Assembly: GCA_002269645.1 (NCBI GenBank)
Contig: NIVC01000319.1
Location: 124,001 to 188,000, forward strand
Reading direction: 5' to 3'
DNA: 64,000 nucleotides
DNA from: Macrostomum lignano
Lineage: Eukaryota
The notes beneath the pieces were generated by a model that had not been told where the DNA came from, made no database searches, and saw nothing but the letters and a program-made list of their open reading frames with translations. Made by a program: the position numbers and the translations under genes. Shown here piece by piece: positions 1-64,000 of the stretch; the first letter of the stretch is position 1, and every line of letters begins with the position of its first letter.

Positions 1-1034
1 GTGCACATGCGACCTACCCTGGCCTCGCATCGGTACAGGGACCCGCATTCTAGGCTGGTTGAGGAGGCCGTGCAGGAGGCGGTGAGCTCTGCTGTTGCTG
101 GGTGACCTGTAGATCAATTTTTTTAGAGTGAGGGGGTGACAGAGTGAGGGGGTGACAGAGTGAGGGGGTGACAGAGTGAGGGGGTGACAGAGTGACGGGG
201 TGACCGAGTGACGGGGTGACAGAGTGACGGGGTGACAGAGTGACGGGGTGACAGAGTGACGGGGTGACAGAGTGAAGGGGTAAAATCATCGATTTTAAGG
301 ATCCTGAGAACAACAAAGTCGCTCCTGCCCCCACGCAGGTCACTCTGGTCAGTCGCGGAGTTCACTCGGTGCTCATCGAGAACATGCATGACGTACCCTA
401 CCAGCGTGCCGAAGAGGCCGGGCCCGAGCTAAGCGTTTCTATGACAACTGTTGCCATGGAGACCAGGCGACGCCTGCCCGACACGCCGCTTGGCGTGCAG
501 ATTCTCTCCGGCTGCAACCGGGCCGCGCTGGCCGTTGCCAAGGCAACCGATCTGGACTTTGTGCGCGCCGAGGGCTTCGTGTTCGCCCACATTGGCGACG
601 AAGGCCTGACGCAGTCCTGCGCGGCCGACCTCCTGCGCTACCGGAGGCAGCTGTTCGCCTCATCAGTCTGGCTGCTGGCCGACGTCAAGAAGAAGCACTC
701 GTCTCATGCCATCACAGCCGATACGGACCTGGCCGAGACCTGCCGGGCGGCCAAATTCTTCTTGACCGACGCTCTGGTTGTCACCGGCCGCGCCACCGGC
801 TGTCCGACGGTGCCAGCCGACGTGGCCGAAGCCGCAGCCGCCGGCCAGCCGCTGCCGGTGTTTGTCGGGAGCGGCGCCAGCGCCAGCGACTTGGCCGGCC
901 TGTGGACAGCAGCTGACGGCTTCATCGTCGGCTCAGCGTTGAAAGCCGGCGGCCGATGGGAGAACGCGGTGGAGCCGAGGCGGGTGGACGAGCTGGTGCG
1001 GGAGCACTCGAGGCTGGCTGCTAGCGGCCTCTGA
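1..1034 (+). CDS. BtpA/SgcQ-family (TIM-barrel) protein, 5'-partial, two exons visible (1-81, 339-1034)
   Basis: Motifs ENMHDVPY, GVQILSG, DFVRAEGFVF, ADVKKKHSSH, D-ALVVTG, VFVGSG and ADGFIVGS-LK-GGRWEN. Exon 1-81 (VHMRP...EEAVQEA) joins in frame through a phase-0 intron GTGAG(82)...CAG(338). Confidence 0.88.
125..280. repeat. 16-bp minisatellite (AGAGTGA[G/C]GGGGTGAC) in the BtpA intron
   Basis: About 9-10 tandem units visible. Confidence 0.95.
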
Positions 1035-1053
1035 AACTTTTGTTCTTGCGGGA

Positions 1054-1616
1054 AGTGACAATTGACTTCCAGTGACATTTGAGTGTCAGTGACAATCGAC
1101 TGCCAGTGACAATTGACTTCCAGTGACAATTGACTGTCAGTGACAATTGACTTCCAGTGACATTTGACTGTCAGTGACAATTGACTGCCAGTGACATTTG
1201 AGTGTCAGTGACAATCGACTGCCAGTGACAATTGACTGCCAGTGACAATTGACTGCCAGTGACATTTGAGTGTCAGTGACAATCGACTGCCAGTGACAAT
1301 TGACTTCCAGTGACAATTGACTTCCAGTGACAATTGACTGTCAGTGACAATTGACTGCCAGTGACATTTGAGTGTCAGTGACAATCGACTGCCAGTGACA
1401 ATTGACTTCCAGTGACAATTGACTGCCAGTGACAATTGAGTGTCAGTGACAATCGACTGCCAGTGACAATTGACTTCCAGTGACATTTGAGTGTCAGTGA
1501 CAATTGACTTCCAGTGACAATTGACTGCCAGTGACAATTGACTTCCAGTGACATTTGAGTGTCAGTGACAATTGACTGTCAGTGACAATTGACTGCCAGT
1601 GACAATTGACTGTCAG
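1054..1616. repeat. 18-21-bp minisatellite (CAGTGACAATTGACTG-type) just after the BtpA stop
   Basis: Tandem units directly visible; the same unit occurs in reverse orientation at 17017-17235. Confidence 0.95.
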
Positions 1617-2255
1617 TTTACAAAATTTGTATCTTATCAGTGCACATTTTATTTTCGCCTTGAAAATAAATTGTGCATGCACTGCAGAACGCGACTGCTA
1701 CGTCACTGCTACAACCGTAACTTTTTAGTGGTCCTTGGCCAGCGTTTCTCTTACACACTCAAGCACGGGGCTCGTACCAGCGCAAGGCGAAACTTGTGAA
1801 ATCGTCTCGTTTTGTCTTTACAAAAAAGCAGACATTGCTTCTATTTTTTAACGAAAATTAGCAAAAAACTCGAATGTCGGCGCGGTCCATGGGCGAAACT
1901 CGAACCCGCCTCCGAATTTGGAAGGAGACAAAGGGATTAGCAAAAAAACGGGCGACAAAAAATCAAGAAAGAAATTCGACAAGCAGCTTCCGGCCTCCTG
2001 GGACCGCCTGCGCGAACTGCAGAGCTGCACCGGCTGGGGAGGGTGGCGGCGCCGCCTTGGCGCCCTCGAACTCGGTGTCGAATTGCAAAAGCGCCGATGC
2101 GTAAGCCCAGCCCGCCTGGCTCAGCAGCCGCTTATCTATCCATTAGTAACTGGATGCGCCGACTGAAGTCGAAGTATTTGAAATCAACGTTTTTCTTAGA
2201 AAATTCAAGAACTTACCGACAGCTTCAGCTTGGGAGGAAGTTTAAAAATGCGTTT

Positions 2256-2612
2256 TGAGGTGCCGGGCGTGTTTTTATGTACTGCACTGCACCTGACTCA
2301 CCTGAGTCCAATATTGAGTAACTCTAACTAGCCAGCCAGCCTAACTAACCAAACCGGCCTACTCCGGTGTACGCTGGTCTGCGTACTTTCTCTCTCCCCC
2401 CCTTGACATGATAATATTCAGTAGTGATCGATTCTGAGTTTTAAGCCCACTTACTTGTTTGTCTTTTAAGCCTATATATTGGTCTCGCCACCTACCACCT
2501 CGTAACTCACTGTCATTGCAATATTTCGCTTGCCTCAAATACACAACCTCGTGCTTGACTCAAACCAAGCCCACGGGCGGCCTTGTCATCGTTTACTGGG
2601 CGCGACTTGACA
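2256..2612 (+). repeat. LTR1 (5')
   Basis: TGAGGTGCC...GACTTGACA, 357 bp, preceded by the TSD. Confidence 0.96.
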
Positions 2613-2974
2613 ATGGCGTCGCAAGCAAACAACTCCGAACTAAACTTGGATGACCCAGACACAGCCGAAGCCTGGCTGCTCAGCTTTGCGGCTGCCGCAC
2701 GAACCAAGAAACTGACGGACACAGAAGAAGATCGGCAGATCACCGACCTATTCCTCGCCAGGGCAGGTCTCAAGGCACTGAGAACGCTGTCCCTCATGGC
2801 TGCCCCGGCCAGCCTGGAGAAAAAACATTTGTACAAATCCGAGACATCATCAAGGAGACAATCCGGCCCAAGAAGCGCCTCGACATTGCCGAACGAGCGA
2901 AATTCCTCGCCCTCAGGCAGGACCCAGGCGAAAGTGTCGCCTCCTACTACCGCCGACTCCGTGCAGCAGCGGCT

Positions 2975-3226
2975 GCACGCGAAGGTGTATTCAGCACGCC
3001 AGTGAAGTATGAGACAGACCAGGCCTAAGGGCTACGGTCTGCGATGCTTCACGCCTGCCCCTATATTCAGCAGGTCAAGGCTGGAGAGGGAGGTCTGCAC
3101 CCGCTATTTGCCACTGGCAGCCGCAGACCCCCCCCCCTCACGCTGTTTCACAAGTCGACCCAGGGTACTCGTCCCCGCGTGTGTTCAAGGCAGACCCTAG
3201 GGCTGCTGGACAGACTGGGCTCCGAC
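2975..3226 (+). ncRNA. Predicted HDV-like self-cleaving ribozyme at the LINE 5' end (large J1/2 insertion)
   Basis: P1 GCACGCG(2975-81)/CGCGUGU(3176-82) with G1-U wobble; P2 CCCA(3159-62)/UGGG(3216-19); P3 GGG(3163-65)/CCC(3173-75); L3 UACUCGU; P1.1 AC/GU; P4 GGCAG(3189-93)/CUGCU(3203-07); candidate catalytic C3211 in C-A-G-A. Folded by hand. Confidence 0.75.
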
Positions 3227-3447
3227 GCTGGCGACCCATCCAGTGGCTTCGGCCGAATTTGGGTATGCGGGTCTGGCTTGCCAGCCTGCAGGCCGTGGTA
3301 CTGCTTAACGTACCCCCTAATGCCTAAGGTGTTTGACCGTGCCGATGGGCTGGAAGGCCGGGGGGTTGTCCGGTCGCTAGCGGTCCTTTTCTTTTTCTTC
3401 TTTCCTCTTTCTTTTGTGACTCAGCTCACTCCTTCCCGCTTTCAGCT

Positions 3448-4913
3448 ATGGCGTCATCCGCCTCTTTAACCCCCGCTGAAGCCGGGGCCCCGGCAACTCC
3501 GGCCGGTGACTCTGGCACCAGCGCCGCCCCACCGGGGGCAGATGGGCTTGCCGCCGGCTCGGCTGGTGACATGCCCGCACGCGCAACCGGGCCCTCCGCT
3601 GAAGCCCGACGCACCCGCAACCAACGCCGCAACGAGCGGCGACGGCGACTACGGGGTACTGCGGGCCGGCCACCGGCGGAAGGGGAACCTAGGGAGGGCG
3701 AGGCTGCTGTTGGGCCGAAAGGAACCACAGCAACCCCTGCCCCCCAGGATACAACCCCCGCTGGTGAGCCACCCAGTATACCTGCTACAAGCGCGGCCGG
3801 GCCTTCGGGAACCGCCGCCACCAACTACGCCTCAAAGGTCAAGCTCCAACCGGCGGTCATCGTCTTCGGGGAAGAGCAGGACCTCACGGCCGACGAGCTC
3901 GACAGTGCCTGGCGCACCATCGATGCTGCGCTCATCGACCAGCTCCTGGCGGGCCGCCCTGTGAGCGTGGTCAAGTCTGCCAAGACCGACGGCTGCATCT
4001 TCATCTGGTGCAGCTCGGAGGAGAGCAGCCGCAATCTACGCGAGCTTCTGCAAAGCTGAACTGGCCCAAGAAGCTCGGCAAGCTCGTCTTCGCCAGCGAG
4101 GGCGAACGACAGAAGACCCAGCGCTTTCGCGTCTGGATCCCGGCCGGCAGTGCCATTAAGTCCGGAGATCAGCTTAGGCAAATATTGCTAAAGCTGCACC
4201 CCGACCTTAAGGTCAACGGGCTCCTACACCACGCCACTTCCCGCAAGGAGAAGGGGGCTACGGTGATCCTAGGGCTCTCTGATGACTGGGCTAAGCGCTT
4301 GCCGCCTAAGTCCACAATTCATATTGGTCTGACTCAGCTGACCATCCTCCGTTGCGAGGAGCGGAAAGCTGATGAAGCCAAGAATGCCAAAGCTTCCGAA
4401 ACCGGAACTGGGGCCCAGGCTCCTCCGGCAAAGAAGCCGAGGCAAACGGCCGATCCTATGCCCGGTAAGGCAGTTCGCGCTGCTGAAACCGGAAATCGCA
4501 ATCGCAGACCCGCCAGGAGCACCCGGAGGTCCGGCCTGATCCAGCGCGCGCTGGACCAGGCCAAGAACCTTCGTGCGCATCGTGAGCGGGCCCGCGCTTC
4601 TCGCGCTCCACCCCAACAGCCAGAAGGCCAGACTCTAAGCGGGGAGGCTCCGACCGACTGGTTCGAGTCTGTGACTCACCAGGAGGCTGGCGCCACCCGC
4701 ATCGACCTGACCGACGAGGCAGAGGGGACGGGCAGTGACAGCACCGAAGCACGCAGGAGAGGCGACGGTAACGTCCACGCTGGGCTCACGTCCGCGGAGG
4801 ACTCCACAGCCACCCTAACTGCTGAGGACGCTGAAACTCCCATGGAGGTCTGCGGGTCACCCACCACTGAAAAGGAGGAGGATGACCTGCTCAACGATTC
4901 CCCAACTGCGTGA
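3448..4913 (+). CDS. LINE ORF1 (DUF4780-like domain), split by a 1-nt frameshift at about 4051-4056
   Basis: ORFs 3448-4059 and 4008-4913 join as ...RELLQ|KLNWPKK...FRVWIP...ILLKLHPDL...G-TVILGLS, resembling the DUF4780 pattern of LOA-type ORF1 (recognised by eye). Confidence 0.72.
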
Positions 4914-4915
4914 TA

Positions 4916-7900
4916 ATGATCAGCAACCAGGGAATCCATTGCCTGCAGATTAATCTGCAGCACTGCGTCGCAGCCTCGGTCAACCTTATGCGTTACGCCG
5001 AGCTCGACAAGCCGGGGCTCATCCTCGTCCAGGAACCCTGGACTCTCAGAGGTAAGCCTCAAAACGCCCCTGCTGGCTACAATTGTTTTTATACTTACCC
5101 TCGCGAGGCCAACCAGCCTCCCAGAGCTTGCATCTTTGCGAGCAAAACGCTCAGTGCGTGGCTCAGATCGGACCTGTCCAACAGGGACATCTGCGTCATC
5201 CAATCCGAGGACCTTCTTCCTGGGAAGACCACCCTCATTGCCTCGGTTTACCTACCAGGCGATGCTGCGGTCGTCCCCAGAGCCCTCGCTACGCTGGTAG
5301 AGCTCTGCTCTGCCAAAAACTACGAGCTCATGGTTGCCGGCGACATCAACGCCCACCACACTCACTGGGGCAGCACTGGCATTAATCAGAGAGGCGAAGA
5401 CCTCCTAGCCTACGTTGCCTCTACGACCCTCGAGTTCTGCAACTCTGGGTCCACCCCTACCTTTGACAACGGACGGTGGTCGGAGGTGATCGACGCTACG
5501 CTCGCAACGCCCAGACTCTACCAGAGTATTGGGGCGTGGCGGGTGCTTCCAGTGTCCTCACTATCGGATCACAAGTTCATCTCCTTCAACCTAATGGCCG
5601 CGCGTAGCGCAACTCGTGTTATGTGGAGACGGAACGCCAGAAATACGGATTGGGAAACCTTCGGGCTCGCCCTGAAGGAATTCCATCGGTCTCCTGGCCA
5701 ACCATCCACGATCACGTCGTGCCGAGAGGCGGATGAGTGCGCGACTGTTTTGACAGAGACGCTAACCGCCGCCTTTGAGGCGTCCTGCCCTTTAAAAGCC
5801 TATAAAGGGAAAAAATCGGCGCCGTGGTGGAATCCCGAGCTCGGCAACCTCCGTCGCAGGGCTAAGAGACTCCACCGCAGAGCAACTAAAACTAAGAGCC
5901 CTGCAGACCAAACCGCCTATCATGAAGCAATTCATGAGTTTAAAAGGCAGGTTAGGAATGCAAAGGCTCAAAAATGGCGACAATACTGTGAGGAGCTAGA
6001 GGGCTCACGCCCCACCTCCAGAGTTGTGAAAGCGCTCACGCTGGACAAAATGTCTAAGCTCTCCTCGGTCAAACGCACCGACGGTACGTCCACGGACAAC
6101 CCAGGGGAAACGCTTGATGTAATGCTCACTGCGTTTTTCCCTAACGAGCCAGCTAACCAGACCACTCCGGATCACTCGGAGGGAGGTCACGCGCTGGCTG
6201 CATCTATCATCACGGAGGACCGCATTGTGAGAGCGGCAAATTCCTTCAAGCCTTTCAAAGCCCCAGGACCCGACGGCATTGTACCGGCCCTTCTAAGAGA
6301 GGCGGTTAAATGCCCAGGCTTCCTGCGCAAACTTTGCAGCCTTCTTCGGGCATGCATCACGCTTGGTTATGTCCCGCAGGCATGGACCGAGGCAAAGGTG
6401 ATCTTTATCCCTAAGCCAGGCCGCCCGGACTACCATTCTATCAAATCCTTCAGACCGATCAGCTTGACCTCCTCCCTGGTCAAGCTGATGGAGAGACTGG
6501 TGCTTTGGCGCCTTCTCTCTGTTGAGCTGAAGAACAAACCTCTCAGCGAGAACCAGCACGCTTTTCGGGCGGGTCGCTCCACTGAAAGCGCGCTGCACGT
6601 CCTGGTCGATAAACTCGAGAAGGCCGTGCTTGGTAGTGGCTTTGCTCTGGGGATCTTCCTGGACATCATTGGCGCCTTCGATAACGTCCTCTTTGAGGCG
6701 TTCCGAAGAGCTCTTTGTGAGAGGCTAACGCACTCACATCTCACCAGATGGATCATGTACATGATCAGCCATCGCACGGCCACCGCCAGTCTGCTGGGCT
6801 ACCAGAGGACGGTCCCCGTCTGCAAAGGTAGCCCGCAAGGTGGGGTGCTGTCTCCAGTTCTCTGGAATATGGTCATTGATGAGCTCCTCCGGGATGTTCG
6901 GCCTGACCCCATTCTGAAAGTTGGATATGCGGACGATGTCACCGCGGTGGCATCTGGTCCGTCCCCTGATACCCTCAGGGACCTTCTTCAGAACTTCATC
7001 TACGCTGCTGAGCAATGGGCGGACCGCTGTGGTTTAAGGCTCTCTGAGACTAAGACCGCAGCGATCATGTTCACCAGCAGGACCAAGTGGCAGATTCGGC
7101 CGCTCACGCTTTACGGAAGGGAAATCCCCTTCTGCAAGCAGACTAAATGTCTGGGTATTACCCTGGACCACAGGCTGAACTGGTCTCCCCACGTTCAAAC
7201 AAAAGCCAAAAAGGCCTTCGCAGTCCTCGCGCAATTGCGCAGGGCCGTCGGCACCACCTGGGGGCTCACCCCCAAGCGCCTCTGGTGGATCTACACTGCA
7301 ATGGTTAGGCCCGCTATCTCGTATGGCGGCCTGATCTGGGCTAGCGCCCTGCAGATAAAGACCTGTCTAGAGGCTCTCAGGAGAGCGCAAGGGCGCGCTT
7401 GTCGCACGATCATGAGCGCCCCTCCGTCTGCTCCTTACGATGGCCTCAACGCCTTCCTCAACATTCCTCCGCTGGACATCTTTGTCCGCAGGGAAGCGGC
7501 TAAGACTGCCCGCCGTCTAGCTGACGCTGGCATTCGAATCCAGCCCCATAGGGCCATGGCTAAGCGCAAGCTTCTGCCCCACGCTGACCTCTGCCTCAAG
7601 GACTTGAGAGACAGCGGCGGGCTCCACGTCCTATCTGACGGCGAACCCCGCACTCTCAACCTCTTTCAGCGCTACAAGGTCACCATCCCCTCTAGGGATG
7701 CTGCCAATGACCACTGGAATTTCCAGGAGGTCCATTGCTACACGGACGGATCCATCAAAGACGGTCGCGCCGGCTTTGGGGTCTGCATCATCATCAACGG
7801 CCGCGTAATTGCCACGCATGCCCAGCACACTGGTAGACTCTCCACAGTCTTCCAGAACGAAGTCCTTGCCATCAGCTCTTGCGCTGCAGAGCTAAACGCC

Positions 7901-8620
7901 AAGGTTACGAGAGGAAAGACTATTGTCATCCACTCCGACAGCCAAGCGGCCTTACAGGCCCTTTGCCACACCACAACGAACTCCCGGACAGTCGCCGACT
8001 GCGCCCGGCAGCTCAACCTCCTGGCCAGAAGCAATACTGTCAGGCTGAAGTGGATCCCAGGGCACGCAGGGTTTCCGGGGAACGAGCTGGCAGACACCCT
8101 CGCCAAGAGGGGCGGCTCTGGCTCTTTTTTCGGCCCTGCCCCCCTGGTCCCTATGCCCTTGACAGTCATCAATCGTCAGATCGACGACTGGGCTGACTCC
8201 CTCCACAGGGACAGATGGGCGGGCACCCAAAACTGCCGGCAATCTCGTGCCGCGGTTCCTTGCCCGTCTCACAGGCTCAGAAACATCCTTCTGAACCAGA
8301 ATCGGAAGGATATTCGAGCCCTTGTCATGACCCTTACCGGCCATGGCTACCTCGCCAGGCACTGCTTCCTCCGAGGCGACCTCGAGAGCGAAATTTGCCC
8401 CTTTTGCGAGTGCGACAATGAAGATGCTCAGCACTTTGTCTGTCACTGCCCTTTCTTTAACAGAGACCGGCTACGCTACCTCGGGCCGAACCCGTCCATT
8501 GACGAGGTTTGCCAGCCCGACAGCATCCCACGGCTCATCCAGTTCCTTCGGGCGACTAGACGAGCCAGTTTCTTCCCAACGGAAGATCACGCTGCAGGAC
8601 GGACCGGCGGACCACCCTGA
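4916..8620 (+). CDS. LINE ORF2: AP endonuclease, reverse transcriptase, RNase H, C-terminal CCHC knuckle
   Basis: QINLQH, LVQEPW, GDINAHH, SDH (APE); KAPGPDG, FRPISL, PQGGVLSP, YADD (RT); YTDGS, VFQNEVLAI, SDSQAAL, WIPGHAG..GNELAD (RNase H); CPFC..ED..HFVCHC. Uninterrupted; first ATG at 4916. Confidence 0.97.
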   Translation: MISNQGIHCLQINLQHCVAASVNLMRYAELDKPGLILVQEPWTLRGKPQNAPAGYNCFYTYPREANQPPRACIFASKTLSAWLRSDLSNRDICVIQSEDLLPGKTTLIASVYLPGDAAVVPRALATLVELCSAKNYELMVAGDINAHHTHWGSTGINQRGEDLLAYVASTTLEFCNSGSTPTFDNGRWSEVIDATLATPRLYQSIGAWRVLPVSSLSDHKFISFNLMAARSATRVMWRRNARNTDWETFGLALKEFHRSPGQPSTITSCREADECATVLTETLTAAFEASCPLKAYKGKKSAPWWNPELGNLRRRAKRLHRRATKTKSPADQTAYHEAIHEFKRQVRNAKAQKWRQYCEELEGSRPTSRVVKALTLDKMSKLSSVKRTDGTSTDNPGETLDVMLTAFFPNEPANQTTPDHSEGGHALAASIITEDRIVRAANSFKPFKAPGPDGIVPALLREAVKCPGFLRKLCSLLRACITLGYVPQAWTEAKVIFIPKPGRPDYHSIKSFRPISLTSSLVKLMERLVLWRLLSVELKNKPLSENQHAFRAGRSTESALHVLVDKLEKAVLGSGFALGIFLDIIGAFDNVLFEAFRRALCERLTHSHLTRWIMYMISHRTATASLLGYQRTVPVCKGSPQGGVLSPVLWNMVIDELLRDVRPDPILKVGYADDVTAVASGPSPDTLRDLLQNFIYAAEQWADRCGLRLSETKTAAIMFTSRTKWQIRPLTLYGREIPFCKQTKCLGITLDHRLNWSPHVQTKAKKAFAVLAQLRRAVGTTWGLTPKRLWWIYTAMVRPAISYGGLIWASALQIKTCLEALRRAQGRACRTIMSAPPSAPYDGLNAFLNIPPLDIFVRREAAKTARRLADAGIRIQPHRAMAKRKLLPHADLCLKDLRDSGGLHVLSDGEPRTLNLFQRYKVTIPSRDAANDHWNFQEVHCYTDGSIKDGRAGFGVCIIINGRVIATHAQHTGRLSTVFQNEVLAISSCAAELNAKVTRGKTIVIHSDSQAALQALCHTTTNSRTVADCARQLNLLARSNTVRLKWIPGHAGFPGNELADTLAKRGGSGSFFGPAPLVPMPLTVINRQIDDWADSLHRDRWAGTQNCRQSRAAVPCPSHRLRNILLNQNRKDIRALVMTLTGHGYLARHCFLRGDLESEICPFCECDNEDAQHFVCHCPFFNRDRLRYLGPNPSIDEVCQPDSIPRLIQFLRATRRASFFPTEDHAAGRTGGPP

Positions 8621-9474
8621 CCGGCCCCACGCCTCTGCCTGTCTGCGGGCCTTCAGGGGCTAGCGGAATGGGCGACCCTCGCCTCCCCGCTGTGTCTACG
8701 GACCACCCTGCAGCTAAGTCAAGTAAGCAGCAGCGGCTACGTGCAGCTTTGAGAAGCTCGGGACGAAACAGTCAAGCGAGGACGAGCTCATCACCATGCG
8801 GCTCGTGGACGGACTCGCCTCTGTGGACCACAAGCATAGACTGTTGGAGAGAATGCAAGCTACCGACATGCTGCTAAACGAGGTGCTGCAAACACTTGAG
8901 CAACTTGAGCAAATCCGCTGCTACAACACCAGCACCGGGGCCGCTGCCAACACCGAGGCCAGCATCGCCTATGCAGGGCGGCGCGGCACGCCCCCACAGC
9001 CAGCGCCGGACACCAGACCACCGAGGAACATCAGCAAGACGAAGTGCCAATATTGCGGCGGTTTGCACCAGCAAGGCGCATGCCCTGCGTTCGGCAAGCG
9101 GTGCACCGCCTGCAACAAGAAAAACCACTTCGCTGCCGTATGCAGGTCCCGCACCGTGCATCTAGAGACCTGGGAGGAGAACGAAGGCGCCGAGATGGAG
9201 CGAGACACCGCCAACGTCTTCGTCATCAGACCGGAGCGCAGAGAGCGGAACGGCATTTTCCGGCAGGTAAAAATCAACGGCAAGGAGCTGCAAATGCAGG
9301 TAGATACGGGCGCTGATGTGAGTCTCATTCCACGGGGCCACTGGGAGACACTTGGATGCCCAGCACTGAGGAAATCCAGACGAATTCTGAGACAGTTCGA
9401 CGGATCGATCATAAAAACCCTGGGAGAGTTCACTGTTTACGTGGGATGACCAAGAAAAGTTCCGCACAGTCGAC

Positions 9475-12189
9475 TTGGTGGTCACAGCAGCGCGCAAGTC
9501 ACATGGACTGCTGGGTCTTGACAATCTGGATTGGAACCCCGAAGGCCAGGCAGCCAGTGCTCAAGATTCCGTAGTTCAACATCTCGATTGTCTGAAAGGT
9601 TTCCAGGCCAGGATCAAGCTGATTGAGGGTGCCAAGCCTTTCTACTGCGCAGCCAGAGCAGTGCCGCTGCACCTGCGTGACCGCGTCAATCAGGAGCTAA
9701 AGCGTCTCGTGACTGAGGGCATCATCGAGCCGGTGACGGAAGGCGGCAGCGAGTGGGCGTCCCCGATCGTCTGCGTCCTAAAACCTAATGGCAATGTCAG
9801 AATTTGCGCAGACTACAAGGCGGGGGTGAACCATCAGGTGTGCGGAGACACCTACCCCATGCCAACCGTCGAAACGATCTTCTCGGACGTTGCCGGAATG
9901 ACTGACTTTGCCACTCTCGACCTATCTGACGCCTACTTACAGATCGAGCTCGAGGAGAAAAGCAGGGAGGTCACCACGATTGCAACTCCTTTAGGGCTGT
10001 TCCGCTACACCCGATTAGTGCCTGGCCTTAAGTCAGCATCCGCCATCTTTCAAAAGGCAATGGAGACCACCCTCGAGGAGGTAAGCGGCAAGGTCATTTA
10101 TCAAGACGAAATCCTCATCGGAGGTCAATCTGCCGAGGGTCTCAAGGCCAAAGTTGATGAAGTAATCAAAACTCTACAGGCGGCCGGCATGAATATAAAT
10201 CTCGCCAAATCCAACCTGGGGGCCAAGACAGTCAAGTTCCTGGGCTACAGAATAAGCGCAGACGGAATCTCGCCGGACCCCGGCCTGGTCAGCAAAATCA
10301 TGGAGATCTCTGCGCCACGCGACCGTCGCCAGTTAGAGTCGTTCCTTGGTCTCTGCAATTTCTTCGGAAGGTTTGTCAACAACTATGCGCACGTTGTCGA
10401 GCATTTGAACCAGCTGCGCAAGAAGGGAGCGGAGTTTGTGTGGGGAGCTGCGCAAGAAGCGGCCTTCCACCAGCTGAAGAAGCTGCTGAGCTCCGGCCCG
10501 ATCATCCAGCCTTATGACCGAGCCAAAGAGACAACGCTGACGACAGACGCCAGTGAAAAGGCGGTGGCCGCCGTGCTCACGCAGGAAGGGCACCCCGTCA
10601 TCTACTTCAGCCGGCGATTGACACAGGCGGAGGCGCGCTACTCCAACATCGAGCGGGAGGCTCTGGCGATTGTTTGGGCGATGGAGAGGGCTCGGCAATT
10701 CCTTCTAGGCAAGCGTTTCACACTGCGAACGGACCACCGCCCTCTAGAGTTCCTGTTTGGAACAAGACAACAACTCCCCAAGGTCGCCAACGCTCGACTG
10801 CTTCGCTGGGCCATCCGCCTCATGGGGTTCGACTTCGCAATTGAGTACGTCCGAGGAGCCCAAATTCCGCACGCCGATGCGCTCTCCCGGCTCGACTTTG
10901 CCGACGTTCCGGACGACCAGGCTGAAGCTGCGACTCACCACCACCACCTGGTGCATTGGGCTGGTGAAAGCGTCATTGGTTGGAATGAGCTAGCAGAGGA
11001 GACAAAACGTGACAGGCTGCTAGCAGATGTCATGCGCAGGATAGCCGGAAATCGCTGGTCAGGCTGCTCCCCTGCAGAGCGGCCCTTCAAGGCAATTCGT
11101 CACGCGCTTACAATAGACGACTCGGTAGTGTGCTACGGAGACCGGCCGGTCATTCCCTCGTCTTTGAGAAGCCGCGTCCTGGAGTTGGTGCACAGCGGGG
11201 CGCACCCCGGTGCCTCGAGCACACGAGCGCTGGTCCGCAACTCCGTCTGGTGGCCAGGCTACTGCGGCGACGTGGAAGGATTCGTCCGTGCCTGCCACAC
11301 CTGCGCCAAGCAACGCCAAAGCGGCCACAGCAGCGTCCATCAATGGCCGGCCGACTCTGAACCCTGGGGACGCATCCACATGGACCACGCTCACGTCCCA
11401 AAGGTCGGGCTCCTGCTGGTCCTGGTCGACGCCATGTCCGCCTGGCCGGAGGCCATCCGAGTGCCGGACAAGAGCGCCGCGACCGTCAGGAAGGTCCTCC
11501 AGGAGGTCTTCGCCCGCAATGGAGTTCCCCGAACCCTGGTGAGTGACAATGCTGCTGAATTTCATGATGAAGGGTTGGTGAGTTGGCTGAGCAGAATTGG
11601 CTGCCGCGCTGTGAAAACTCCGCCATACCACCCCCAGTCGAACGGCCTGGCTGAGCGCATGGTGCAGACGATCAAGGTGGCCCCGGCGGGCTGGGACCAG
11701 CAGGAGTCGTACGACGCGTTCCTCGCGCGGATTCTGCTAAACTACCGATGCGTGCCGCATGCCGGAAGAGAGTTCAGTCCAGCGCAGCTGATGGGCAGGC
11801 AGCTGCGGAACTCCATCACCATGAGAACAGCAATCCGGTCCGAGGTGTGGTACGCCCCAAGGAGAGGCGCGATCCCGGAAAAGGCAGAATTCCTAGCGCA
11901 GAAGGGATCCAACACGGCGCTGATCGTGCGACAAGGCAACAGAGTCACACTCGCCCACCTTGACCAACTTCGGCGACACGAGCCTGACAACAATGAAGGC
12001 GGCGCGACTGCGACAACCGACCTGAACGGTGACCTCCGCTCCGAGGGGGCGGCGAAGCCCGCCGACCTGCCAACAGTGACGCCCTGCAGCGACGGACCTC
12101 CGGTCTCGGCCACGTCAGAGCAGGTGGAGAACCAGCCGGCGGCGAGCTCAGTCCCGAGTACCCCGAGGCCGGTGGCCACGACCGCTTAG
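9475..12189 (+). pseudogene. pol (RT-RNase H-integrase) of LTR copy 1, C-terminally frameshifted
   Basis: WASPIV, RICADYK, TTDAS, YSNIEREALA, H..HPG...C..C, IHMD, VSDN, SNGLAERMV. RT motif reads YQDE; a C4 run (C5 in copy 2) near 12161 truncates the tail. Confidence 0.9.
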
Positions 12190-12293
12190 CGGAGAGCAGA
12201 GCCGGAACTGACAAGGCGACTGCGGCTCAGAGACCGAGCTACAACCTCCGAGCGAATCGAGGCGTGCCCCCGTTGCGATTCGAAGGGGGGAGA

Positions 12294-12650
12294 TGAGGTG
12301 CCGGGCGTGTTTTGATGTACTGCACTGCACCTGACTCACCTGAGTCCAATTATGAGTAACTCTAACTAGCCAGCCAGCCTAACTAACCAAACCGGCCTAC
12401 TCCGGTGTACGCTGGTCTGCGTACTTTCTCTCTCCCCCCCTTGACATGATAATATTCAGTAGTGATCGATTCTGAGTTTTAAGCCCACTTACTTGTTTGT
12501 CTTTTAAGCCTATATATTGGTCTCGCCACCTACCACCTCGTAACTCACTGTCATTGCAATATTTCGCTTGCCTCAAATACACAACCTCGTGCTTGACTCA
12601 AACCAAGCCCACGGGCGGCCTTGTCATCGTTTACTGGGCTCGACTTGACA
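12294..12650 (+). repeat. LTR2 (shared middle LTR, hybrid of LTR3 and LTR1)
   Basis: 357 bp; preceded by the PPT and followed by the PBS/ATG. Confidence 0.96.
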
Positions 12651-13723
12651 ATGGCGTCGCAAGCAAACAACTCCGAACTAAACTTGGATGACCCAGACAC
12701 AGCCGAAGCCTGGCTGCTCAGCTTTGCGGCTGCCGCACGAACCAAGAAACTGACGGACACAGAAGAAGATCGGCAGATCACCGACCTATTCCTCGCCAGG
12801 GCAGGTCTCAAGGCACTGAGAACGCTGTCCCTCATGGCTGCCCCGGCCAGCCTGGAGAAAAAACATTTGTACAAATCCGAGACATCATCAAGGAGACAAT
12901 CCGGCCCAAGAAGCGCCTCGACATTGCCGAACGAGCGAAATTCCTCGCCCTCAGGCAGGACCCAGGCGAAAGTGTCGCCTCCTACTACCGCCGACTCCGT
13001 GCAGCAGCGGCTACGTGCAGCTTTGAGAAGCTCGGGACGAAACAGTCAAGCGAGGACGAGCTCATCACCATGCGGCTCGTGGACGGACTCGCCTCTGTGG
13101 ACCACAAGCATAGACTGTTGGAGAGAATGCAAGCTACCGACATGCTGCTAAACGAGGTGCTGCAAACACTTGAGCAACTTGAGCAAATCCGCTGCTACAA
13201 CACCAGCACCGGGGCCGCTGCCAACACCGAGGCCAGCATCGCCTATGCAGGGCGGCGCGGCACGCCCCCACAGCCAGCGCCGGACACCAGACCACCGAGG
13301 AACATCAGCAAGACGAAGTGCCAATATTGCGGCGGTTTGCACCAGCAAGGCGCATGCCCTGCGTTCGGCAAGCGGTGCACCGCCTGCAACAAGAAAAACC
13401 ACTTCGCTGCCGTATGCAGGTCCCGCACCGTGCATCTAGAGACCTGGGAGGAGAACGAAGGCGCCGAGATGGAGCGAGACACCGCCAACGTCTTCGTCAT
13501 CAGACCGGAGCGCAGAGAGCGGAACGGCATTTTCCGGCAGGTAAAAATCAACGGCAAGGAGCTGCAAATGCAGGTAGATACGGGCGCTGATGTGAGTCTC
13601 ATTCCACGGGGCCACTGGGAGACACTTGGATGCCCAGCACTGAGGAAATCCAGACGAATTCTGAGACAGTTCGACGGATCGATCATAAAAACCCTGGGAG
13701 AGTTCACTGTTTACGTGGGATGA
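12651..13723 (+). pseudogene. gag-protease of LTR copy 2 (no LINE), frameshifted
   Basis: Same A6 frameshift (near 12858-12863) and the same stop inside the protease (TGA 13721-13723) as copy 1. Confidence 0.9.
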
Positions 13724-13748
13724 CCAAGAAAAGTTCCGCACAGTCGAC

Positions 13749-16571
13749 TTGGTGGTCACAGCAGCGCGCAAGTCACATGGACTGCTGGGTCTTGACAATC
13801 TGGATTGGAACCCCGAAGGCCAGGCAGCCAGTGCTCAAGATTCCGTAGTTCAACATCTCGATTGTCTGAAAGGTTTCCAGGCCAGGATCAAGCTGATTGA
13901 GGGTGCCAAGCCTTTCTACTGCGCAGCCAGAGCAGTGCCGCTGCACCTGCGTGACCGCGTCAATCAGGAGCTAAAGCGTCTCGTGACTGAGGGCATCATC
14001 GAGCCGGTGACGGAGGGCGGCAGCGAATGGGCGTCCCCGATCGTCTGCGTCCTAAAACCTAATGGCAATGTCAGAATTTGCGCAGACTACAAGGCGGGGG
14101 TGAACCATCAGGTGTGCGGAGACACCTACCCCATGCCAACCGTCGAAACGATCTTCTCGGACGTTGCCGGAATGACTGACTTTGCCACTCTCGACCTATC
14201 TGACGCCTACTTACAGATCGAGCTCGAGGAGAAAAGCAGGGAGGTCACCACGATTGCAACTCCTTTAGGGCTGTTCCGCTACACCCGACTAGTGCCTGGG
14301 CTTAAGTCAGCATCCGCCATCTTTCAAAAGGCAATGGAGACCACCCTCGAGGAGGTAAGCGGCAAGGTCATTTATCAAGACGAAATCCTCATCGGAGGTC
14401 AATCTGCCGAGGGTCTCAAGGCCAAAGTTGATGAAGTAATCAAAACTCTACAGGCGGCCGGCATGAATATAAATCTCGCCAAATCCAACCTGGGGGCCAA
14501 GACAGTCAAGTTCCTGGGCTACAGAATAAGCGCAGACGGAATCTCGCCGGACCCCGGCCTGGTCAGCAAAATCATGGAGATCTCTGCGCCACGCGACCGT
14601 CGCCAGTTAGAGTCGTTCCTTGGTCTCTGCAATTTCTTCGGAAGGTTTGTCAACAACTATGCGCACGTTGTCGAGCATTTGAACCAGCTGCGCAAGAAGG
14701 GAGCGGAGTTTGTGTGGGGAGCTGCGCAAGAAGCGGCCTTCCACCAGCTGAAGAAGCTGCTGAGCTCCGGCCCGATCATCCAGCCTTATGACCGAGCCAA
14801 AGAGACAACGCTGACGACAGACGCCAGTGAAAAGGCGGTGGCCGCCGTGCTCACGCAGGAAGGGCACCCCGTCATCTACTTCAGCCGGCGATTGACACAG
14901 GCGGAGGCGCGCTACTCCAACATCGAGCGGGAGGCTCTGGCGATTGTTTGGGCGATGGAGAGGGCTCGGCAATTCCTTCTAGGCAAGCGTTTCACACTGC
15001 GAACGGACCACCGCCCTCTAGAGTTCCTGTTTGGAACAAGACAACAACTCCCCAAGGTCGCCAACGCTCGACTGCTTCGCTGGGCCATCCGCCTCATGGG
15101 GTTCGACTTCGCAATTGAGTACGTCCGAGGAGCCCAAATTCCGCACGCCGATGCGCTCTCCCGGCTCGACTTTGCCGACGTTCCGGACGACCAGGCTGAA
15201 GCTGCGACTCACCACCACCACCTGGTGCATTGGGCTGGTGAAAGCGTCATTGGTTGGAATGAGCTAGCAGAGGAGACAAAACGTGACAGGCTGCTAGCAG
15301 ATGTCATGCGCAGGATAGCCGGAAATCGCTGGTCAGGCTGCTCCCCTGCAGAGCGGCCCTTCAAGGCAATTCGTCACGCGCTTACAATAGACGACTCGGT
15401 AGTGTGCTACGGAGACCGGCCGGTCATTCCCTCGTCTTTGAGAAGCCGCGTCCTGGAGTTGGTGCACAGCGGGGCGCACCCCGGTGCCTCGAGCACACGA
15501 GCGCTGGTCCGCAACTCCGTCTGGTGGCCAGGCTACTGCGGCGACGTGGAAGGATTCGTCCGTGCCTGCCACACCTGCGCCAAGCAACGCCAAAGCGGCC
15601 ACAGCAGCGTCCATCAATGGCCGGCCGACTCTGAACCCTGGGGACGCATCCACATGGACCACGCTCACGTCCCAAAGGTCGGGCTCCTGCTGGTCCTGGT
15701 CGACGCCATGTCCGCCTGGCCGGAGGCCATCCGAGTGCCGGACAAGAGCGCCGCGACCGTCAGGAAGGTCCTCCAGGAGGTCTTCGCCCGCAATGGAGTT
15801 CCACGAATCCTGGTGAGTGACAATGCTGCTGAATTTCATGATGAAGGGTTGGTGAGTTGGCTGAGCAGAATTGGCTGCCGCGCTGTGAAAACTCCGCCAT
15901 ACCACCCCCAGTCGAACGGCCTGGCTGAGCGCATGGTGCAGACGATCAAGGTGGCCCCGGCGGGCTGGGACCAGCAGGAGTCGTACGACGCGTTCCTCGC
16001 GCGGATTCTGCTAAACTACCGATGCGTGCCGCATGCCGGAAGAGAGTTCAGTCCAGCGCAGCTGATGGGCAGGCAGCTGCGGAACTCCATCACCATGAGA
16101 ACAGCAATCCGGTCCGAGGTGTGGTACGCCCCAAGGAGAGGCGCGATCCCGGAAAAGGCAGAATTCCTAGCGCAGAAGGGATCCAACACGGCGCTGATCG
16201 TGCGACAAGGCAACAGAGTCACACTCGCCCACCTTGACCAACTTCGGCGACACGAGCCTGACAACAATGAAGGCGGCGCGACTGCGACAACCGACCTGAA
16301 CGGTGACCTCCGCTCCGAGGGGGCGGCGAAGCCCGCCGACCTGCCAACAGTGACGCCCTGCAGCGACGGACCTCCGGTCTCGGCCACGTCAGAGCAGGTG
16401 GAGAACCAGCCGGCGGCGAGCTCAGTCCCGAGTACCCCCGAGGCCGGTGGCCACGACCGCTTAGCGGAGAGCAGAGCCGGAACTGACAAGGCGACTGCGG
16501 CTCAGAGACCGAGCTACAACCTCCGAGCGAATCGAGGCGTGCCCCCGTTGCGATTCGAAGGGGGGAGATGA
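13749..16571 (+). CDS. pol (RT-RNase H-integrase) of LTR copy 2
   Basis: 940-aa ORF with RT, RNase H and integrase motifs; YQDE replaces YxDD; the stop TGA is the first three bases of LTR3. Confidence 0.9.
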   Translation: MVVTAARKSHGLLGLDNLDWNPEGQAASAQDSVVQHLDCLKGFQARIKLIEGAKPFYCAARAVPLHLRDRVNQELKRLVTEGIIEPVTEGGSEWASPIVCVLKPNGNVRICADYKAGVNHQVCGDTYPMPTVETIFSDVAGMTDFATLDLSDAYLQIELEEKSREVTTIATPLGLFRYTRLVPGLKSASAIFQKAMETTLEEVSGKVIYQDEILIGGQSAEGLKAKVDEVIKTLQAAGMNINLAKSNLGAKTVKFLGYRISADGISPDPGLVSKIMEISAPRDRRQLESFLGLCNFFGRFVNNYAHVVEHLNQLRKKGAEFVWGAAQEAAFHQLKKLLSSGPIIQPYDRAKETTLTTDASEKAVAAVLTQEGHPVIYFSRRLTQAEARYSNIEREALAIVWAMERARQFLLGKRFTLRTDHRPLEFLFGTRQQLPKVANARLLRWAIRLMGFDFAIEYVRGAQIPHADALSRLDFADVPDDQAEAATHHHHLVHWAGESVIGWNELAEETKRDRLLADVMRRIAGNRWSGCSPAERPFKAIRHALTIDDSVVCYGDRPVIPSSLRSRVLELVHSGAHPGASSTRALVRNSVWWPGYCGDVEGFVRACHTCAKQRQSGHSSVHQWPADSEPWGRIHMDHAHVPKVGLLLVLVDAMSAWPEAIRVPDKSAATVRKVLQEVFARNGVPRILVSDNAAEFHDEGLVSWLSRIGCRAVKTPPYHPQSNGLAERMVQTIKVAPAGWDQQESYDAFLARILLNYRCVPHAGREFSPAQLMGRQLRNSITMRTAIRSEVWYAPRRGAIPEKAEFLAQKGSNTALIVRQGNRVTLAHLDQLRRHEPDNNEGGATATTDLNGDLRSEGAAKPADLPTVTPCSDGPPVSATSEQVENQPAASSVPSTPEAGGHDRLAESRAGTDKATAAQRPSYNLRANRGVPPLRFEGGR

Positions 16572-16925
16572 GGTGCCGGGCGTGTTTTGATGTACTGCAC
16601 TGCACCTGACTCACCTGAGTCCAATTATGAGTAACTCTAACTAGCCAGCCAGCCTAACTAACCAAACCGGCCTACTCCGGTGTACGCTGGTCTGCGTACT
16701 TTCTCTCTCCCCCCCTTGACATGATAATATTCAGTAGTGATCGATTCTGAGTTTTAAGCCCACTTACTTGTTTGTCTTTTAAGCCTATATATTGGTCTCG
16801 CCACCTACCACCTCGTAACTCACTGTCATTGCAATATTTCGCTTGTCTCAAATACACAACCTCGTGCTTGACTCAAACCAAGCCCACGGGCGGCCTTGTC
16901 ATCGTTTACTGGGCGCGACTTGACA
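16569..16925 (+). repeat. LTR3 (3')
   Basis: 357 bp, followed by the TSD CGTTT. Confidence 0.96.
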
Positions 16926-17016
16926 CGTTTGAGTTCTGATTTTTTTATCAAGTTTGTTGCTGCAAAGAGGCTGGAGCATCTAGCGGCGCTCTAGTGGTTT
17001 CTAACGAGCATTTATG

Positions 17017-17235
17017 CTGACAGTCAATTGTCACTGACAGTCAATTGTCACTGGCAGTCAATTGTCACTGGCAGTCAATTGTCACTGACAGTCAATTGTC
17101 ACTGGCAGTCAATTGTCACTGACAGTCAATTGTCACTGACAGTCAATTGTCACTGACAGTCAATTGTCACTGACAGTCAATTGTCACTGACAGTCAATTG
17201 TCACTGACAGTCAATTGTCACCGACTAGTCAATTG
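17017..17235. repeat. 18-bp minisatellite (CAGTCAATTGTCACTGA/G), reverse complement of the 1054-1616 array
   Basis: About 12 tandem units. Confidence 0.93.
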
Positions 17236-17558
17236 TTGCATACATTCTATTAGCACTTAACAGACGATTTGTTACCTCCTGCCATGCACTCCGCAATCAC
17301 ATATGAGGCTAAATTTTGCTTATGTTCGGAGATAAAAAGCAGATTTTTAATCTGGTTAATGCTTTTTTAAACAAAACTGGGCCTTCAGCTAAATCTGAAA
17401 TTGTGTGACTGGTGAGCATCTCTGTATTGCGCTTGTTTTCAGATTCTTGAGCAGCACTGCAGCGCCCCATAGGCTAGCGGGTTTTTGTTCATTTTTTGTC
17501 TCGATTAATTGCTCCAAAATGAGATGCTACGTGTAAATCGTGACATGAAAGCAATGAA

Positions 17559-17707
17559 ATTTCATTTGAGACAGCGCCATTTCATTTGAGACTGTGCCAT
17601 TTCATTTGAGGCAGCGCCATTTCATTTGAGACAGCGCAATTTCATTTGAGACAGCGCTATTTCATTTGAGACAGCGCAATTTCATTTGAGACAGCGCAAT
17701 TTCATTT
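17559..17707. repeat. 20-bp minisatellite (ATTTCATTTGAGACAGCGCA)
   Basis: About 7 units. Confidence 0.9.
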
Positions 17708-17910
17708 AAATTGTCATACAGATGAAGTAAAACAAAAATATCTTCAAAGCACAATTTAGATTTTTTATTTATTTTGCATCGAGAATCTGCAGCCTCGATC
17801 CGAAGATATTTTTCCATTCGATGGTTTATTTGGTAATATTAATAACAGCAGGGGCACATTCTGACGTTTTTATCTGATAGTCCCGATTATATATATGAGT
17901 GTAAAACTTG

Positions 17911-18389
17911 TCATTCTTTTTTATCTGTGTCGGAGCTCTTCATAGCCCCAGGGTGGCGACCAAAGCAGCCGATTGGGTGGTAGAAGCAGCCGAGCCAATC
18001 ATTGTGTGGCTGTTTTGCAGCCTTCTGCGACCGGCGCTTTTCGATAGCGAAATACGGCTTGGTCAGCTGGCGACGAGTCTCGGCATAGCCGAACAAAGAG
18101 TCATTCAGATCCTTCAGATCCTCGGTTGGCCATCCGTCCAGATTATGCAGAGCTGCTTTGAGCTCTGCAGAAAACTGCAAATACGATTGGGTGGAGATTC
18201 ACAGTTTCAAACGGGATGTTCCTTTATTTAATAATGCCATAACTACTGAAAATCTATGGTGCAACTTACGAGTATGTCAGAACCATCCATTGGGTTCTGG
18301 CAGAGTGGCCAAGCATCCATCATGTTGATTGTACACAGGAGCAAGCAGGCTGACAACAGGGCTGGGATGAATGCACGCACGCCTCGCAT
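17911..18389 (-). CDS. Neuropeptide precursor, allatostatin-C/somatostatin-like; exons 18389-18270 and 18174-17911 (127 aa)
   Basis: Exon 1 encodes the hydrophobic signal-peptide-like MRGVRAFIPALLSACLLLCTINMMDA; 95-nt phase-0 GTAAG...TTGCAG intron; exon 2 has a KRR cleavage site then ...DWLGCFYHPIGCF-GR (C-x6-C-F plus amidation signal). Confidence 0.8.
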
Positions 18390-18839
18390 TTTCAATGTGT
18401 TGGTTCCTGCCTGCTCTCCGTCTTATTAGAAAGAGACTTTCCGGTGCAGTTAAAGCAGACATTTTTCCAGATTTGTTCCTTATATACCTTTTGGGGAAAT
18501 TTAGTATATTTCCCATTACCCACTCCTAAAATGCACAGCCAATCATCATTACAGATCGCTTCTTCATCCACCTGGGAGTTCCATTTAGAAGCATTTTTAG
18601 TGTAAAATGTTTTAAATACAAACTAATTTATTTAAAAATAATCCTGTAGTTCCAGCATCCTGCCGGCCGGTCGCGGACACAACTCGACTCGAAAAAACGA
18701 CACCAAAGTGCAAAGCAATCGCATGGCCTGGTATATATTTGTTATCATGATCGTTTTCTACAATACAAAGTGTGGTGTATGATAATAGGTTTTATTGGAT
18801 TGGATTGGATTTTGTTTTACTTGCGATCTACTTGTGCTT

Positions 18840-18887
<48 letters not shown>

Positions 18888-19995
18888 TTAGCTTCAAGGC
18901 CAGGTCGCGAATGAACGCCATGCCGCCATCCGAATACGGGGCGCCGGCGTCAGCCAGCAGGCAGTCGACGAAACGCCGAGTGCGCGCCTACCCCCGCCGG
19001 TGCAACGTTAGCAGCAGCACCTCCTGCACCTGGGCAGTACGACTCAGTGCGGATGATTTGGCCTGCCAGCTGGAGTCGCCGACGGCGCAACAGGTCGCTT
19101 GGACGGACCAGGCCGGCGCGGCGATACAAAGCCGCGTTGGTCACTCGCTCGTAGCCGATCTTGAAGGCGGCGCACAGCAGTCCAGCGTACGCTGCGTCAA
19201 CTTGTTGCTCCAGCGACTGCGTCAGCGTCCAGGTCTCGGCGTTGTACAGCAGGACGGTCTCGATCACCGCCTGGAATAACGCCGCCCTCTGGCGGTCAGG
19301 TAAGGCCTCGGACTGCAGGACTGCCCTCAGAACGAAAGGCAGCCCAGGCAAGCCCGCGGCGACGCCGCAGATCCTCGCGGACTCCGGGAACCAGACCGCC
19401 GAGGTAGACGAACTGCTGACAACGCGGAAGCTCTGTCGCCTGTCCATCAGCGCCTCGGCACAAAATCTCTGCCTTGATGTCGTCCGGCACGCAGAGCACG
19501 ACGGTCTTCTGCGTGTTGACCACAAGGCCAACACTCGCTGCAACAGCAACCAGCTTGTCCAGTTGTCGCTGAGCGCCCTCGACAGTTGAGGACAGCAGGG
19601 CGAGATCGTCGGCGTAACTAAGCACGCTGAGCCGCCTCTCCGGTTGACGTCGACCCACGCGTCGCCGCAACAGAAAGCTGTCGTCGTTGATAGGAAGAGC
19701 GGTCCGCAACACCCAGTTAAGCACCAGAACGAACAGGAACGGCGCAAGCGTATCTCCTTGAAGCACGCCGGAGGATGTCTCAAAGAAGTCCCGTCCGGTG
19801 TTGAAACAGCCGCTTTCGTATCACGGTACATCTTTATGATTGGCGGAAATCAGCTGCTCTGGCACATTGTACGCACGGAACACCTTTGGGAGCACAGAGC
19901 TGACGACCGAGTCGAATGCCTTCTTGAAATCTATGAAGATAACAATTAGGATCGACTGGCGTATCCCTGCTTCCTCGATGTGCTTTTGCTTACAC
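18840..19995 (-). mobile_element. 5'-truncated, degenerate RTE-type non-LTR element with a (TTG)n tail
   Basis: IDFKKAFDS, QGDTLAPFLF, SYADDLALL, FVYLGG, LLYNAETWTL and LRRRRLQLAG spread over several frames; (AAC)n at 18840-18887 marks the 3' end. Confidence 0.88.
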
Positions 19996-20189
19996 TGCTA
20001 GGGGAGAGTGTGCATGTACAGTAAAGTATAAATTGAATATACGAGCGTACATCTACGAGCTAGCTCAAGCAACATTGAAAACCACCTCTGCAGAGCGATT
20101 GACTTCTGCTCACTACACCGCAATGACGCTACATACGAGGGTACTGCTACGATTGCCCTCTCTTCTCTCTTCTCTTCTCTCTTCTCTTC

Positions 20190-20480
20190 TCTTGACACCA
20201 TCGATCGCTCTGTCATCCCCTTATTCTGGCCGCTTACGGAGTCCCTCGATCGAGCTTTTGCATGTATCTGCGCGGTTATAGACCTACACGTATATAGTAA
20301 CACCAAAGCTCTTGTTCTGCTCCGCGAGAATCGCACAAATGACTTCTCCACCAGCTCTGGCATCCTGCAAGGGGACACTCGCTCTTTCATCTTCATCGTT
20401 GCGCTCGATTACGTCCTTCACTGCGAGATCGAGAAGAAAGACGGTTTTGTCGTCGCACGCCGCAGGAGTGCAGGATTGAT
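20190..20480 (+). mobile_element. Second degenerate RTE-type RT fragment, opposite orientation
   Basis: DTIDRS..AYGVP and SSGILQGDT..FIFIVALDYVL readable across frameshifts. Confidence 0.7.
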
Positions 20481-21908
20481 CACCTACGGGATCAATCCAA
20501 TTGCTATACATCAAGTTCATACAATACTTGTCTTTTAATTCCTTACTTAAATACTTTTTGCTTCGTTAGTCGTTAAAGATCGTTTGAAGTTTCGTAGAAA
20601 AATTTAGGCGCTTTTTCAAATACCATATTATTGCAAAACGATCGTACTAAGTGGTTATGCATAAATAAATATTTCAAATTCTACTCTTGTCTTGATTTAA
20701 TATTGAATACATTGAAATATATTGTCCAAACAGGCTTCTTGCCTGAGCCAAACTTACTACTACTACTACTAAAAATTGAATTTGAAGTTATAAATATAGA
20801 ATAAAGTAAATGGTTAGTAATTAATTTCAAGCCGCTAACCCAGAGATTCTAATATACACAATAATTTCAATAATTTGGCATTAGAAACTGTATCTGGTGC
20901 ATGTATGTGGCGCACCGGGAAATTAAAATAAATCGGTTAAAATATTTTTTAAACACACACACACACACATGCATATGGTATGGCTATGCTGTGGTGGATA
21001 GTTTTTTGTCTTTCCTTCTCTAAAGTTTGTTTGCATTTTTGGAGCATATCAATTAATACACTGCCATTCTCATTTGTTACTGAAGATGAAGTTTCTGTTA
21101 CCCACCTCGACTGTTATTTATCCATATCCACTGCACTTGCTTAATCAGGTGCAAATAATAAGAAATCTGTCATAGACATAAGCCTGATGTTATGTTATAA
21201 CCATCCAACTATGCTAATGCCATTGAAGTAGGCCTAATAAAAAATTAATTGGAAAATTGTTTTTTTCTATTTTTAGAGTCACAAAAAACTTCTACATAGC
21301 ATAGGCCTAGACTAGGCTAGGTCTAACTGGTCATATAGGCGATATAGCTAAGTTTTTTTGTGGTAGGCCTATTGTATTATGGCATTTCCAAGGGTATATA
21401 TAGTATAATACTATAGTATAGGTCCCATGAGAACAGATGTCCCTGATGAAATTTTGCCAGTTGACAATAGCATTGTAGCCGCGTATTCTTGAGTTTGAAT
21501 TTCCGGGGACTTCTTTAGCCAGAGAACTCTTGATTTATTTGCATTCCAGCTTGCTTGATTATATAGACTGACTGCGATAAGGGAGGGAAGGGTGAAAAAC
21601 GTAGCTTAGAAAATCCTAACCAATCGGATTTCGCCAATAGGGTAGGCACTAAGCCTTTATTGGTTGAGGCTCGTTATTCATGTATTTACAGGTACAGCCA
21701 ATCAAAAACGAAAAGAAATTTCGCAAAAGGCTAGGCCTATATGCAGGGGTAGGGTGACACAGAAAGAAATATGGAGAAAACAACCAAAAACATTAGAAAT
21801 GCACATGCACGCAAATTGAGCACTATTACAGCATTATGACTGATGTTGCATTGTCATTGACACTCACCCTGCTTTGCTTCTGTAGCCTACCACCAAATGA
21901 GATCTAGC

Positions 21909-23208
21909 TAGGCATTCTGGTGAGGTTTTTGAAGTTTCAAGATTAGCAAATATTTTGCTTTTCTTTGATTGAGCATACAAGTATGAGTAAAAAGACACCT
22001 CACTTTTGAATTTTGGTCAAGTAATGAAAAAGTTATAGCATTTTTAGTATCACATTTTTTGACACTTCCGTAATGCATTTTTCCCATAAGGTACTGTGAT
22101 CATTTTTCTTCAAAATGTCTGATTTTCCGAGTTATAGATAATATAGCTTTTGAACTATCCAATGCATTTTTATGCCTAATATGTCATTTTTTAGCATTTT
22201 TCTTGTAGATTTTTTGAATTAATACTTTGCAAAATACAATTGATAGTTTTTCTTCTATTCTCAAAATAATGAGGTGACGTAAATGAAATTTTAATCCTCA
22301 GACCACAATTATTCCATTTTTATCCTTATATAGATCATCCAAGTGCAATACCCAGCAGATCTAGCTGTCTGGCAAGGGGCCTAGCCAAGATAAGTTGCAA
22401 AAATGCCCATCTAATTAGTACTTTAAATTAGGAAACAAGTACTAATTAGATGACGAGGTATTTACTCCTGCTGTTTACCCAAAACATTGGTACTATTATT
22501 GGAGTTGTGGTAAGATCTAGCAATGAGATCATTGTTTCCTCGTGTTTGTATGCCATTTTGGATGAATAAAACAGAAGAAAAAAGAAGAAAAAGAAAGTCC
22601 ATTTGCTTCTAAAAGGGTAGTCTGAAATGCAACTAGGCTAGGGTTTACTTTGAATCAGTCGCGCGTTGTTGCGCGTTAAGATAGCTCCAAAATTATTTTT
22701 GCATCTTATTCACCATGAAATCCTACGTAAAAAACATCGTGTCACCACCCTGTCACCAGTCTTGTTTCGAGTCAAAAATTTTAGTTAAAGACTTTGGACT
22801 AATATTTATAGAAGAAAAATATCTCAATTTTCTTTGCATTGCAGAAGAAATATATTCCGTAACTATTAATCTTTGTTTTACTGAAAACCGCTTATCAAAA
22901 AAAGCACTCGTTTTGATGCAATTCAAATTTCTGTCAGTCACTTAATTTTCCCGTGTTGTCACAGTTTCCAAAGCATGGTGAATTTGTTTGTTTTTCAAAT
23001 TACCGTAGCTTCACTATTTGACATTGTAGGAACCTCCAAGTAGTCTCAAATTAAAGCTTAAATCTCTCTCTTCAGGACATATATTTCCGTTTTTCTTAAC
23101 TCTCTTGGTTTTCTAGTTTTTTTATCATATGAAGTTGGTATCATTTAGCTCTTTTTAGCAGATTTTGCTCGGCACGCACAGGTCACGTGACCCTCACCAG
23201 AATGCCTA
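21909..23208. mobile_element. Non-autonomous DNA transposon with 17-bp TIRs and a 7-bp TSD
   Basis: TAGGCATTCTGGTGAGG (21909-21925) and CCTCACCAGAATGCCTA (23192-23208); ATCTAGC on both flanks (21902-21908, 23209-23215); no coding capacity seen. Confidence 0.8.
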
Positions 23209-23664
23209 ATCTAGCTGCTGCAGCAACAAGATAACTAGCTTCAAAAAATGAGTTTTTCTAAATTGACACCTAGGCATAATAGCTGGTGCATGCCCATGCC
23301 AGTCCATCCAAGAATTGGTCACCTATACACCATTGCAATTGCATTTGTGGTGCCATTATATTGCTAGTGCCACCTCCAGGGCAAGTCAAGCAAGACTGTT
23401 AGTTTGTAATAAATAAGATGGTATGTTCTATACTGCCATCCAGTTGATAATGTCTCAAGGTGTTGTTGTGATAGTGGCAAGCTCCCACATTGTAAAATTA
23501 ATGTTGCACAGCTCCAGTATAAGATGCACTTGCCCAGGGGGTATTATAAATGTAGGTGCTATAGGGCAACTAGCCATGTTGTTGAATATAATTGTATGTT
23601 TTCAGCAGTAGCTGACTAAAAACTTAAGAAGACTTATAAATTATTTTCTTCATATCCCTTTCTA

Positions 23665-24709
23665 CAAGGGGTGTCCCAAAAGTTCCCGGAATGTCTAACG
23701 TAGCTCTTCAATAGAGCCATGATGTTTCACGCCCTTGGTGTCAAATGAAAGGAAGTTTTGTCACGAAGAAAATGAAGTTAAAAGCATGTTGATATCTGTT
23801 TTTATTCAGGAGCTGCAGCAAGAAACGTGCGCAAAGGTCAGGGGTACTGTTACACAACCTCAAAAATCTATGGCAATGATTTTAAACAATAAAACACAGA
23901 AAAAACAGTTCATACCGTTGATGAATCCTTGGGACATGCACCGATTCAAAATTCAAAGCAAATCGTCAAGCTCAGCCTGCGGCTTCTCCACGTAGTCCCC
24001 ATTCAGCTGAATACACCTCTGCCACTTTGAAAGCATGCCGTCGATGGCCTGGGCAAAAACAGTTCGAGGCATTTCATGATGCAGGATGGCGCGACGAGTG
24101 AAGCCTTCAAGTTCACTGCAGTTCTGGAACACCGGCTACAAATTTTCTGGACCGTCTCTAAAGCGTTCGATCCATTTGTAAATGGCAGTTTTTTTCAGGC
24201 TGTTCTCACCGTGGATGGAGAATAAGTGGTCAGAAATCTTGGCTCCACTCTATCCTACTGACCAAAGGACAAAAACTTGACTTCGCTGACTTTCGAGGCT
24301 CTGAAGAGAACCCAATTTGGCAAAGAGATTTCAAGTTGAAAGCAAGCGCTTGGTAAGAATTATCTGCACTCGCGCAAAAGCTCAGATTAGCTTAATGAGC
24401 ATTTCTGCTTTTTTCCATAGACACTACCACGTCTTTCTGAGACGTTAGTAGCACGAATTCAAAATGAAAATATCCAAAAACAAAGATGAAAAAATTATTT
24501 TCAGTGATATGTGAGGTTGTGTAACAGTACCCCTGACCTTTGCGCACGTTTCTTGCTGCAGCTCCTGAATAAAAACAGATATCAACATGCTTTTAACTTC
24601 ATTTTCTTCGTGACAAAACTTCCTTTCATTTGACACCAAGGGCGTGAAACATCATGGCTCCGTTGAAGAGCTACGTTAGACATTCCGGGAACTTTTGGGA
24701 CACCCCTCG
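23665..24709 (-). mobile_element. Tc1/mariner derivative with about 198-bp TIRs, TA TSD and a transposase remnant
   Basis: Near-identical inverted repeats 23665-23862 and 24512-24709; TA at 23663-64 and 24710-11; the minus strand carries the mariner-type C-terminus IDGMLSKWQRCIQLNGDYVE. Confidence 0.9.
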
Positions 24710-25824
24710 TAGTTTTCTAGTGATATCCCTGCAGTTTTAACCATAGACAATTGCTAAAAGACAGTTGTTGCTTCACTTTCTTACATGCCTTGGCATAATT
24801 TCAATTTCATGTTTTTCTAAATGCTAGGCCTATAAAGGTTTCCATGACATACTGTTATCATTTTTTGTCATTTTAAGTTTGTACTGTTTGTATTCAAACA
24901 AAAAATTAATTTAATGAACAAAAAAGGAAAATTACCCTTGATGTATATATTATTGCCTTTTTTGGACTAAATAGGTATACTAGGCCTAGCCTAATATTTA
25001 TTAGGGCCTCAGGGTAAGAAATATAAAAATTCTTTTTAGGTATTTTTTAAAACTGTATATGCCATTGTGACTAGATCATGCTGGGTGCATACCCAAACCA
25101 AAATTGAATAATTACAAATTAAGTGCATGCCATAAAATTGAGTGCATGCCTATTCTCAAATACCACATGATCCAGAGTGTGGTTTATATGAAAAAAAACT
25201 ATAAAAAGTTGCTTATAAAATTGAAATACCAAAAATGTCACAGTCATACATGTGCAACCTTAGTTCAGTTGGCGGTGCAACTTAGTTTTAACAAAAATGC
25301 AACGTAGTTTTTGGCCAAAATGTGACTTACATATAAAAAACCCTAAAGCAAAATTAATGCAACTTTGGGTAAATGGCAAGAGTAACTTAACTGTCTTATT
25401 AACCCAAAATGCCTCGTCAGCTACTTAGTACTACTACTTGGGTGTTTTTTAGGTGGGCATTTTTGTGACTTCCTTGGTTGGCTGCCAAATCGGCCGACTG
25501 TTGCGCATGTATGGTCACAGTTCAAGATAAAAAACTTGCACAAAAATTATATGCTTTTTATTTCAAAATTAGAGTTCTATTGTATCTATGGATATGGATA
25601 CAAAATCTATAAATATATTTTTTTGGCTTCCCAGTTTTAGTTTAGTGATGAAAAAAAGCCATCCACATATTTTATGCTCTATTATATGTTCAGTTGTTTT
25701 GGAATTCATAAGCAGCTATATGAAAAATATAGAACTAGAAGTTTGACATAGATTGCTTTTAATAATATATGAAATGTATAAATGTTTAATTGCATCTTAA
25801 TACATGTATTAACCTAGCTATGTG

Positions 25825-26167
25825 CAGTGGCGTAGCTAAGGAGGGGGGCTGGGGAGGGCCACAGCCCTCCCCCAATCGCCTAGGGGGAGGTAGGGTTGGG
25901 TGCGGTAGGTACCAAATTGTATTATTAGTGAGGTTGCTGCCAAACCATTGAATAGGTTCCTGGCTAGACTGCTCGTGTTTGTCACCATGCGTGCAATAAG
26001 GCAATTAAGTGCCTGCAATGCTAAAATGAGTGCCTGTGGTGCCAAAATGAGTGCCTGCGGCACTAAAATAAGTGCCTGCAATGCCAAAAGTGGCAATGTC
26101 ATAATGCATGGCCAGCCAGGCCAACCTGCCCTCCCCCCCCCAATTGAAATTCCTGGCTTTACCACTA
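25825..26167. mobile_element. hAT-like MITE carrying a captured host exon fragment
   Basis: CAGTGGCGTAGC start and a degenerate GGCTTTACCACTA end; 8-bp TSD GCTATGTG/GCTGTGTG (one mismatch); 25921-25997 matches 27309-27385. Confidence 0.8.
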
Positions 26168-27050
26168 GCTGTGTGTACCACTTTCAACCTTCTCAATCTC
26201 ACCTATGCATCTATAGTAGCCATTAGCCATTAGTGCTAATTAGCCATCATATATATATTCACCTTCAATTAACCTTTAATTGACCTTTAATTAATGCATA
26301 AACAACTATATATATATACTTGCATGCCGCAATTCACTGAAATTGTTTACTTTTTACAAGCTTTTGACACTTAGATACTCTGAAAGATTTTCTCCTAGCG
26401 TAACACAAAACTAAAAAAATCTCTAAGAAGCTTGCACAATGCAATAATAGATATAGCAACTTATCTGCAAGTAAATAGAAAAATGGAAATAGAAAGCTAT
26501 ATAAACTTTTTGTGGTTATGGATATAGATACAGATATGGATAAGGCTACAAGAACTTTTTGTAGATATAGATATAGGAAATTTTAAGATATGATGGAACT
26601 CTATCCAAAATTTTCATTTGCAAAGATTTTATCTTAACAAATGAACCATTTTCTTTTGAACTAATAATAGTAAACAAACTATAGATATATATTTGTTAAG
26701 ATAAAAAGGGGTGAATAGGAACTATAATATTGTATATTTGTAGGGACTTTACTAATGGTCTTATAATTTGCTAATATATATTATTGAAATAAAAGTAGTT
26801 TCTAATAAAATAGAAGACTTTTTATGACCAAAAAACCTTGCTACATTTGCATCGTAGTTAAATATAAATTAAAAAGTAAATATAAACAAGAAAGAAAAGG
26901 AAAGGATTAATTAGTTAGCCACTACAATGCCCAGAGTTCAGCATTCTGGCACTATACTTGCATTAGTGTAAACTTAACTTGATCATTGCACTAGAAGTAT
27001 ATACTTAGCAGTCTAGCCACCTTTCCCTGTCTACCCCATGCCGCAATCGC

Positions 27051-30000
27051 ATGGCAACCAAGGGTGGAGACAGCCAGATGTACAAGTTTTCCATCCTGGC
27101 GCCAGAAGTTTACTGCCAGGCAATAAAATCTGCAGAGCCCGTGAAGCAAGATGATGCTGCTTACAGATTTGGTCTGTTTCTCAAGCAGTGGGCTGAAGAA
27201 GTCTTTGGCATGAGCTGCTTTGTACCATCAAGTTCTGGTGCAGCTTTTATTGAGAATTTCAACACTTTTGAGAGCGACTTTCTTGCAAAGTCAGAATATT
27301 GCATCATCATTATTAGTGAGGTTGCTGCCAAACCGTTGAATAGGTTCCTGGCTAGACTGCTCGTGTTTGTCACCATGCGTGCAATGTGGCGCAGTCGCTT
27401 CATCTTTATTGCGCTGGGCGAGTTCGAAGGCTTAAAGAAGTTGCACTTGGACGTTTCCGTGCACGATCTAATTATCTTTAAATCTCGCACCGAGGAGGGA
27501 TGGATGGTGGAGACTGAGTGCTGGAAGGCTCTCTACTTCATACTCAACATTTCCTGGGCATCCTTAGGCGACTCGAATGGGACAGCAGAGAATTCTAATG
27601 GCGCTCAGTCAAGCGAGATTACTGAATCAACCGACCAGCTTGACAAAGCCTTCAAGCTGATTCTGATGACTTCGAGGAGTTACTCGAAAGAGTCTAATGA
27701 TGACGGTCGGGGCGAAGCATTTGCTCAGTTTTTGCAGCAAAAATCTGAAAGCGAGTTTAGTATGTCCTGCAAGATACCAAGCTCATCTGGTAGCGCTTTT
27801 ATCACCGATTTTAACAAGTTTGAGAATGAGTTTCTGCGCGTAAGTGAGTATTGCTTGATTGTCGTGTCAGAGGAGTCCGTGCGCCGCTTCCGCATCTTCT
27901 TACCGCGCCTTCTGGTGTTTTTGACCAGGCGAAGTGTGTGGAGCAACCGCTTCATAATTGCATGCGTTGGTAATGTTGATCTACGCGAGTCCGAGGTTGA
28001 CTTTCTGACCCATCCTCCTGTATATTTTACATCCACTGAGGCTGAGTCTTGGTCAACGGAGGTTCAATCCTGGCAAATTTTGTATCGCATCCTGCGCATA
28101 ACGTGGGCGCCGACTGATGCCGAGAGTCAGCTTGCAAAAATTTCTTTCGATGCCGATCAATTCTACCACACTGTGGTTTTTACGTCGATTTTTTATTCGA
28201 CATCTGCCGAAGAGCAACCGGACGATTGCACCGGTTGGCAGTTTGCCTCTTATTTTTCCACGAAAATGAGCAACGAGTACAAGCTCATGGTTTATGTACT
28301 GACTGCTAGAGATGCCGTACAGGTTGAAACTCTGGATGAACTAGAGATAAAGTACTTACAAAAGTGCGGAAATCTGGTTTTTATCGTGACTGAAGAGTCA
28401 GTAGTGCAGTTCACTCAGTTTCTAACCCGTCTGCAGCAGTTCCTATCTAGACGCGTTCAGTGGCGCAATCGACTCACGCTGGTTTGCGTAGGCAACGTGC
28501 AGTTGGATGAGAGCCATTTAGCTTTGTTTGGCTCTTCTGTAATTACCATCTACTCATCTGAGCGCTCCAGCTGGACAAGTATCGAGTCGAGCACTTGGAC
28601 CACAATTGTGACTTTAGTGCGTCAGAATGAGATCATTACTCAGGAGGAACTCGTTGAGCAGGCCACTTCACTGCCTGTCAACGCATCAAGTGTAAGCAAC
28701 ATAGACGGTGCAACGAAGTCTTTGGACGTTAAAAGCACTAGCCAAACCGTTGTCACGGGAGGAAACTCGAGGAATGCAACAGAAACATCATCGTCATCGA
28801 CTCTCACAACTACAACAACTCGCACCACCAACACAACCCACACGACCTCTTCAATAGACGTTACGGATTCCTCTACGCAGGAAAAGCAAGAGCAGGAACG
28901 TCAGAAGCTGGAACAAGAACGGCAGGATCATGAGCGTCTGAAGAAGCAGGAGCGTCAGAAGCGGGAGCAGGAGCGTCAGGAACAGGAGCGTCAGACGCGG
29001 GAGCAGGAGCGTCAGAAACAGGAGCGTCAGAAGCGGGAGCAGGAGCGTCAGGAACAAGAGCGTCAGACGCGGGAGCACGAGCGTCAGGAACAGGAGCGTC
29101 AGGAACAAGAGCGTCAGGAACAAGAGCGTCAGAAGCGGGAGCAGGAGCGTCAGGAACAAGAGCGTCAGAAGCGGGAGCAGGATCGTCAGAAGCGGGAGCG
29201 TCAGGAACAAGAGCGTCAGAAGCGGGAGCAGGAGCGTCAGGAACAAGAGCGTCAGAAGCGGGAGCAGGAGCGTCAAGAGCAAGAGCGTCAGAAGCGGGAG
29301 CAGGAGCGTCAGGAACAAGAGCGTCAGAAGCGGGAGCAGGAGCGTCAGGAACAAGAGCGTCAGAAGCGGGAGCGGGAGCGTCAGGAACAAGAGCGTCAGG
29401 AGCAGGAGCGTCAAGAACAAGAGCGTCAGAAGCGGGAGCAGGAGCGTCAGGAACAAGAGCGTCAGAAGCGGGAGCAGGAGCGTCAGGAACAAGAGCGTCA
29501 GAAGCAGGAGCAGGAGCGTCAAGAACAAGAGCGTCAGAAGCGGGAGCAGGAGCGTCAGGAACAAGAGCGTCAAAAGAAGGAACAGGAGCGTCTTGAGCAG
29601 CAACAGCAACAAAGCCAGACACATTCGCAAACTAGCTGGACGACTACTACTGTAACTAAAACTACAACAAAGACAACTAAAAATCAGGAAAAGCTGAACG
29701 TATCTAACGTTCCTAATGTTGATGATGTTTCTCGCCATTCCGGTGAAGACAGCAGCAGTGAATCGGATGATAGTAATCGCAAAGGCGAAATTGGTGACTC
29801 CCGACGCACCAGTGGTCGCTCATCCTTGGTTGTTCGAGTTATGCGAGTAATTCACACTCGCATTGTGCGCATCACGATCTTGATTCATTCCACCACCGTA
29901 GTCACGATCACGCGCATTGTGACTTTGATTGGCGCTCCGGTCAGAATGGTTCGCTACACTGCGCTCTACGCCAGCCAGCAGAGTTGGCTGCTCCGGATCT

Positions 30001-30494
30001 TGACTATTATTCGTCGGGTTTTGCGCCTGACAAGCGAGACAATTGGCTACGTTTCTGGCAGTCGCATTGCCATCACGAGCGGTGGCGACCGCGATGATGA
30101 CGTCCTGATTGGCGACTCCGATCGGCGCAGCCGATATCTCCTGCTTCCAGCCTGGCTAGTGCGCTTTGTATTCTACGCGTCCGGCCGCTTCATCGCCTGT
30201 CGGACCGAGGCCGAGGCCAAGGCTAAGCTGACCCAGCAGGTCAAAGGTGGCGGCGGCGCTGAGGTCCCAGATGCTACTGGCGTTTCAGCAATACAGACTG
30301 TCACCGATTGGCGCGATGAGAACTGCGCAATGTGTCATCAACTGGTTGTTGACGGTCTGGCCCGCGTGAGAGGCGTCGGGGAAGGCTGCCCTTACACCGG
30401 CATAAACTTCTGGGCGACGATGACCAGTAAGGCTGCAAAGTCTCTTGTGCATGTTTTTAGTCTGTTGATTCTTGCCCATGGTCAAGTTGGTTGA
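27051..30494 (+). CDS. Intronless 1147-aa protein: three tandem TIR/SEFIR-like alpha/beta domains, Thr-rich linker, QERQ-repeat coiled coil, hydrophobic/basic C-terminus
   Basis: Long open frame; three mutually similar blocks of about 155 aa (aa 11-170, 201-352, 372-525) with SEYC(I/L)IxxSE, FLxRL, WxxR and a final W-x-x-W helix. The TIR assignment is an inference from the pattern. Confidence 0.75.
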   Translation: MATKGGDSQMYKFSILAPEVYCQAIKSAEPVKQDDAAYRFGLFLKQWAEEVFGMSCFVPSSSGAAFIENFNTFESDFLAKSEYCIIIISEVAAKPLNRFLARLLVFVTMRAMWRSRFIFIALGEFEGLKKLHLDVSVHDLIIFKSRTEEGWMVETECWKALYFILNISWASLGDSNGTAENSNGAQSSEITESTDQLDKAFKLILMTSRSYSKESNDDGRGEAFAQFLQQKSESEFSMSCKIPSSSGSAFITDFNKFENEFLRVSEYCLIVVSEESVRRFRIFLPRLLVFLTRRSVWSNRFIIACVGNVDLRESEVDFLTHPPVYFTSTEAESWSTEVQSWQILYRILRITWAPTDAESQLAKISFDADQFYHTVVFTSIFYSTSAEEQPDDCTGWQFASYFSTKMSNEYKLMVYVLTARDAVQVETLDELEIKYLQKCGNLVFIVTEESVVQFTQFLTRLQQFLSRRVQWRNRLTLVCVGNVQLDESHLALFGSSVITIYSSERSSWTSIESSTWTTIVTLVRQNEIITQEELVEQATSLPVNASSVSNIDGATKSLDVKSTSQTVVTGGNSRNATETSSSSTLTTTTTRTTNTTHTTSSIDVTDSSTQEKQEQERQKLEQERQDHERLKKQERQKREQERQEQERQTREQERQKQERQKREQERQEQERQTREHERQEQERQEQERQEQERQKREQERQEQERQKREQDRQKRERQEQERQKREQERQEQERQKREQERQEQERQKREQERQEQERQKREQERQEQERQKRERERQEQERQEQERQEQERQKREQERQEQERQKREQERQEQERQKQEQERQEQERQKREQERQEQERQKKEQERLEQQQQQSQTHSQTSWTTTTVTKTTTKTTKNQEKLNVSNVPNVDDVSRHSGEDSSSESDDSNRKGEIGDSRRTSGRSSLVVRVMRVIHTRIVRITILIHSTTVVTITRIVTLIGAPVRMVRYTALYASQQSWLLRILTIIRRVLRLTSETIGYVSGSRIAITSGGDRDDDVLIGDSDRRSRYLLLPAWLVRFVFYASGRFIACRTEAEAKAKLTQQVKGGGGAEVPDATGVSAIQTVTDWRDENCAMCHQLVVDGLARVRGVGEGCPYTGINFWATMTSKAAKSLVHVFSLLILAHGQVG
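28880..29600 (+). repeat. Coding 15/21-bp repeat (QERQE / QERQKRE)
   Basis: CAGGAGCGTCAG... units in frame within the 1147-aa ORF. Confidence 0.95.
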
Positions 30495-30585
30495 TTTGTT
30501 AGTTATAGGGTAGCGCTTGTCGGGCTGATTGAGGTGGGCAGCAGAGTGCATGGATTAAATAATAGACGGGTGAATCGCTTCATGC

Positions 30586-31289
30586 ATGGCAGAGCAGCTT
30601 AGCAGCAAACGCGTCTTGCTCATGGAGGAAGGAGCGACATGGAATGGTAACCTGAGCTAGTTATTTTTGTCTTGCGCAAACTGTAGTTTCAGTACCCTTT
30701 GTTCCCTCCGAGGTCTACCTTTCCTCCAAGAGTTTGTTTATAAAGAAAACGGAAGAAAATATTGCGTTTAGATTATCACCTAGAAAACTTGCAATTAGCT
30801 TTGGCCAAAACTCACTTACTTGGATGAGTTACAGAGGCTGGCTATGCAATTCCGAGTGAACATCTTGAATTAGAACTGAACTCTTGAGCCCTGCTGCTCC
30901 TGAACCTCATCGCAGGGCGGGCCTATTACTGGTCTGACGTCATCAGCGACCGGCTGCACGTGTACTCCCGCCGCCGGGCCGTCGCTCACGGCTTCCTCTG
31001 CGTGCCGTTCCTGGCCGCCGGTCCGGGCCTGCTGTCCGGACTGCGGGCCGCCCTTGCCGGTGTGGCCAGCTCGGCCGTGTACATCGGCCAGGCCGAGCCG
31101 AGCAGCGGCGGTGCCACACTGGACGGCGGCTCGCCTGCCGGCGCCTCCGTTGGGCGCGGCTTGTCGGCTGCCGCAGTCGCGGCCGGCCCGGTTTGGATCA
31201 ACCCGCTGCTGTACAAGAAGGCGGCCACCGAGTCCGAGAGAGAGCTGTTCGCCGTCAGGTACAACCGGCGCTACTTCCAGATTGATTAG
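30586..31289 (+). CDS. Putative two-exon orphan gene (30586-30646, 30916-31289; 144 aa)
   Basis: ATG exon MAEQLSSKRVLLMEEGATWN with a phase-1 GTAAC donor matches the phase-1 CGCAG acceptor in front of a GC3-rich exon ending ...RYNRRYFQID; no family recognised. Confidence 0.55.
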
Positions 31290-31394
31290 CGCTAGCAGCT
31301 AGGCTGGGGGCTTTGGACCAATTGAAAATTCTGCTGTTAACTGGCTGGTGGGTTCGCGCTTTGGGTTTCTTAATTGTACTGAATAGAACCAATC

Positions 31395-31769
31395 ATAGTA
31401 CTGGACCGCATCATTGTGTTTCAGTATAACAGCTATAATAGTACTGGACCGCATCATTGTGTTTCAGTATAACAGCTTATAATATTACTGGACCGCATCA
31501 TTGTGTTTCAGTATAACAGCTTATAATAGTACTGGACCGCATCATTGTGTTTCAGTATAACAGCTATAATAGTACTGGACCGCATCATTGTGTTTCAGTA
31601 TAACAGCTTATAATATTACTGGACCGCATCATTGTGTTTCAGTATAACAGCTATAATAGTACTGGACCGCATCATTGTGTTTCAGTATAACAGCTATAAT
31701 AGTACTGGACCGCATCATTGTGTTTCAGTATAACAGCTTATAGTACTGGACCGCATCATTGTGTTTCAG
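31395..31769. repeat. 43-44-bp minisatellite
   Basis: ATAGTACTGGACCGCATCATTGTGTTTCAGTATAACAGCTATA, about 8-9 copies. Confidence 0.95.
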
Positions 31770-32092
31770 CTTCAATTAGATTTATTAGAATCGCAGTTCA
31801 GGTTAAGTTGAATCACAATGTGAAGTTTGTATCTGGACTTAATCCAGTATGTCCTCTTCAATTATAATTTTCACAATAAAGTTTTTTCGATGTAATTTTT
31901 TTAATCACCTAAAGTAGTACGAGTAGTCCAAAACATCCAATTAGCCGTAGCCGTGTTCACTCCAACCAAATGCTATTCGAAGCTCCTACTTGCAGTAGTA
32001 GTGCTTAACAGTGGCTCAATTTTTGGTAAAAATGCCTAAAAATCTCGCGTTCCCAAATTCCCAGATGAAGAGTGCCAGCCTCTTTAATCTTA

Positions 32093-32760
32093 ATGCCAAA
32101 AATCGATATTCTGCGTTATTTTGTTACTATCAGTAGCTTACTGGCACATTACGTGCCCAATTTTAATCTTGATAGCTTTGTTGACGGAGCCAAACTGACT
32201 GCTGAGCGGTCGGCTCTGCTGTCGGTATAAAATTAATCCATTACTATTTTATCCCTACATTTTATTGTTTTTCAGTCTTAAATCACTGAGCAACGAACTC
32301 AACTCTGAGAAGAATTTCATTCGTGTTTTGTTTCTTTATACAGCAAATTGACGAGCCTTTTTATATTTTTTATTTTCGATTCGTTTCTCAAATCATTTTC
32401 TTGAGATTTTCGATTGGATTTTAGAAGGCCGCTAGCTAATGGCACAGCCTTCTAGACTGACTTGCGTGTCTCAGACTGTTCATTGTTCATCATGCTTGCC
32501 TTCATGTAGTGCTGCTTTTATTGTTTATTATCAGCTCAGAGATACTCAGTTGTCAGTCTGACAGAACCATGATTGAAGTTCCACTGTGTTTTTGGTACCA
32601 AGGACTGCGTCTTTGTTACGTTGACTACGATACATATCGGCTACTCGCGCAGGCTTAACATTTTTTCTGGACTGATTGCTGCACTTGTGTCATTGGCGCG
32701 CTTTTTGAGTACCCGCCTGCACCTGCTGATTCTCTACTCCACTCTTCGGCCTCTTTCCTT
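32093..32760 (+). pseudogene. Possible MAIP1/Tim44-like gene remnant
   Basis: 32093-32230 reads MPKIDILRYF...AHYVPNFNLDSFVDGAKLTAERSALLS; about 32570-32650 reads IEVPLCFWYQ. Both recall MAIP1 motifs (F..F..GAK, MCFWYL), but no continuous frame was found. Confidence 0.35.
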
Positions 32761-32779
32761 TCTTATCTACCTCTTCCGC

Positions 32780-33215
32780 CCCTCCCCCCGCCCCCTCTTC
32801 CTCCGCCCCCTCCCTCCGCCCTCTCCCTACGCCCCCTTTCACTCCGCCCCCTCTCCCTACACCCCCTCTCCCTCCGCCCCCTCTCCCTCCGCCCCCTCTC
32901 CCTACACCCCCTCTCCCTCCGCCCCCTCTCCCTCCGCCCCCTCTCACTTCGCCCCTCTCCCTCCGCACCCTCTCCCTCCGCCCCCTCTCCCTCCGCCCCC
33001 TCTCACTTCGCCCCCTCTCCCTCCGCACCCTCTCCCTCCGCCCCCTCTTCCTCCGCCCCCTCTCCCTCCGCCCCCTCTCACTTCGCCCCCTCTCCCTCCG
33101 CACCCTCTCCCTCCGCCCCCTCTCCCTCCGCCCCCTCTCACTTCGCCCCCTCTCCCTCCGCACCCTCTCCCTCCGCCCCCTCTTCCTCCGCCCCCTCTCC
33201 CTCCGCTCTCTCCTT
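32780..33215. repeat. C/T-rich low-complexity 18-bp repeat
   Basis: CCCCCTCTCCCTCCGC-type units. Confidence 0.9.
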
Positions 33216-33582
33216 CCTCCCTTCTTCCCTGTCCCACCACAGCTCAATGCTAGATTTCTCATACCAGTAAGCTACATAAAAGTTTAGCAGTTTTTTATGC
33301 AGTTTTGCTTACCCCATCTGCCACTATTAGCACTGACAGCTTTTTCTGCTCCATTAGTTAAACGATATTTTATATTTATTGTGTTTTACACTTCTAACAA
33401 ATAGTAGCCTATTTTGCTGCGTTATAATTTTTTTACTATTGATATTTATACTGCATCAATTTTTAGCCTTACACATCTCTGCCGTGCTATAAATTGATAA
33501 TGAAATTGGCGAAATACATTGGCCACTTAATCATAACTCGCTTTCATTCGCAGCTTTTCTCTGCTTTTTTAATTATTTCCCT

Positions 33583-34495
33583 GTCATCGAGCTAGAAATT
33601 CCCTTGTCATCGAGCTAGAAATTCCCCCGTCATCGAGCTAGAAATTCCCCCGTCATCGAGCTAGAAATTCCCCCGACATCGAGCTAGAAATTCCCCCGTC
33701 ATCGAGCTAGAAATTCCCCCGTCATCGAGCTAGAAATTCCCTTGTCATCGAGCTAGAAATTCCCCCGTCATCGAGCTAGAAATTCCCTTGTCATCGAGCT
33801 AGAAATTCCCTTGTCATCGAGCTAGAAATTCCCTTGTCATCGAGCTAGAAATTCCCTTGTCATCGAGCTAGAAATTCCCCCGTCATCCAGCTAGAAATTC
33901 CCCCGTCATCCAGCTAGAAATTCCCCCGTCATCCAGCTAGAAATTCCCCCGTCATCGAGCTAGAAATTCCCTCGTCATCCAGCTAGAAATTCCCTCGTCA
34001 TCGAGCTAGAAATTCCCCCGACATCGAGCTAGAAATTCCCCCGTCATCGACCTAGAAATTCCCCCGTCATCCAGCTAGAAATTCCCCCGTCATCCAGCTA
34101 GAAATTCCCCCGACATCGAGCTAGAAATTCCCCCGTCATCGACCTAGAAATTCCCCCGTCATCGAGCTAGAAATTCCCCCGACATCGAGCTAGAAATTCC
34201 CCCGTCATCGACCTAGAAATTTCCCCGTCATCGAGCTAGAAATTCCCTTGTCATCGAGCTAGAAATTCCCCCGACATCGAGCTAGAAATTCCCCCGTCAT
34301 CGACCTAGAAATTCCCCCGTCATCGACCTAGAAATTCCCCCGTCATCCAGCTAGAAATTCCCCCGACATCAAGCTAGAAATTCTCCCGTCATCGACCTAG
34401 AAATTCCCCCGTCATCGAGCTAGAAATTCCCCCGACATCGAGCTAGAAATTCCCCCGTCATCGAGCTAGAAATTCCCCCGTCATCCAGCTAGAAA
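33583..34495. repeat. 23-bp minisatellite (GTCATCGAGCTAGAAATTCCCCC)
   Basis: About 40 copies. Confidence 0.96.
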
Positions 34496-35100
34496 CTGCC
34501 AGTCGAATTAAGAAATTCCTTTCACAGAATTAAACAGCCAGAAAAGTCGAGCCTCGGTTGCACAGAGTTGCAATAGCAAATTCGTTAAGTCAAGTCAGCC
34601 CAGTTTGGTCTCCACACAGTGGCCGCAGAGTTCTTCGCAGAAATTTTTAGAGAACTTTTTTAGCTCGGGTTGCTGCCGTCTCTCAGTGAGTTGTTTAGGT
34701 TGAGCTGGCAGCCCTCTGCCTGCCCGCATTCTCCGCTCTGCATCGGAGTCAAGCGGCCCCCCACCTATTCTGCCCCGGGGGGACCCATTAGAAATTCACG
34801 GGCAGACATTTCGCACCAAGTGTTTACTATTGAGAATAAGCGGCTCGTGTTTGCGTACTCATTGTGCTGCGCCTGTGCACTCCGATCTGTTGGGTGTGAT
34901 GGAATTTCTGCCCTGCTGCTAGCTACTGGCTCTAGTGCCTACCCTTTTAGCACAGGAAACTCCTTGCATATTACTAATCAGGCATATGTATCATAGGTGT
35001 CGTTTTTGGCTTTGAACTGTTTATTAGGCTAAGACTGCTCACAGCCATTCTCAAATAATTCCTGTAATCTTCTCTTTTTGGCTCAGTATTTGTGCCTTAG

Positions 35101-36011
35101 TAGTTTCCACTGTCATTCACTGAACCCTCAGTAGTTTCCCCTCAATCCCCTGTCATTCACTGAACCCTCAGTAGTTTCCCCTCAATCCCCTGTCATTCAC
35201 TGAACCCTCAGTAGTTTCCCCTCAATCCCCTGTCATTCACTGAACCCTCAGTAGTTTCCCCTGTCATTCACTGAACCCTCAGCAGTTCCCCTGTCATTCA
35301 CTGAACCCTCAGTAGTTTCCCCTCAATCCCCTGTCATTCACTGAACCCTCAGTAGTTTCCCCTCAATCCCCTGTCATTCACTGAACCCTCAGTAGTTTCC
35401 CCTCAATCCCCTGTCATTCACTGAACCCTCAGTAGTTTCCCCTGTCATTCACTGAACCCTCAGCAGTTCCCCTGTCATTCACTGAACCCTCAGTAGTTTC
35501 CCCTCAATCCCCTGTCATTCACTGAACCCTCAGTAGTTTCCCCTCAATCCCCTGTCATTCACTGAACCCTCAGTAGTTTCCCCTCAATCCCCTGTCATTC
35601 ACTGAACCCTCAGTAGTTTCCCCTCAATCCCCTGTCATTCACTGAACCCTCAGTAGTTTCCCCTGTCATTCACTGAACCCTCAGCAGTTCCCCTGTCATT
35701 CACTGAACCCTCAGCAGTTCCCCTGTCATTCACTGAACCCTCAGCAGTTCCCCTGTCATTCACTGAACCCTCAGCAGTTCCCCTGTCATTCACTGAACCC
35801 TCAGCAGTTCCCCTGTCATTCACTGAACCCTCAGTAGTTCCCCTGCCATTCACTGAACCCTCAGCAGTTCCCCTGTCATTCACTGAACCCTCAGTAGTTT
35901 CCCCTGTCATTCACTGAACCCTCAGCAGTTCCCCTGTCATTCACTGAACCCTCAGCAGTTCCCCTGTCATTCACTGAACCCTCAGCAGTTCCCCTGTCAT
36001 TCACTGAACCC
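35101..36011. repeat. 30/40-bp minisatellite ending just upstream of CK2 beta
   Basis: CTGTCATTCACTGAACCCTCAG(T/C)AGTT(T)CCC with an optional CTCAATCCC insert. Confidence 0.96.
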
Positions 36012-36029
36012 CATGCTCGCCGGCCGCCA

Positions 36030-37283
36030 ATGCGAATGGTTGACAGCGACAGTCCCGCCAGCACCGCGGCAAACTGGATTGCCGAGTTCTGCGACCGGCC
36101 AGGCAACGAGTTCTTCTGCAAAGTAGACGAGGACTACATCAGGGACCGCTTCAACCTCACTGGACTGGGCACGGCGGTTCCGAACTACCATCGGGCCATG
36201 AAGCTCCTGCTTGATGGCCCGGAACAGCTGGACTTGGCCAGCGACGACCCGCAGCTGGAGACTCTGCAGCGGAGTGCCGAGCTGCTGTACGGCTTGATTC
36301 ACGTGCGCTTCATCATGTCCGTCCAGGGCATGCCGCAGATGGTGGCCAAGTGGATGCTGGGCCACTTTGGAGTCTGCCGCCGTGTCTTCTGCGAAAAACA
36401 GCGGGTTTTACCTGTTGGTGAGCGATTTCCAGGTATTCCTGTGCCTGTTGGTGAGCGATTTCCAGGTGTTCAGACGTGTTCCTGTGCCTGTTGGTGAGCG
36501 ATTTCCAGGTGTTCGGACGTGTTCCTGTGCCTGTTGGTGAGCGATTTCCAGGTGCTCCTGTGCCTGTTGGTGAGCGATTTCCAGGTGTTCCTGTGCCTGT
36601 TGGTGAGCGATTTCCAGGTGTTCCTGTGCCTGTTGGTGAACAGTTTCAGGGGGAGCGGTGGTTTCCAGCTGTTCCTGTGGGTTCAGGGGGAGCGGTGGTT
36701 TCCAGCTGTTCCTGTGGGTTCAGGGGGAGCGGTGGTTTCCAGGTGTTTCTGTGGGTTCAGGGGGAGCGGTGGTTTCCAGGTGTTTCTGTGGGTTCCAGGG
36801 GGGAGCGGTGGTTTCCAGGTGTTTCTGTGGGTTCCAGGGGGGAGCGGTTGTTTTTCCACTTTTTGCCAAGTCAAGGCTGCAGGGAAAAGGCCTATTCAAT
36901 AATGCTCATCGATCAACCGCAGGTCTGTCGGACATCCCAGGTGAGGCCACGGTAAAGGTGTACTGCCCCGCTGCATGGAGGTGTACGTCCCCAACTCGTC
37001 CCGCCACTTGCACGTCGACGGCGCCTACTTTGGCACAGGGTTTCCCCATTTGCTATTTTTATCCCATCCGGAATGCCGGCCCAAGCCGCCAGCCAATCAG
37101 TTTGCGCCCAGCCTGTACGGCTTCAAGATTCACCCGCTGGCCTATCAGCTGCAGCAGGCGGCGGCCGCCGGCGCCCAGCGGCAGCACCGCGACTCCGGCA
37201 TCGGCACCAGCGGCAACCCCGGGTCGACAGCCGTGACCGCTGGAGCCGCCGCTGCCGCCGCCTGTCCCGCATTCAAGCCGTGA
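36030..37283 (+). CDS. CSNK2B: Casein kinase II regulatory subunit beta (divergent); exons 36030-36417 and 36923-37283, with a 1-nt deletion at about 36966-36969
   Basis: WI..FC...[43 protein letters not shown]|[15 protein letters not shown](R)[23 protein letters not shown]; phase-1 GT-AG intron. Confidence 0.92.
36411..36850. repeat. 33-bp repeat spanning the CK2 beta donor site, grading into a second G-rich unit
   Basis: CCTGTTG|GTGAGCGATTTCCAGGTGTTCCTGTG, about 7 copies. Confidence 0.92.
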
Positions 37284-37701
37284 CAGATTGTTTAGCTTGA
37301 ACCTTGGCCTTTCTTCTGCATTCGGAAAGTTCAACTGCAAATCCACACTGAATGGCCCGCATTTCTATGGACTGAAGATTCCAAGCCTGTCTCAGTTGCC
37401 CACCCTCTGTGCTCAAATTTGAAAATTTTAATTCCATACTATGCTGAGGTCAGCGTTATTATGCTTTCCATAAATGGTAGTTGATTGATTGTCCTGTAAT
37501 CTCAGCCAACCCGCAGGATTATAAATTTATTTTTAATGCTTTTCTCTGCCTACTTTTGTTTTTTTTTAATGATCTTTCTTGTCACCCGATGTCAGGAAGT
37601 TCACCTCGGTTCGAGTGGGCAATGTTTGTTTAAATGAGCTTTTAAAAACAGTTTTGACCTAATTTTTGTTTCTTTTCTTTCATTTGAAAACTGCAGTATC
37701 C

Positions 37702-37929
37702 CAGAATCGGTCCTTCTACCCTGAGAATCGGTCCTTCTACCCTGAGAATCGGCCCTTCTACTCTCAGAATCGGTCGTTCTACCCTGAGAATCGGCCCTTC
37801 TACCCTGAGAATCGGCCTTTCTACCCTGAGAATCGGCCTTTCTACCCTGAGAATCGGCCCTTCTACCCTGGGAATCGGCCCTTCTACCCTCAGAATCGGC
37901 CCTTCTACCCCGAGAATCGGCCCTTCTAC
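37702..37929. repeat. 21-bp minisatellite (GAGAATCGGCCCTTCTACCCT)
   Basis: About 11 copies upstream of BLOC1S1. Confidence 0.93.
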
Positions 37930-38039
37930 TGTAAGGAAAGTATTCATTTTTTTCAAAAAAAACTCCATTGCAGCTACTGACAGGTCTGCAGTTAGTCAGT
38001 AGTATATCCGCAGAAAATATCGCATAGCATCTGTCGGCC

Positions 38040-38417
38040 ATGCTGTCCAGCCTGCTCAAAGAGCACCAGCGCCTGCAGTCGCAGCGTCGGGCTGCCCAGG
38101 ACGCCCGCCGTGCCGAGGTGGCAACCGGTGTAGCGTCCTTGACAACGGCTCTGGTGGACGGGCTGAACAGCGGGGTGGCGCAGGCCTACGCCAACCAGCG
38201 CAGGCTGGACTGCGAGACCAAAGCCCTGCAGGCCAGCGTCACCACCTTCGCCCGCCAGACCGGCCAGTGGATCAAGCTGGTCGAGGACCTCAACTCCGCG
38301 CTCAAGGAGATGGGAGACGTTGAGAACTGGGCCCGGAGCATGGAGAGGGACATGCGGATTGTGGTGGGCGCGCTAGAGAGCGCTTATGCTGAGCACGGAC
38401 AGGCGCAGGCCCTGTGA
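38040..38417 (+). CDS. BLOC1S1: BLOC-1 subunit 1 (GCN5L1), intronless
   Basis: MLSSLLKEHQ...LVD.LNSGVAQAYANQRRLD.ETK.L...FARQT.QW...ALKE.GDVENWARS.E.DM, matching the family throughout. Confidence 0.96.
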   Translation: MLSSLLKEHQRLQSQRRAAQDARRAEVATGVASLTTALVDGLNSGVAQAYANQRRLDCETKALQASVTTFARQTGQWIKLVEDLNSALKEMGDVENWARSMERDMRIVVGALESAYAEHGQAQAL

Positions 38418-38539
38418 CTTCTGGCACTCTCCTGACACATTAGGCACTCTCCCAAAACATCCTATTGGGCACTCTCCCGACACATGTATTGAGAACTCTC
38501 CCGATGCACCATATTGGTCACTCTCCCTAGATGTCATAT

Positions 38540-39055
38540 TGGGCACTCGAATGACACTCGTCATTTTGGGCACTCCAATGACACTGGTCATATTGGGCAC
38601 TCCAATGACACTGGTCATATTGGGCACTCCAATGACACTCGTCATAATTGGGCACTCCAATGACACTCGTCATAATTGGGCACTCCAATGACACTGGTCA
38701 TATTGGGCACTCCAATGACACTGGTCATATTGCGCACTCCAATGACACTGGTAATATTGGGCACTCCAATGACACTGGTCATATTGGGCACTCCAATGAC
38801 ACTGGTCATATTGGGCACTCCAATGACACTGGTCATATTGGGCACTCCAATGACACTCGTCATAATTGGGCACTCCAATGACACTCGTCATAATTGGGCA
38901 CTCCAATGACACTGGTCATATTGCGCACTCCAATGACACTGGTAATATTGGGCACTCCAATGACACTGGTCATATTGGGCACTCATATTGGGCACTCCAA
39001 TGACACTGATCATATTGGGCACTCCAATGACACTGGTCATATTGGGCACTCTCCG
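38540..39055. repeat. 27-bp minisatellite (GGGCACTCCAATGACACTGGTCATATT)
   Basis: About 18 copies after BLOC1S1. Confidence 0.94.
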
Positions 39056-39633
39056 GGCAATGTACTCATGGATGAATTGGGCACTCCCTGACTGTATATT
39101 GAATACTCATACTCAACTCTTTATATGGCATAATTTCCAACTCATTAATTCCGTTCAATATATCAAGTTGATGTACATTAAGAATTATTGATCTCTCGTA
39201 TTTTCGCAATCAAATTATTTGTATTCCAATTCATACCTGTGCGCGTCTCAGATTTTATTAATTATAAGCCGCACTTATCGGTCTGTGTTACCTTTCTCAT
39301 CATTTAAACAAAATCCAGATTAAATTCAATAGACACCAATAATTGAACTCTATTTCGCGGTGTTCAAAAGTCGTTTTTTACCCTGTGTTTGTCGCTTGTT
39401 TAACTATGCTCTTTTTGGCGCGAATTTGAATTTAATTGCCATATTTCAATACGCAAAATACACATTGAGCTGTTCAGTATGCTTGAACTCGGGCGGAGCA
39501 CAGCTGTGTGGTCTATTCTTATTTTATACACCAATATCTGCACAGTCAGCAGCGGCTCTGCAAAACCGGCTGCTTCGCCCGCCCCCCGCAGCTCCGGCCG
39601 CCGCAGACCTTCGCCTGAGCCCGCCGCTCATCT

Positions 39634-41620
39634 TTGAAGCCCGCAATTGTCGCCGCTCTGGCCGCAGCCGCCGCAGCTGCCTCGGTGGCCGGCGATCCCG
39701 CCGTCGTCGCTTCATCCGCCGCTGCCACCGTGGCGGCTGCCGTCGTCAACAGCCTGCAGTCGTCAGCGACCTCGACGACAACGACGGAGTCGCCGACATC
39801 GACAGCAGCCGAGAACGACAGCGAAACCGACTGCACGACTTGGCGCCGACTGTCCTGCGGTTGCCGACTGCGGATTCAGCGGCTGAGCGGAGGCGGCGGC
39901 GGCCTTCTCCGAGTCTGCGTCCGCCGCAGTTCTGCCGACGCCGACGACGTCGACAATCGGCGCGTCGGCTGGCGAATCGCCGCCAGCGTCACCCGGCTGG
40001 GCCTGGTGAGCCTCTGCCCGCTGCTGCTCTGCCTGCTGTCCACCTCGGCAGCAACCTTCGGTGCCGCCTCCAGCAGCAGGTCTCAGTGGCACCGGCTGGG
40101 CTGGCAGCTCTGGTCCGTGCCGGGCCTGCCTGCTGGCCTCTGCTGCTTGGCGCTGCTCCTGCTGCTGCTCCACTCCGCTGCTCTGGCTGGCGGCGGCTTC
40201 TGCCTCCGTGCCGGCGCCGAGACCTCCGGCGAGACCCTGCTGCTGGCGCCGGGCCTCGGCCTGCAGCACTGCCGGCTGGACCGGCGAGGCCAAACTGTAA
40301 GGGCCCGGTTCATACCGGCTCAGGCTGTGCGGGACATCATTGTGCACGAGTTCGTCACCTTTGTGAGTCCGGTTAGGGACTCCGGGATTGGCTCTCTATG
40401 GTACATTACAGGCTCTCTATGGTACATTACAGGCTCTCTATGGTACATTACAGGCTCTATGGTACAGTATAGACTCTCTATGGTACAGTACAGGCTCTCT
40501 ATGGTACAGTACAGGCTCTCTGTAGTACAGTACACAGGCTCTCTTTGGTACAGTACAGGCTCTCTATGGTACAGTACAGGCTCTCTTTGGTACAGTACAG
40601 GCTCTCTGTAGTACAGTACACAGGCTCTCTTTGGTACAGTACAGGCTCTCTATGGTACAGTACAGGCTCTCTTTGGTACAGTACAGGCTCTCTAGTACAG
40701 TACACAGGCTCTCTATGGTACAGTACAGGCTCTCTGTAGTACAGTACACAGGCTCTCTTTGGTACAGTACAGGCTCTCTTTGGTACAGTACAGGCTCTCT
40801 TTGGTACAGTACAGGCTCTCTATGGTACAGTACAGGCTCTCTTTGGTACAGTACAGGCTCTCTATGGTACATTACAGGCTCTCTATGGTACATTACAGGC
40901 TCTATGGTACAGTATAGACTCTCTATGGTACAGTACAGGCTCTCTATGGTACAGTACAGGCTCTCTGTAGTACAGTACACAGGCTCTCTTTGGTACAGTA
41001 CAGGCTCTCTATGGTACAGTACAGGCTCTCTTTGGTACAGTACAGGCTCTCTGTAGTACAGTACACAGGCTCTCTTTGGTACAGTACAGGCTCTCTATGG
41101 TACAGTACAGGCTCTCTTTGGTACAGTACAGGCTCTCTAGTACAGTACACAGGCTCTCTATGGTACAGTACAGGCTCTCTGTAGTACAGTACACAGGCTC
41201 TCTTTGGTACAGTACAGGCTCTCTTTGGTACAGTACAGGCTCTCTTTGGTACAGTACAGGCTCTCTATGGTACAGTACAGGCTCTCTTTGGTACAGTACA
41301 GGCTCTCTATGGTACATTACACAGGCTCTCTATGGTACATTACAAGTTCTTTATCAAAGGTTACGACTTCTGTATTGTATACCACAGATTTCTTTAATTA
41401 CAAAAATAGCTATGAAAATTCCCTAATTTCTGCAACAACCAAAACTTGCTACTCGCAGACGCGCGTGTTTCCTCTACTAACAGTAGTGCTGCGCGACACT
41501 TCGTCAAATGGCGGCAGCCCCAGCGGCCTCTACCAGCTGTTCTCCGAATGCTGCCTGCCGCTGGCAGTTCAGGCCGAGATCTACCGCCGCGTTCAGGCAC
41601 TGGGCGGTCTGACTGCGTGA
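39634..41620 (+). CDS. PIGH: GPI-GlcNAc transferase subunit H (PIG-H/Gpi15); exons about 39634-40362 and 41459-41620; start codon not found
   Basis: Two hydrophobic segments, then ETLLLAPGLGLQ, RFIP...V.DII.HE.V and, after a phase-0 intron (GTGAG 40363...CGCAG 41458), L.QLF.E..LP......IYR. No ATG in exon 1. Confidence 0.8.
40391..41343. repeat. 21-23-bp minisatellite filling the PIGH intron
   Basis: GGCTCTCT(A/T)TGGTACAGTACA units with a higher-order repeat of about 445 bp. Confidence 0.96.
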
Positions 41621-41790
41621 CCAACAGCTCATTGTTCCTTGCTGATGAGGCATTCCTTGAGCTGAACTGCCGCTGAGAATCCTGAGAATCGGCCTGATCT
41701 GATCCTCAGAATTGCCATCATCCCAATCAGTTTCTTGAATTGCCTCTAGCGCAAAAATTTTTTGCAAGAATTCCAAGTTTTCCAAGCTCC

Positions 41791-42604
41791 GAACAGTTTC
41801 TAAGAATCGCTCTGAACAGTTTTTAAGAATCGCTCTGAACAGTTTCTAAGAATCGCTCTGAACAGTTTCTAAGAATCGCTCTGAACAGTTTCTAAGAATC
41901 GCTTTAAATAGTTTCTAAGAATCGCTCTGAACAGTTTCTAAGAATCGCTTTAAATAGTTTCTAAGAATCGCTCTGAACAGTTTCTAAGAATCGCTTTAAA
42001 TAGTTTCTAAGAATCGCTCTGAACAGTTTCTAAGAATCGCTTTAAGCAGTTTCTAAGAATCGCTTTAAACAGTTTCTAAGAATCGCTTTAAACAGTTTCT
42101 AAGAATCGCTTTAAATAGTTTCTAAGAATCGCTTTAAACAGTTTCTAAGAATCGCTTTAAATAGTTTCTAAGAATCGTTTTAAACAGTTTCTAAGAATCG
42201 CTTTAAACAGTTTCTAAGAATCGCTCTAAACAGTTTCTAAGAATCGCTTTAAACAGTTTCTAAGAATCGCTTTAAACAGTTTCTAAGAATCGCTTTAAAC
42301 AGTTTCTAAGAATCGCTTTAAACAGTTTCTAAGAATCGCTCTAAACAGTTTCTAAGAATCGCTCTGAACAGTTCCTAAGAATCGCTTTAAACAGTTTCTA
42401 AGAATCGCTTTAAACAGTTTCTAAGAATCGCTTTAAACAGTTTCTAAGAATCGCTCTAAACAGTTTCTAAGAATCGCTCTGAACAGTTCCTAAGAATCGC
42501 TTTAAACAGTTTCTAAGAATCGCTTTAAACAGTTTCTAAGAATCGCTTTAAACAGTTTCTAAGAATCGCTCTAAACAGTTTCTAAGAATCGCTCTAAACA
42601 GTTC
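41791..42604. repeat. 23-bp minisatellite (CAGTTTCTAAGAATCGCT(C/T)T(G/A)AA)
   Basis: About 35 copies. Confidence 0.96.
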
Positions 42605-43114
42605 CAAAAACCCTTTCGTTAAGGCAAAGACAGCCGCCTTCTGTACGTCGGTACCATCGCTGGTGTTTAATGTTTGCAATCAAATGCAATAAAAATCTGT
42701 GCTATTTTTTACTTTTCTATGCAACGAACAGGGCCAAGCGATTTGTCTTTGCCAGTCGAGGCCCTCCAAAGCATTCGAGACGCCAGTTGAGCATCCATTC
42801 AGTCTGCGAGTGCACAGAATTTGGCACCTACGAGCTAGATGTAGCACCTAAATTTGCTCACTTTTGCTCCTTGGCTTGTAGATTTATCTCCAATGTTTAA
42901 TAGATTATCTCCAATGTTTAATTGATTGCTTGATTGCGATCAGAGGCCTGTCTTGTCGCTCTGAAAAACACTTGCAATCTTTTCTGTTCTTTTATATCTG
43001 CTTTTTCTATGCTCACTCTGAAATTTGGCAACTCCTTGTGCTTTTCTCGGACGCCCAGCTTTCTGCCACTGTACGTTTGGCAGCTGCTTCACTGCTAATT
43101 GCTTTCTGCTATGT

Positions 43115-44070
43115 CCTCACCCCCCCCCTCACCCTGTCCTCTCTCCCTCTCACCCTGTCCTGTCCCCCTCTCACCCTGTCCTCTCCCCCTCTCACCCTGT
43201 CCTCTCCCCCTCTCACCCTGTCCTCTCCCCCTCTCACCCTGTCCTCTCCCCCTCACCCTGTCCTCTCCCCTCTCACCCTGTCCTCTCCCTCTCTCACCCT
43301 GTCCTCTCCCCCTCTCACCCTGTCCTCTCCCCCTCTCACCCTGTCCTCTCCCCTCTCACCCTGTCTTCTCCCCTCTCACCCTGTCCTCTCCCTCTCTCAC
43401 CCTGTCCTCTCCCTCTCTCACCCTGTCCTCTCCCCCTCTCACACTGTCCTCTCCCCTCTCACCCTGTCCTCTCCCTCTCTCACCCTGTCCTCTCCCCCTC
43501 ACCCTGTCCTCTCCCTCTCTCACCCTGTCCCCTCCCTCTCTCACCCTGTCCTCTCCCCTCTCACCCTGTCCTCTCCCTCTCTCACCCTGTCCCCTCCCTC
43601 TCTCACCCTGTCCTCTCCCCTCTCACCCTGTCCTCTCCCCTCTCACCCTGTCCTCTCCCCCTCTCACCCTGTCCTCTCCCTCTCTCACCCTGTCCTCTCC
43701 CTCTCTCACCCTGTCCTCTCCCCCTCTCACCCTGTCCTCTCCCTCTCTCACCCTGTCCCCTCCCTCTCTCACCCTGTCCTCTCCCCCTCTCACCCTGTCC
43801 TCTCCCTCTCTCACCCTGTCCTCTCCCTCTCTCACCCTGTCCTCTCCCTCTCTCACCCTATCCTCCCCTCTCACCCTGTCCTCTCCCCTACTCACCCTGT
43901 CCTCCCCTCTCACCCTGTCCTCTCCCCTTCTCACCCTATCCTCCCCTCTCAACCTGTCCTCTCCCTCTCTCACCCTGTCCTCTCCCCTTCTCACCCTATC
44001 CTCCCCTCTCAACCTGTCCTCTCCCCCTCTCACCTTGTCCTCTCCCCCTCTCACCTTGTCCTCTCCCCCT
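43115..44070. repeat. C/T-rich 20-21-bp minisatellite (CTCTCACCCTGTCCTCTCCC)
   Basis: Tandem units; the long ORFs here are repeat artefacts. Confidence 0.95.
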
Positions 44071-44559
44071 GTCCTTTAAAAGTTAACCTTTTTTGCAAGG
44101 TCACAACTCTGTGAATTCAAGGATAAAAAATTAGTTTTCTACTTTATAAAATAATTTTACAATTCATGGATCTGACAAGTTACTTATTCGTCTCCTTGGT
44201 TCCTATCTGCCTCTTCTGTCTCCAGCGCTGCCTCCTGTTCTTAACATGTGCGGAATCTTTGTTAAATCAACTTTTCTATTGATGTTTTCTAATTGATTTC
44301 AAACTACAAGCCGTTACAGCGCTCATTTACTTGTCTGAATTGCTTTTGTTAAGAATGCTTTTGAAATCTTAAAAAATGTGATGTTGAGCTTGTGCTTCAG
44401 ATTGTTCAAGCTGATTTCCACCTGTCTTTGCTGGAGTCTTTTATTTCTGAACTGCGACTGAAGCCATGGACTGAATTGAGTTTTGCTTTTACCCTTGACA
44501 GTTCTTTAACCATAGAAAAGTAAAGTAACTAAGAGGGTCGCCCCTCCTACCAGCCATTG

Positions 44560-45660
44560 GAATCGCATTCCCTAGCAACCGTTGAGAATCGCATTCCCTA
44601 GCAACCGTGAAGAATCGCATTCCCTAGCAACCGTTAAGAATCGCATTCCCTAGCAACCGTTGAGAATCCCACTTCCTAGCAACCGTTAAGAATCGCATTC
44701 CCTAGCAACCGTGGAGAATCTCATTCCCTAGCAACCGTTGAGAATCTCATTCCCTAGCAACCGTTGAGAATCGCATTCCCTAGCAACCGTTGAGAATCGC
44801 ATTCCCTAGCAATCTTTGAGAATCGCATTCCCTAGCAACCGTGAAGAATCTCATTCCCTAGCAACCGTTGAGAATCGCATTCCCTAGCAACCGTTGAGAA
44901 TCGCATTCCCTAGCAACCGTTGAGAATCGCATTCCCTAGCAACCGTGAAGAATCGCATTCCCTAGCAACCGTTGAGAATCGCATTCCCTAGCAACCGTTG
45001 AGAATCGCATTCCCTAGCAACCGTTAAGAATCGCATTCCCTAGCAACCGTTGAGAATCGCATTCCCTAGCAATCTTTGAGAATCGCATTCCCTAGCAACC
45101 GTGAAGAATCTCATTCCCTAGCAACCGTCGAGAATCGCATTCTCTAGCAACCGTTGAGAATCGCATTCCCTAGCAACCGTTGAGAATCGCATTCCCTAGC
45201 AACCGTTGAGAATCGCATTCCCTAGCAACCGTGAAGAATCGCATTCCCTAGCAACCGTTAAGAATCGCATTCCCTAGCAACCGTTGAGAATCGCATTCCC
45301 TAGCAACCGTTGAGAATCGCATTCCCTAGCAACCGTTGAGAATCGCATTCCCTAGCAATCTTTGAGAATCGCATTCCCTAGCAACCGTGAAGAATCGCAT
45401 TCCTTAGCAACCGTTGAGAATCGCATTCCCTAGCAACCGTTGAGAATCGCATTCCCTAGCAACCGTTGAGAATCGCATTCCCTAGCAACCGTTGAGAATC
45501 GCATTCCCTAGCAACCGTAAAGAATCGCATTCCCTAGCAACCGTTAAGAATCGCATTCCCTAGCAATCTTTGAGAATCGCATTCCCTAGCAACCGTTGAG
45601 AATCGCATTCCCTAGCAACCGTTGAGAATCGCATTCCCTAGCAACCGTAAAGAATCGCAA
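44560..45660. repeat. 26-bp minisatellite (GAGAATCGCATTCCCTAGCAACCGTT)
   Basis: About 42 copies ending about 70 bp before the UBOX5 ATG. Confidence 0.96.
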
Positions 45661-45733
45661 TCCCCAGAAGTCACGCCAACCCCGCCCCCCACCGGCAGTT
45701 CCGAGCCAGCCTGCACCAACTGGCTGGCAGCCC

Positions 45734-47702
45734 ATGGACTTCCCGCCTCCGCCTCCACCGTCTTCTGCCTGCTTCTATGCCGCCCGTGCGTCCGATGACG
45801 GCGAGGCGGCCGACGATGACGACCTTGAGCGGCGTCGCCTGGTCGACCTGCTCGACCTGAACCCGACGGTGCTGTGCGACCGCGCTTTGCTCAACGCCGA
45901 GACGGCGCAGGCGGCTCTCGCGGTCGCCCGGCCGCAGCAGCGCCAGCTGGTGCCCTGCGGCTTCGTCAGCCCGCCGCTGCACGTCTTCGTCTGCCTGGAC
46001 CGCTGCGTGCGCCTCCGCCGCCTGGAGCTCCGGCCCGCCTACGCCCGGCACCGCCTGCGCTCCGCCCAGCTGCTCGGAGCCGCCGCCCAGTCCCAGCGCC
46101 TGACCGACATCATCGCCCGGCTGAAGTCCGGCGGCAGCGGCTGCAGCGACAGCCGGCAGCTGGCGGCGGAGCTCGACTCCTGCCCCGGCCTGGTCCGCCT
46201 GGCCAGCCTCCGCTTCCCCGCCGAGATGCGCCGCTGCCGCTTCGATGTGGCCCCGCCGGCCGGCGCCCGGGTTCGAGTCGCCGTCCTGAGAATCACCAGC
46301 GTGCAGCCCGGCTGCCTGCCGGCCTTCAGCGGCCTCCGCCTGCTGGCCGACCCGCCCGAGCCGCTGGCGGTGCCCGCCAGGGTCGCCGCTAAGCCACCGC
46401 CGCCGCTGCCGCTACAGTCTTTGATGTCGCCGCCGTTGCTTCCTCCGACGCTGTTGTCGCCGCCTTTGATGTCGCCCGTGCCGCTGCCGCCGCCGCCGAA
46501 CGTGACTTCGCCGTCCGCGTCGCGTTCGCCAACCCCGCCTGAGGAGTTCGTGGATCCCATCACCTGCGAGCTGATGCAGACTCCGGTGCTGCTGCCCTGC
46601 GGCAAGAGCATCGACCAGGCCACTCTGGCCCGCTGCCAGCAGACCGGTGACCCCTTCACGGGGCTGGCCTTCACGCAGGTTGGTTTGTTGCGTTGAGTAT
46701 GGGTGGCTGACAATGGCACTGTCTGACAATGTCTTTGATTAAGAATAGTCTTTTTGACAAATCAAAGTTTGAGATGAAATGTCAGACAGGAGACAGGGGA
46801 ACTTCTGACACAGCAGGAATGTCAGACAGAAGACAGTAGAACTTCTGACACAGCAGGAATGTCAGACAGAAGACAGTGGAACTTCTGACACAGCAGGAAT
46901 GTCAGACAGAAGACAGTGGAACTTCTGACACAGCAGGAATGTCAGACAGAAGACAGTGGAACTTCTGACACAGCAGGAATGTCAGACAGAAGATAAGGAA
47001 ACTTCTGACACAGCAGGAATGTCAGACAGAAGACAGGGGAACTTCTGACACAGCAGGAATGTCAGACAAAAGACAGGGGACTTCTGACACAGCAGGAATG
47101 TCAGACAGAAGACAGGGGAACGTCTGACACAGCAGGAATGTCAGACAAAAGACAGGGGAACTTCTGACACAGCAGGAATGTCAGACAAAAGACAGGGGAA
47201 CTTCTGACATAGCAGGAATGTCAGACAAAAGACAGGGGAACTTCTGACACAGCAGGAATGTCAGCTGTCAGCCCCCCCCCTCCGCCAGGACCGCCGCCCG
47301 GTGTTCAACTCCGCGCTGAAGCTCCGCCTTGACGACTTTCTCGCCCTCCGCCGGCGCAGGAAGCGGGCCGCCCAGACCGCCGCCGCCGAGACCGCCGCCG
47401 CCAGGGCCTCCGCCAAGCGGCGCCGCTGGTTCCTGCCGGCCGACCTGGACCCCTACAGCCAGCTGGCAGCCCTGCCGGAGTCCAGCTGCCAGCTGTGCAA
47501 CGCCAAGGACACCCGGCACGCCTGGTACCGCCTGCCCTGCTCCCGGGACCGCGTCATCTGCTACGCTTGCCGCATGTCCATCAGCGTCATGTCCTGCAAA
47601 CTGTGCTACTCCAGCCACACTCAGGCCGAGTTCCGCGCCAACAAGCTGCCCGTTGATGGCGCCGATGGCACCGGCGGCGACTGGCCGAACTGCTTCCGCT
47701 GA
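45734..47702 (+). CDS. UBOX5: U-box and RING domain E3 ligase (UBOX5/RNF37-like); exons 45734-46678 and 47289-47702
   Basis: U-box [41 protein letters not shown]|[18 protein letters not shown] and a C-terminal RING-like CQLC..YRLPC..ICYAC..CKLC; phase-0 intron with a polypyrimidine CCGCCAG acceptor. Confidence 0.88.
46780..47264. repeat. 40-bp minisatellite in the UBOX5 intron
   Basis: About 12 units, each containing the inverted pair TCTGACA/TGTCAGA. Confidence 0.95.
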
Positions 47703-47707
47703 TGCTG

Positions 47708-50090
47708 GATCTGCTTGAAATCTGACAAGATCTGATTGGAATCTGACAAGATCTGATTGGAATCTGACAGGAACTAATTGGAGTCTGACAGGATCTGATT
47801 GGAGTCTGACAGGATCTGATTGGAGTCTGACAGGATCTGATTAAAATCTGACAAGATCTGATTGGAATCTGACAGGATCTGATTGGAGTCTGACAGGATC
47901 TGATTAAAATCTGACAAGATCTGATTGGAATCTGACAGGATCTGCTAGAAATCTGACAGGATCTGCTAGAAATCTGACAGGACCTGCTTGAAATCTGACA
48001 AGATCTGCTAGAAATCTGACAGGATCTGCTTGAAATCTGACAAGATCTGATTGGAATCTGACAGGATCTGATTGGAATCTGACAGAATCTGATTGGAGTC
48101 TGACAGGAACTAATTGGAGTCTCACAGGATCTGCTTGGAGTCTGACATGATCTGATTGGAGTCTGACAGGATCTGATTAAAATCTGACAATATCTGATTG
48201 GAATCTGACAGGATCTGCTTGAAATCTGACAAGATCTGATTGGAATCTGACAAGATCTGATTGGAATCTGACAAGATCTGATTGGAATCTGACATGTCAG
48301 ATTTTGGAATCTGACAAGATCGGATTGGAATCTGACAGGAACTAATTGGAGTCTGACAGGATCTGCTTGGAGTCTGACATGATCTGATTGGAGTCTGACA
48401 GGATCTGCTTGAAATCTGACAAGATCTGATTGGAATCTGACAGGATCTGCTTGAAATCTGACAAGATCTGATTGGAATCTGACAGGAACTAATTGGAGTC
48501 TGACAGGATCTGATTGGAGTCTGACATGATCTGATTGGAATCTGACAAGATCTGATTGGAATCTGACAGGAACCAATTGGAGTCTGACAGGATCTGATTG
48601 GAGTCTGACAGGATCTGATTGGAGTCTGACAGGATCTGATTAAAATCTGACAAGATCTGATTGGAATCTGACAGGATCTGCTAGAAATCTGACAGGATCT
48701 GCTAGAAATCTGACAGGACCTGCTTGAAATCTGACAAGATCTGCTAGAAATCTGACAGGATCTGCTTGAAATCTGACAAGATCTGATTGGAATCTGACAG
48801 GATCTGATTGGAATCTGACAGAATCTGATTGGAGTCTGACAGGAACTAATTGGAGTCTCACAGGATCTGCTTGGAGTCTGACATGATCTGATTGGAGTCT
48901 GACAGGATCTGATTAAAATCTGACAATATCTGATTGGAATCTGACAGGATCTGCTTGAAATCTGACAAGATCTGATTGGAATCTGACAAGATCTGATTGG
49001 AATCTGACAAGATCTGATTGGAATCTGACATGTCAGATTTTGGAATCTGACAAGATCGGATTGGAATCTGCCATGTCAGATTTTGGAATCTGACAAGATC
49101 GGATTGGAATCTGACAGGAACTAATTGGAGTCTGACAGGATCTGATTGGAGTCTGACATGATCTGATTGGAATCTGACAGGAACTAATTGGAGTCTGACA
49201 GGATCTGATTGGAGTCTGACAGGATCTGATTGGAGTCTGACATGATCTGATTGGAGTCTGACAGGATCTGATTGGAGTCTGACATGATCTGATTGGAATC
49301 TGACAAGATCTGATTGGAATCTGACAGGAACCAATTGGAGTCTGACAGGATCTGATTGGAGTCTGACAGGATCTGATTGGAGTCTGACAGGATCTGATTA
49401 AAATCTGACAAGATCTGATTGGAATCTGACAGAATCTGCTAGAAATCTGACAGGATCTGCTAGAAATCTGACAGGACCTGCTTGAAATCTGACAAGATCT
49501 GCTAGAAATCTGACAGGATCTGCTTGAAATCTGACAAGATCTGATTGGAATCTGACAGGATCTGATTGGAATCTGACAGAATCTGATTGGAGTCTGACAG
49601 GAACTAATTGGAGTCTCACAGGATCTGCTTGGAGTCTGACATGATCCGATTGGAGTCTGACAGGATCTGATTAAAATCTGACAATATCTGATTGGAATCT
49701 GACAGGATCTGCTTGAAATCTGACAAGATCTGATTGGAATCTGACAAGATCTGATTGGAATCTGACAAGATCTGATTGGAATCTGACATGTCAGATTTTG
49801 GAATCTGACAAGATCGGATTGGAATCTGCCATGTCAGATTTTGGAATCTGACAAGATCGGATTGGAATCTGACAGGAACTAATTGGAGTCTGACAGGATC
49901 TGATTGGAGTCTGACATGATCTGATTGGAATCTGACAGGAACTAATTGGAGTCTGACAGGATCTGATTGGAGTCTGACAGGATCTGATTGGAGTCTGACA
50001 TGATCTGATTGGAGTCTGACATGATCTGATTGGAGTCTGACATGTCAGATATTGAAATCTGACAAGATCCTATCAGAATCCCTGAGACCT
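47708..50090. repeat. 21-bp minisatellite (GATCTGATTGGAATCTGACAA) with higher-order repeats
   Basis: Begins just after the UBOX5 stop; identical blocks recur at 47904, 48640 and 49398. Confidence 0.97.
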
Positions 50091-50544
50091 ATATTTATCC
50101 TAAACGTTGCTCTCAGCCTTATTCCTGTGTCTCCCCGCAGCCTTAGTTTATTAATTGCATGTACAACACAGGTGAAATTGCCGTTCTGTTTTAATTGCAA
50201 TTATTTCAAATCCTGTCTCGCTTTTCATTCGCGGCCGGCAGTTCAAAAGGGACGGCTCTGGGCCTGTCTGTCCATTTGCTTTTGGCCTTCTGTTCCGTAT
50301 GGTTCTTCTGCTTGAGACCAACTTCCACCTGTAAATCTGCGCTGCCTCTGCTTTGCTTGCTGTAATATTTCCCCATTAACACTTTTACAGAAATCTTCTT
50401 TTTCTGTTAGCCCAGTTTTTGAGGCTCTCTGATTTTACTTAAAATACACTGAATATGAGCACCTGGCCTTCCGGTCTGCGGAATTCGTTTTCCTCACCAA
50501 ATGAGCTTCTTGGCCGCTTTGCCTGTTTCTGTTTTTGCTTGTCG

Positions 50545-50875
50545 ATTACAGGTACAGGACAGATTACAGGTACAGGACAGATTACAGATACAGGACAGAT
50601 TACAGGTACAGGACAGATTACAGGTACAGGAAAGATTACAGGTACAGGAAAGATTACAGGTACAGGACAGATTACAGGTACAGGACAGATTACAGGTACA
50701 GGACAGATTACAGGTACAGGACAGATGACAGATACAGGACAGATTACAGGTACAGGACAGATTACAGGTACAGGACAGATGACAGGTACAGGACATATTA
50801 CAGGTACAGGACAGATTACAGGTACAGGACATATTACAGGTACAGGACAGATTACAGGTACAAGACATTACAGGT
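50545..50875. repeat. 18-bp minisatellite (GATTACAGGTACAGGACA)
   Basis: About 18 copies. Confidence 0.95.
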
Positions 50876-51242
50876 GCACGACTTTCTAATCGTAGAATGG
50901 CTACTTTGAATCTGAGAAAATCTCTAGTTTTTTATTAGAATTTTATGCGCAGTAATAAGACTGACGAAAAACTTACTTTGTATTTACCAAAAGCTTAGTA
51001 TTTTTGCCCCGATATGGTGCGCATGACGAAATATTCGAGCTACAGTGCAAACTTTCGCATGTGGAAAATGTCTTGAAATAGAAAAAAATTACTGACGCTG
51101 TTAGCGATTTTTACTACCATTTATGCTTGGATGAGCATTGTTAACTGGCTAAGAGAGTCACCACACAATAATATGATGATAATTTCCTGACCTGACCATG
51201 CGCCGGAGCCGGAGGTCCCACAACTTCGCCGGTAGTCTGCGA

Positions 51243-52165
51243 GGGAGATCCCAGCCCGTTTGCAGACTCCGAAGGAGATCCCAGCCCGCTTGCAGACTCC
51301 GAAGGAGATCCCAGCCCGCTTGCAGACTCCGAAGGAGATCCCAGCCCGCTTGCAGACTCCGAAGGAGATCCCAGCCCGCTTGCAGACTCCGAAGGAGATC
51401 CCAGCCCGCTTGCAGACTCCGAAGGAGATCCCAGCCCGCTTGCAGACTCCGAAGGAGATCCCAGCCCGCTTGCAGACTCCGAAGGAGATCCTAGCCCGTT
51501 TGCAGTCTCCGAAGGAGATCCCAGCCCGTTTGCAGACTCCGAAGGAGATCCCAGCCCGTTTGCAGACTCCGAAGGAGATCCCAGCCCGTTTGCAGACTCC
51601 GAAGGAGATCCCAGCCCGTTTGCAGACTCCGAAGGAGATCCCAGCCCGCTTGCAGACTCCGAAGGAGATCCCAGCCCGCTTGCAGACTCCGAAGGAGATC
51701 CCAGCCCGCTTGCAGACTCCGAAGGAGATCCCAGCCCGCTTGCAGACTCCGAAGGAGATCCTAGCCCGTTTGCAGTCTCCGAAGGAGATCCCAGCCCGTT
51801 TGCAGACTCCGAAGGAGATCCCAGCCCGTTTGCAGACTCCGAAGGAGATCCCAGCCCGTTTGCAGACTCCGAAGGATTAGAGCAACTGGGATTAAAACAG
51901 CTGGGATTAAAGCAGCTGGGATTAAAGCAACTGGGATTAAAGCAACTGGGATTAAAGCAACTGGGATTAAAGCAACTGGGATTAAAGCAACTGGGATTAA
52001 AGCAACTGGGATTAAAGCAACTGGGATTAAAACAACTGGGATTAAAGCAACTGGAATTAAAGCAACTAGGATTAAAGCAACTGGGATTAAAGCAACTAGG
52101 ATTAAAGCAACTGGGATTAAAGCAACTAGAATTAAAGCAACTGGGATTCAAGCAACTGGAATTAA
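51243..52165. repeat. Adjacent 30-bp (51243-51875) and 15-bp (about 51883-52165) minisatellites
   Basis: GAAGGAGATCCCAGCCCG(C/T)TTGCAGACTCC x about 21, then CTGGGATTAAAGCAA x about 19. Confidence 0.95.
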
Positions 52166-52673
52166 CTTTTAACCTTCACAGTTCAGAATCAGGTGTTGCG
52201 CAATCGTGCCCTTTTCGCTCTCGTGCCCCGCCACAACCCTTCCAGTCTGCCACACCCCTCTATTTTTCTCAATCAATAATCAATGCGTACGCTGATCGCG
52301 CTACTTCACGTCACCTTCCCCTTAAAGGTACCCTTTATTTGTTCTTAGAGTATTCAATATTCATGTATTCGTAGGTCAAATGACAAATATAAAAGAAAGT
52401 CGCTGTCTAGTGGGCAGTTGCCGCCTTGCTTATTTTGATCCTATCGTTGGCTACTTCAAAACAAACCCACCTGTCTACCACAACAAGTGCACGGCGAACT
52501 GCATCGGCTTTCGTGAGCTCCTGAGTTACTGTTCTTTTCCTACTTCTAGGGCGCGGGACGGGAGCTCCAACTGGGAACCTGGGGGGTCGCAGCTTCCCAA
52601 CTGGCTAGACTACAGGCGTCGCTCCGGAGGACGGGGCTCAAAACAGAGGTATCCAGTTTTTACCACCAGCCAT

Positions 52674-53457
52674 TCAGCGCACCAGATCGAGGAAGCTGCG
52701 GATCTCAGCCTCGGTCATTGTGTCGTTCATGACGGCCACCGCGTGCACCGTGTCCTTCAGCATTCGCGAATCGCCAAGTGAATAGCCCAGTTTCAGGCAG
52801 TTGCAGTTGGGAATGCTTGCTTTAGTATAAAAAGTTTCTCACAATCACCTGCCCTGGTGGCACGAAGCCTCCGTTGGAGAAAAATGTTCGGCTCGAGGGA
52901 GACGCCGACGTCAGGCCGACTTCCACGAACGAATTCGGGTCAAACGAATTCGTTTCCGGTGCGGTTTCATATGCAGAATAACTCAAAGCAACTCTGGAGC
53001 AGTACAGGCCTCTTGTAGTTGGCGTGCCGTCCCAGAAAACTGCTCCAATGCTCATGGTGGTGCTGTCGTAGCTCTCCAGAATTGCTGCTTCCTTGATCTT
53101 TCGCTTGAGCCTGACCAGCCACGTGAGTCTCGCGAGTTCCACGTTCTCCAGCCTCATCTTGGACGACACTCCGTCGAGCTTGGCTCCCTCGCTGCTCCAC
53201 TCCACATTCTCCGACATCCACTGCTGCGTCTGGCCGCACACCAAGTTGCTCCTGCTGGCGTCCACATCGTCGCTCATCACCCAGGCGGCCCTCAGCTTCG
53301 AGCCCACACCCAGCATGAGCTTCCTGCTCAAGGTGAGGAACTTGGCGGCTCTGTCATTGGCGAATGCGGCACAGCGGCGGGGCTGCGAGCTCTCTGCAGC
53401 AGCGAGTCCATCGATGAGGTGGCACACTGCGGTGTATTGGAAGAGCGAGCACTGGCG
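52674..53457 (-). pseudogene. 5'-truncated paralog of the 58.8-59.8 kb gene
   Basis: RQCSLFQYTAVCHLIDGLAAAE...SPSSR.FFSN.GFVP, then a 1-nt insertion in a T run near 52830 and IPNCNCLKLG...MNDTMTEAEIRSFLDLVR*; homology stops where the DIRS-like element begins. Confidence 0.82.
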
Positions 53458-53459
53458 TA

Positions 53460-56400
53460 CGCGTGTCAGTGGAGGACCGCAGCCAGGGTCAGTACGGGAA
53501 CCTGGGTCTGGAAAGGGGCTCGAAGGGACCGAGCCCGTGAACCCTATCACCACACTATTATTCTTTGAAGGCTAACATTAACCAGGCCGATGCGCAGATC
53601 CAGAAAGAATTTCTGCCCGACTGGCATCAAGCCGCAGATTGTCACTGCCGTAGAGGCCATTCCCAAGCCTGGATCCGCCTCCGGTGCGACTCATTCACGA
53701 GTGCAGCCGGCCTGATGGACTCGCACTTGACGACTACTACTCGATGCCATCAAAGTTCCGTTTGACATCCGCTACGAACTCTTACATGTGTAAGGCTGAC
53801 CTGATCCAAGCCTACCGTTCATGCGGGATCCACACTGATGCTCAAATGCTCGCCGGCATCAAGTACTTACCTCCTGGTAGCCGCGAACCAGTCTACCTCA
53901 TAGACACTAGGCTTCCGTTCGGAGTAGCGGCTTCCGTCTGCTATTTCCAAAAGCTGAGCTCTGCCATCAGACTCCTGATGATCAAACGCGGTTTCTATAA
54001 CACGGAGGCCTATATTGATAATTTTTCCTTCTGCGGTTCCTTGTCTGAATGCAGGGACTTCTATTCGGAGCTCAAGAGTCTCGTTGTGCACCTCGGTTTT
54101 GAGATCAACGAAGAGAAGTGTGTGCCACCGACTCAGTGCATGGTTTTCTTGGGAATCAGATTCCACTCTGTGGCTGAAACAATTCTGCCAACAAATGAAA
54201 GTCGGAGAAGCTGCAACTGCTGCTGAAGGATTGCCTAGCGAAGCCGAGGCTTTCCAAGCGGATGCTGCAGAGGGTGATGAGGGACCTCATTGACGCTGCC
54301 GAGTCACTGAAACGCCCGAGTCATCGGGTCAAGATGAACACTCCACTGCACAGCTGCTTACTCTGGTGGAGCCTTGCGCTGGAAAGCCGTCGATCTGGGC
54401 CGATCTGGCAGCCAAACAAGCCCTGCCTCGCCATGGAGACAGATGCTTGTGGCCTGGGGGATGCTGCTATTCTCCAAGGTGCGAATGGTTGCCGGGACTG
54501 GCTCTACTTCAATTGGTCAGCTGTACTCAGACCGAGTACGATAATCTTCCTATTTATTACAAGGAAGCTGCGACTGTCCTTCTCTCAGTCCTCTGCTAGG
54601 GTAGCCAGCTTTTCGGCTATCGTATTGGCGTTTTCTGCGACGAGGCTGCGTGTGCTATTATGTGTAAAGAACCCATCATTCTCCAGCTACTGCAACAACT
54701 GGCTCTGCTCTGTGTTCAAAATGATCTCGATCTGGAAGGTGCTGCACGTCCCAAGAACCACTCCAGTTGTTGGCCGACCCGGGTTCCCGCTGTATAGCCG
54801 CAGTCAGCTTGTGAATTTTCTGCAGCCACTGACTCTGCCCCACCACCCGTCGCTTTCTCAATTTTCAAGTCGCCTCTCTATTGCGGCCGCCGGCCACGCC
54901 GGGCCCCAAGCCCGCCGCCTGCTGAGTCTCGCCTACGCTAGCAGCTCCAGGCGGTCACTGTCATCCGCCGCGGCGGTCGGCACCGATCCGGTCAACTCTA
55001 CCGTCGCCACGCCGCTCAACTACCTGGCGGAGCTGTGCTCCACTCGCCTTCGGTCACCCAGTAGCCTCTGAGTGCATCTCGGCGCAATTTCTGCTTTTCC
55101 GCGATCCGCCAGTGCGGTCGACATCATGAAGCATCCCCTGGTGCTCCTCCTGGTTCGCGGCTCCCTCAGCGGCGCCCCACGGCGAGCTCAGGCACTCTCA
55201 CCTGACGACCTGCTTCGCATCCGTCGCACCATTTACGAAGGCGACCCACGAGGCGTCGCATCCTGTGCGGCTGGTGGGCGATGTTGCGCGAATCCAGCCT
55301 GTTCCCCTAGTCAGCAGGATTGCAGGCGCTCCAACGAAAGGACCTGACAGCAGTGTCATCCGGCCTGGTTCTGAGCCTGAGGCACAGCAAAAACAATCAG
55401 TTCGGAGCCCGGGTGCAGCGCGTGCTGCTGCCGAAACTGTCCGGTGGCCACCCACTCTGCCCGACTGAACCCATGATGCCACACCTTCGTGTCAACGGCG
55501 TCTCGGCTCCGTCCACCCCGCTCTTCTCGGCGTCAAGCGGCCAAAACGGGTCAACCTGTCAGCTTCCTACTTCGGTGGCTTCCTCCGAAATTCCCTGCGC
55601 TGCGCTGGACTTCAGAGCTTTGGTGTGCTGCACAGCCTGCGAGCTGGGCTGGCAGAGGATGAGACCAAAGCTGTCGGTGACTGGCGCAGCGACGCGGTTC
55701 GGTGACACCTACCTGAAAGTGACTTATCTTTCAGAGCTGCCAAGAAGATGGCTCAGGCGGTGCAGCGCCTTTGCTAACTCAGCCACTTCGTGACTTTTCC
55801 GTGGGCTAAATTTCTCATTGCGCCCTCTGCCATTTTTTCAAAACTTTTTTTTTCTTCTGTCGGTTTCTATTGGTTTACCTTCCTTGATTGCCTTTGAAAT
55901 GTTTTTTTCCTTTTTTTAACCTTCGTAAACCTTCGTGCTCGGTGTTTTTTTGCTTCGTTCTCGTTTTGTCTGGTCTTTGTGTTCGGCATTGGACCTCGTT
56001 TGCGCCACCTGTGTTCTCACCAGCGTTGTTGGCTCTACGACCCAACCTCCCTCCGTACCCACCAATTCTAAAGTAAATCAGTGAGTTGGAATTCAGATTC
56101 ACAAAATCCCTAGGGAGCGAGTACATGAGGTGGGAGAGAGTACATGAGGTGGGAGAGAGTACATGAGGTGGGAGAGTACATGAGGTGGGAGAGAGTACAT
56201 GAGGTGGGAGAGAGTGCATGAGGTGGGAGAGTACATGAGGTGGGAGAGAGTACATGAGGTGGGAGAGAGTACATGAGGTGGGAGAGAGTGCATGAGGTGG
56301 GAGAGTACATGAGGTGGGAGAGTACATGAGGTGGGAGAGAGTGCATGAGGTCGGAGAGTGCATAAGGTGGGAGAGTACATGAGGTGGGAGAGTGCATTGT

Positions 56401-57130
56401 TGTATCCCTGCAGCCCCCGGCCCGGCAGTAGGGTGGTCCTACAGGGTACACTATCGAGTAAAAGCGGGTCCTTGCTTAGCCTGCGCGCGGGCGCTAGGGC
56501 GAGCACTTTTCCTGACAGTCTGGGGCGTCAGGACGCACCCACGCAGCCTTCCCACGCGTCGGGACGCAGTGGTGCGGGCCGCCTTCAGCGAGGCGTCGGG
56601 ACGCACTGGCTGGCGTAAAGGCGTAGGTACCTACGTTAGGTACCCTTCTGACGTCTCCCTCTAATCGAGCTGAGTCGGCGTCAGGACACACGGACACTCT
56701 GTCCCCCCCTAGGCAACCGAAAGAAGGAAGGCAGAATGTGCACTTACTCAGCTGGCGGCGGTCGCTCAGGCCAGTGCAGGTAGGTGGCCTTTGGTGTTGT
56801 GCTGTGCACTTTTACAGTGCCAGTGCACCTAGCCTCCCAGCGGGCTGAGTCACCCCTCAACTGTTTGCCTGCATTATTATTTGTTATTACCCCCCCCTTG
56901 CGTATGCCGCAGCCAGAGGCTTAAGTCGGTTTGGTTTTTTGGTTTTTGTTCGCTCGCCCCGCGTGGCGATTGGTCGCGGCCAGAGTACATGAGGTGGGAG
57001 AGAGTACATGAGGTTTGAGGGAGCACATGAGGTGGGAGAGAGTACATGAGGTGGGAGAGTGCATGAGGTGGGAGAGTACATGAGGTGGGAGAGAGTACAT
57101 GAGGTGGGAGAGAGTACATGAGGTGGGAAA
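53460..57130 (+). mobile_element. Degenerate tyrosine-recombinase retrotransposon (DIRS/Ngaro-like); ends approximate
   Basis: RT (RLIHECSRP, ADLIQAYR, RLPFG...S..YFQK, YIDNF, FLGI) at about 53650-54230; RNase H (ETDAC, IYYKEA, FCD) at about 54430-54760; recombinase-like pieces (KH..V..LVRG, L.LRHSK.NQFG, CPT) at about 55070-55790, all with frameshifts. Confidence 0.8.
56118..57128. repeat. Two arrays of a 17/19-bp unit (GAGAGTACATGAGGTGGGA) at 56118-56395 and 56983-57128
   Basis: The same unit in the same orientation on both sides of a GC-rich spacer of about 590 bp. Confidence 0.93.
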
Positions 57131-57694
57131 GCGTATGAGATGGGAAAGTAGAAAGTCTGGCACCGGTTTAACCGTTTCTCTTTTTGCTTGTTGTTTGATT
57201 GCCTGTCAGTTCGAGCCGGTCTCAGATGAGCTGTTGAGAAGCGGTGCTCAGGACTGCAGAGCAGCTTCAGAGTGCCATCTCATCGATGGACTCGCTGCTG
57301 CAGAGGGCCGTAACTGACTGCAACAGCAGCAGGTCCGAGAGAAACTGCCTGCTCAGAGAGGTCCTCCAGCCGTCACTCCAGCTGGAGTGTTTTTGTCAGC
57401 CTGACGATATGAAAATTCACTGAAGTGAAATTGCAAGTCTTCAAGTACTCGTGAGTAGCATCTTGCACCAATCAATGGGGGCTGAAGTTCGGGATAACAG
57501 CTGTCAGTCAGCATTTGCCTGCAGGTCTATAAAGACATGCAAATTTTTCACTGAAACTGCGCTGACTCAGGCAACTCACCGGATCGTGCAGGATTCGAGA
57601 CTTTGTTCACCAGCTCGGGATGCTCAGCAAACTGTTGAGTAAGTTTTAAACTGTTTTGGTTTTGCTTGCTGAGTGAGACTCATGAGTGAGCCAA

Positions 57695-58632
57695 GGATGT
57701 GGATGTGGATGTGGATGTGGATGTGGATATGGATGTGGATATGGTTATGGATGTGGATGTGGATGTGGATATGGATATGGATGTGGATATGGATGTGGAT
57801 GTGGATGTGGATATGGATATGGTTATGGATGTGGATATGGATATGGATGTGGATATGGTTATGGATGTGGATATGGATATGGATGTGGATGTGGATGTGG
57901 ATGTGGATAATGATGTGGATATGGATGTGGATATGGATGTGGATGTGGATGTGGATATGGATGTGGATATGGATGTGGATATGGATGTGGATATGGATGT
58001 AGATATGGATGTGGATGTGGATATGGATGTGGATTTGGATATGGATGTGGATTTGGATTTGGATATGGTTATGGATGTGGATAATGATGTGGATATGGAT
58101 GTGGATATGGATGTGGATATGGATGTGGATATGGATGTGGATATGGATGTGGATATGGATGTGGATGTGGATGTGGATATGGATGTGGATATGGATGTGG
58201 ATATGGATGTGGATATGGATGTGGATATGGATGTGGATATGGATGTGGATATGGATGTAGATATGGATGTGGATGTGGATATGGATGTGGATTTGGATAT
58301 GGATGTGGATTTGGATTTGGATATGGTTATGGATGTGGATATGGATGTGGATTTGGATGTGGATATGGATATCGATGTGGATGTGGATTTGGATGTGGAT
58401 AATGATGTGGATATGGATGTGGATAATGATGTGGATATGGATGTGGATATGGATGTGGATGTGGATGTGGATAATGATGTGGATATGGATGTGGATAATG
58501 ATGTGGATATGGATGTGGATATGGATGTGGATATGGATGTGGATATGGATGTGGATATGGATGTGGATATGGATGTGGATATGGATGTGGATGTGGATGT
58601 GGATATGGATATGGATATAGATATGCGTGGAT
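57695..58632. repeat. Hexanucleotide satellite (GGATGT/GGATAT)n
   Basis: Directly visible; the ORFs over it are artefacts. Confidence 0.97.
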
Positions 58633-58813
58633 ATGGACAAATCAGTAACAGTTGCAACAGTAATCTAAGTGATGCAGTGAGGCTATCGGTTGTCATGGCT
58701 GTGTTTGTTGCCTGCTGAAGACGTATGGAGCTGAGAAAACGAAATCAAAATCAAATCAAACCCATTGCAAAATTTCAGAACTCTCTCTGCTTGCTCTTGT
58801 CTGCTGGGATTAG

Positions 58814-59773
58814 ATTGAGCAGTGCTCCGGCAGCTGGAGTAAAATTGAGTTACAGCAGTGCCTGTCTGAGAATCTGGCAGTGCGGGCGGCCCAGACTCCG
58901 AGGGGCATCAGCGAGTGCCTCATCATGGTCGTCCGCCTCGACTACGTCCTGCAGGTGGCCCAGTTCGACTCGGACACTCGCCAGTGCTCGCTCTTCCAGT
59001 ACACCGCAGTGTGCCACCTCATCGATGGACTCGCTGCTGCAGAGAGCTCGCAGCCCCGCCGCTGTGCCGCATTCGCCAACGACAGAGCCGCCAAGTTCCT
59101 CACCTTGAGCAGGAAGCTCGTGCTGGGTGTGGGCTCGAAGCTGAGGGCCGCCTGGGTGATGAGCGACGATGCGGACGCCAGCAGGAGCAACTTGGTGTGC
59201 GGCCAGACGCAGCAGTGGATGTCGGAGAATGTGGAGTGGAGCAGCGAGGGAGCCAAGCTCGACGGAGTGTCGTCCAAGATGTGGCTGGAGAACGTGGAGC
59301 TCGCGAGCGTGCAGCAGAGACTCACGTGGCTGCTCAGGCTCAAGCGGGAGATCAAGGAAGCACCATTTTTGGAGAGCTACGACTGCAGCACCAAGAGAAT
59401 TGGAGCAGTTTTCTGGGACGGATATCCTAATTGGCGGGGTCTGTACTTCTTCAGAAAAGCTTTAAACTATTCTGAGTTCATAACAGCTGCTTCAACAAAC
59501 TCCTTTAACCCATCTGAATTTGTTGAGGTCGGCATCACTTCGGCGTCTCCGTCAAGCCGCGACTTCTTCTCCAACTCCGGGTTCGTGCCGCAGTCGAATG
59601 TAACTCTAACCAGTAGCCATACTGAAACTGAGATTCCGACATGCCACTGCATCCGCTTGGGATTTCGACATTCCGACTCGCGAATGCTGAAGGGCACGGT
59701 GCAGGCGGTGGCCGTCATGAACGACACGATGACGGAGGCTGAGATCAGCAGCTTCTTCGATCTCGTGCGCTGA
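58814..59773 (+). CDS. Uncharacterised Cys-containing protein exon (PAN/apple-like N-part, LamG/ConA-like C-part, both tentative)
   Basis: Frame open from 58814 (after TAG) to 59773; ISECLIM...FDSDTRQCSLF and AVMNDTMTEAEI motifs; conserved with the paralog at 52674-53457. Upstream exons not resolved. Confidence 0.7.
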   Translation: MEQCSGSWSKIELQQCLSENLAVRAAQTPRGISECLIMVVRLDYVLQVAQFDSDTRQCSLFQYTAVCHLIDGLAAAESSQPRRCAAFANDRAAKFLTLSRKLVLGVGSKLRAAWVMSDDADASRSNLVCGQTQQWMSENVEWSSEGAKLDGVSSKMWLENVELASVQQRLTWLLRLKREIKEAPFLESYDCSTKRIGAVFWDGYPNWRGLYFFRKALNYSEFITAASTNSFNPSEFVEVGITSASPSSRDFFSNSGFVPQSNVTLTSSHTETEIPTCHCIRLGFRHSDSRMLKGTVQAVAVMNDTMTEAEISSFFDLVR

Positions 59774-60699
59774 CTCTGAGACTGAAATTAACAGGAAATC
59801 GTCAGTTTTTCTGCCTTTCTGAGGCCTGGTGGGCCTTCGTATTGAAGACTAAATTCTGAGAACTTCGTAGTGTGAGAATACGAAATAAATCAACTTGCTT
59901 CAACTTTTTGCCTGCGTTTCCTAGAAGCAAAAAATAGCAACAATATATCCAGACAAAATTTTCTGGAATTTTGATAGGATTTTTTTGTTTGCGAGCATTG
60001 GTTTGTCACTAAATACTCAGAATGAAAGACCTGATGGCTGTATAGACGATTTGCTAATGAGTATTTTAGATGGGAGAGAGATGGAGAGACATATGGGAGA
60101 GAGAGATGGTAGAGAGAGATGAGAGAGATCGTTATTGTTATTTCCTAGAAAAAATTTCGACTACACTACTCGCTTTTGGCCACTTGACTCAGCTAGTCAA
60201 TTGATATGCAACCTGCAACTCAAGCTAATTTATGTAGCTCGTATTGGAGAATTTATCCCGAAAATGTTTTATTCTAAAATTTAACAACAAACGGCAAATT
60301 AAAACGTGTGCTAAAGTGCTAAATACAAATTGTGACGTGGATATCGTGTACTCGTATATCTTCGTAGTCAGTTAAAGTACATGTATTTATGTAATGGTTT
60401 TATTCCTTGCCTTATTGGCAGTTATCGAACTGATATCATCGAACTATGACAAATATTTTGTTGAATAATTGTATCGCTTTTAATGTACGTTCGCTCTCTC
60501 TATGTACATCGTTGACTTGCATAAAATATAGCCAGCACTGCCTCACGGGGCGTCAGTTGATTTTTACTCTGCCAAATACCGCGCCTTACATTTATTATGT
60601 AATTTTTAATTCAATCGTTTGAAAATGGGCTTAGTATGAGCCTGACCGAAATGCGTCGCATAAAATCTGTCCCACTTGAATGCGTAATAAATGTACAAA

Positions 60700-62152
60700 G
60701 GACCAACTTCAGGGCGTCGTTGAGCCGCCTGAAATCGCCCGAGGCCTTTGGCACAATGTGCAGCGGCGAGGACCACGGGCTGTTGGACCGGCGCACGATG
60801 CCGAGCTGCTCCAGGAGCCGGAACTCCTCCTTGGCCACCGCCAGCTTGCCCAGGCGGCGAGGGCGGGCGTAGACCGGCGGACCCTGCATCGGGATGTGGT
60901 GCTCCACCAGAATGAACGGCCAGGAGCACCGCCGGATGCCGAGGTCCAACGTGAGCTGGCGGGTGCCGAAGGTGTGGATGAGGCTGCCGTTGCATGGCTG
61001 CGGGCCTGGTGCGTGCAGGCGGGTGTCGGAACCGGTGACGGGGAAAATGCTGACCTCGGCGCCGGTGTCGACCAGGAAGCGTCGGCCCGTCTGCATATCC
61101 GGGATGAGGAGCAGGCTGCTGCTGTTGCCGGCCGTCGAGCTGTTCACTGACGGCCGGCCTGCCCGTTTCCCTGGAAGCTGCACGAGGGCTCGCAGCGCGC
61201 GGGCCTTCGCGCCGAAGCGACAGGCCGTAGTCCGGGCGGTGTTGCTGGGGCCGGCTCTGTCTGGCGCCCTTGCTGGCCGCAGAGACCGCCGGCTGGACTT
61301 GCTGGGCCGGCTCTACCGCCGGCTGCTGGACAGAGGCCGCCACCAGCTGCGGCTGGCTGGCCCAGAGCTTGTCTGCCTCCTGCACTGCTGCCCGGGGGTC
61401 CGCGAAACTGACGGTTGTCATGGCCAGGCGTACCTCCGGTGGCAGCTGTTGGCGGAACAGCTCCTCGAACAGCAGGCAGGGGCGGTGGTTCCCCAGCAGG
61501 GCGAGCATCTCGTCCATCAGCTCGGACGGCGGCCGGTCGCCGAGGCCGGACATGCTGAGCAGGCGGCTGGCCCGCTGCTGAGGAGTCAAATCGAAAGTGC
61601 TGTTGAGGCGCTCCTTTAGCTGAGCGTACTTGTTCGCCTCCGGAGGAGCCTCGAGCACATTGAGCAGGCGCTCTGCTGTCTGCTGGTCAAGAGCTGCGAA
61701 CAGATGGGCTCTTGGTCTCGTCCTGAGTGATGCCTCTCAGGGTGAACTGAGCTTCGGCCTGGATGAACCAGGCTCGAGGCTGGGCCGCCCAAAACGTGGG
61801 CAGCTTCAGGGACACAGCAGAGTCGGTTTGTGGGGCCATTGCACGAAATGGCTGCGTAGGGCTCACCAATGAAGCGGCTTGCGAGTGGTAACTAGTATAG
61901 CAAGCGAGAAAAAAGATCTTGTGATATTTGTTCAGCATAGGTTTTTATACTTAACGAGATTAGGGAGGTGTGAGTCAGATCGAACTGGCTGGCTGGGCAA
62001 AACTCCCTAGTCGCCAGGCGTGCAGGGGCCTGTGTACAGGCGGCCCCGCTCTCAGCCGTGCACCGGTCCGGCCTCCACAATGCCCTCGTTTTTGTCAGCA
62101 TCGTTTCGAAAAAATATCTCGAAACCGAGACACCCACAGATACTATATAACA
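60700..62152 (-). mobile_element. Truncated CsRn1-like Gypsy element: probable 5' LTR (62152-61870), PBS, gag, protease, start of RT
   Basis: KLPTFW...P.AWF.QAEAQF...IT.D.TK, LGDRPPSELM, FLVDTGAEVS and SPWSSPLHIVPK; ...TTCA-T-TGGTGAGCCC LTR/PBS junction at 61870-61859; internal deletions, no 3' half. Confidence 0.85.
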
Positions 62153-62458
62153 TATAGCTGAATAGTATATAACAGATTATATAGTATTTATAGCTCGTAC
62201 TACCAAATCATTGTGCTACTCGGTTGAAATTTTAAACGACGCGACACCTCCGTTCATCCGCTTCGCGCTGGTGGAATTTGTTTTGTAGCGAGCGCTGCTA
62301 CGGGCTTTCCTCTAAAAGGTTTGAGGCCCGCTGCCCTGTTGTCCAGCCACTTCGGTATTATCCTGAGTGGCGGCAGGTTTGTTTGATTGAGAGGCACCGG
62401 TGCTGCAGATGTCTGGTTGAGCAGCCAAGACAGAATCCCGCTTGGCAGCTCAACCGCT

Positions 62459-62660
62459 GCCGGAGCCCAGTCAGTCCAGCAGCCCTAGAGCTGCCTTGAA
62501 CACATGCGGGACGTGAACCCCTGGGTCGGCTTGTGAGTCAGCTTGGAGAGAGTTCTGTCATTCCTGCACCAGAATAGAGGGGGTGCAAGTGTGTAGGATA
62601 GCAGACCTTGGCTCGTAAGCCTGTGTAGTCTCATGCTACACAGGCGTGCCGAGCTCACCA
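62459..62660 (-). ncRNA. Orphan HDV/CPEB3-like ribozyme fold with a leader homologous to the LINE 5' UTR
   Basis: Minus strand: P2 CCCAG(62525-21), P3 GGG, L3 UUCACGU(62517-11), CCC, P1' GCAUGU, GU, P4 GGCAGCUC/GGGCUGCU, C(62474)-UGA, P2' CUGGG. The 5' strand of P1 is imperfect. Confidence 0.65.
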
Positions 62661-63837
62661 ATCGCTCAGTGGATCAAATCAGGGACATGGGGGTTTCGTG
62701 TGAACTTCCGACTTTTCACCGCATCCGCTGACCGACTTGAGTCATTCTCTACATCGGGTCTTACGGCTGAGATAGAGATTCTGTTAAAGTAGCTCATAGC
62801 GACTCACAACAGCAGCCAGACTAGATGAGCCGTCTGCATGTTCTTATACCAAATTTTAGCTTAGATTGACACCAACAGTCTAAATTAAATAAATTAGAAA
62901 TGTTACTGGGCACACAAATTTAGCCAAAAAACTCCAAACAGACGCCCAGGTTGCAAGTAGCTTAATAATCGGATTTTGTTGGGTTTGTCAAGAAAAGGCT
63001 TCCAAAATGTTTTGTTAGAGAGCAGCAGTGTTCAAATTTCAGTTTCGTTTTTTAAATTGATTTGTGCAGATTTGCTTTTTGTAGTTGTCCCATAGACAAA
63101 TTTGCTTGGCAAAAATCCGTCAGGAAAAAGTACACAAGAGAGACAGGAAGAGCAGAAATTTCACTGGAACTTTTCGCCTGCAGTTCGGGAAAAAACCTGC
63201 TTACCAAACATCTGAGCGCAAATCGAAAGAGTACAAAGCAGTAAAAAGCAAGACTTTTGCACCTGCTCATCTTTCCCTGAGATAATGACTAAGCCAGCAA
63301 AATACGCTCGGGTCTTCAGACCCTCCTGAATCCAAGTTCTCCGCTGAATGCCTCAAGTGGCTGGGGACGCCTTCACTGCGTCTCATCTTGGCAACGGCGG
63401 ATGCTGGGAGAAACTGATGAGGCGCAATTTATGTGGCGGACTTATTCAAACCCCTAGTTTTGGGCCGCTGGTAGCCGTGCAGCACTGAGCGCGTGAAAGA
63501 GAATGAGTTCCCAGCTGCATCGAGACGTGCGCATTCAATGGCTCCAAATCCTATTGTGAGACTCAGCAACAGTTCTGGGAGATGGAGAGCATTGGTTCTG
63601 CCAGCTGCCTGCTGAATAATTCACCGCTCTGTCTTTTAGTCAGATGGAGTTGCGCACTGCTGGCCTGCCTGCAAGCGGTTTATCTGAACTGACTAAGGCT
63701 GAAGAGTTTTAATACTTGGAAACTTGTTTTACGAGTACACTGTGACTAGCAGTTTTGGATGTTAGTGTTCAGGATAGCGAATACCTCTATCATTAATTTC
63801 ATTGAGGGGTGAATTCACGACTCTGAATGTTTCTAAC

Positions 63838-63990
63838 TTTTGGTCCAATCTCAACCTAACAATGGTCCAATCTCAACCTGACAAAATCTCAACCTAACAA
63901 TGGTCTAATCTCAACCTGACAATGGCCCAATCTCAACCTGACAATGGTCCAATCTCAAACTAAAAATGGTCCAATCTCAATCTGACAATG
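63838..63990. repeat. 20-21-bp minisatellite (ATGGTCCAATCTCAACCTGACA-type)
   Basis: About 7 units at the window end. Confidence 0.88.
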
Positions 63991-64000
63991 ACACCAGCAC

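What the first reader, a model, noticed from the sequence alone, without database searches (positions are those of the whole stretch)
17911..18389. Hidden allatostatin-C/somatostatin-like neuropeptide gene
Seen: a 40-codon signal-peptide exon absent from the ORF track splices in frame to give a 127-aa precursor: signal, acidic propeptide, KRR, then SQKAAKQPHNDWLG-CFYHPIGCF-GR. Established: arthropod AstC ends CYFNPISCF with a disulfide ring of the same C-x6-C-F spacing, and a Gly before a basic residue signals amidation. Inference: a divergent amidated AstC-family peptide (Y/F swap, His for Asn) with a short C-terminal extension peptide.
Basis: partly seen in the sequence, partly recalled or inferred. 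Interest (0 to 1): 0.75.

Follow-up and report, generated by a model that had tools for sequence, protein, structure and literature searches.

The report
Unannotated flatworm allatostatin-C-like neuropeptide gene
A small two-exon gene in the flatworm Macrostomum lignano, missing as such from the protein databases searched, encodes a secreted precursor whose C-terminal disulfide-ring peptide closely resembles allatostatin-C, an inhibitory hormone family for which I found no report in flatworms.

Summary
On the minus strand, ATG 18389 opens a 40-codon exon ending at a GTAAGT donor. A 95-nt phase-0 intron ends in TTTGCAG. Exon 2 (18174-17911) completes a 127-aa protein: hydrophobic signal-like N-terminus, acidic propeptide, KRR, then SQKAAKQPHNDWLGCFYHPIGCF-GR plus a 14-aa tail. 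A TATATAA box and an AATAAA signal flank the unit.

The window is Macrostomum lignano, a flatworm, not an arthropod.

The C-x6-C-F spacing alone is common by chance (about 6 per window). The loop CFYHPIGCF, however, shares 5/9 residues with published Drosophila and C. elegans ASTC loops. The peptide sits singly at the C-terminal end behind a dibasic site. [quoted passage not shown] The conjunction is very unlikely by chance.

Weak points:
- No transcript data were available.
- The only relative is a 93%-identical second copy, buried like this one in a chimeric transposon-fused database model.
- The usual loop Asn is His.
- Amidation depends on a monobasic Gly-Arg site.

Verdict: most likely a real ASTC-type neuropeptide gene, a new member of a known family. 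I found no published flatworm ASTC.

The parts
18480..18486 (-). TATATAA box, 91-97 nt upstream of the start codon (candidate core promoter)
   Evidence: Pattern scan; sequence. Function is inferred.
18270..18389 (-). Coding exon 1: ATG plus 39 codons (residues 1-40), ending at a GTAAGT donor
   Evidence: tblastn of the spliced protein recovers it.
18312..18389 (-). Signal-peptide-like segment (residues 1-26): MRGVR n-region, uncharged hydrophobic core AFIPALLSACLLLCTI, possible cleavage after MDA
   Evidence: Kyte-Doolittle 9-residue means reach 2.7 and the segment passes a heuristic signal-peptide test. No trained predictor was available, so the cleavage site is inferred.
18175..18269 (-). 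Intron, 95 nt, phase 0, GTAAGT...TTTGCAG
   Evidence: The same acceptor (18174) is used by the two database gene models P0003 and P0004.
17911..18174 (-). Coding exon 2: residues 41-127 plus TGA stop (17911-17913)
18031..18039 (-). KRR tribasic prohormone-convertase site (residues 86-88). A second dibasic RR lies at residues 74-75.
   Evidence: Cleavage is inferred from general prohormone processing; PC2-dependent processing was shown in a planarian (PMC2953531).
17962..18030 (-). Predicted mature peptide SQKAAKQPHNDWLGCFYHPIGCF (residues 89-111), with Cys103 (17986-17988) and Cys110 (17965-17967) forming the six-residue-loop disulfide
   Evidence: The loop is 5/9 identical to published Drosophila and C. 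elegans ASTC loops. This stretch is 100% conserved in the second copy P0004.
17956..17961 (-). Gly112-Arg113: candidate amidation donor plus monobasic cleavage site
   Evidence: Amidation is inferred. The chimeric database models place a weak donor (G|GTCGCC) here instead.
17914..17955 (-). C-terminal extension HPGAMKSSDTDKKE (residues 114-127)
17825..17830 (-). AATAAA polyadenylation signal, about 80 nt after the stop codon
   Evidence: Use is inferred.

Best explanation
This is a compact, intact, two-coding-exon gene of Macrostomum lignano. It encodes a 127-aa prepropeptide of the allatostatin-C (ASTC, 'PISCF-type') neuropeptide family.

Proposed mechanism:
1. The N-terminal about 26 residues direct the protein into the secretory pathway (inferred from composition).
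2. A prohormone convertase cuts after Lys86-Arg87-Arg88, and carboxypeptidase trims the basic residues (inferred; PC2-dependent processing is shown in planarians).
3. Cys103 and Cys110 close an eight-residue ring (inferred by analogy with ASTC).
4. Cleavage after Gly112-Arg113 lets peptidylglycine amidating enzyme convert Gly112 into a C-terminal amide. The product would be SQKAAKQPHNDWLGCFYHPIGCF-NH2, monoisotopic mass 2643.23 Da. This step is the least certain, about 55%. The alternative is a non-amidated form extended to the KK site.
5. The peptide then acts as a neurohormone or neuromodulator on a rhodopsin-gamma, somatostatin-receptor-related ASTC-type GPCR, probably with an inhibitory action (inferred from the family).

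The sequence, the splice logic and the precursor architecture are shown. Expression, processing and the receptor are inferred.
For: Gene structure: ATG, GTAAGT donor, 95-nt intron, TTTGCAG acceptor, in-frame continuation, stop, TATATAA upstream and AATAAA downstream. Exon 2 cannot be translated without an upstream exon.

Precursor architecture:
- positively charged n-region plus a 16-residue uncharged hydrophobic core
- acidic propeptide, pI 4.5
- KRR site, then a single peptide copy at the C-terminal end

Family criteria from the literature that are met:
- Two Cys with six residues between them and Tyr/Phe after the second Cys (PMC5996578). The loop is always six residues in protostome ASTC (PMC9048919).
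- Conserved PISCF motif (PMC8514136); this peptide has PIGCF.
- Aromatic-x-Pro motif and an aromatic first loop residue, as in arthropod and nematode ASTC (PMC8851493, PMC9048919).
- A phase-0 intron in the N-terminal proregion as a shared SS/ASTC gene feature, and the only intron in spiralian ASTC genes (PMC7536072, PMC9048919). Here there is one phase-0 intron after codon 40.
- Amidated ASTC exists in scallops (PMC5996578).

Loop similarity: identity to Drosophila CYFNPISCF and C. elegans CFFNPITCY is 5/9 each. Recognised family members share 3-7/9 with one another.

Multiplied together, assuming independence, they give about 1e-7 to 3e-7 per 64-kb window. That is well below one expected occurrence in a genome of about 0.76 Gb (genome size from my own knowledge).

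Second copy: P0004 is 93% identical over exon 2. All differences (one 3-aa indel and two substitutions) lie in the propeptide, and RRQLTKPYFAIEKRRSQKAAKQPHNDWLGCFYHPIGCF is unchanged.
Against: - No transcript, peptide or receptor data could be consulted.
- An exhaustive HMMER scan of 1.84 billion representative proteins found no relative other than the two chimeric M. lignano models. Pfam gave nothing.
- A small profile HMM built from six published ASTC peptides scored the locus only 3.9 bits (E = 5.4 within the window, not the top hit). The family assignment therefore rests on motif plus architecture, not on statistically significant alignment.
- The Asn present in most ASTC loops is His here.
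- The amidation site is monobasic, with no Lys/Arg 3-6 residues upstream and a Cys nearby.
- The conservation pattern between the two copies is not statistically significant (three events).
- The gene sits in a transposon- and minisatellite-rich region.
Confidence: 0.7

Rival explanations
1. It is a real secreted, disulfide-ring peptide gene, but lineage-specific. Its resemblance to ASTC would be convergent, and it would act through an unrelated receptor or serve a non-neuronal role such as a gland or reproductive secretion.
For: No significant alignment to any ASTC precursor was found. The small ASTC profile scored only 3.9 bits. The loop Asn is missing. Published flatworm peptide surveys report mostly families with little similarity to other bilaterians, and none reports ASTC (PMC2953531; PMC9042389). 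Koch et al. state that ASTC has no strictly conserved motif, so short-motif matches are weak evidence (PMC9048919).
Against: Several independent features agree with ASTC at once: loop size, a terminal aromatic residue, Pro-Ile, C-terminal single-copy position behind a dibasic site, and a single phase-0 proregion intron.
Confidence: 0.17
2. It is not a functional gene. The ORFs, splice-like sites and ASTC-like motif would be a chance conjunction, or a decaying remnant in a repeat-rich region.
For: There is no expression evidence. The locus lies between a retrotransposon nest (ending at 16925), minisatellites (17017-17707) and a LINE fragment (18950-19831). C-x6-C-[FY] is itself common by chance. 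Loop scores of 40 or more occur about 0.015 times per window, which means on the order of a hundred chance loop matches genome-wide.
Against: The joint probability of loop, processing sites and an in-frame signal-peptide exon is about 1e-7 per window. The reading frame is intact across both exons. TATA and poly(A) signals sit in the right places. A second copy keeps the peptide region unchanged.
Confidence: 0.08
3. It belongs to the excitatory-peptide/CCHamide family. The stretch C-x6-C-F-G-R-H resembles the arthropod CCHamide pattern C-x6-C-[WY]-G-x-H, with an aromatic residue and a His inside the loop.
For: The peptide reads GCFYHPIGCFGRH. EP/CCHamide peptides have two Cys, an aromatic residue and often a His between them, and Gly residues after the second Cys (PMC6617912).
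Against: EP/CCHamide precursors carry the peptide directly after the signal peptide. Here about 60 residues and a KRR site intervene. EP/CCHamides end in Gly plus GKR/GKK/GRK after a GG or GA pair. Here His114 is followed by Pro-Gly-Ala-Met, with no basic residue after the Gly. The C-terminal His is reported only for arthropods and onychophorans (PMC6617912).
Confidence: 0.04

Closest known systems
Ecdysozoan allatostatin-C (Manduca/Drosophila PISCF-type ASTC; C. elegans ASTC-type peptide)
   Same: Six-residue Cys loop, aromatic first loop residue, aromatic-x-Pro-Ile core, and Phe/Tyr directly after the second Cys. Loop identity is 5/9. The peptide is a single copy at the C-terminal end of the precursor behind a basic site. 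A phase-0 intron lies in the proregion (PMC7536072).
   Different: The loop Asn is His, and Ser/Thr is Gly. The second and third loop positions are swapped (FY instead of YF/FF). The N-terminal extension is longer (14 residues before the first Cys). A Gly-Arg candidate amidation site and a 14-aa tail replace a free C-terminal Phe. The second, phase-2 intron of ecdysozoan ASTC genes (PMC9048919) is absent.
Trochozoan (mollusc/annelid) ASTC, e.g. Lottia SHVMCLVNLISCF, Capitella EPVQCLVNIVSCW, scallop GHIQCLVNLVACYamide
   Same: Same loop size, terminal aromatic residue and precursor layout. The gene has the single phase-0 intron typical of spiralian ASTC genes (PMC9048919). The scallop peptide is amidated (PMC5996578).
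   Different: Loop identity is only 2-4/9. Trochozoan loops begin Leu-Val-Asn and have an aliphatic residue where the flatworm keeps Pro (PMC8851493). In loop sequence the flatworm peptide is therefore closer to ecdysozoan peptides than to those of its fellow spiralians.
Arthropod allatostatin-CCC (from my own knowledge; Veenstra 2016, not read here)
   Same: A C-terminally amidated ...SCF-NH2 paralogue of ASTC, with a Trp three residues before the first Cys, as in NDWLGC.
   Different: The AstCCC loop has Ala where this peptide has Pro, and it keeps the Asn. It arose by a gene triplication within arthropods, so any resemblance is parallel, not orthologous.
Echinoderm SS1-type (ASTC-type) peptides
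   Same: Phe-x-Pro motif inside the Cys loop, and a phase-0 proregion intron (PMC7536072, PMC8851493).
   Different: Echinoderm loops have 10 residues and no aromatic residue after the second Cys. Their genes have an extra phase-1 intron.
Somatostatin / protostome SSRP-like (urotensin-II-like) peptides
   Same: A disulfide-ring peptide near the C-terminus of a small precursor, and a phase-0 proregion intron.
   Different: There is no WK motif. The loop is six residues, not four (SSRP-like, UII) or 10-15 (SS). The phase-1 intron that splits the mature peptide is absent (PMC9048919).

Membership tests
Allatostatin-C-type neuropeptide precursors | Two Cys separated by exactly six residues (always six in protostome ASTC; PMC9048919, PMC5996578) | tested here: met
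   Cys103 and Cys110, loop FYHPIG. By itself this spacing is not distinctive: 5.8 chance C-x6-C-[FY] matches are expected per window.
Allatostatin-C-type neuropeptide precursors | Aromatic residue (Phe/Tyr, rarely Trp) immediately after the second Cys (PMC5996578; alignment in PMC7536072 suppl. fig. 4) | tested here: met
   Phe111. Published examples end CF, CY or CW.
Allatostatin-C-type neuropeptide precursors | Loop motif: aromatic/aliphatic first residue, Phe-x-Pro (ecdysozoan, echinoderm) and the PISCF end (PMC8514136, PMC8851493, PMC9048919) | tested here: met
   The loop C-F-Y-H-P-I-G-C-F contains Tyr-x-Pro-Ile and ends PIGCF (4/5 of PISCF). It is 5/9 identical to the Drosophila and C. 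elegans loops, with a BLOSUM62 score of 42 against 31 for the next best 9-mer in the window.
Allatostatin-C-type neuropeptide precursors | Asn at the third loop position (present in 'most' ASTC peptides; the authors say no motif is strictly conserved; PMC9048919) | tested here: not met
   His106 occupies that position. All six published loops compared have Asn. This is a common feature rather than a defining one, but it is a real deviation.
Allatostatin-C-type neuropeptide precursors | Single peptide copy at the C-terminal end of the precursor, released at a basic cleavage site | tested here: met
   KRR at residues 86-88, one Cys-loop peptide at 89-111, and 16 residues to the stop. No second copy exists in the precursor or the window.
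Allatostatin-C-type neuropeptide precursors | N-terminal signal peptide | tested here: met
   This was a heuristic test only. There are two Arg in the first five residues and a 16-residue uncharged core with hydropathy up to 2.7, and the sequence passes the rule used. No SignalP-type predictor was available, so the cleavage site is uncertain.
Allatostatin-C-type neuropeptide precursors | Phase-0 intron interrupting the N-terminal proregion; the only intron in spiralian ASTC genes (PMC7536072, PMC9048919) | tested here: met
   There is one intron after codon 40 (120 nt, phase 0), just behind the signal peptide. The same papers note that this feature is shared with somatostatin-type genes. It supports the SS/ASTC superfamily but not ASTC specifically.
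Allatostatin-C-type neuropeptide precursors | Detectable precursor-level sequence similarity to known ASTC precursors (BLAST/CLANS linkage) | tested here: inconclusive
   The exhaustive HMMER scan returned only two M. lignano models and two spurious repeat proteins. The six-peptide profile HMM gave 3.9 bits. No set of full ASTC precursors was available for a CLANS-type test.
Allatostatin-C-type neuropeptide precursors | Conservation of the Cys residues and cleavage sites in orthologues | tested here: inconclusive
   Only a second M. lignano copy could be compared (P0004, 93% identical, peptide region unchanged). No sequences from other flatworms were reachable.
Allatostatin-C-type neuropeptide precursors | Activation of an ASTC-type (somatostatin-receptor-related, rhodopsin-gamma) GPCR | not testable with these tools
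   This needs receptor identification in M. lignano and a cell-based assay.
Excitatory peptide / CCHamide | Peptide located directly after the signal peptide (PMC6617912) | tested here: not met
   About 60 residues of propeptide and a KRR site separate them.
Excitatory peptide / CCHamide | GG or GA between the second Cys and an amidated C-terminus marked by GKR/GKK/GRK (PMC6617912) | tested here: not met
   The sequence after Cys110 is F-G-R-H-P-G-A-M-K. There is no Gly followed by a dibasic site after the His.
Somatostatin / SSRP-like (urotensin-II-like) | WK motif within the Cys loop; loop of 4 (SSRP-like/UII) or 10-15 residues (SS) (PMC9048919) | tested here: not met
   The loop FYHPIG has six residues and no Trp-Lys.
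Somatostatin / SSRP-like (urotensin-II-like) | Three coding exons, with a phase-1 intron splitting the mature peptide (molluscan/annelid SSRP-like genes; PMC9048919) | tested here: not met
   The whole mature peptide lies on exon 2, and the only intron is phase 0.

The most novel reading that the evidence does not exclude
This would be the first allatostatin-C-type neuropeptide identified in Platyhelminthes. Its loop (aromatic-aromatic-x-Pro-Ile) is of the ecdysozoan/echinoderm kind rather than the Leu-Val-Asn kind of molluscs and annelids. If so, the Phe-x-Pro-Ile loop would be the ancestral protostome state, possibly the ancestral nephrozoan state, and the trochozoan loop a later derivation. 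It would also supply a ligand for deorphanising flatworm somatostatin-receptor-like GPCRs, including those of parasitic species.
Probability: 0.5. Interest if true: 0.55.

Novelty: new member of a known kind. Interest (0 to 1): 0.45.

Why it matters
ASTC is said to occur in most protostome phyla. I found no report of it in flatworms, whether in planarian peptidomics, helminth reviews or the two recent SS/ASTC evolution papers. One review lists somatostatin-type peptides in helminths as 'unknown'.

A genuine flatworm ASTC would matter in four ways:
- It would fill a phylogenetic gap.
- It would inform the debate on how the ASTC loop evolved, because it looks ecdysozoan-like inside Spiralia.
- It would give a testable ligand for orphan flatworm GPCRs, a receptor class of interest as anthelmintic targets.
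- It shows that short neuropeptide genes can be lost inside chimeric transposon-fused gene models.

It is not a new kind of system, and a specialist would be interested rather than astonished.

Tried and rejected
1. Word-index protein search with the 127-aa product found no hit. Pfam found no family at E <= 10.
2. The exhaustive HMMER scan returned four hits. P0003 and P0004 are chimeric M. lignano gene models of 3023 and 2396 aa. They string exon 2 together with antisense transposon ORFs over more than 40 kb of the minus strand, and they leave the exon at a weak donor right after ...PIGCF. I treat them as annotation artefacts. They are useful only for the shared acceptor and for the second copy's sequence. 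P0005 and P0006 are repeat proteins and were rejected.
3. No DNA for the second copy could be obtained, so no dN/dS could be computed.
I did not pursue it by another route.
5. The metagenome scan gave two soil contigs sharing only the octamer HNDWLGCF in a bacterial ORF with no second Cys. This is chance produced by the pattern pre-filter.
6. A PIGCFGRVP match at 38442-38468 lies inside a 27-bp minisatellite and is chance.
7. A profile HMM of six published ASTC peptides did not single out the locus. It is too short and is dominated by the trochozoan LVN loops.
8. Supplementary files were searched for full ASTC precursor sets. They are not held as text, or hold only accession numbers. The planarian prohormone supplements contain no ..GCF/..SCF peptide.
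9. McVeigh et al. 2009, the flatworm neuropeptide survey that included M. lignano ESTs, is not held. Prior description there cannot be excluded.
10. The CCHamide/EP and SSRP-like readings were rejected on precursor layout and motifs.

Full report
**What is in the sequence**

- Exon 1 runs 18389-18270, an ATG plus 39 codons. It encodes MRGVRAFIPALLSACLLLCTINMMDAWPLCQNPMDGSDIL and abuts GTAAGT.
- The intron is 95 nt (18269-18175) and ends TTTGCAG.
- Exon 2 runs 18174-17911 and adds 87 codons and TGA.

The 127-aa product has these parts:
- Two Arg in its first five residues, followed by a 16-residue uncharged hydrophobic core with hydropathy up to 2.7.
- An acidic propeptide, pI 4.5.
- RR at residues 74-75 and KRR at 86-88.
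- SQKAAKQPHNDWLGCFYHPIGCF at 89-111, with Cys103 and Cys110.
- Gly112-Arg113, then a 14-residue tail.

Exon 2 has no in-frame ATG ahead of the peptide, and its ORF is closed just upstream of the acceptor, so it can only be translated through an upstream exon. The next AG, 10 nt downstream, would break the frame. TATATAA lies at 18486-18480 and AATAAA at 17830-17825. The unit is therefore a complete small gene of about 660 bp.

**Organism and surroundings**

The window is not arthropod. A U-box exon at 45734-46696 is 100% identical to a GenBank protein of Macrostomum lignano, a free-living flatworm.

The gene sits in repeat-rich DNA:
- Downstream on the minus strand lies a retrotransposon nest that ends at 16925. 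It has Ty3/gypsy-type pol ORFs, a LINE ORF and three LTR copies.
- Two minisatellites follow at 17017-17236 and 17558-17707.
- Upstream lies a LINE reverse-transcriptase fragment at 18950-19831.
- The interval 17800-18520 itself is unique in the window.

**Is it more than chance?**

Simulated windows contain 5.8 such matches and the real one has 4. The detail is what counts:
- The pattern C-aromatic-aromatic-x-P-[ILV]-x-C-[FY] occurred in none of 300 simulated windows.
- The loop scores 42 (ungapped BLOSUM62) against the best of six published ASTC loops. The next best 9-mer in the window scores 31. Scores of 40 or more arise 0.015 times per simulated window.
- Among C-x6-C-[FY] matches, about 0.9% also have a dibasic site 3-25 residues upstream together with a stop or Gly-[KR] behind.
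- A signal-peptide-like, in-frame, phase-0 exon ending at GTRAG 40-300 nt upstream of a given AG occurs at 7e-4 in simulations and 2.5e-3 at real AG positions.

Multiplied together, assuming independence, this gives roughly 1e-7 to 3e-7 per window. That is far below one expected event in a genome of about 0.76 Gb (genome size from my own knowledge).

**Relatives**

The spliced protein has no Pfam family and no word-index hits. An exhaustive HMMER scan of 1.84 billion representatives found only two real relatives, both M. lignano gene models.

P0003 (3023 aa) is 100% identical over residues 41-111. Mapped back, it runs from about 41800 to 1 on the minus strand and strings together antisense transposon ORFs. 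P0004 (2396 aa) comes from a second copy of the locus. Both models enter exon 2 at the same acceptor (18174). Both miss exon 1, joining a LINE fragment instead, and both leave at a weak donor right after ...PIGCF. No protein matching the spliced product turned up in the two protein-collection searches.

P0004 differs from the window copy by one 3-aa deletion and two substitutions, all in the propeptide. RRQLTKPYFAIEKRRSQKAAKQPHNDWLGCFYHPIGCF is unchanged. This is consistent with constraint on the peptide, but with three events it is not significant. No DNA of the second copy could be fetched. A metagenome scan gave only a chance bacterial octamer match.

**Comparison with the ASTC family**

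Published definitions are as follows:
- Two Cys with six residues between them and a Tyr/Phe after the second Cys (PMC5996578).
- In protostomes the loop is always six residues. Most members have an Asn. Many have Phe-x-Pro. The first loop residue is aromatic in arthropods and nematodes and aliphatic in molluscs and annelids (PMC9048919).
- In lophotrochozoan ASTC and in arthropod AstCC/CCC the Pro is replaced by Val/Leu/Ile or Ala (PMC8851493).
- A phase-0 intron in the N-terminal proregion is shared by SS/ASTC genes, and spiralian ASTC genes have only that intron (PMC7536072, PMC9048919).

The M. lignano gene meets the loop size, the terminal Phe, the Pro-Ile core (PIGCF against PISCF), the aromatic first loop residue, the C-terminal single-copy layout behind KRR, and the single phase-0 intron. 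It does not have the Asn (His106 instead).

I compared the loop with those printed in PMC7536072 supplementary figure 4 and in PMC5996578:

| Published loop | Identity to CFYHPIGCF |
|---|---|
| Drosophila AstC, CYFNPISCF | 5/9 |
| C. elegans, CFFNPITCY | 5/9 |
| Drosophila AstCC | 3/9 |
| Lottia, Capitella and scallop | 2-4/9 |

Accepted members share 3-7/9 with one another. The flatworm loop therefore falls within the family's range. Notably, it is nearer the ecdysozoan type than the type of its fellow spiralians.

A profile HMM built from those six short peptides scored the locus only 3.9 bits and did not rank it first in the window. Alignment statistics alone therefore do not establish membership.

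**Rival families**

EP/CCHamide peptides also have two Cys with an aromatic residue and often a His between them, and C-x6-C-F-G-R-H resembles the arthropod CCHamide end. However, their precursors carry the peptide directly after the signal peptide and end in GG/GA plus Gly-dibasic (PMC6617912). Neither holds here.

Somatostatin/SSRP-like peptides need a WK motif, loops of 4 or 10-15 residues, and, in molluscs and annelids, a phase-1 intron splitting the peptide (PMC9048919). None of these holds.

**Processing**

Cleavage at KRR is conventional. PC2-dependent prohormone processing has been shown in a planarian (PMC2953531).

Amidation of Phe111 needs cleavage after the single Arg113. Nemertean peptidomics found monobasic Arg sites usually accompanied by a second basic residue 3-6 positions upstream (PMC8557429). 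Here there is none; the nearest is His106, seven positions upstream. A Cys also lies close by.

Amidated ASTC does exist (scallop ...ACYamide, PMC5996578), so amidation is plausible, but I rate it at only about 55%. The alternative is a longer, non-amidated peptide running to the KK site. Predicted masses are given.

**Prior knowledge in flatworms**

- I found no report of ASTC in flatworms. Searches combining allatostatin-C or somatostatin with flatworm terms returned none.
- The planarian prohormone paper mentions neither family, and its supplements hold no ...GCF/...SCF peptide.
- A helminth review lists somatostatin in helminths as 'Unknown'.
- The two SS/ASTC evolution papers do not sample Platyhelminthes.
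- The main text of a polyclad larva atlas names AstA, but no AstC, among the flatworm's precursors; its full list is in tables I could not read.
- McVeigh et al. 2009 and Koziol et al. 2016 could not be read, so earlier description cannot be excluded.

**Verdict**

This is most probably a genuine ASTC-type neuropeptide gene that does not appear under its spliced form in the protein collections searched. Confidence is about 0.7 for the family assignment and about 0.9 that it is a real secreted-peptide gene. It is a new member of a known kind, of moderate interest.

Noticed in passing
window 2256-16925: There is a retrotransposon nest here. Three LTR copies of about 357 bp lie at 2256-2612, 12294-12650 and 16569-16925, 98.9-99.7% identical. 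They bracket two near-identical Ty3/gypsy-type internal regions (gag-protease ORFs 8796-9449 and 13070-13723; RT-RNaseH-integrase ORFs 9475-12189 and 13749-16571). A LINE ORF with endonuclease, RT and RNase H (4910-8620) lies inside the first unit. This looks like an LTR-internal-LTR-internal-LTR tandem with a nested LINE.
   Followed up: partly
window 18950-19831 (-): An ORF of 293 aa looks like the C-terminal part of a LINE reverse transcriptase (...LLYNAETWTLT...). It lies about 560 bp upstream of the neuropeptide gene. The second-copy model P0004 carries the same fragment at 94-97% identity, so it predates the duplication of the locus.
   Followed up: partly
window 1-41812 (-): Two database proteins (P0003, 3023 aa; P0004, 2396 aa) are chimeric gene models running over more than 40 kb of the minus strand. 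They join antisense transposon ORFs, repeat-derived ORFs and neuropeptide exon 2. They illustrate how the real small gene was lost in annotation.
   Followed up: yes
window, many sites, e.g. 1054-1617, 17017-17236, 33575-34495, 40390-41344, 43122-44070, 44546-45664, 47707-50069, 57695-58622: The density of minisatellite arrays is very high: about 30 distinct arrays in 41 Tandem Repeats Finder rows, with periods mostly of 12-43 bp and up to 112 copies. These arrays explain the extreme GC/AT skews at 32-36 kb and 42-44 kb, and many of the long 'ORFs' that are open in three frames. The 17-bp arrays at 1054-1617 and 17017-17236 are the same repeat in opposite orientation on either side of the retrotransposon nest.
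   Followed up: partly
window 27051-30494 (+): A 1147-aa ORF with no Pfam match contains three repeats of about 180 aa (each with ...S(S)SG.AFI..FN.FE.EFL..SEYC.I..SE...). These are followed by a long (EQERQK)n stretch encoded by a 36-bp tandem repeat, and then a Ser/Thr-rich region. Its function is unknown.
   Followed up: no
window 45734-46696 (+): An exon ends in the first part of a U-box domain. It is 100% identical to M. lignano protein BOX15_Mlig034571g3. This identifies the species.
   Followed up: yes
window 51141-52151 (-): An ORF hits Pfam 'Keratin, high sulfur B2'. It coincides with a 30-bp tandem repeat (51240-51876), so the match is probably a low-complexity artefact.
   Followed up: partly
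window about 18840-18890: An (AAC)n-type microsatellite produces poly-Asn, poly-Gln and poly-Thr runs in three overlapping ORFs, between the neuropeptide gene's promoter region and the LINE fragment.
   Followed up: no
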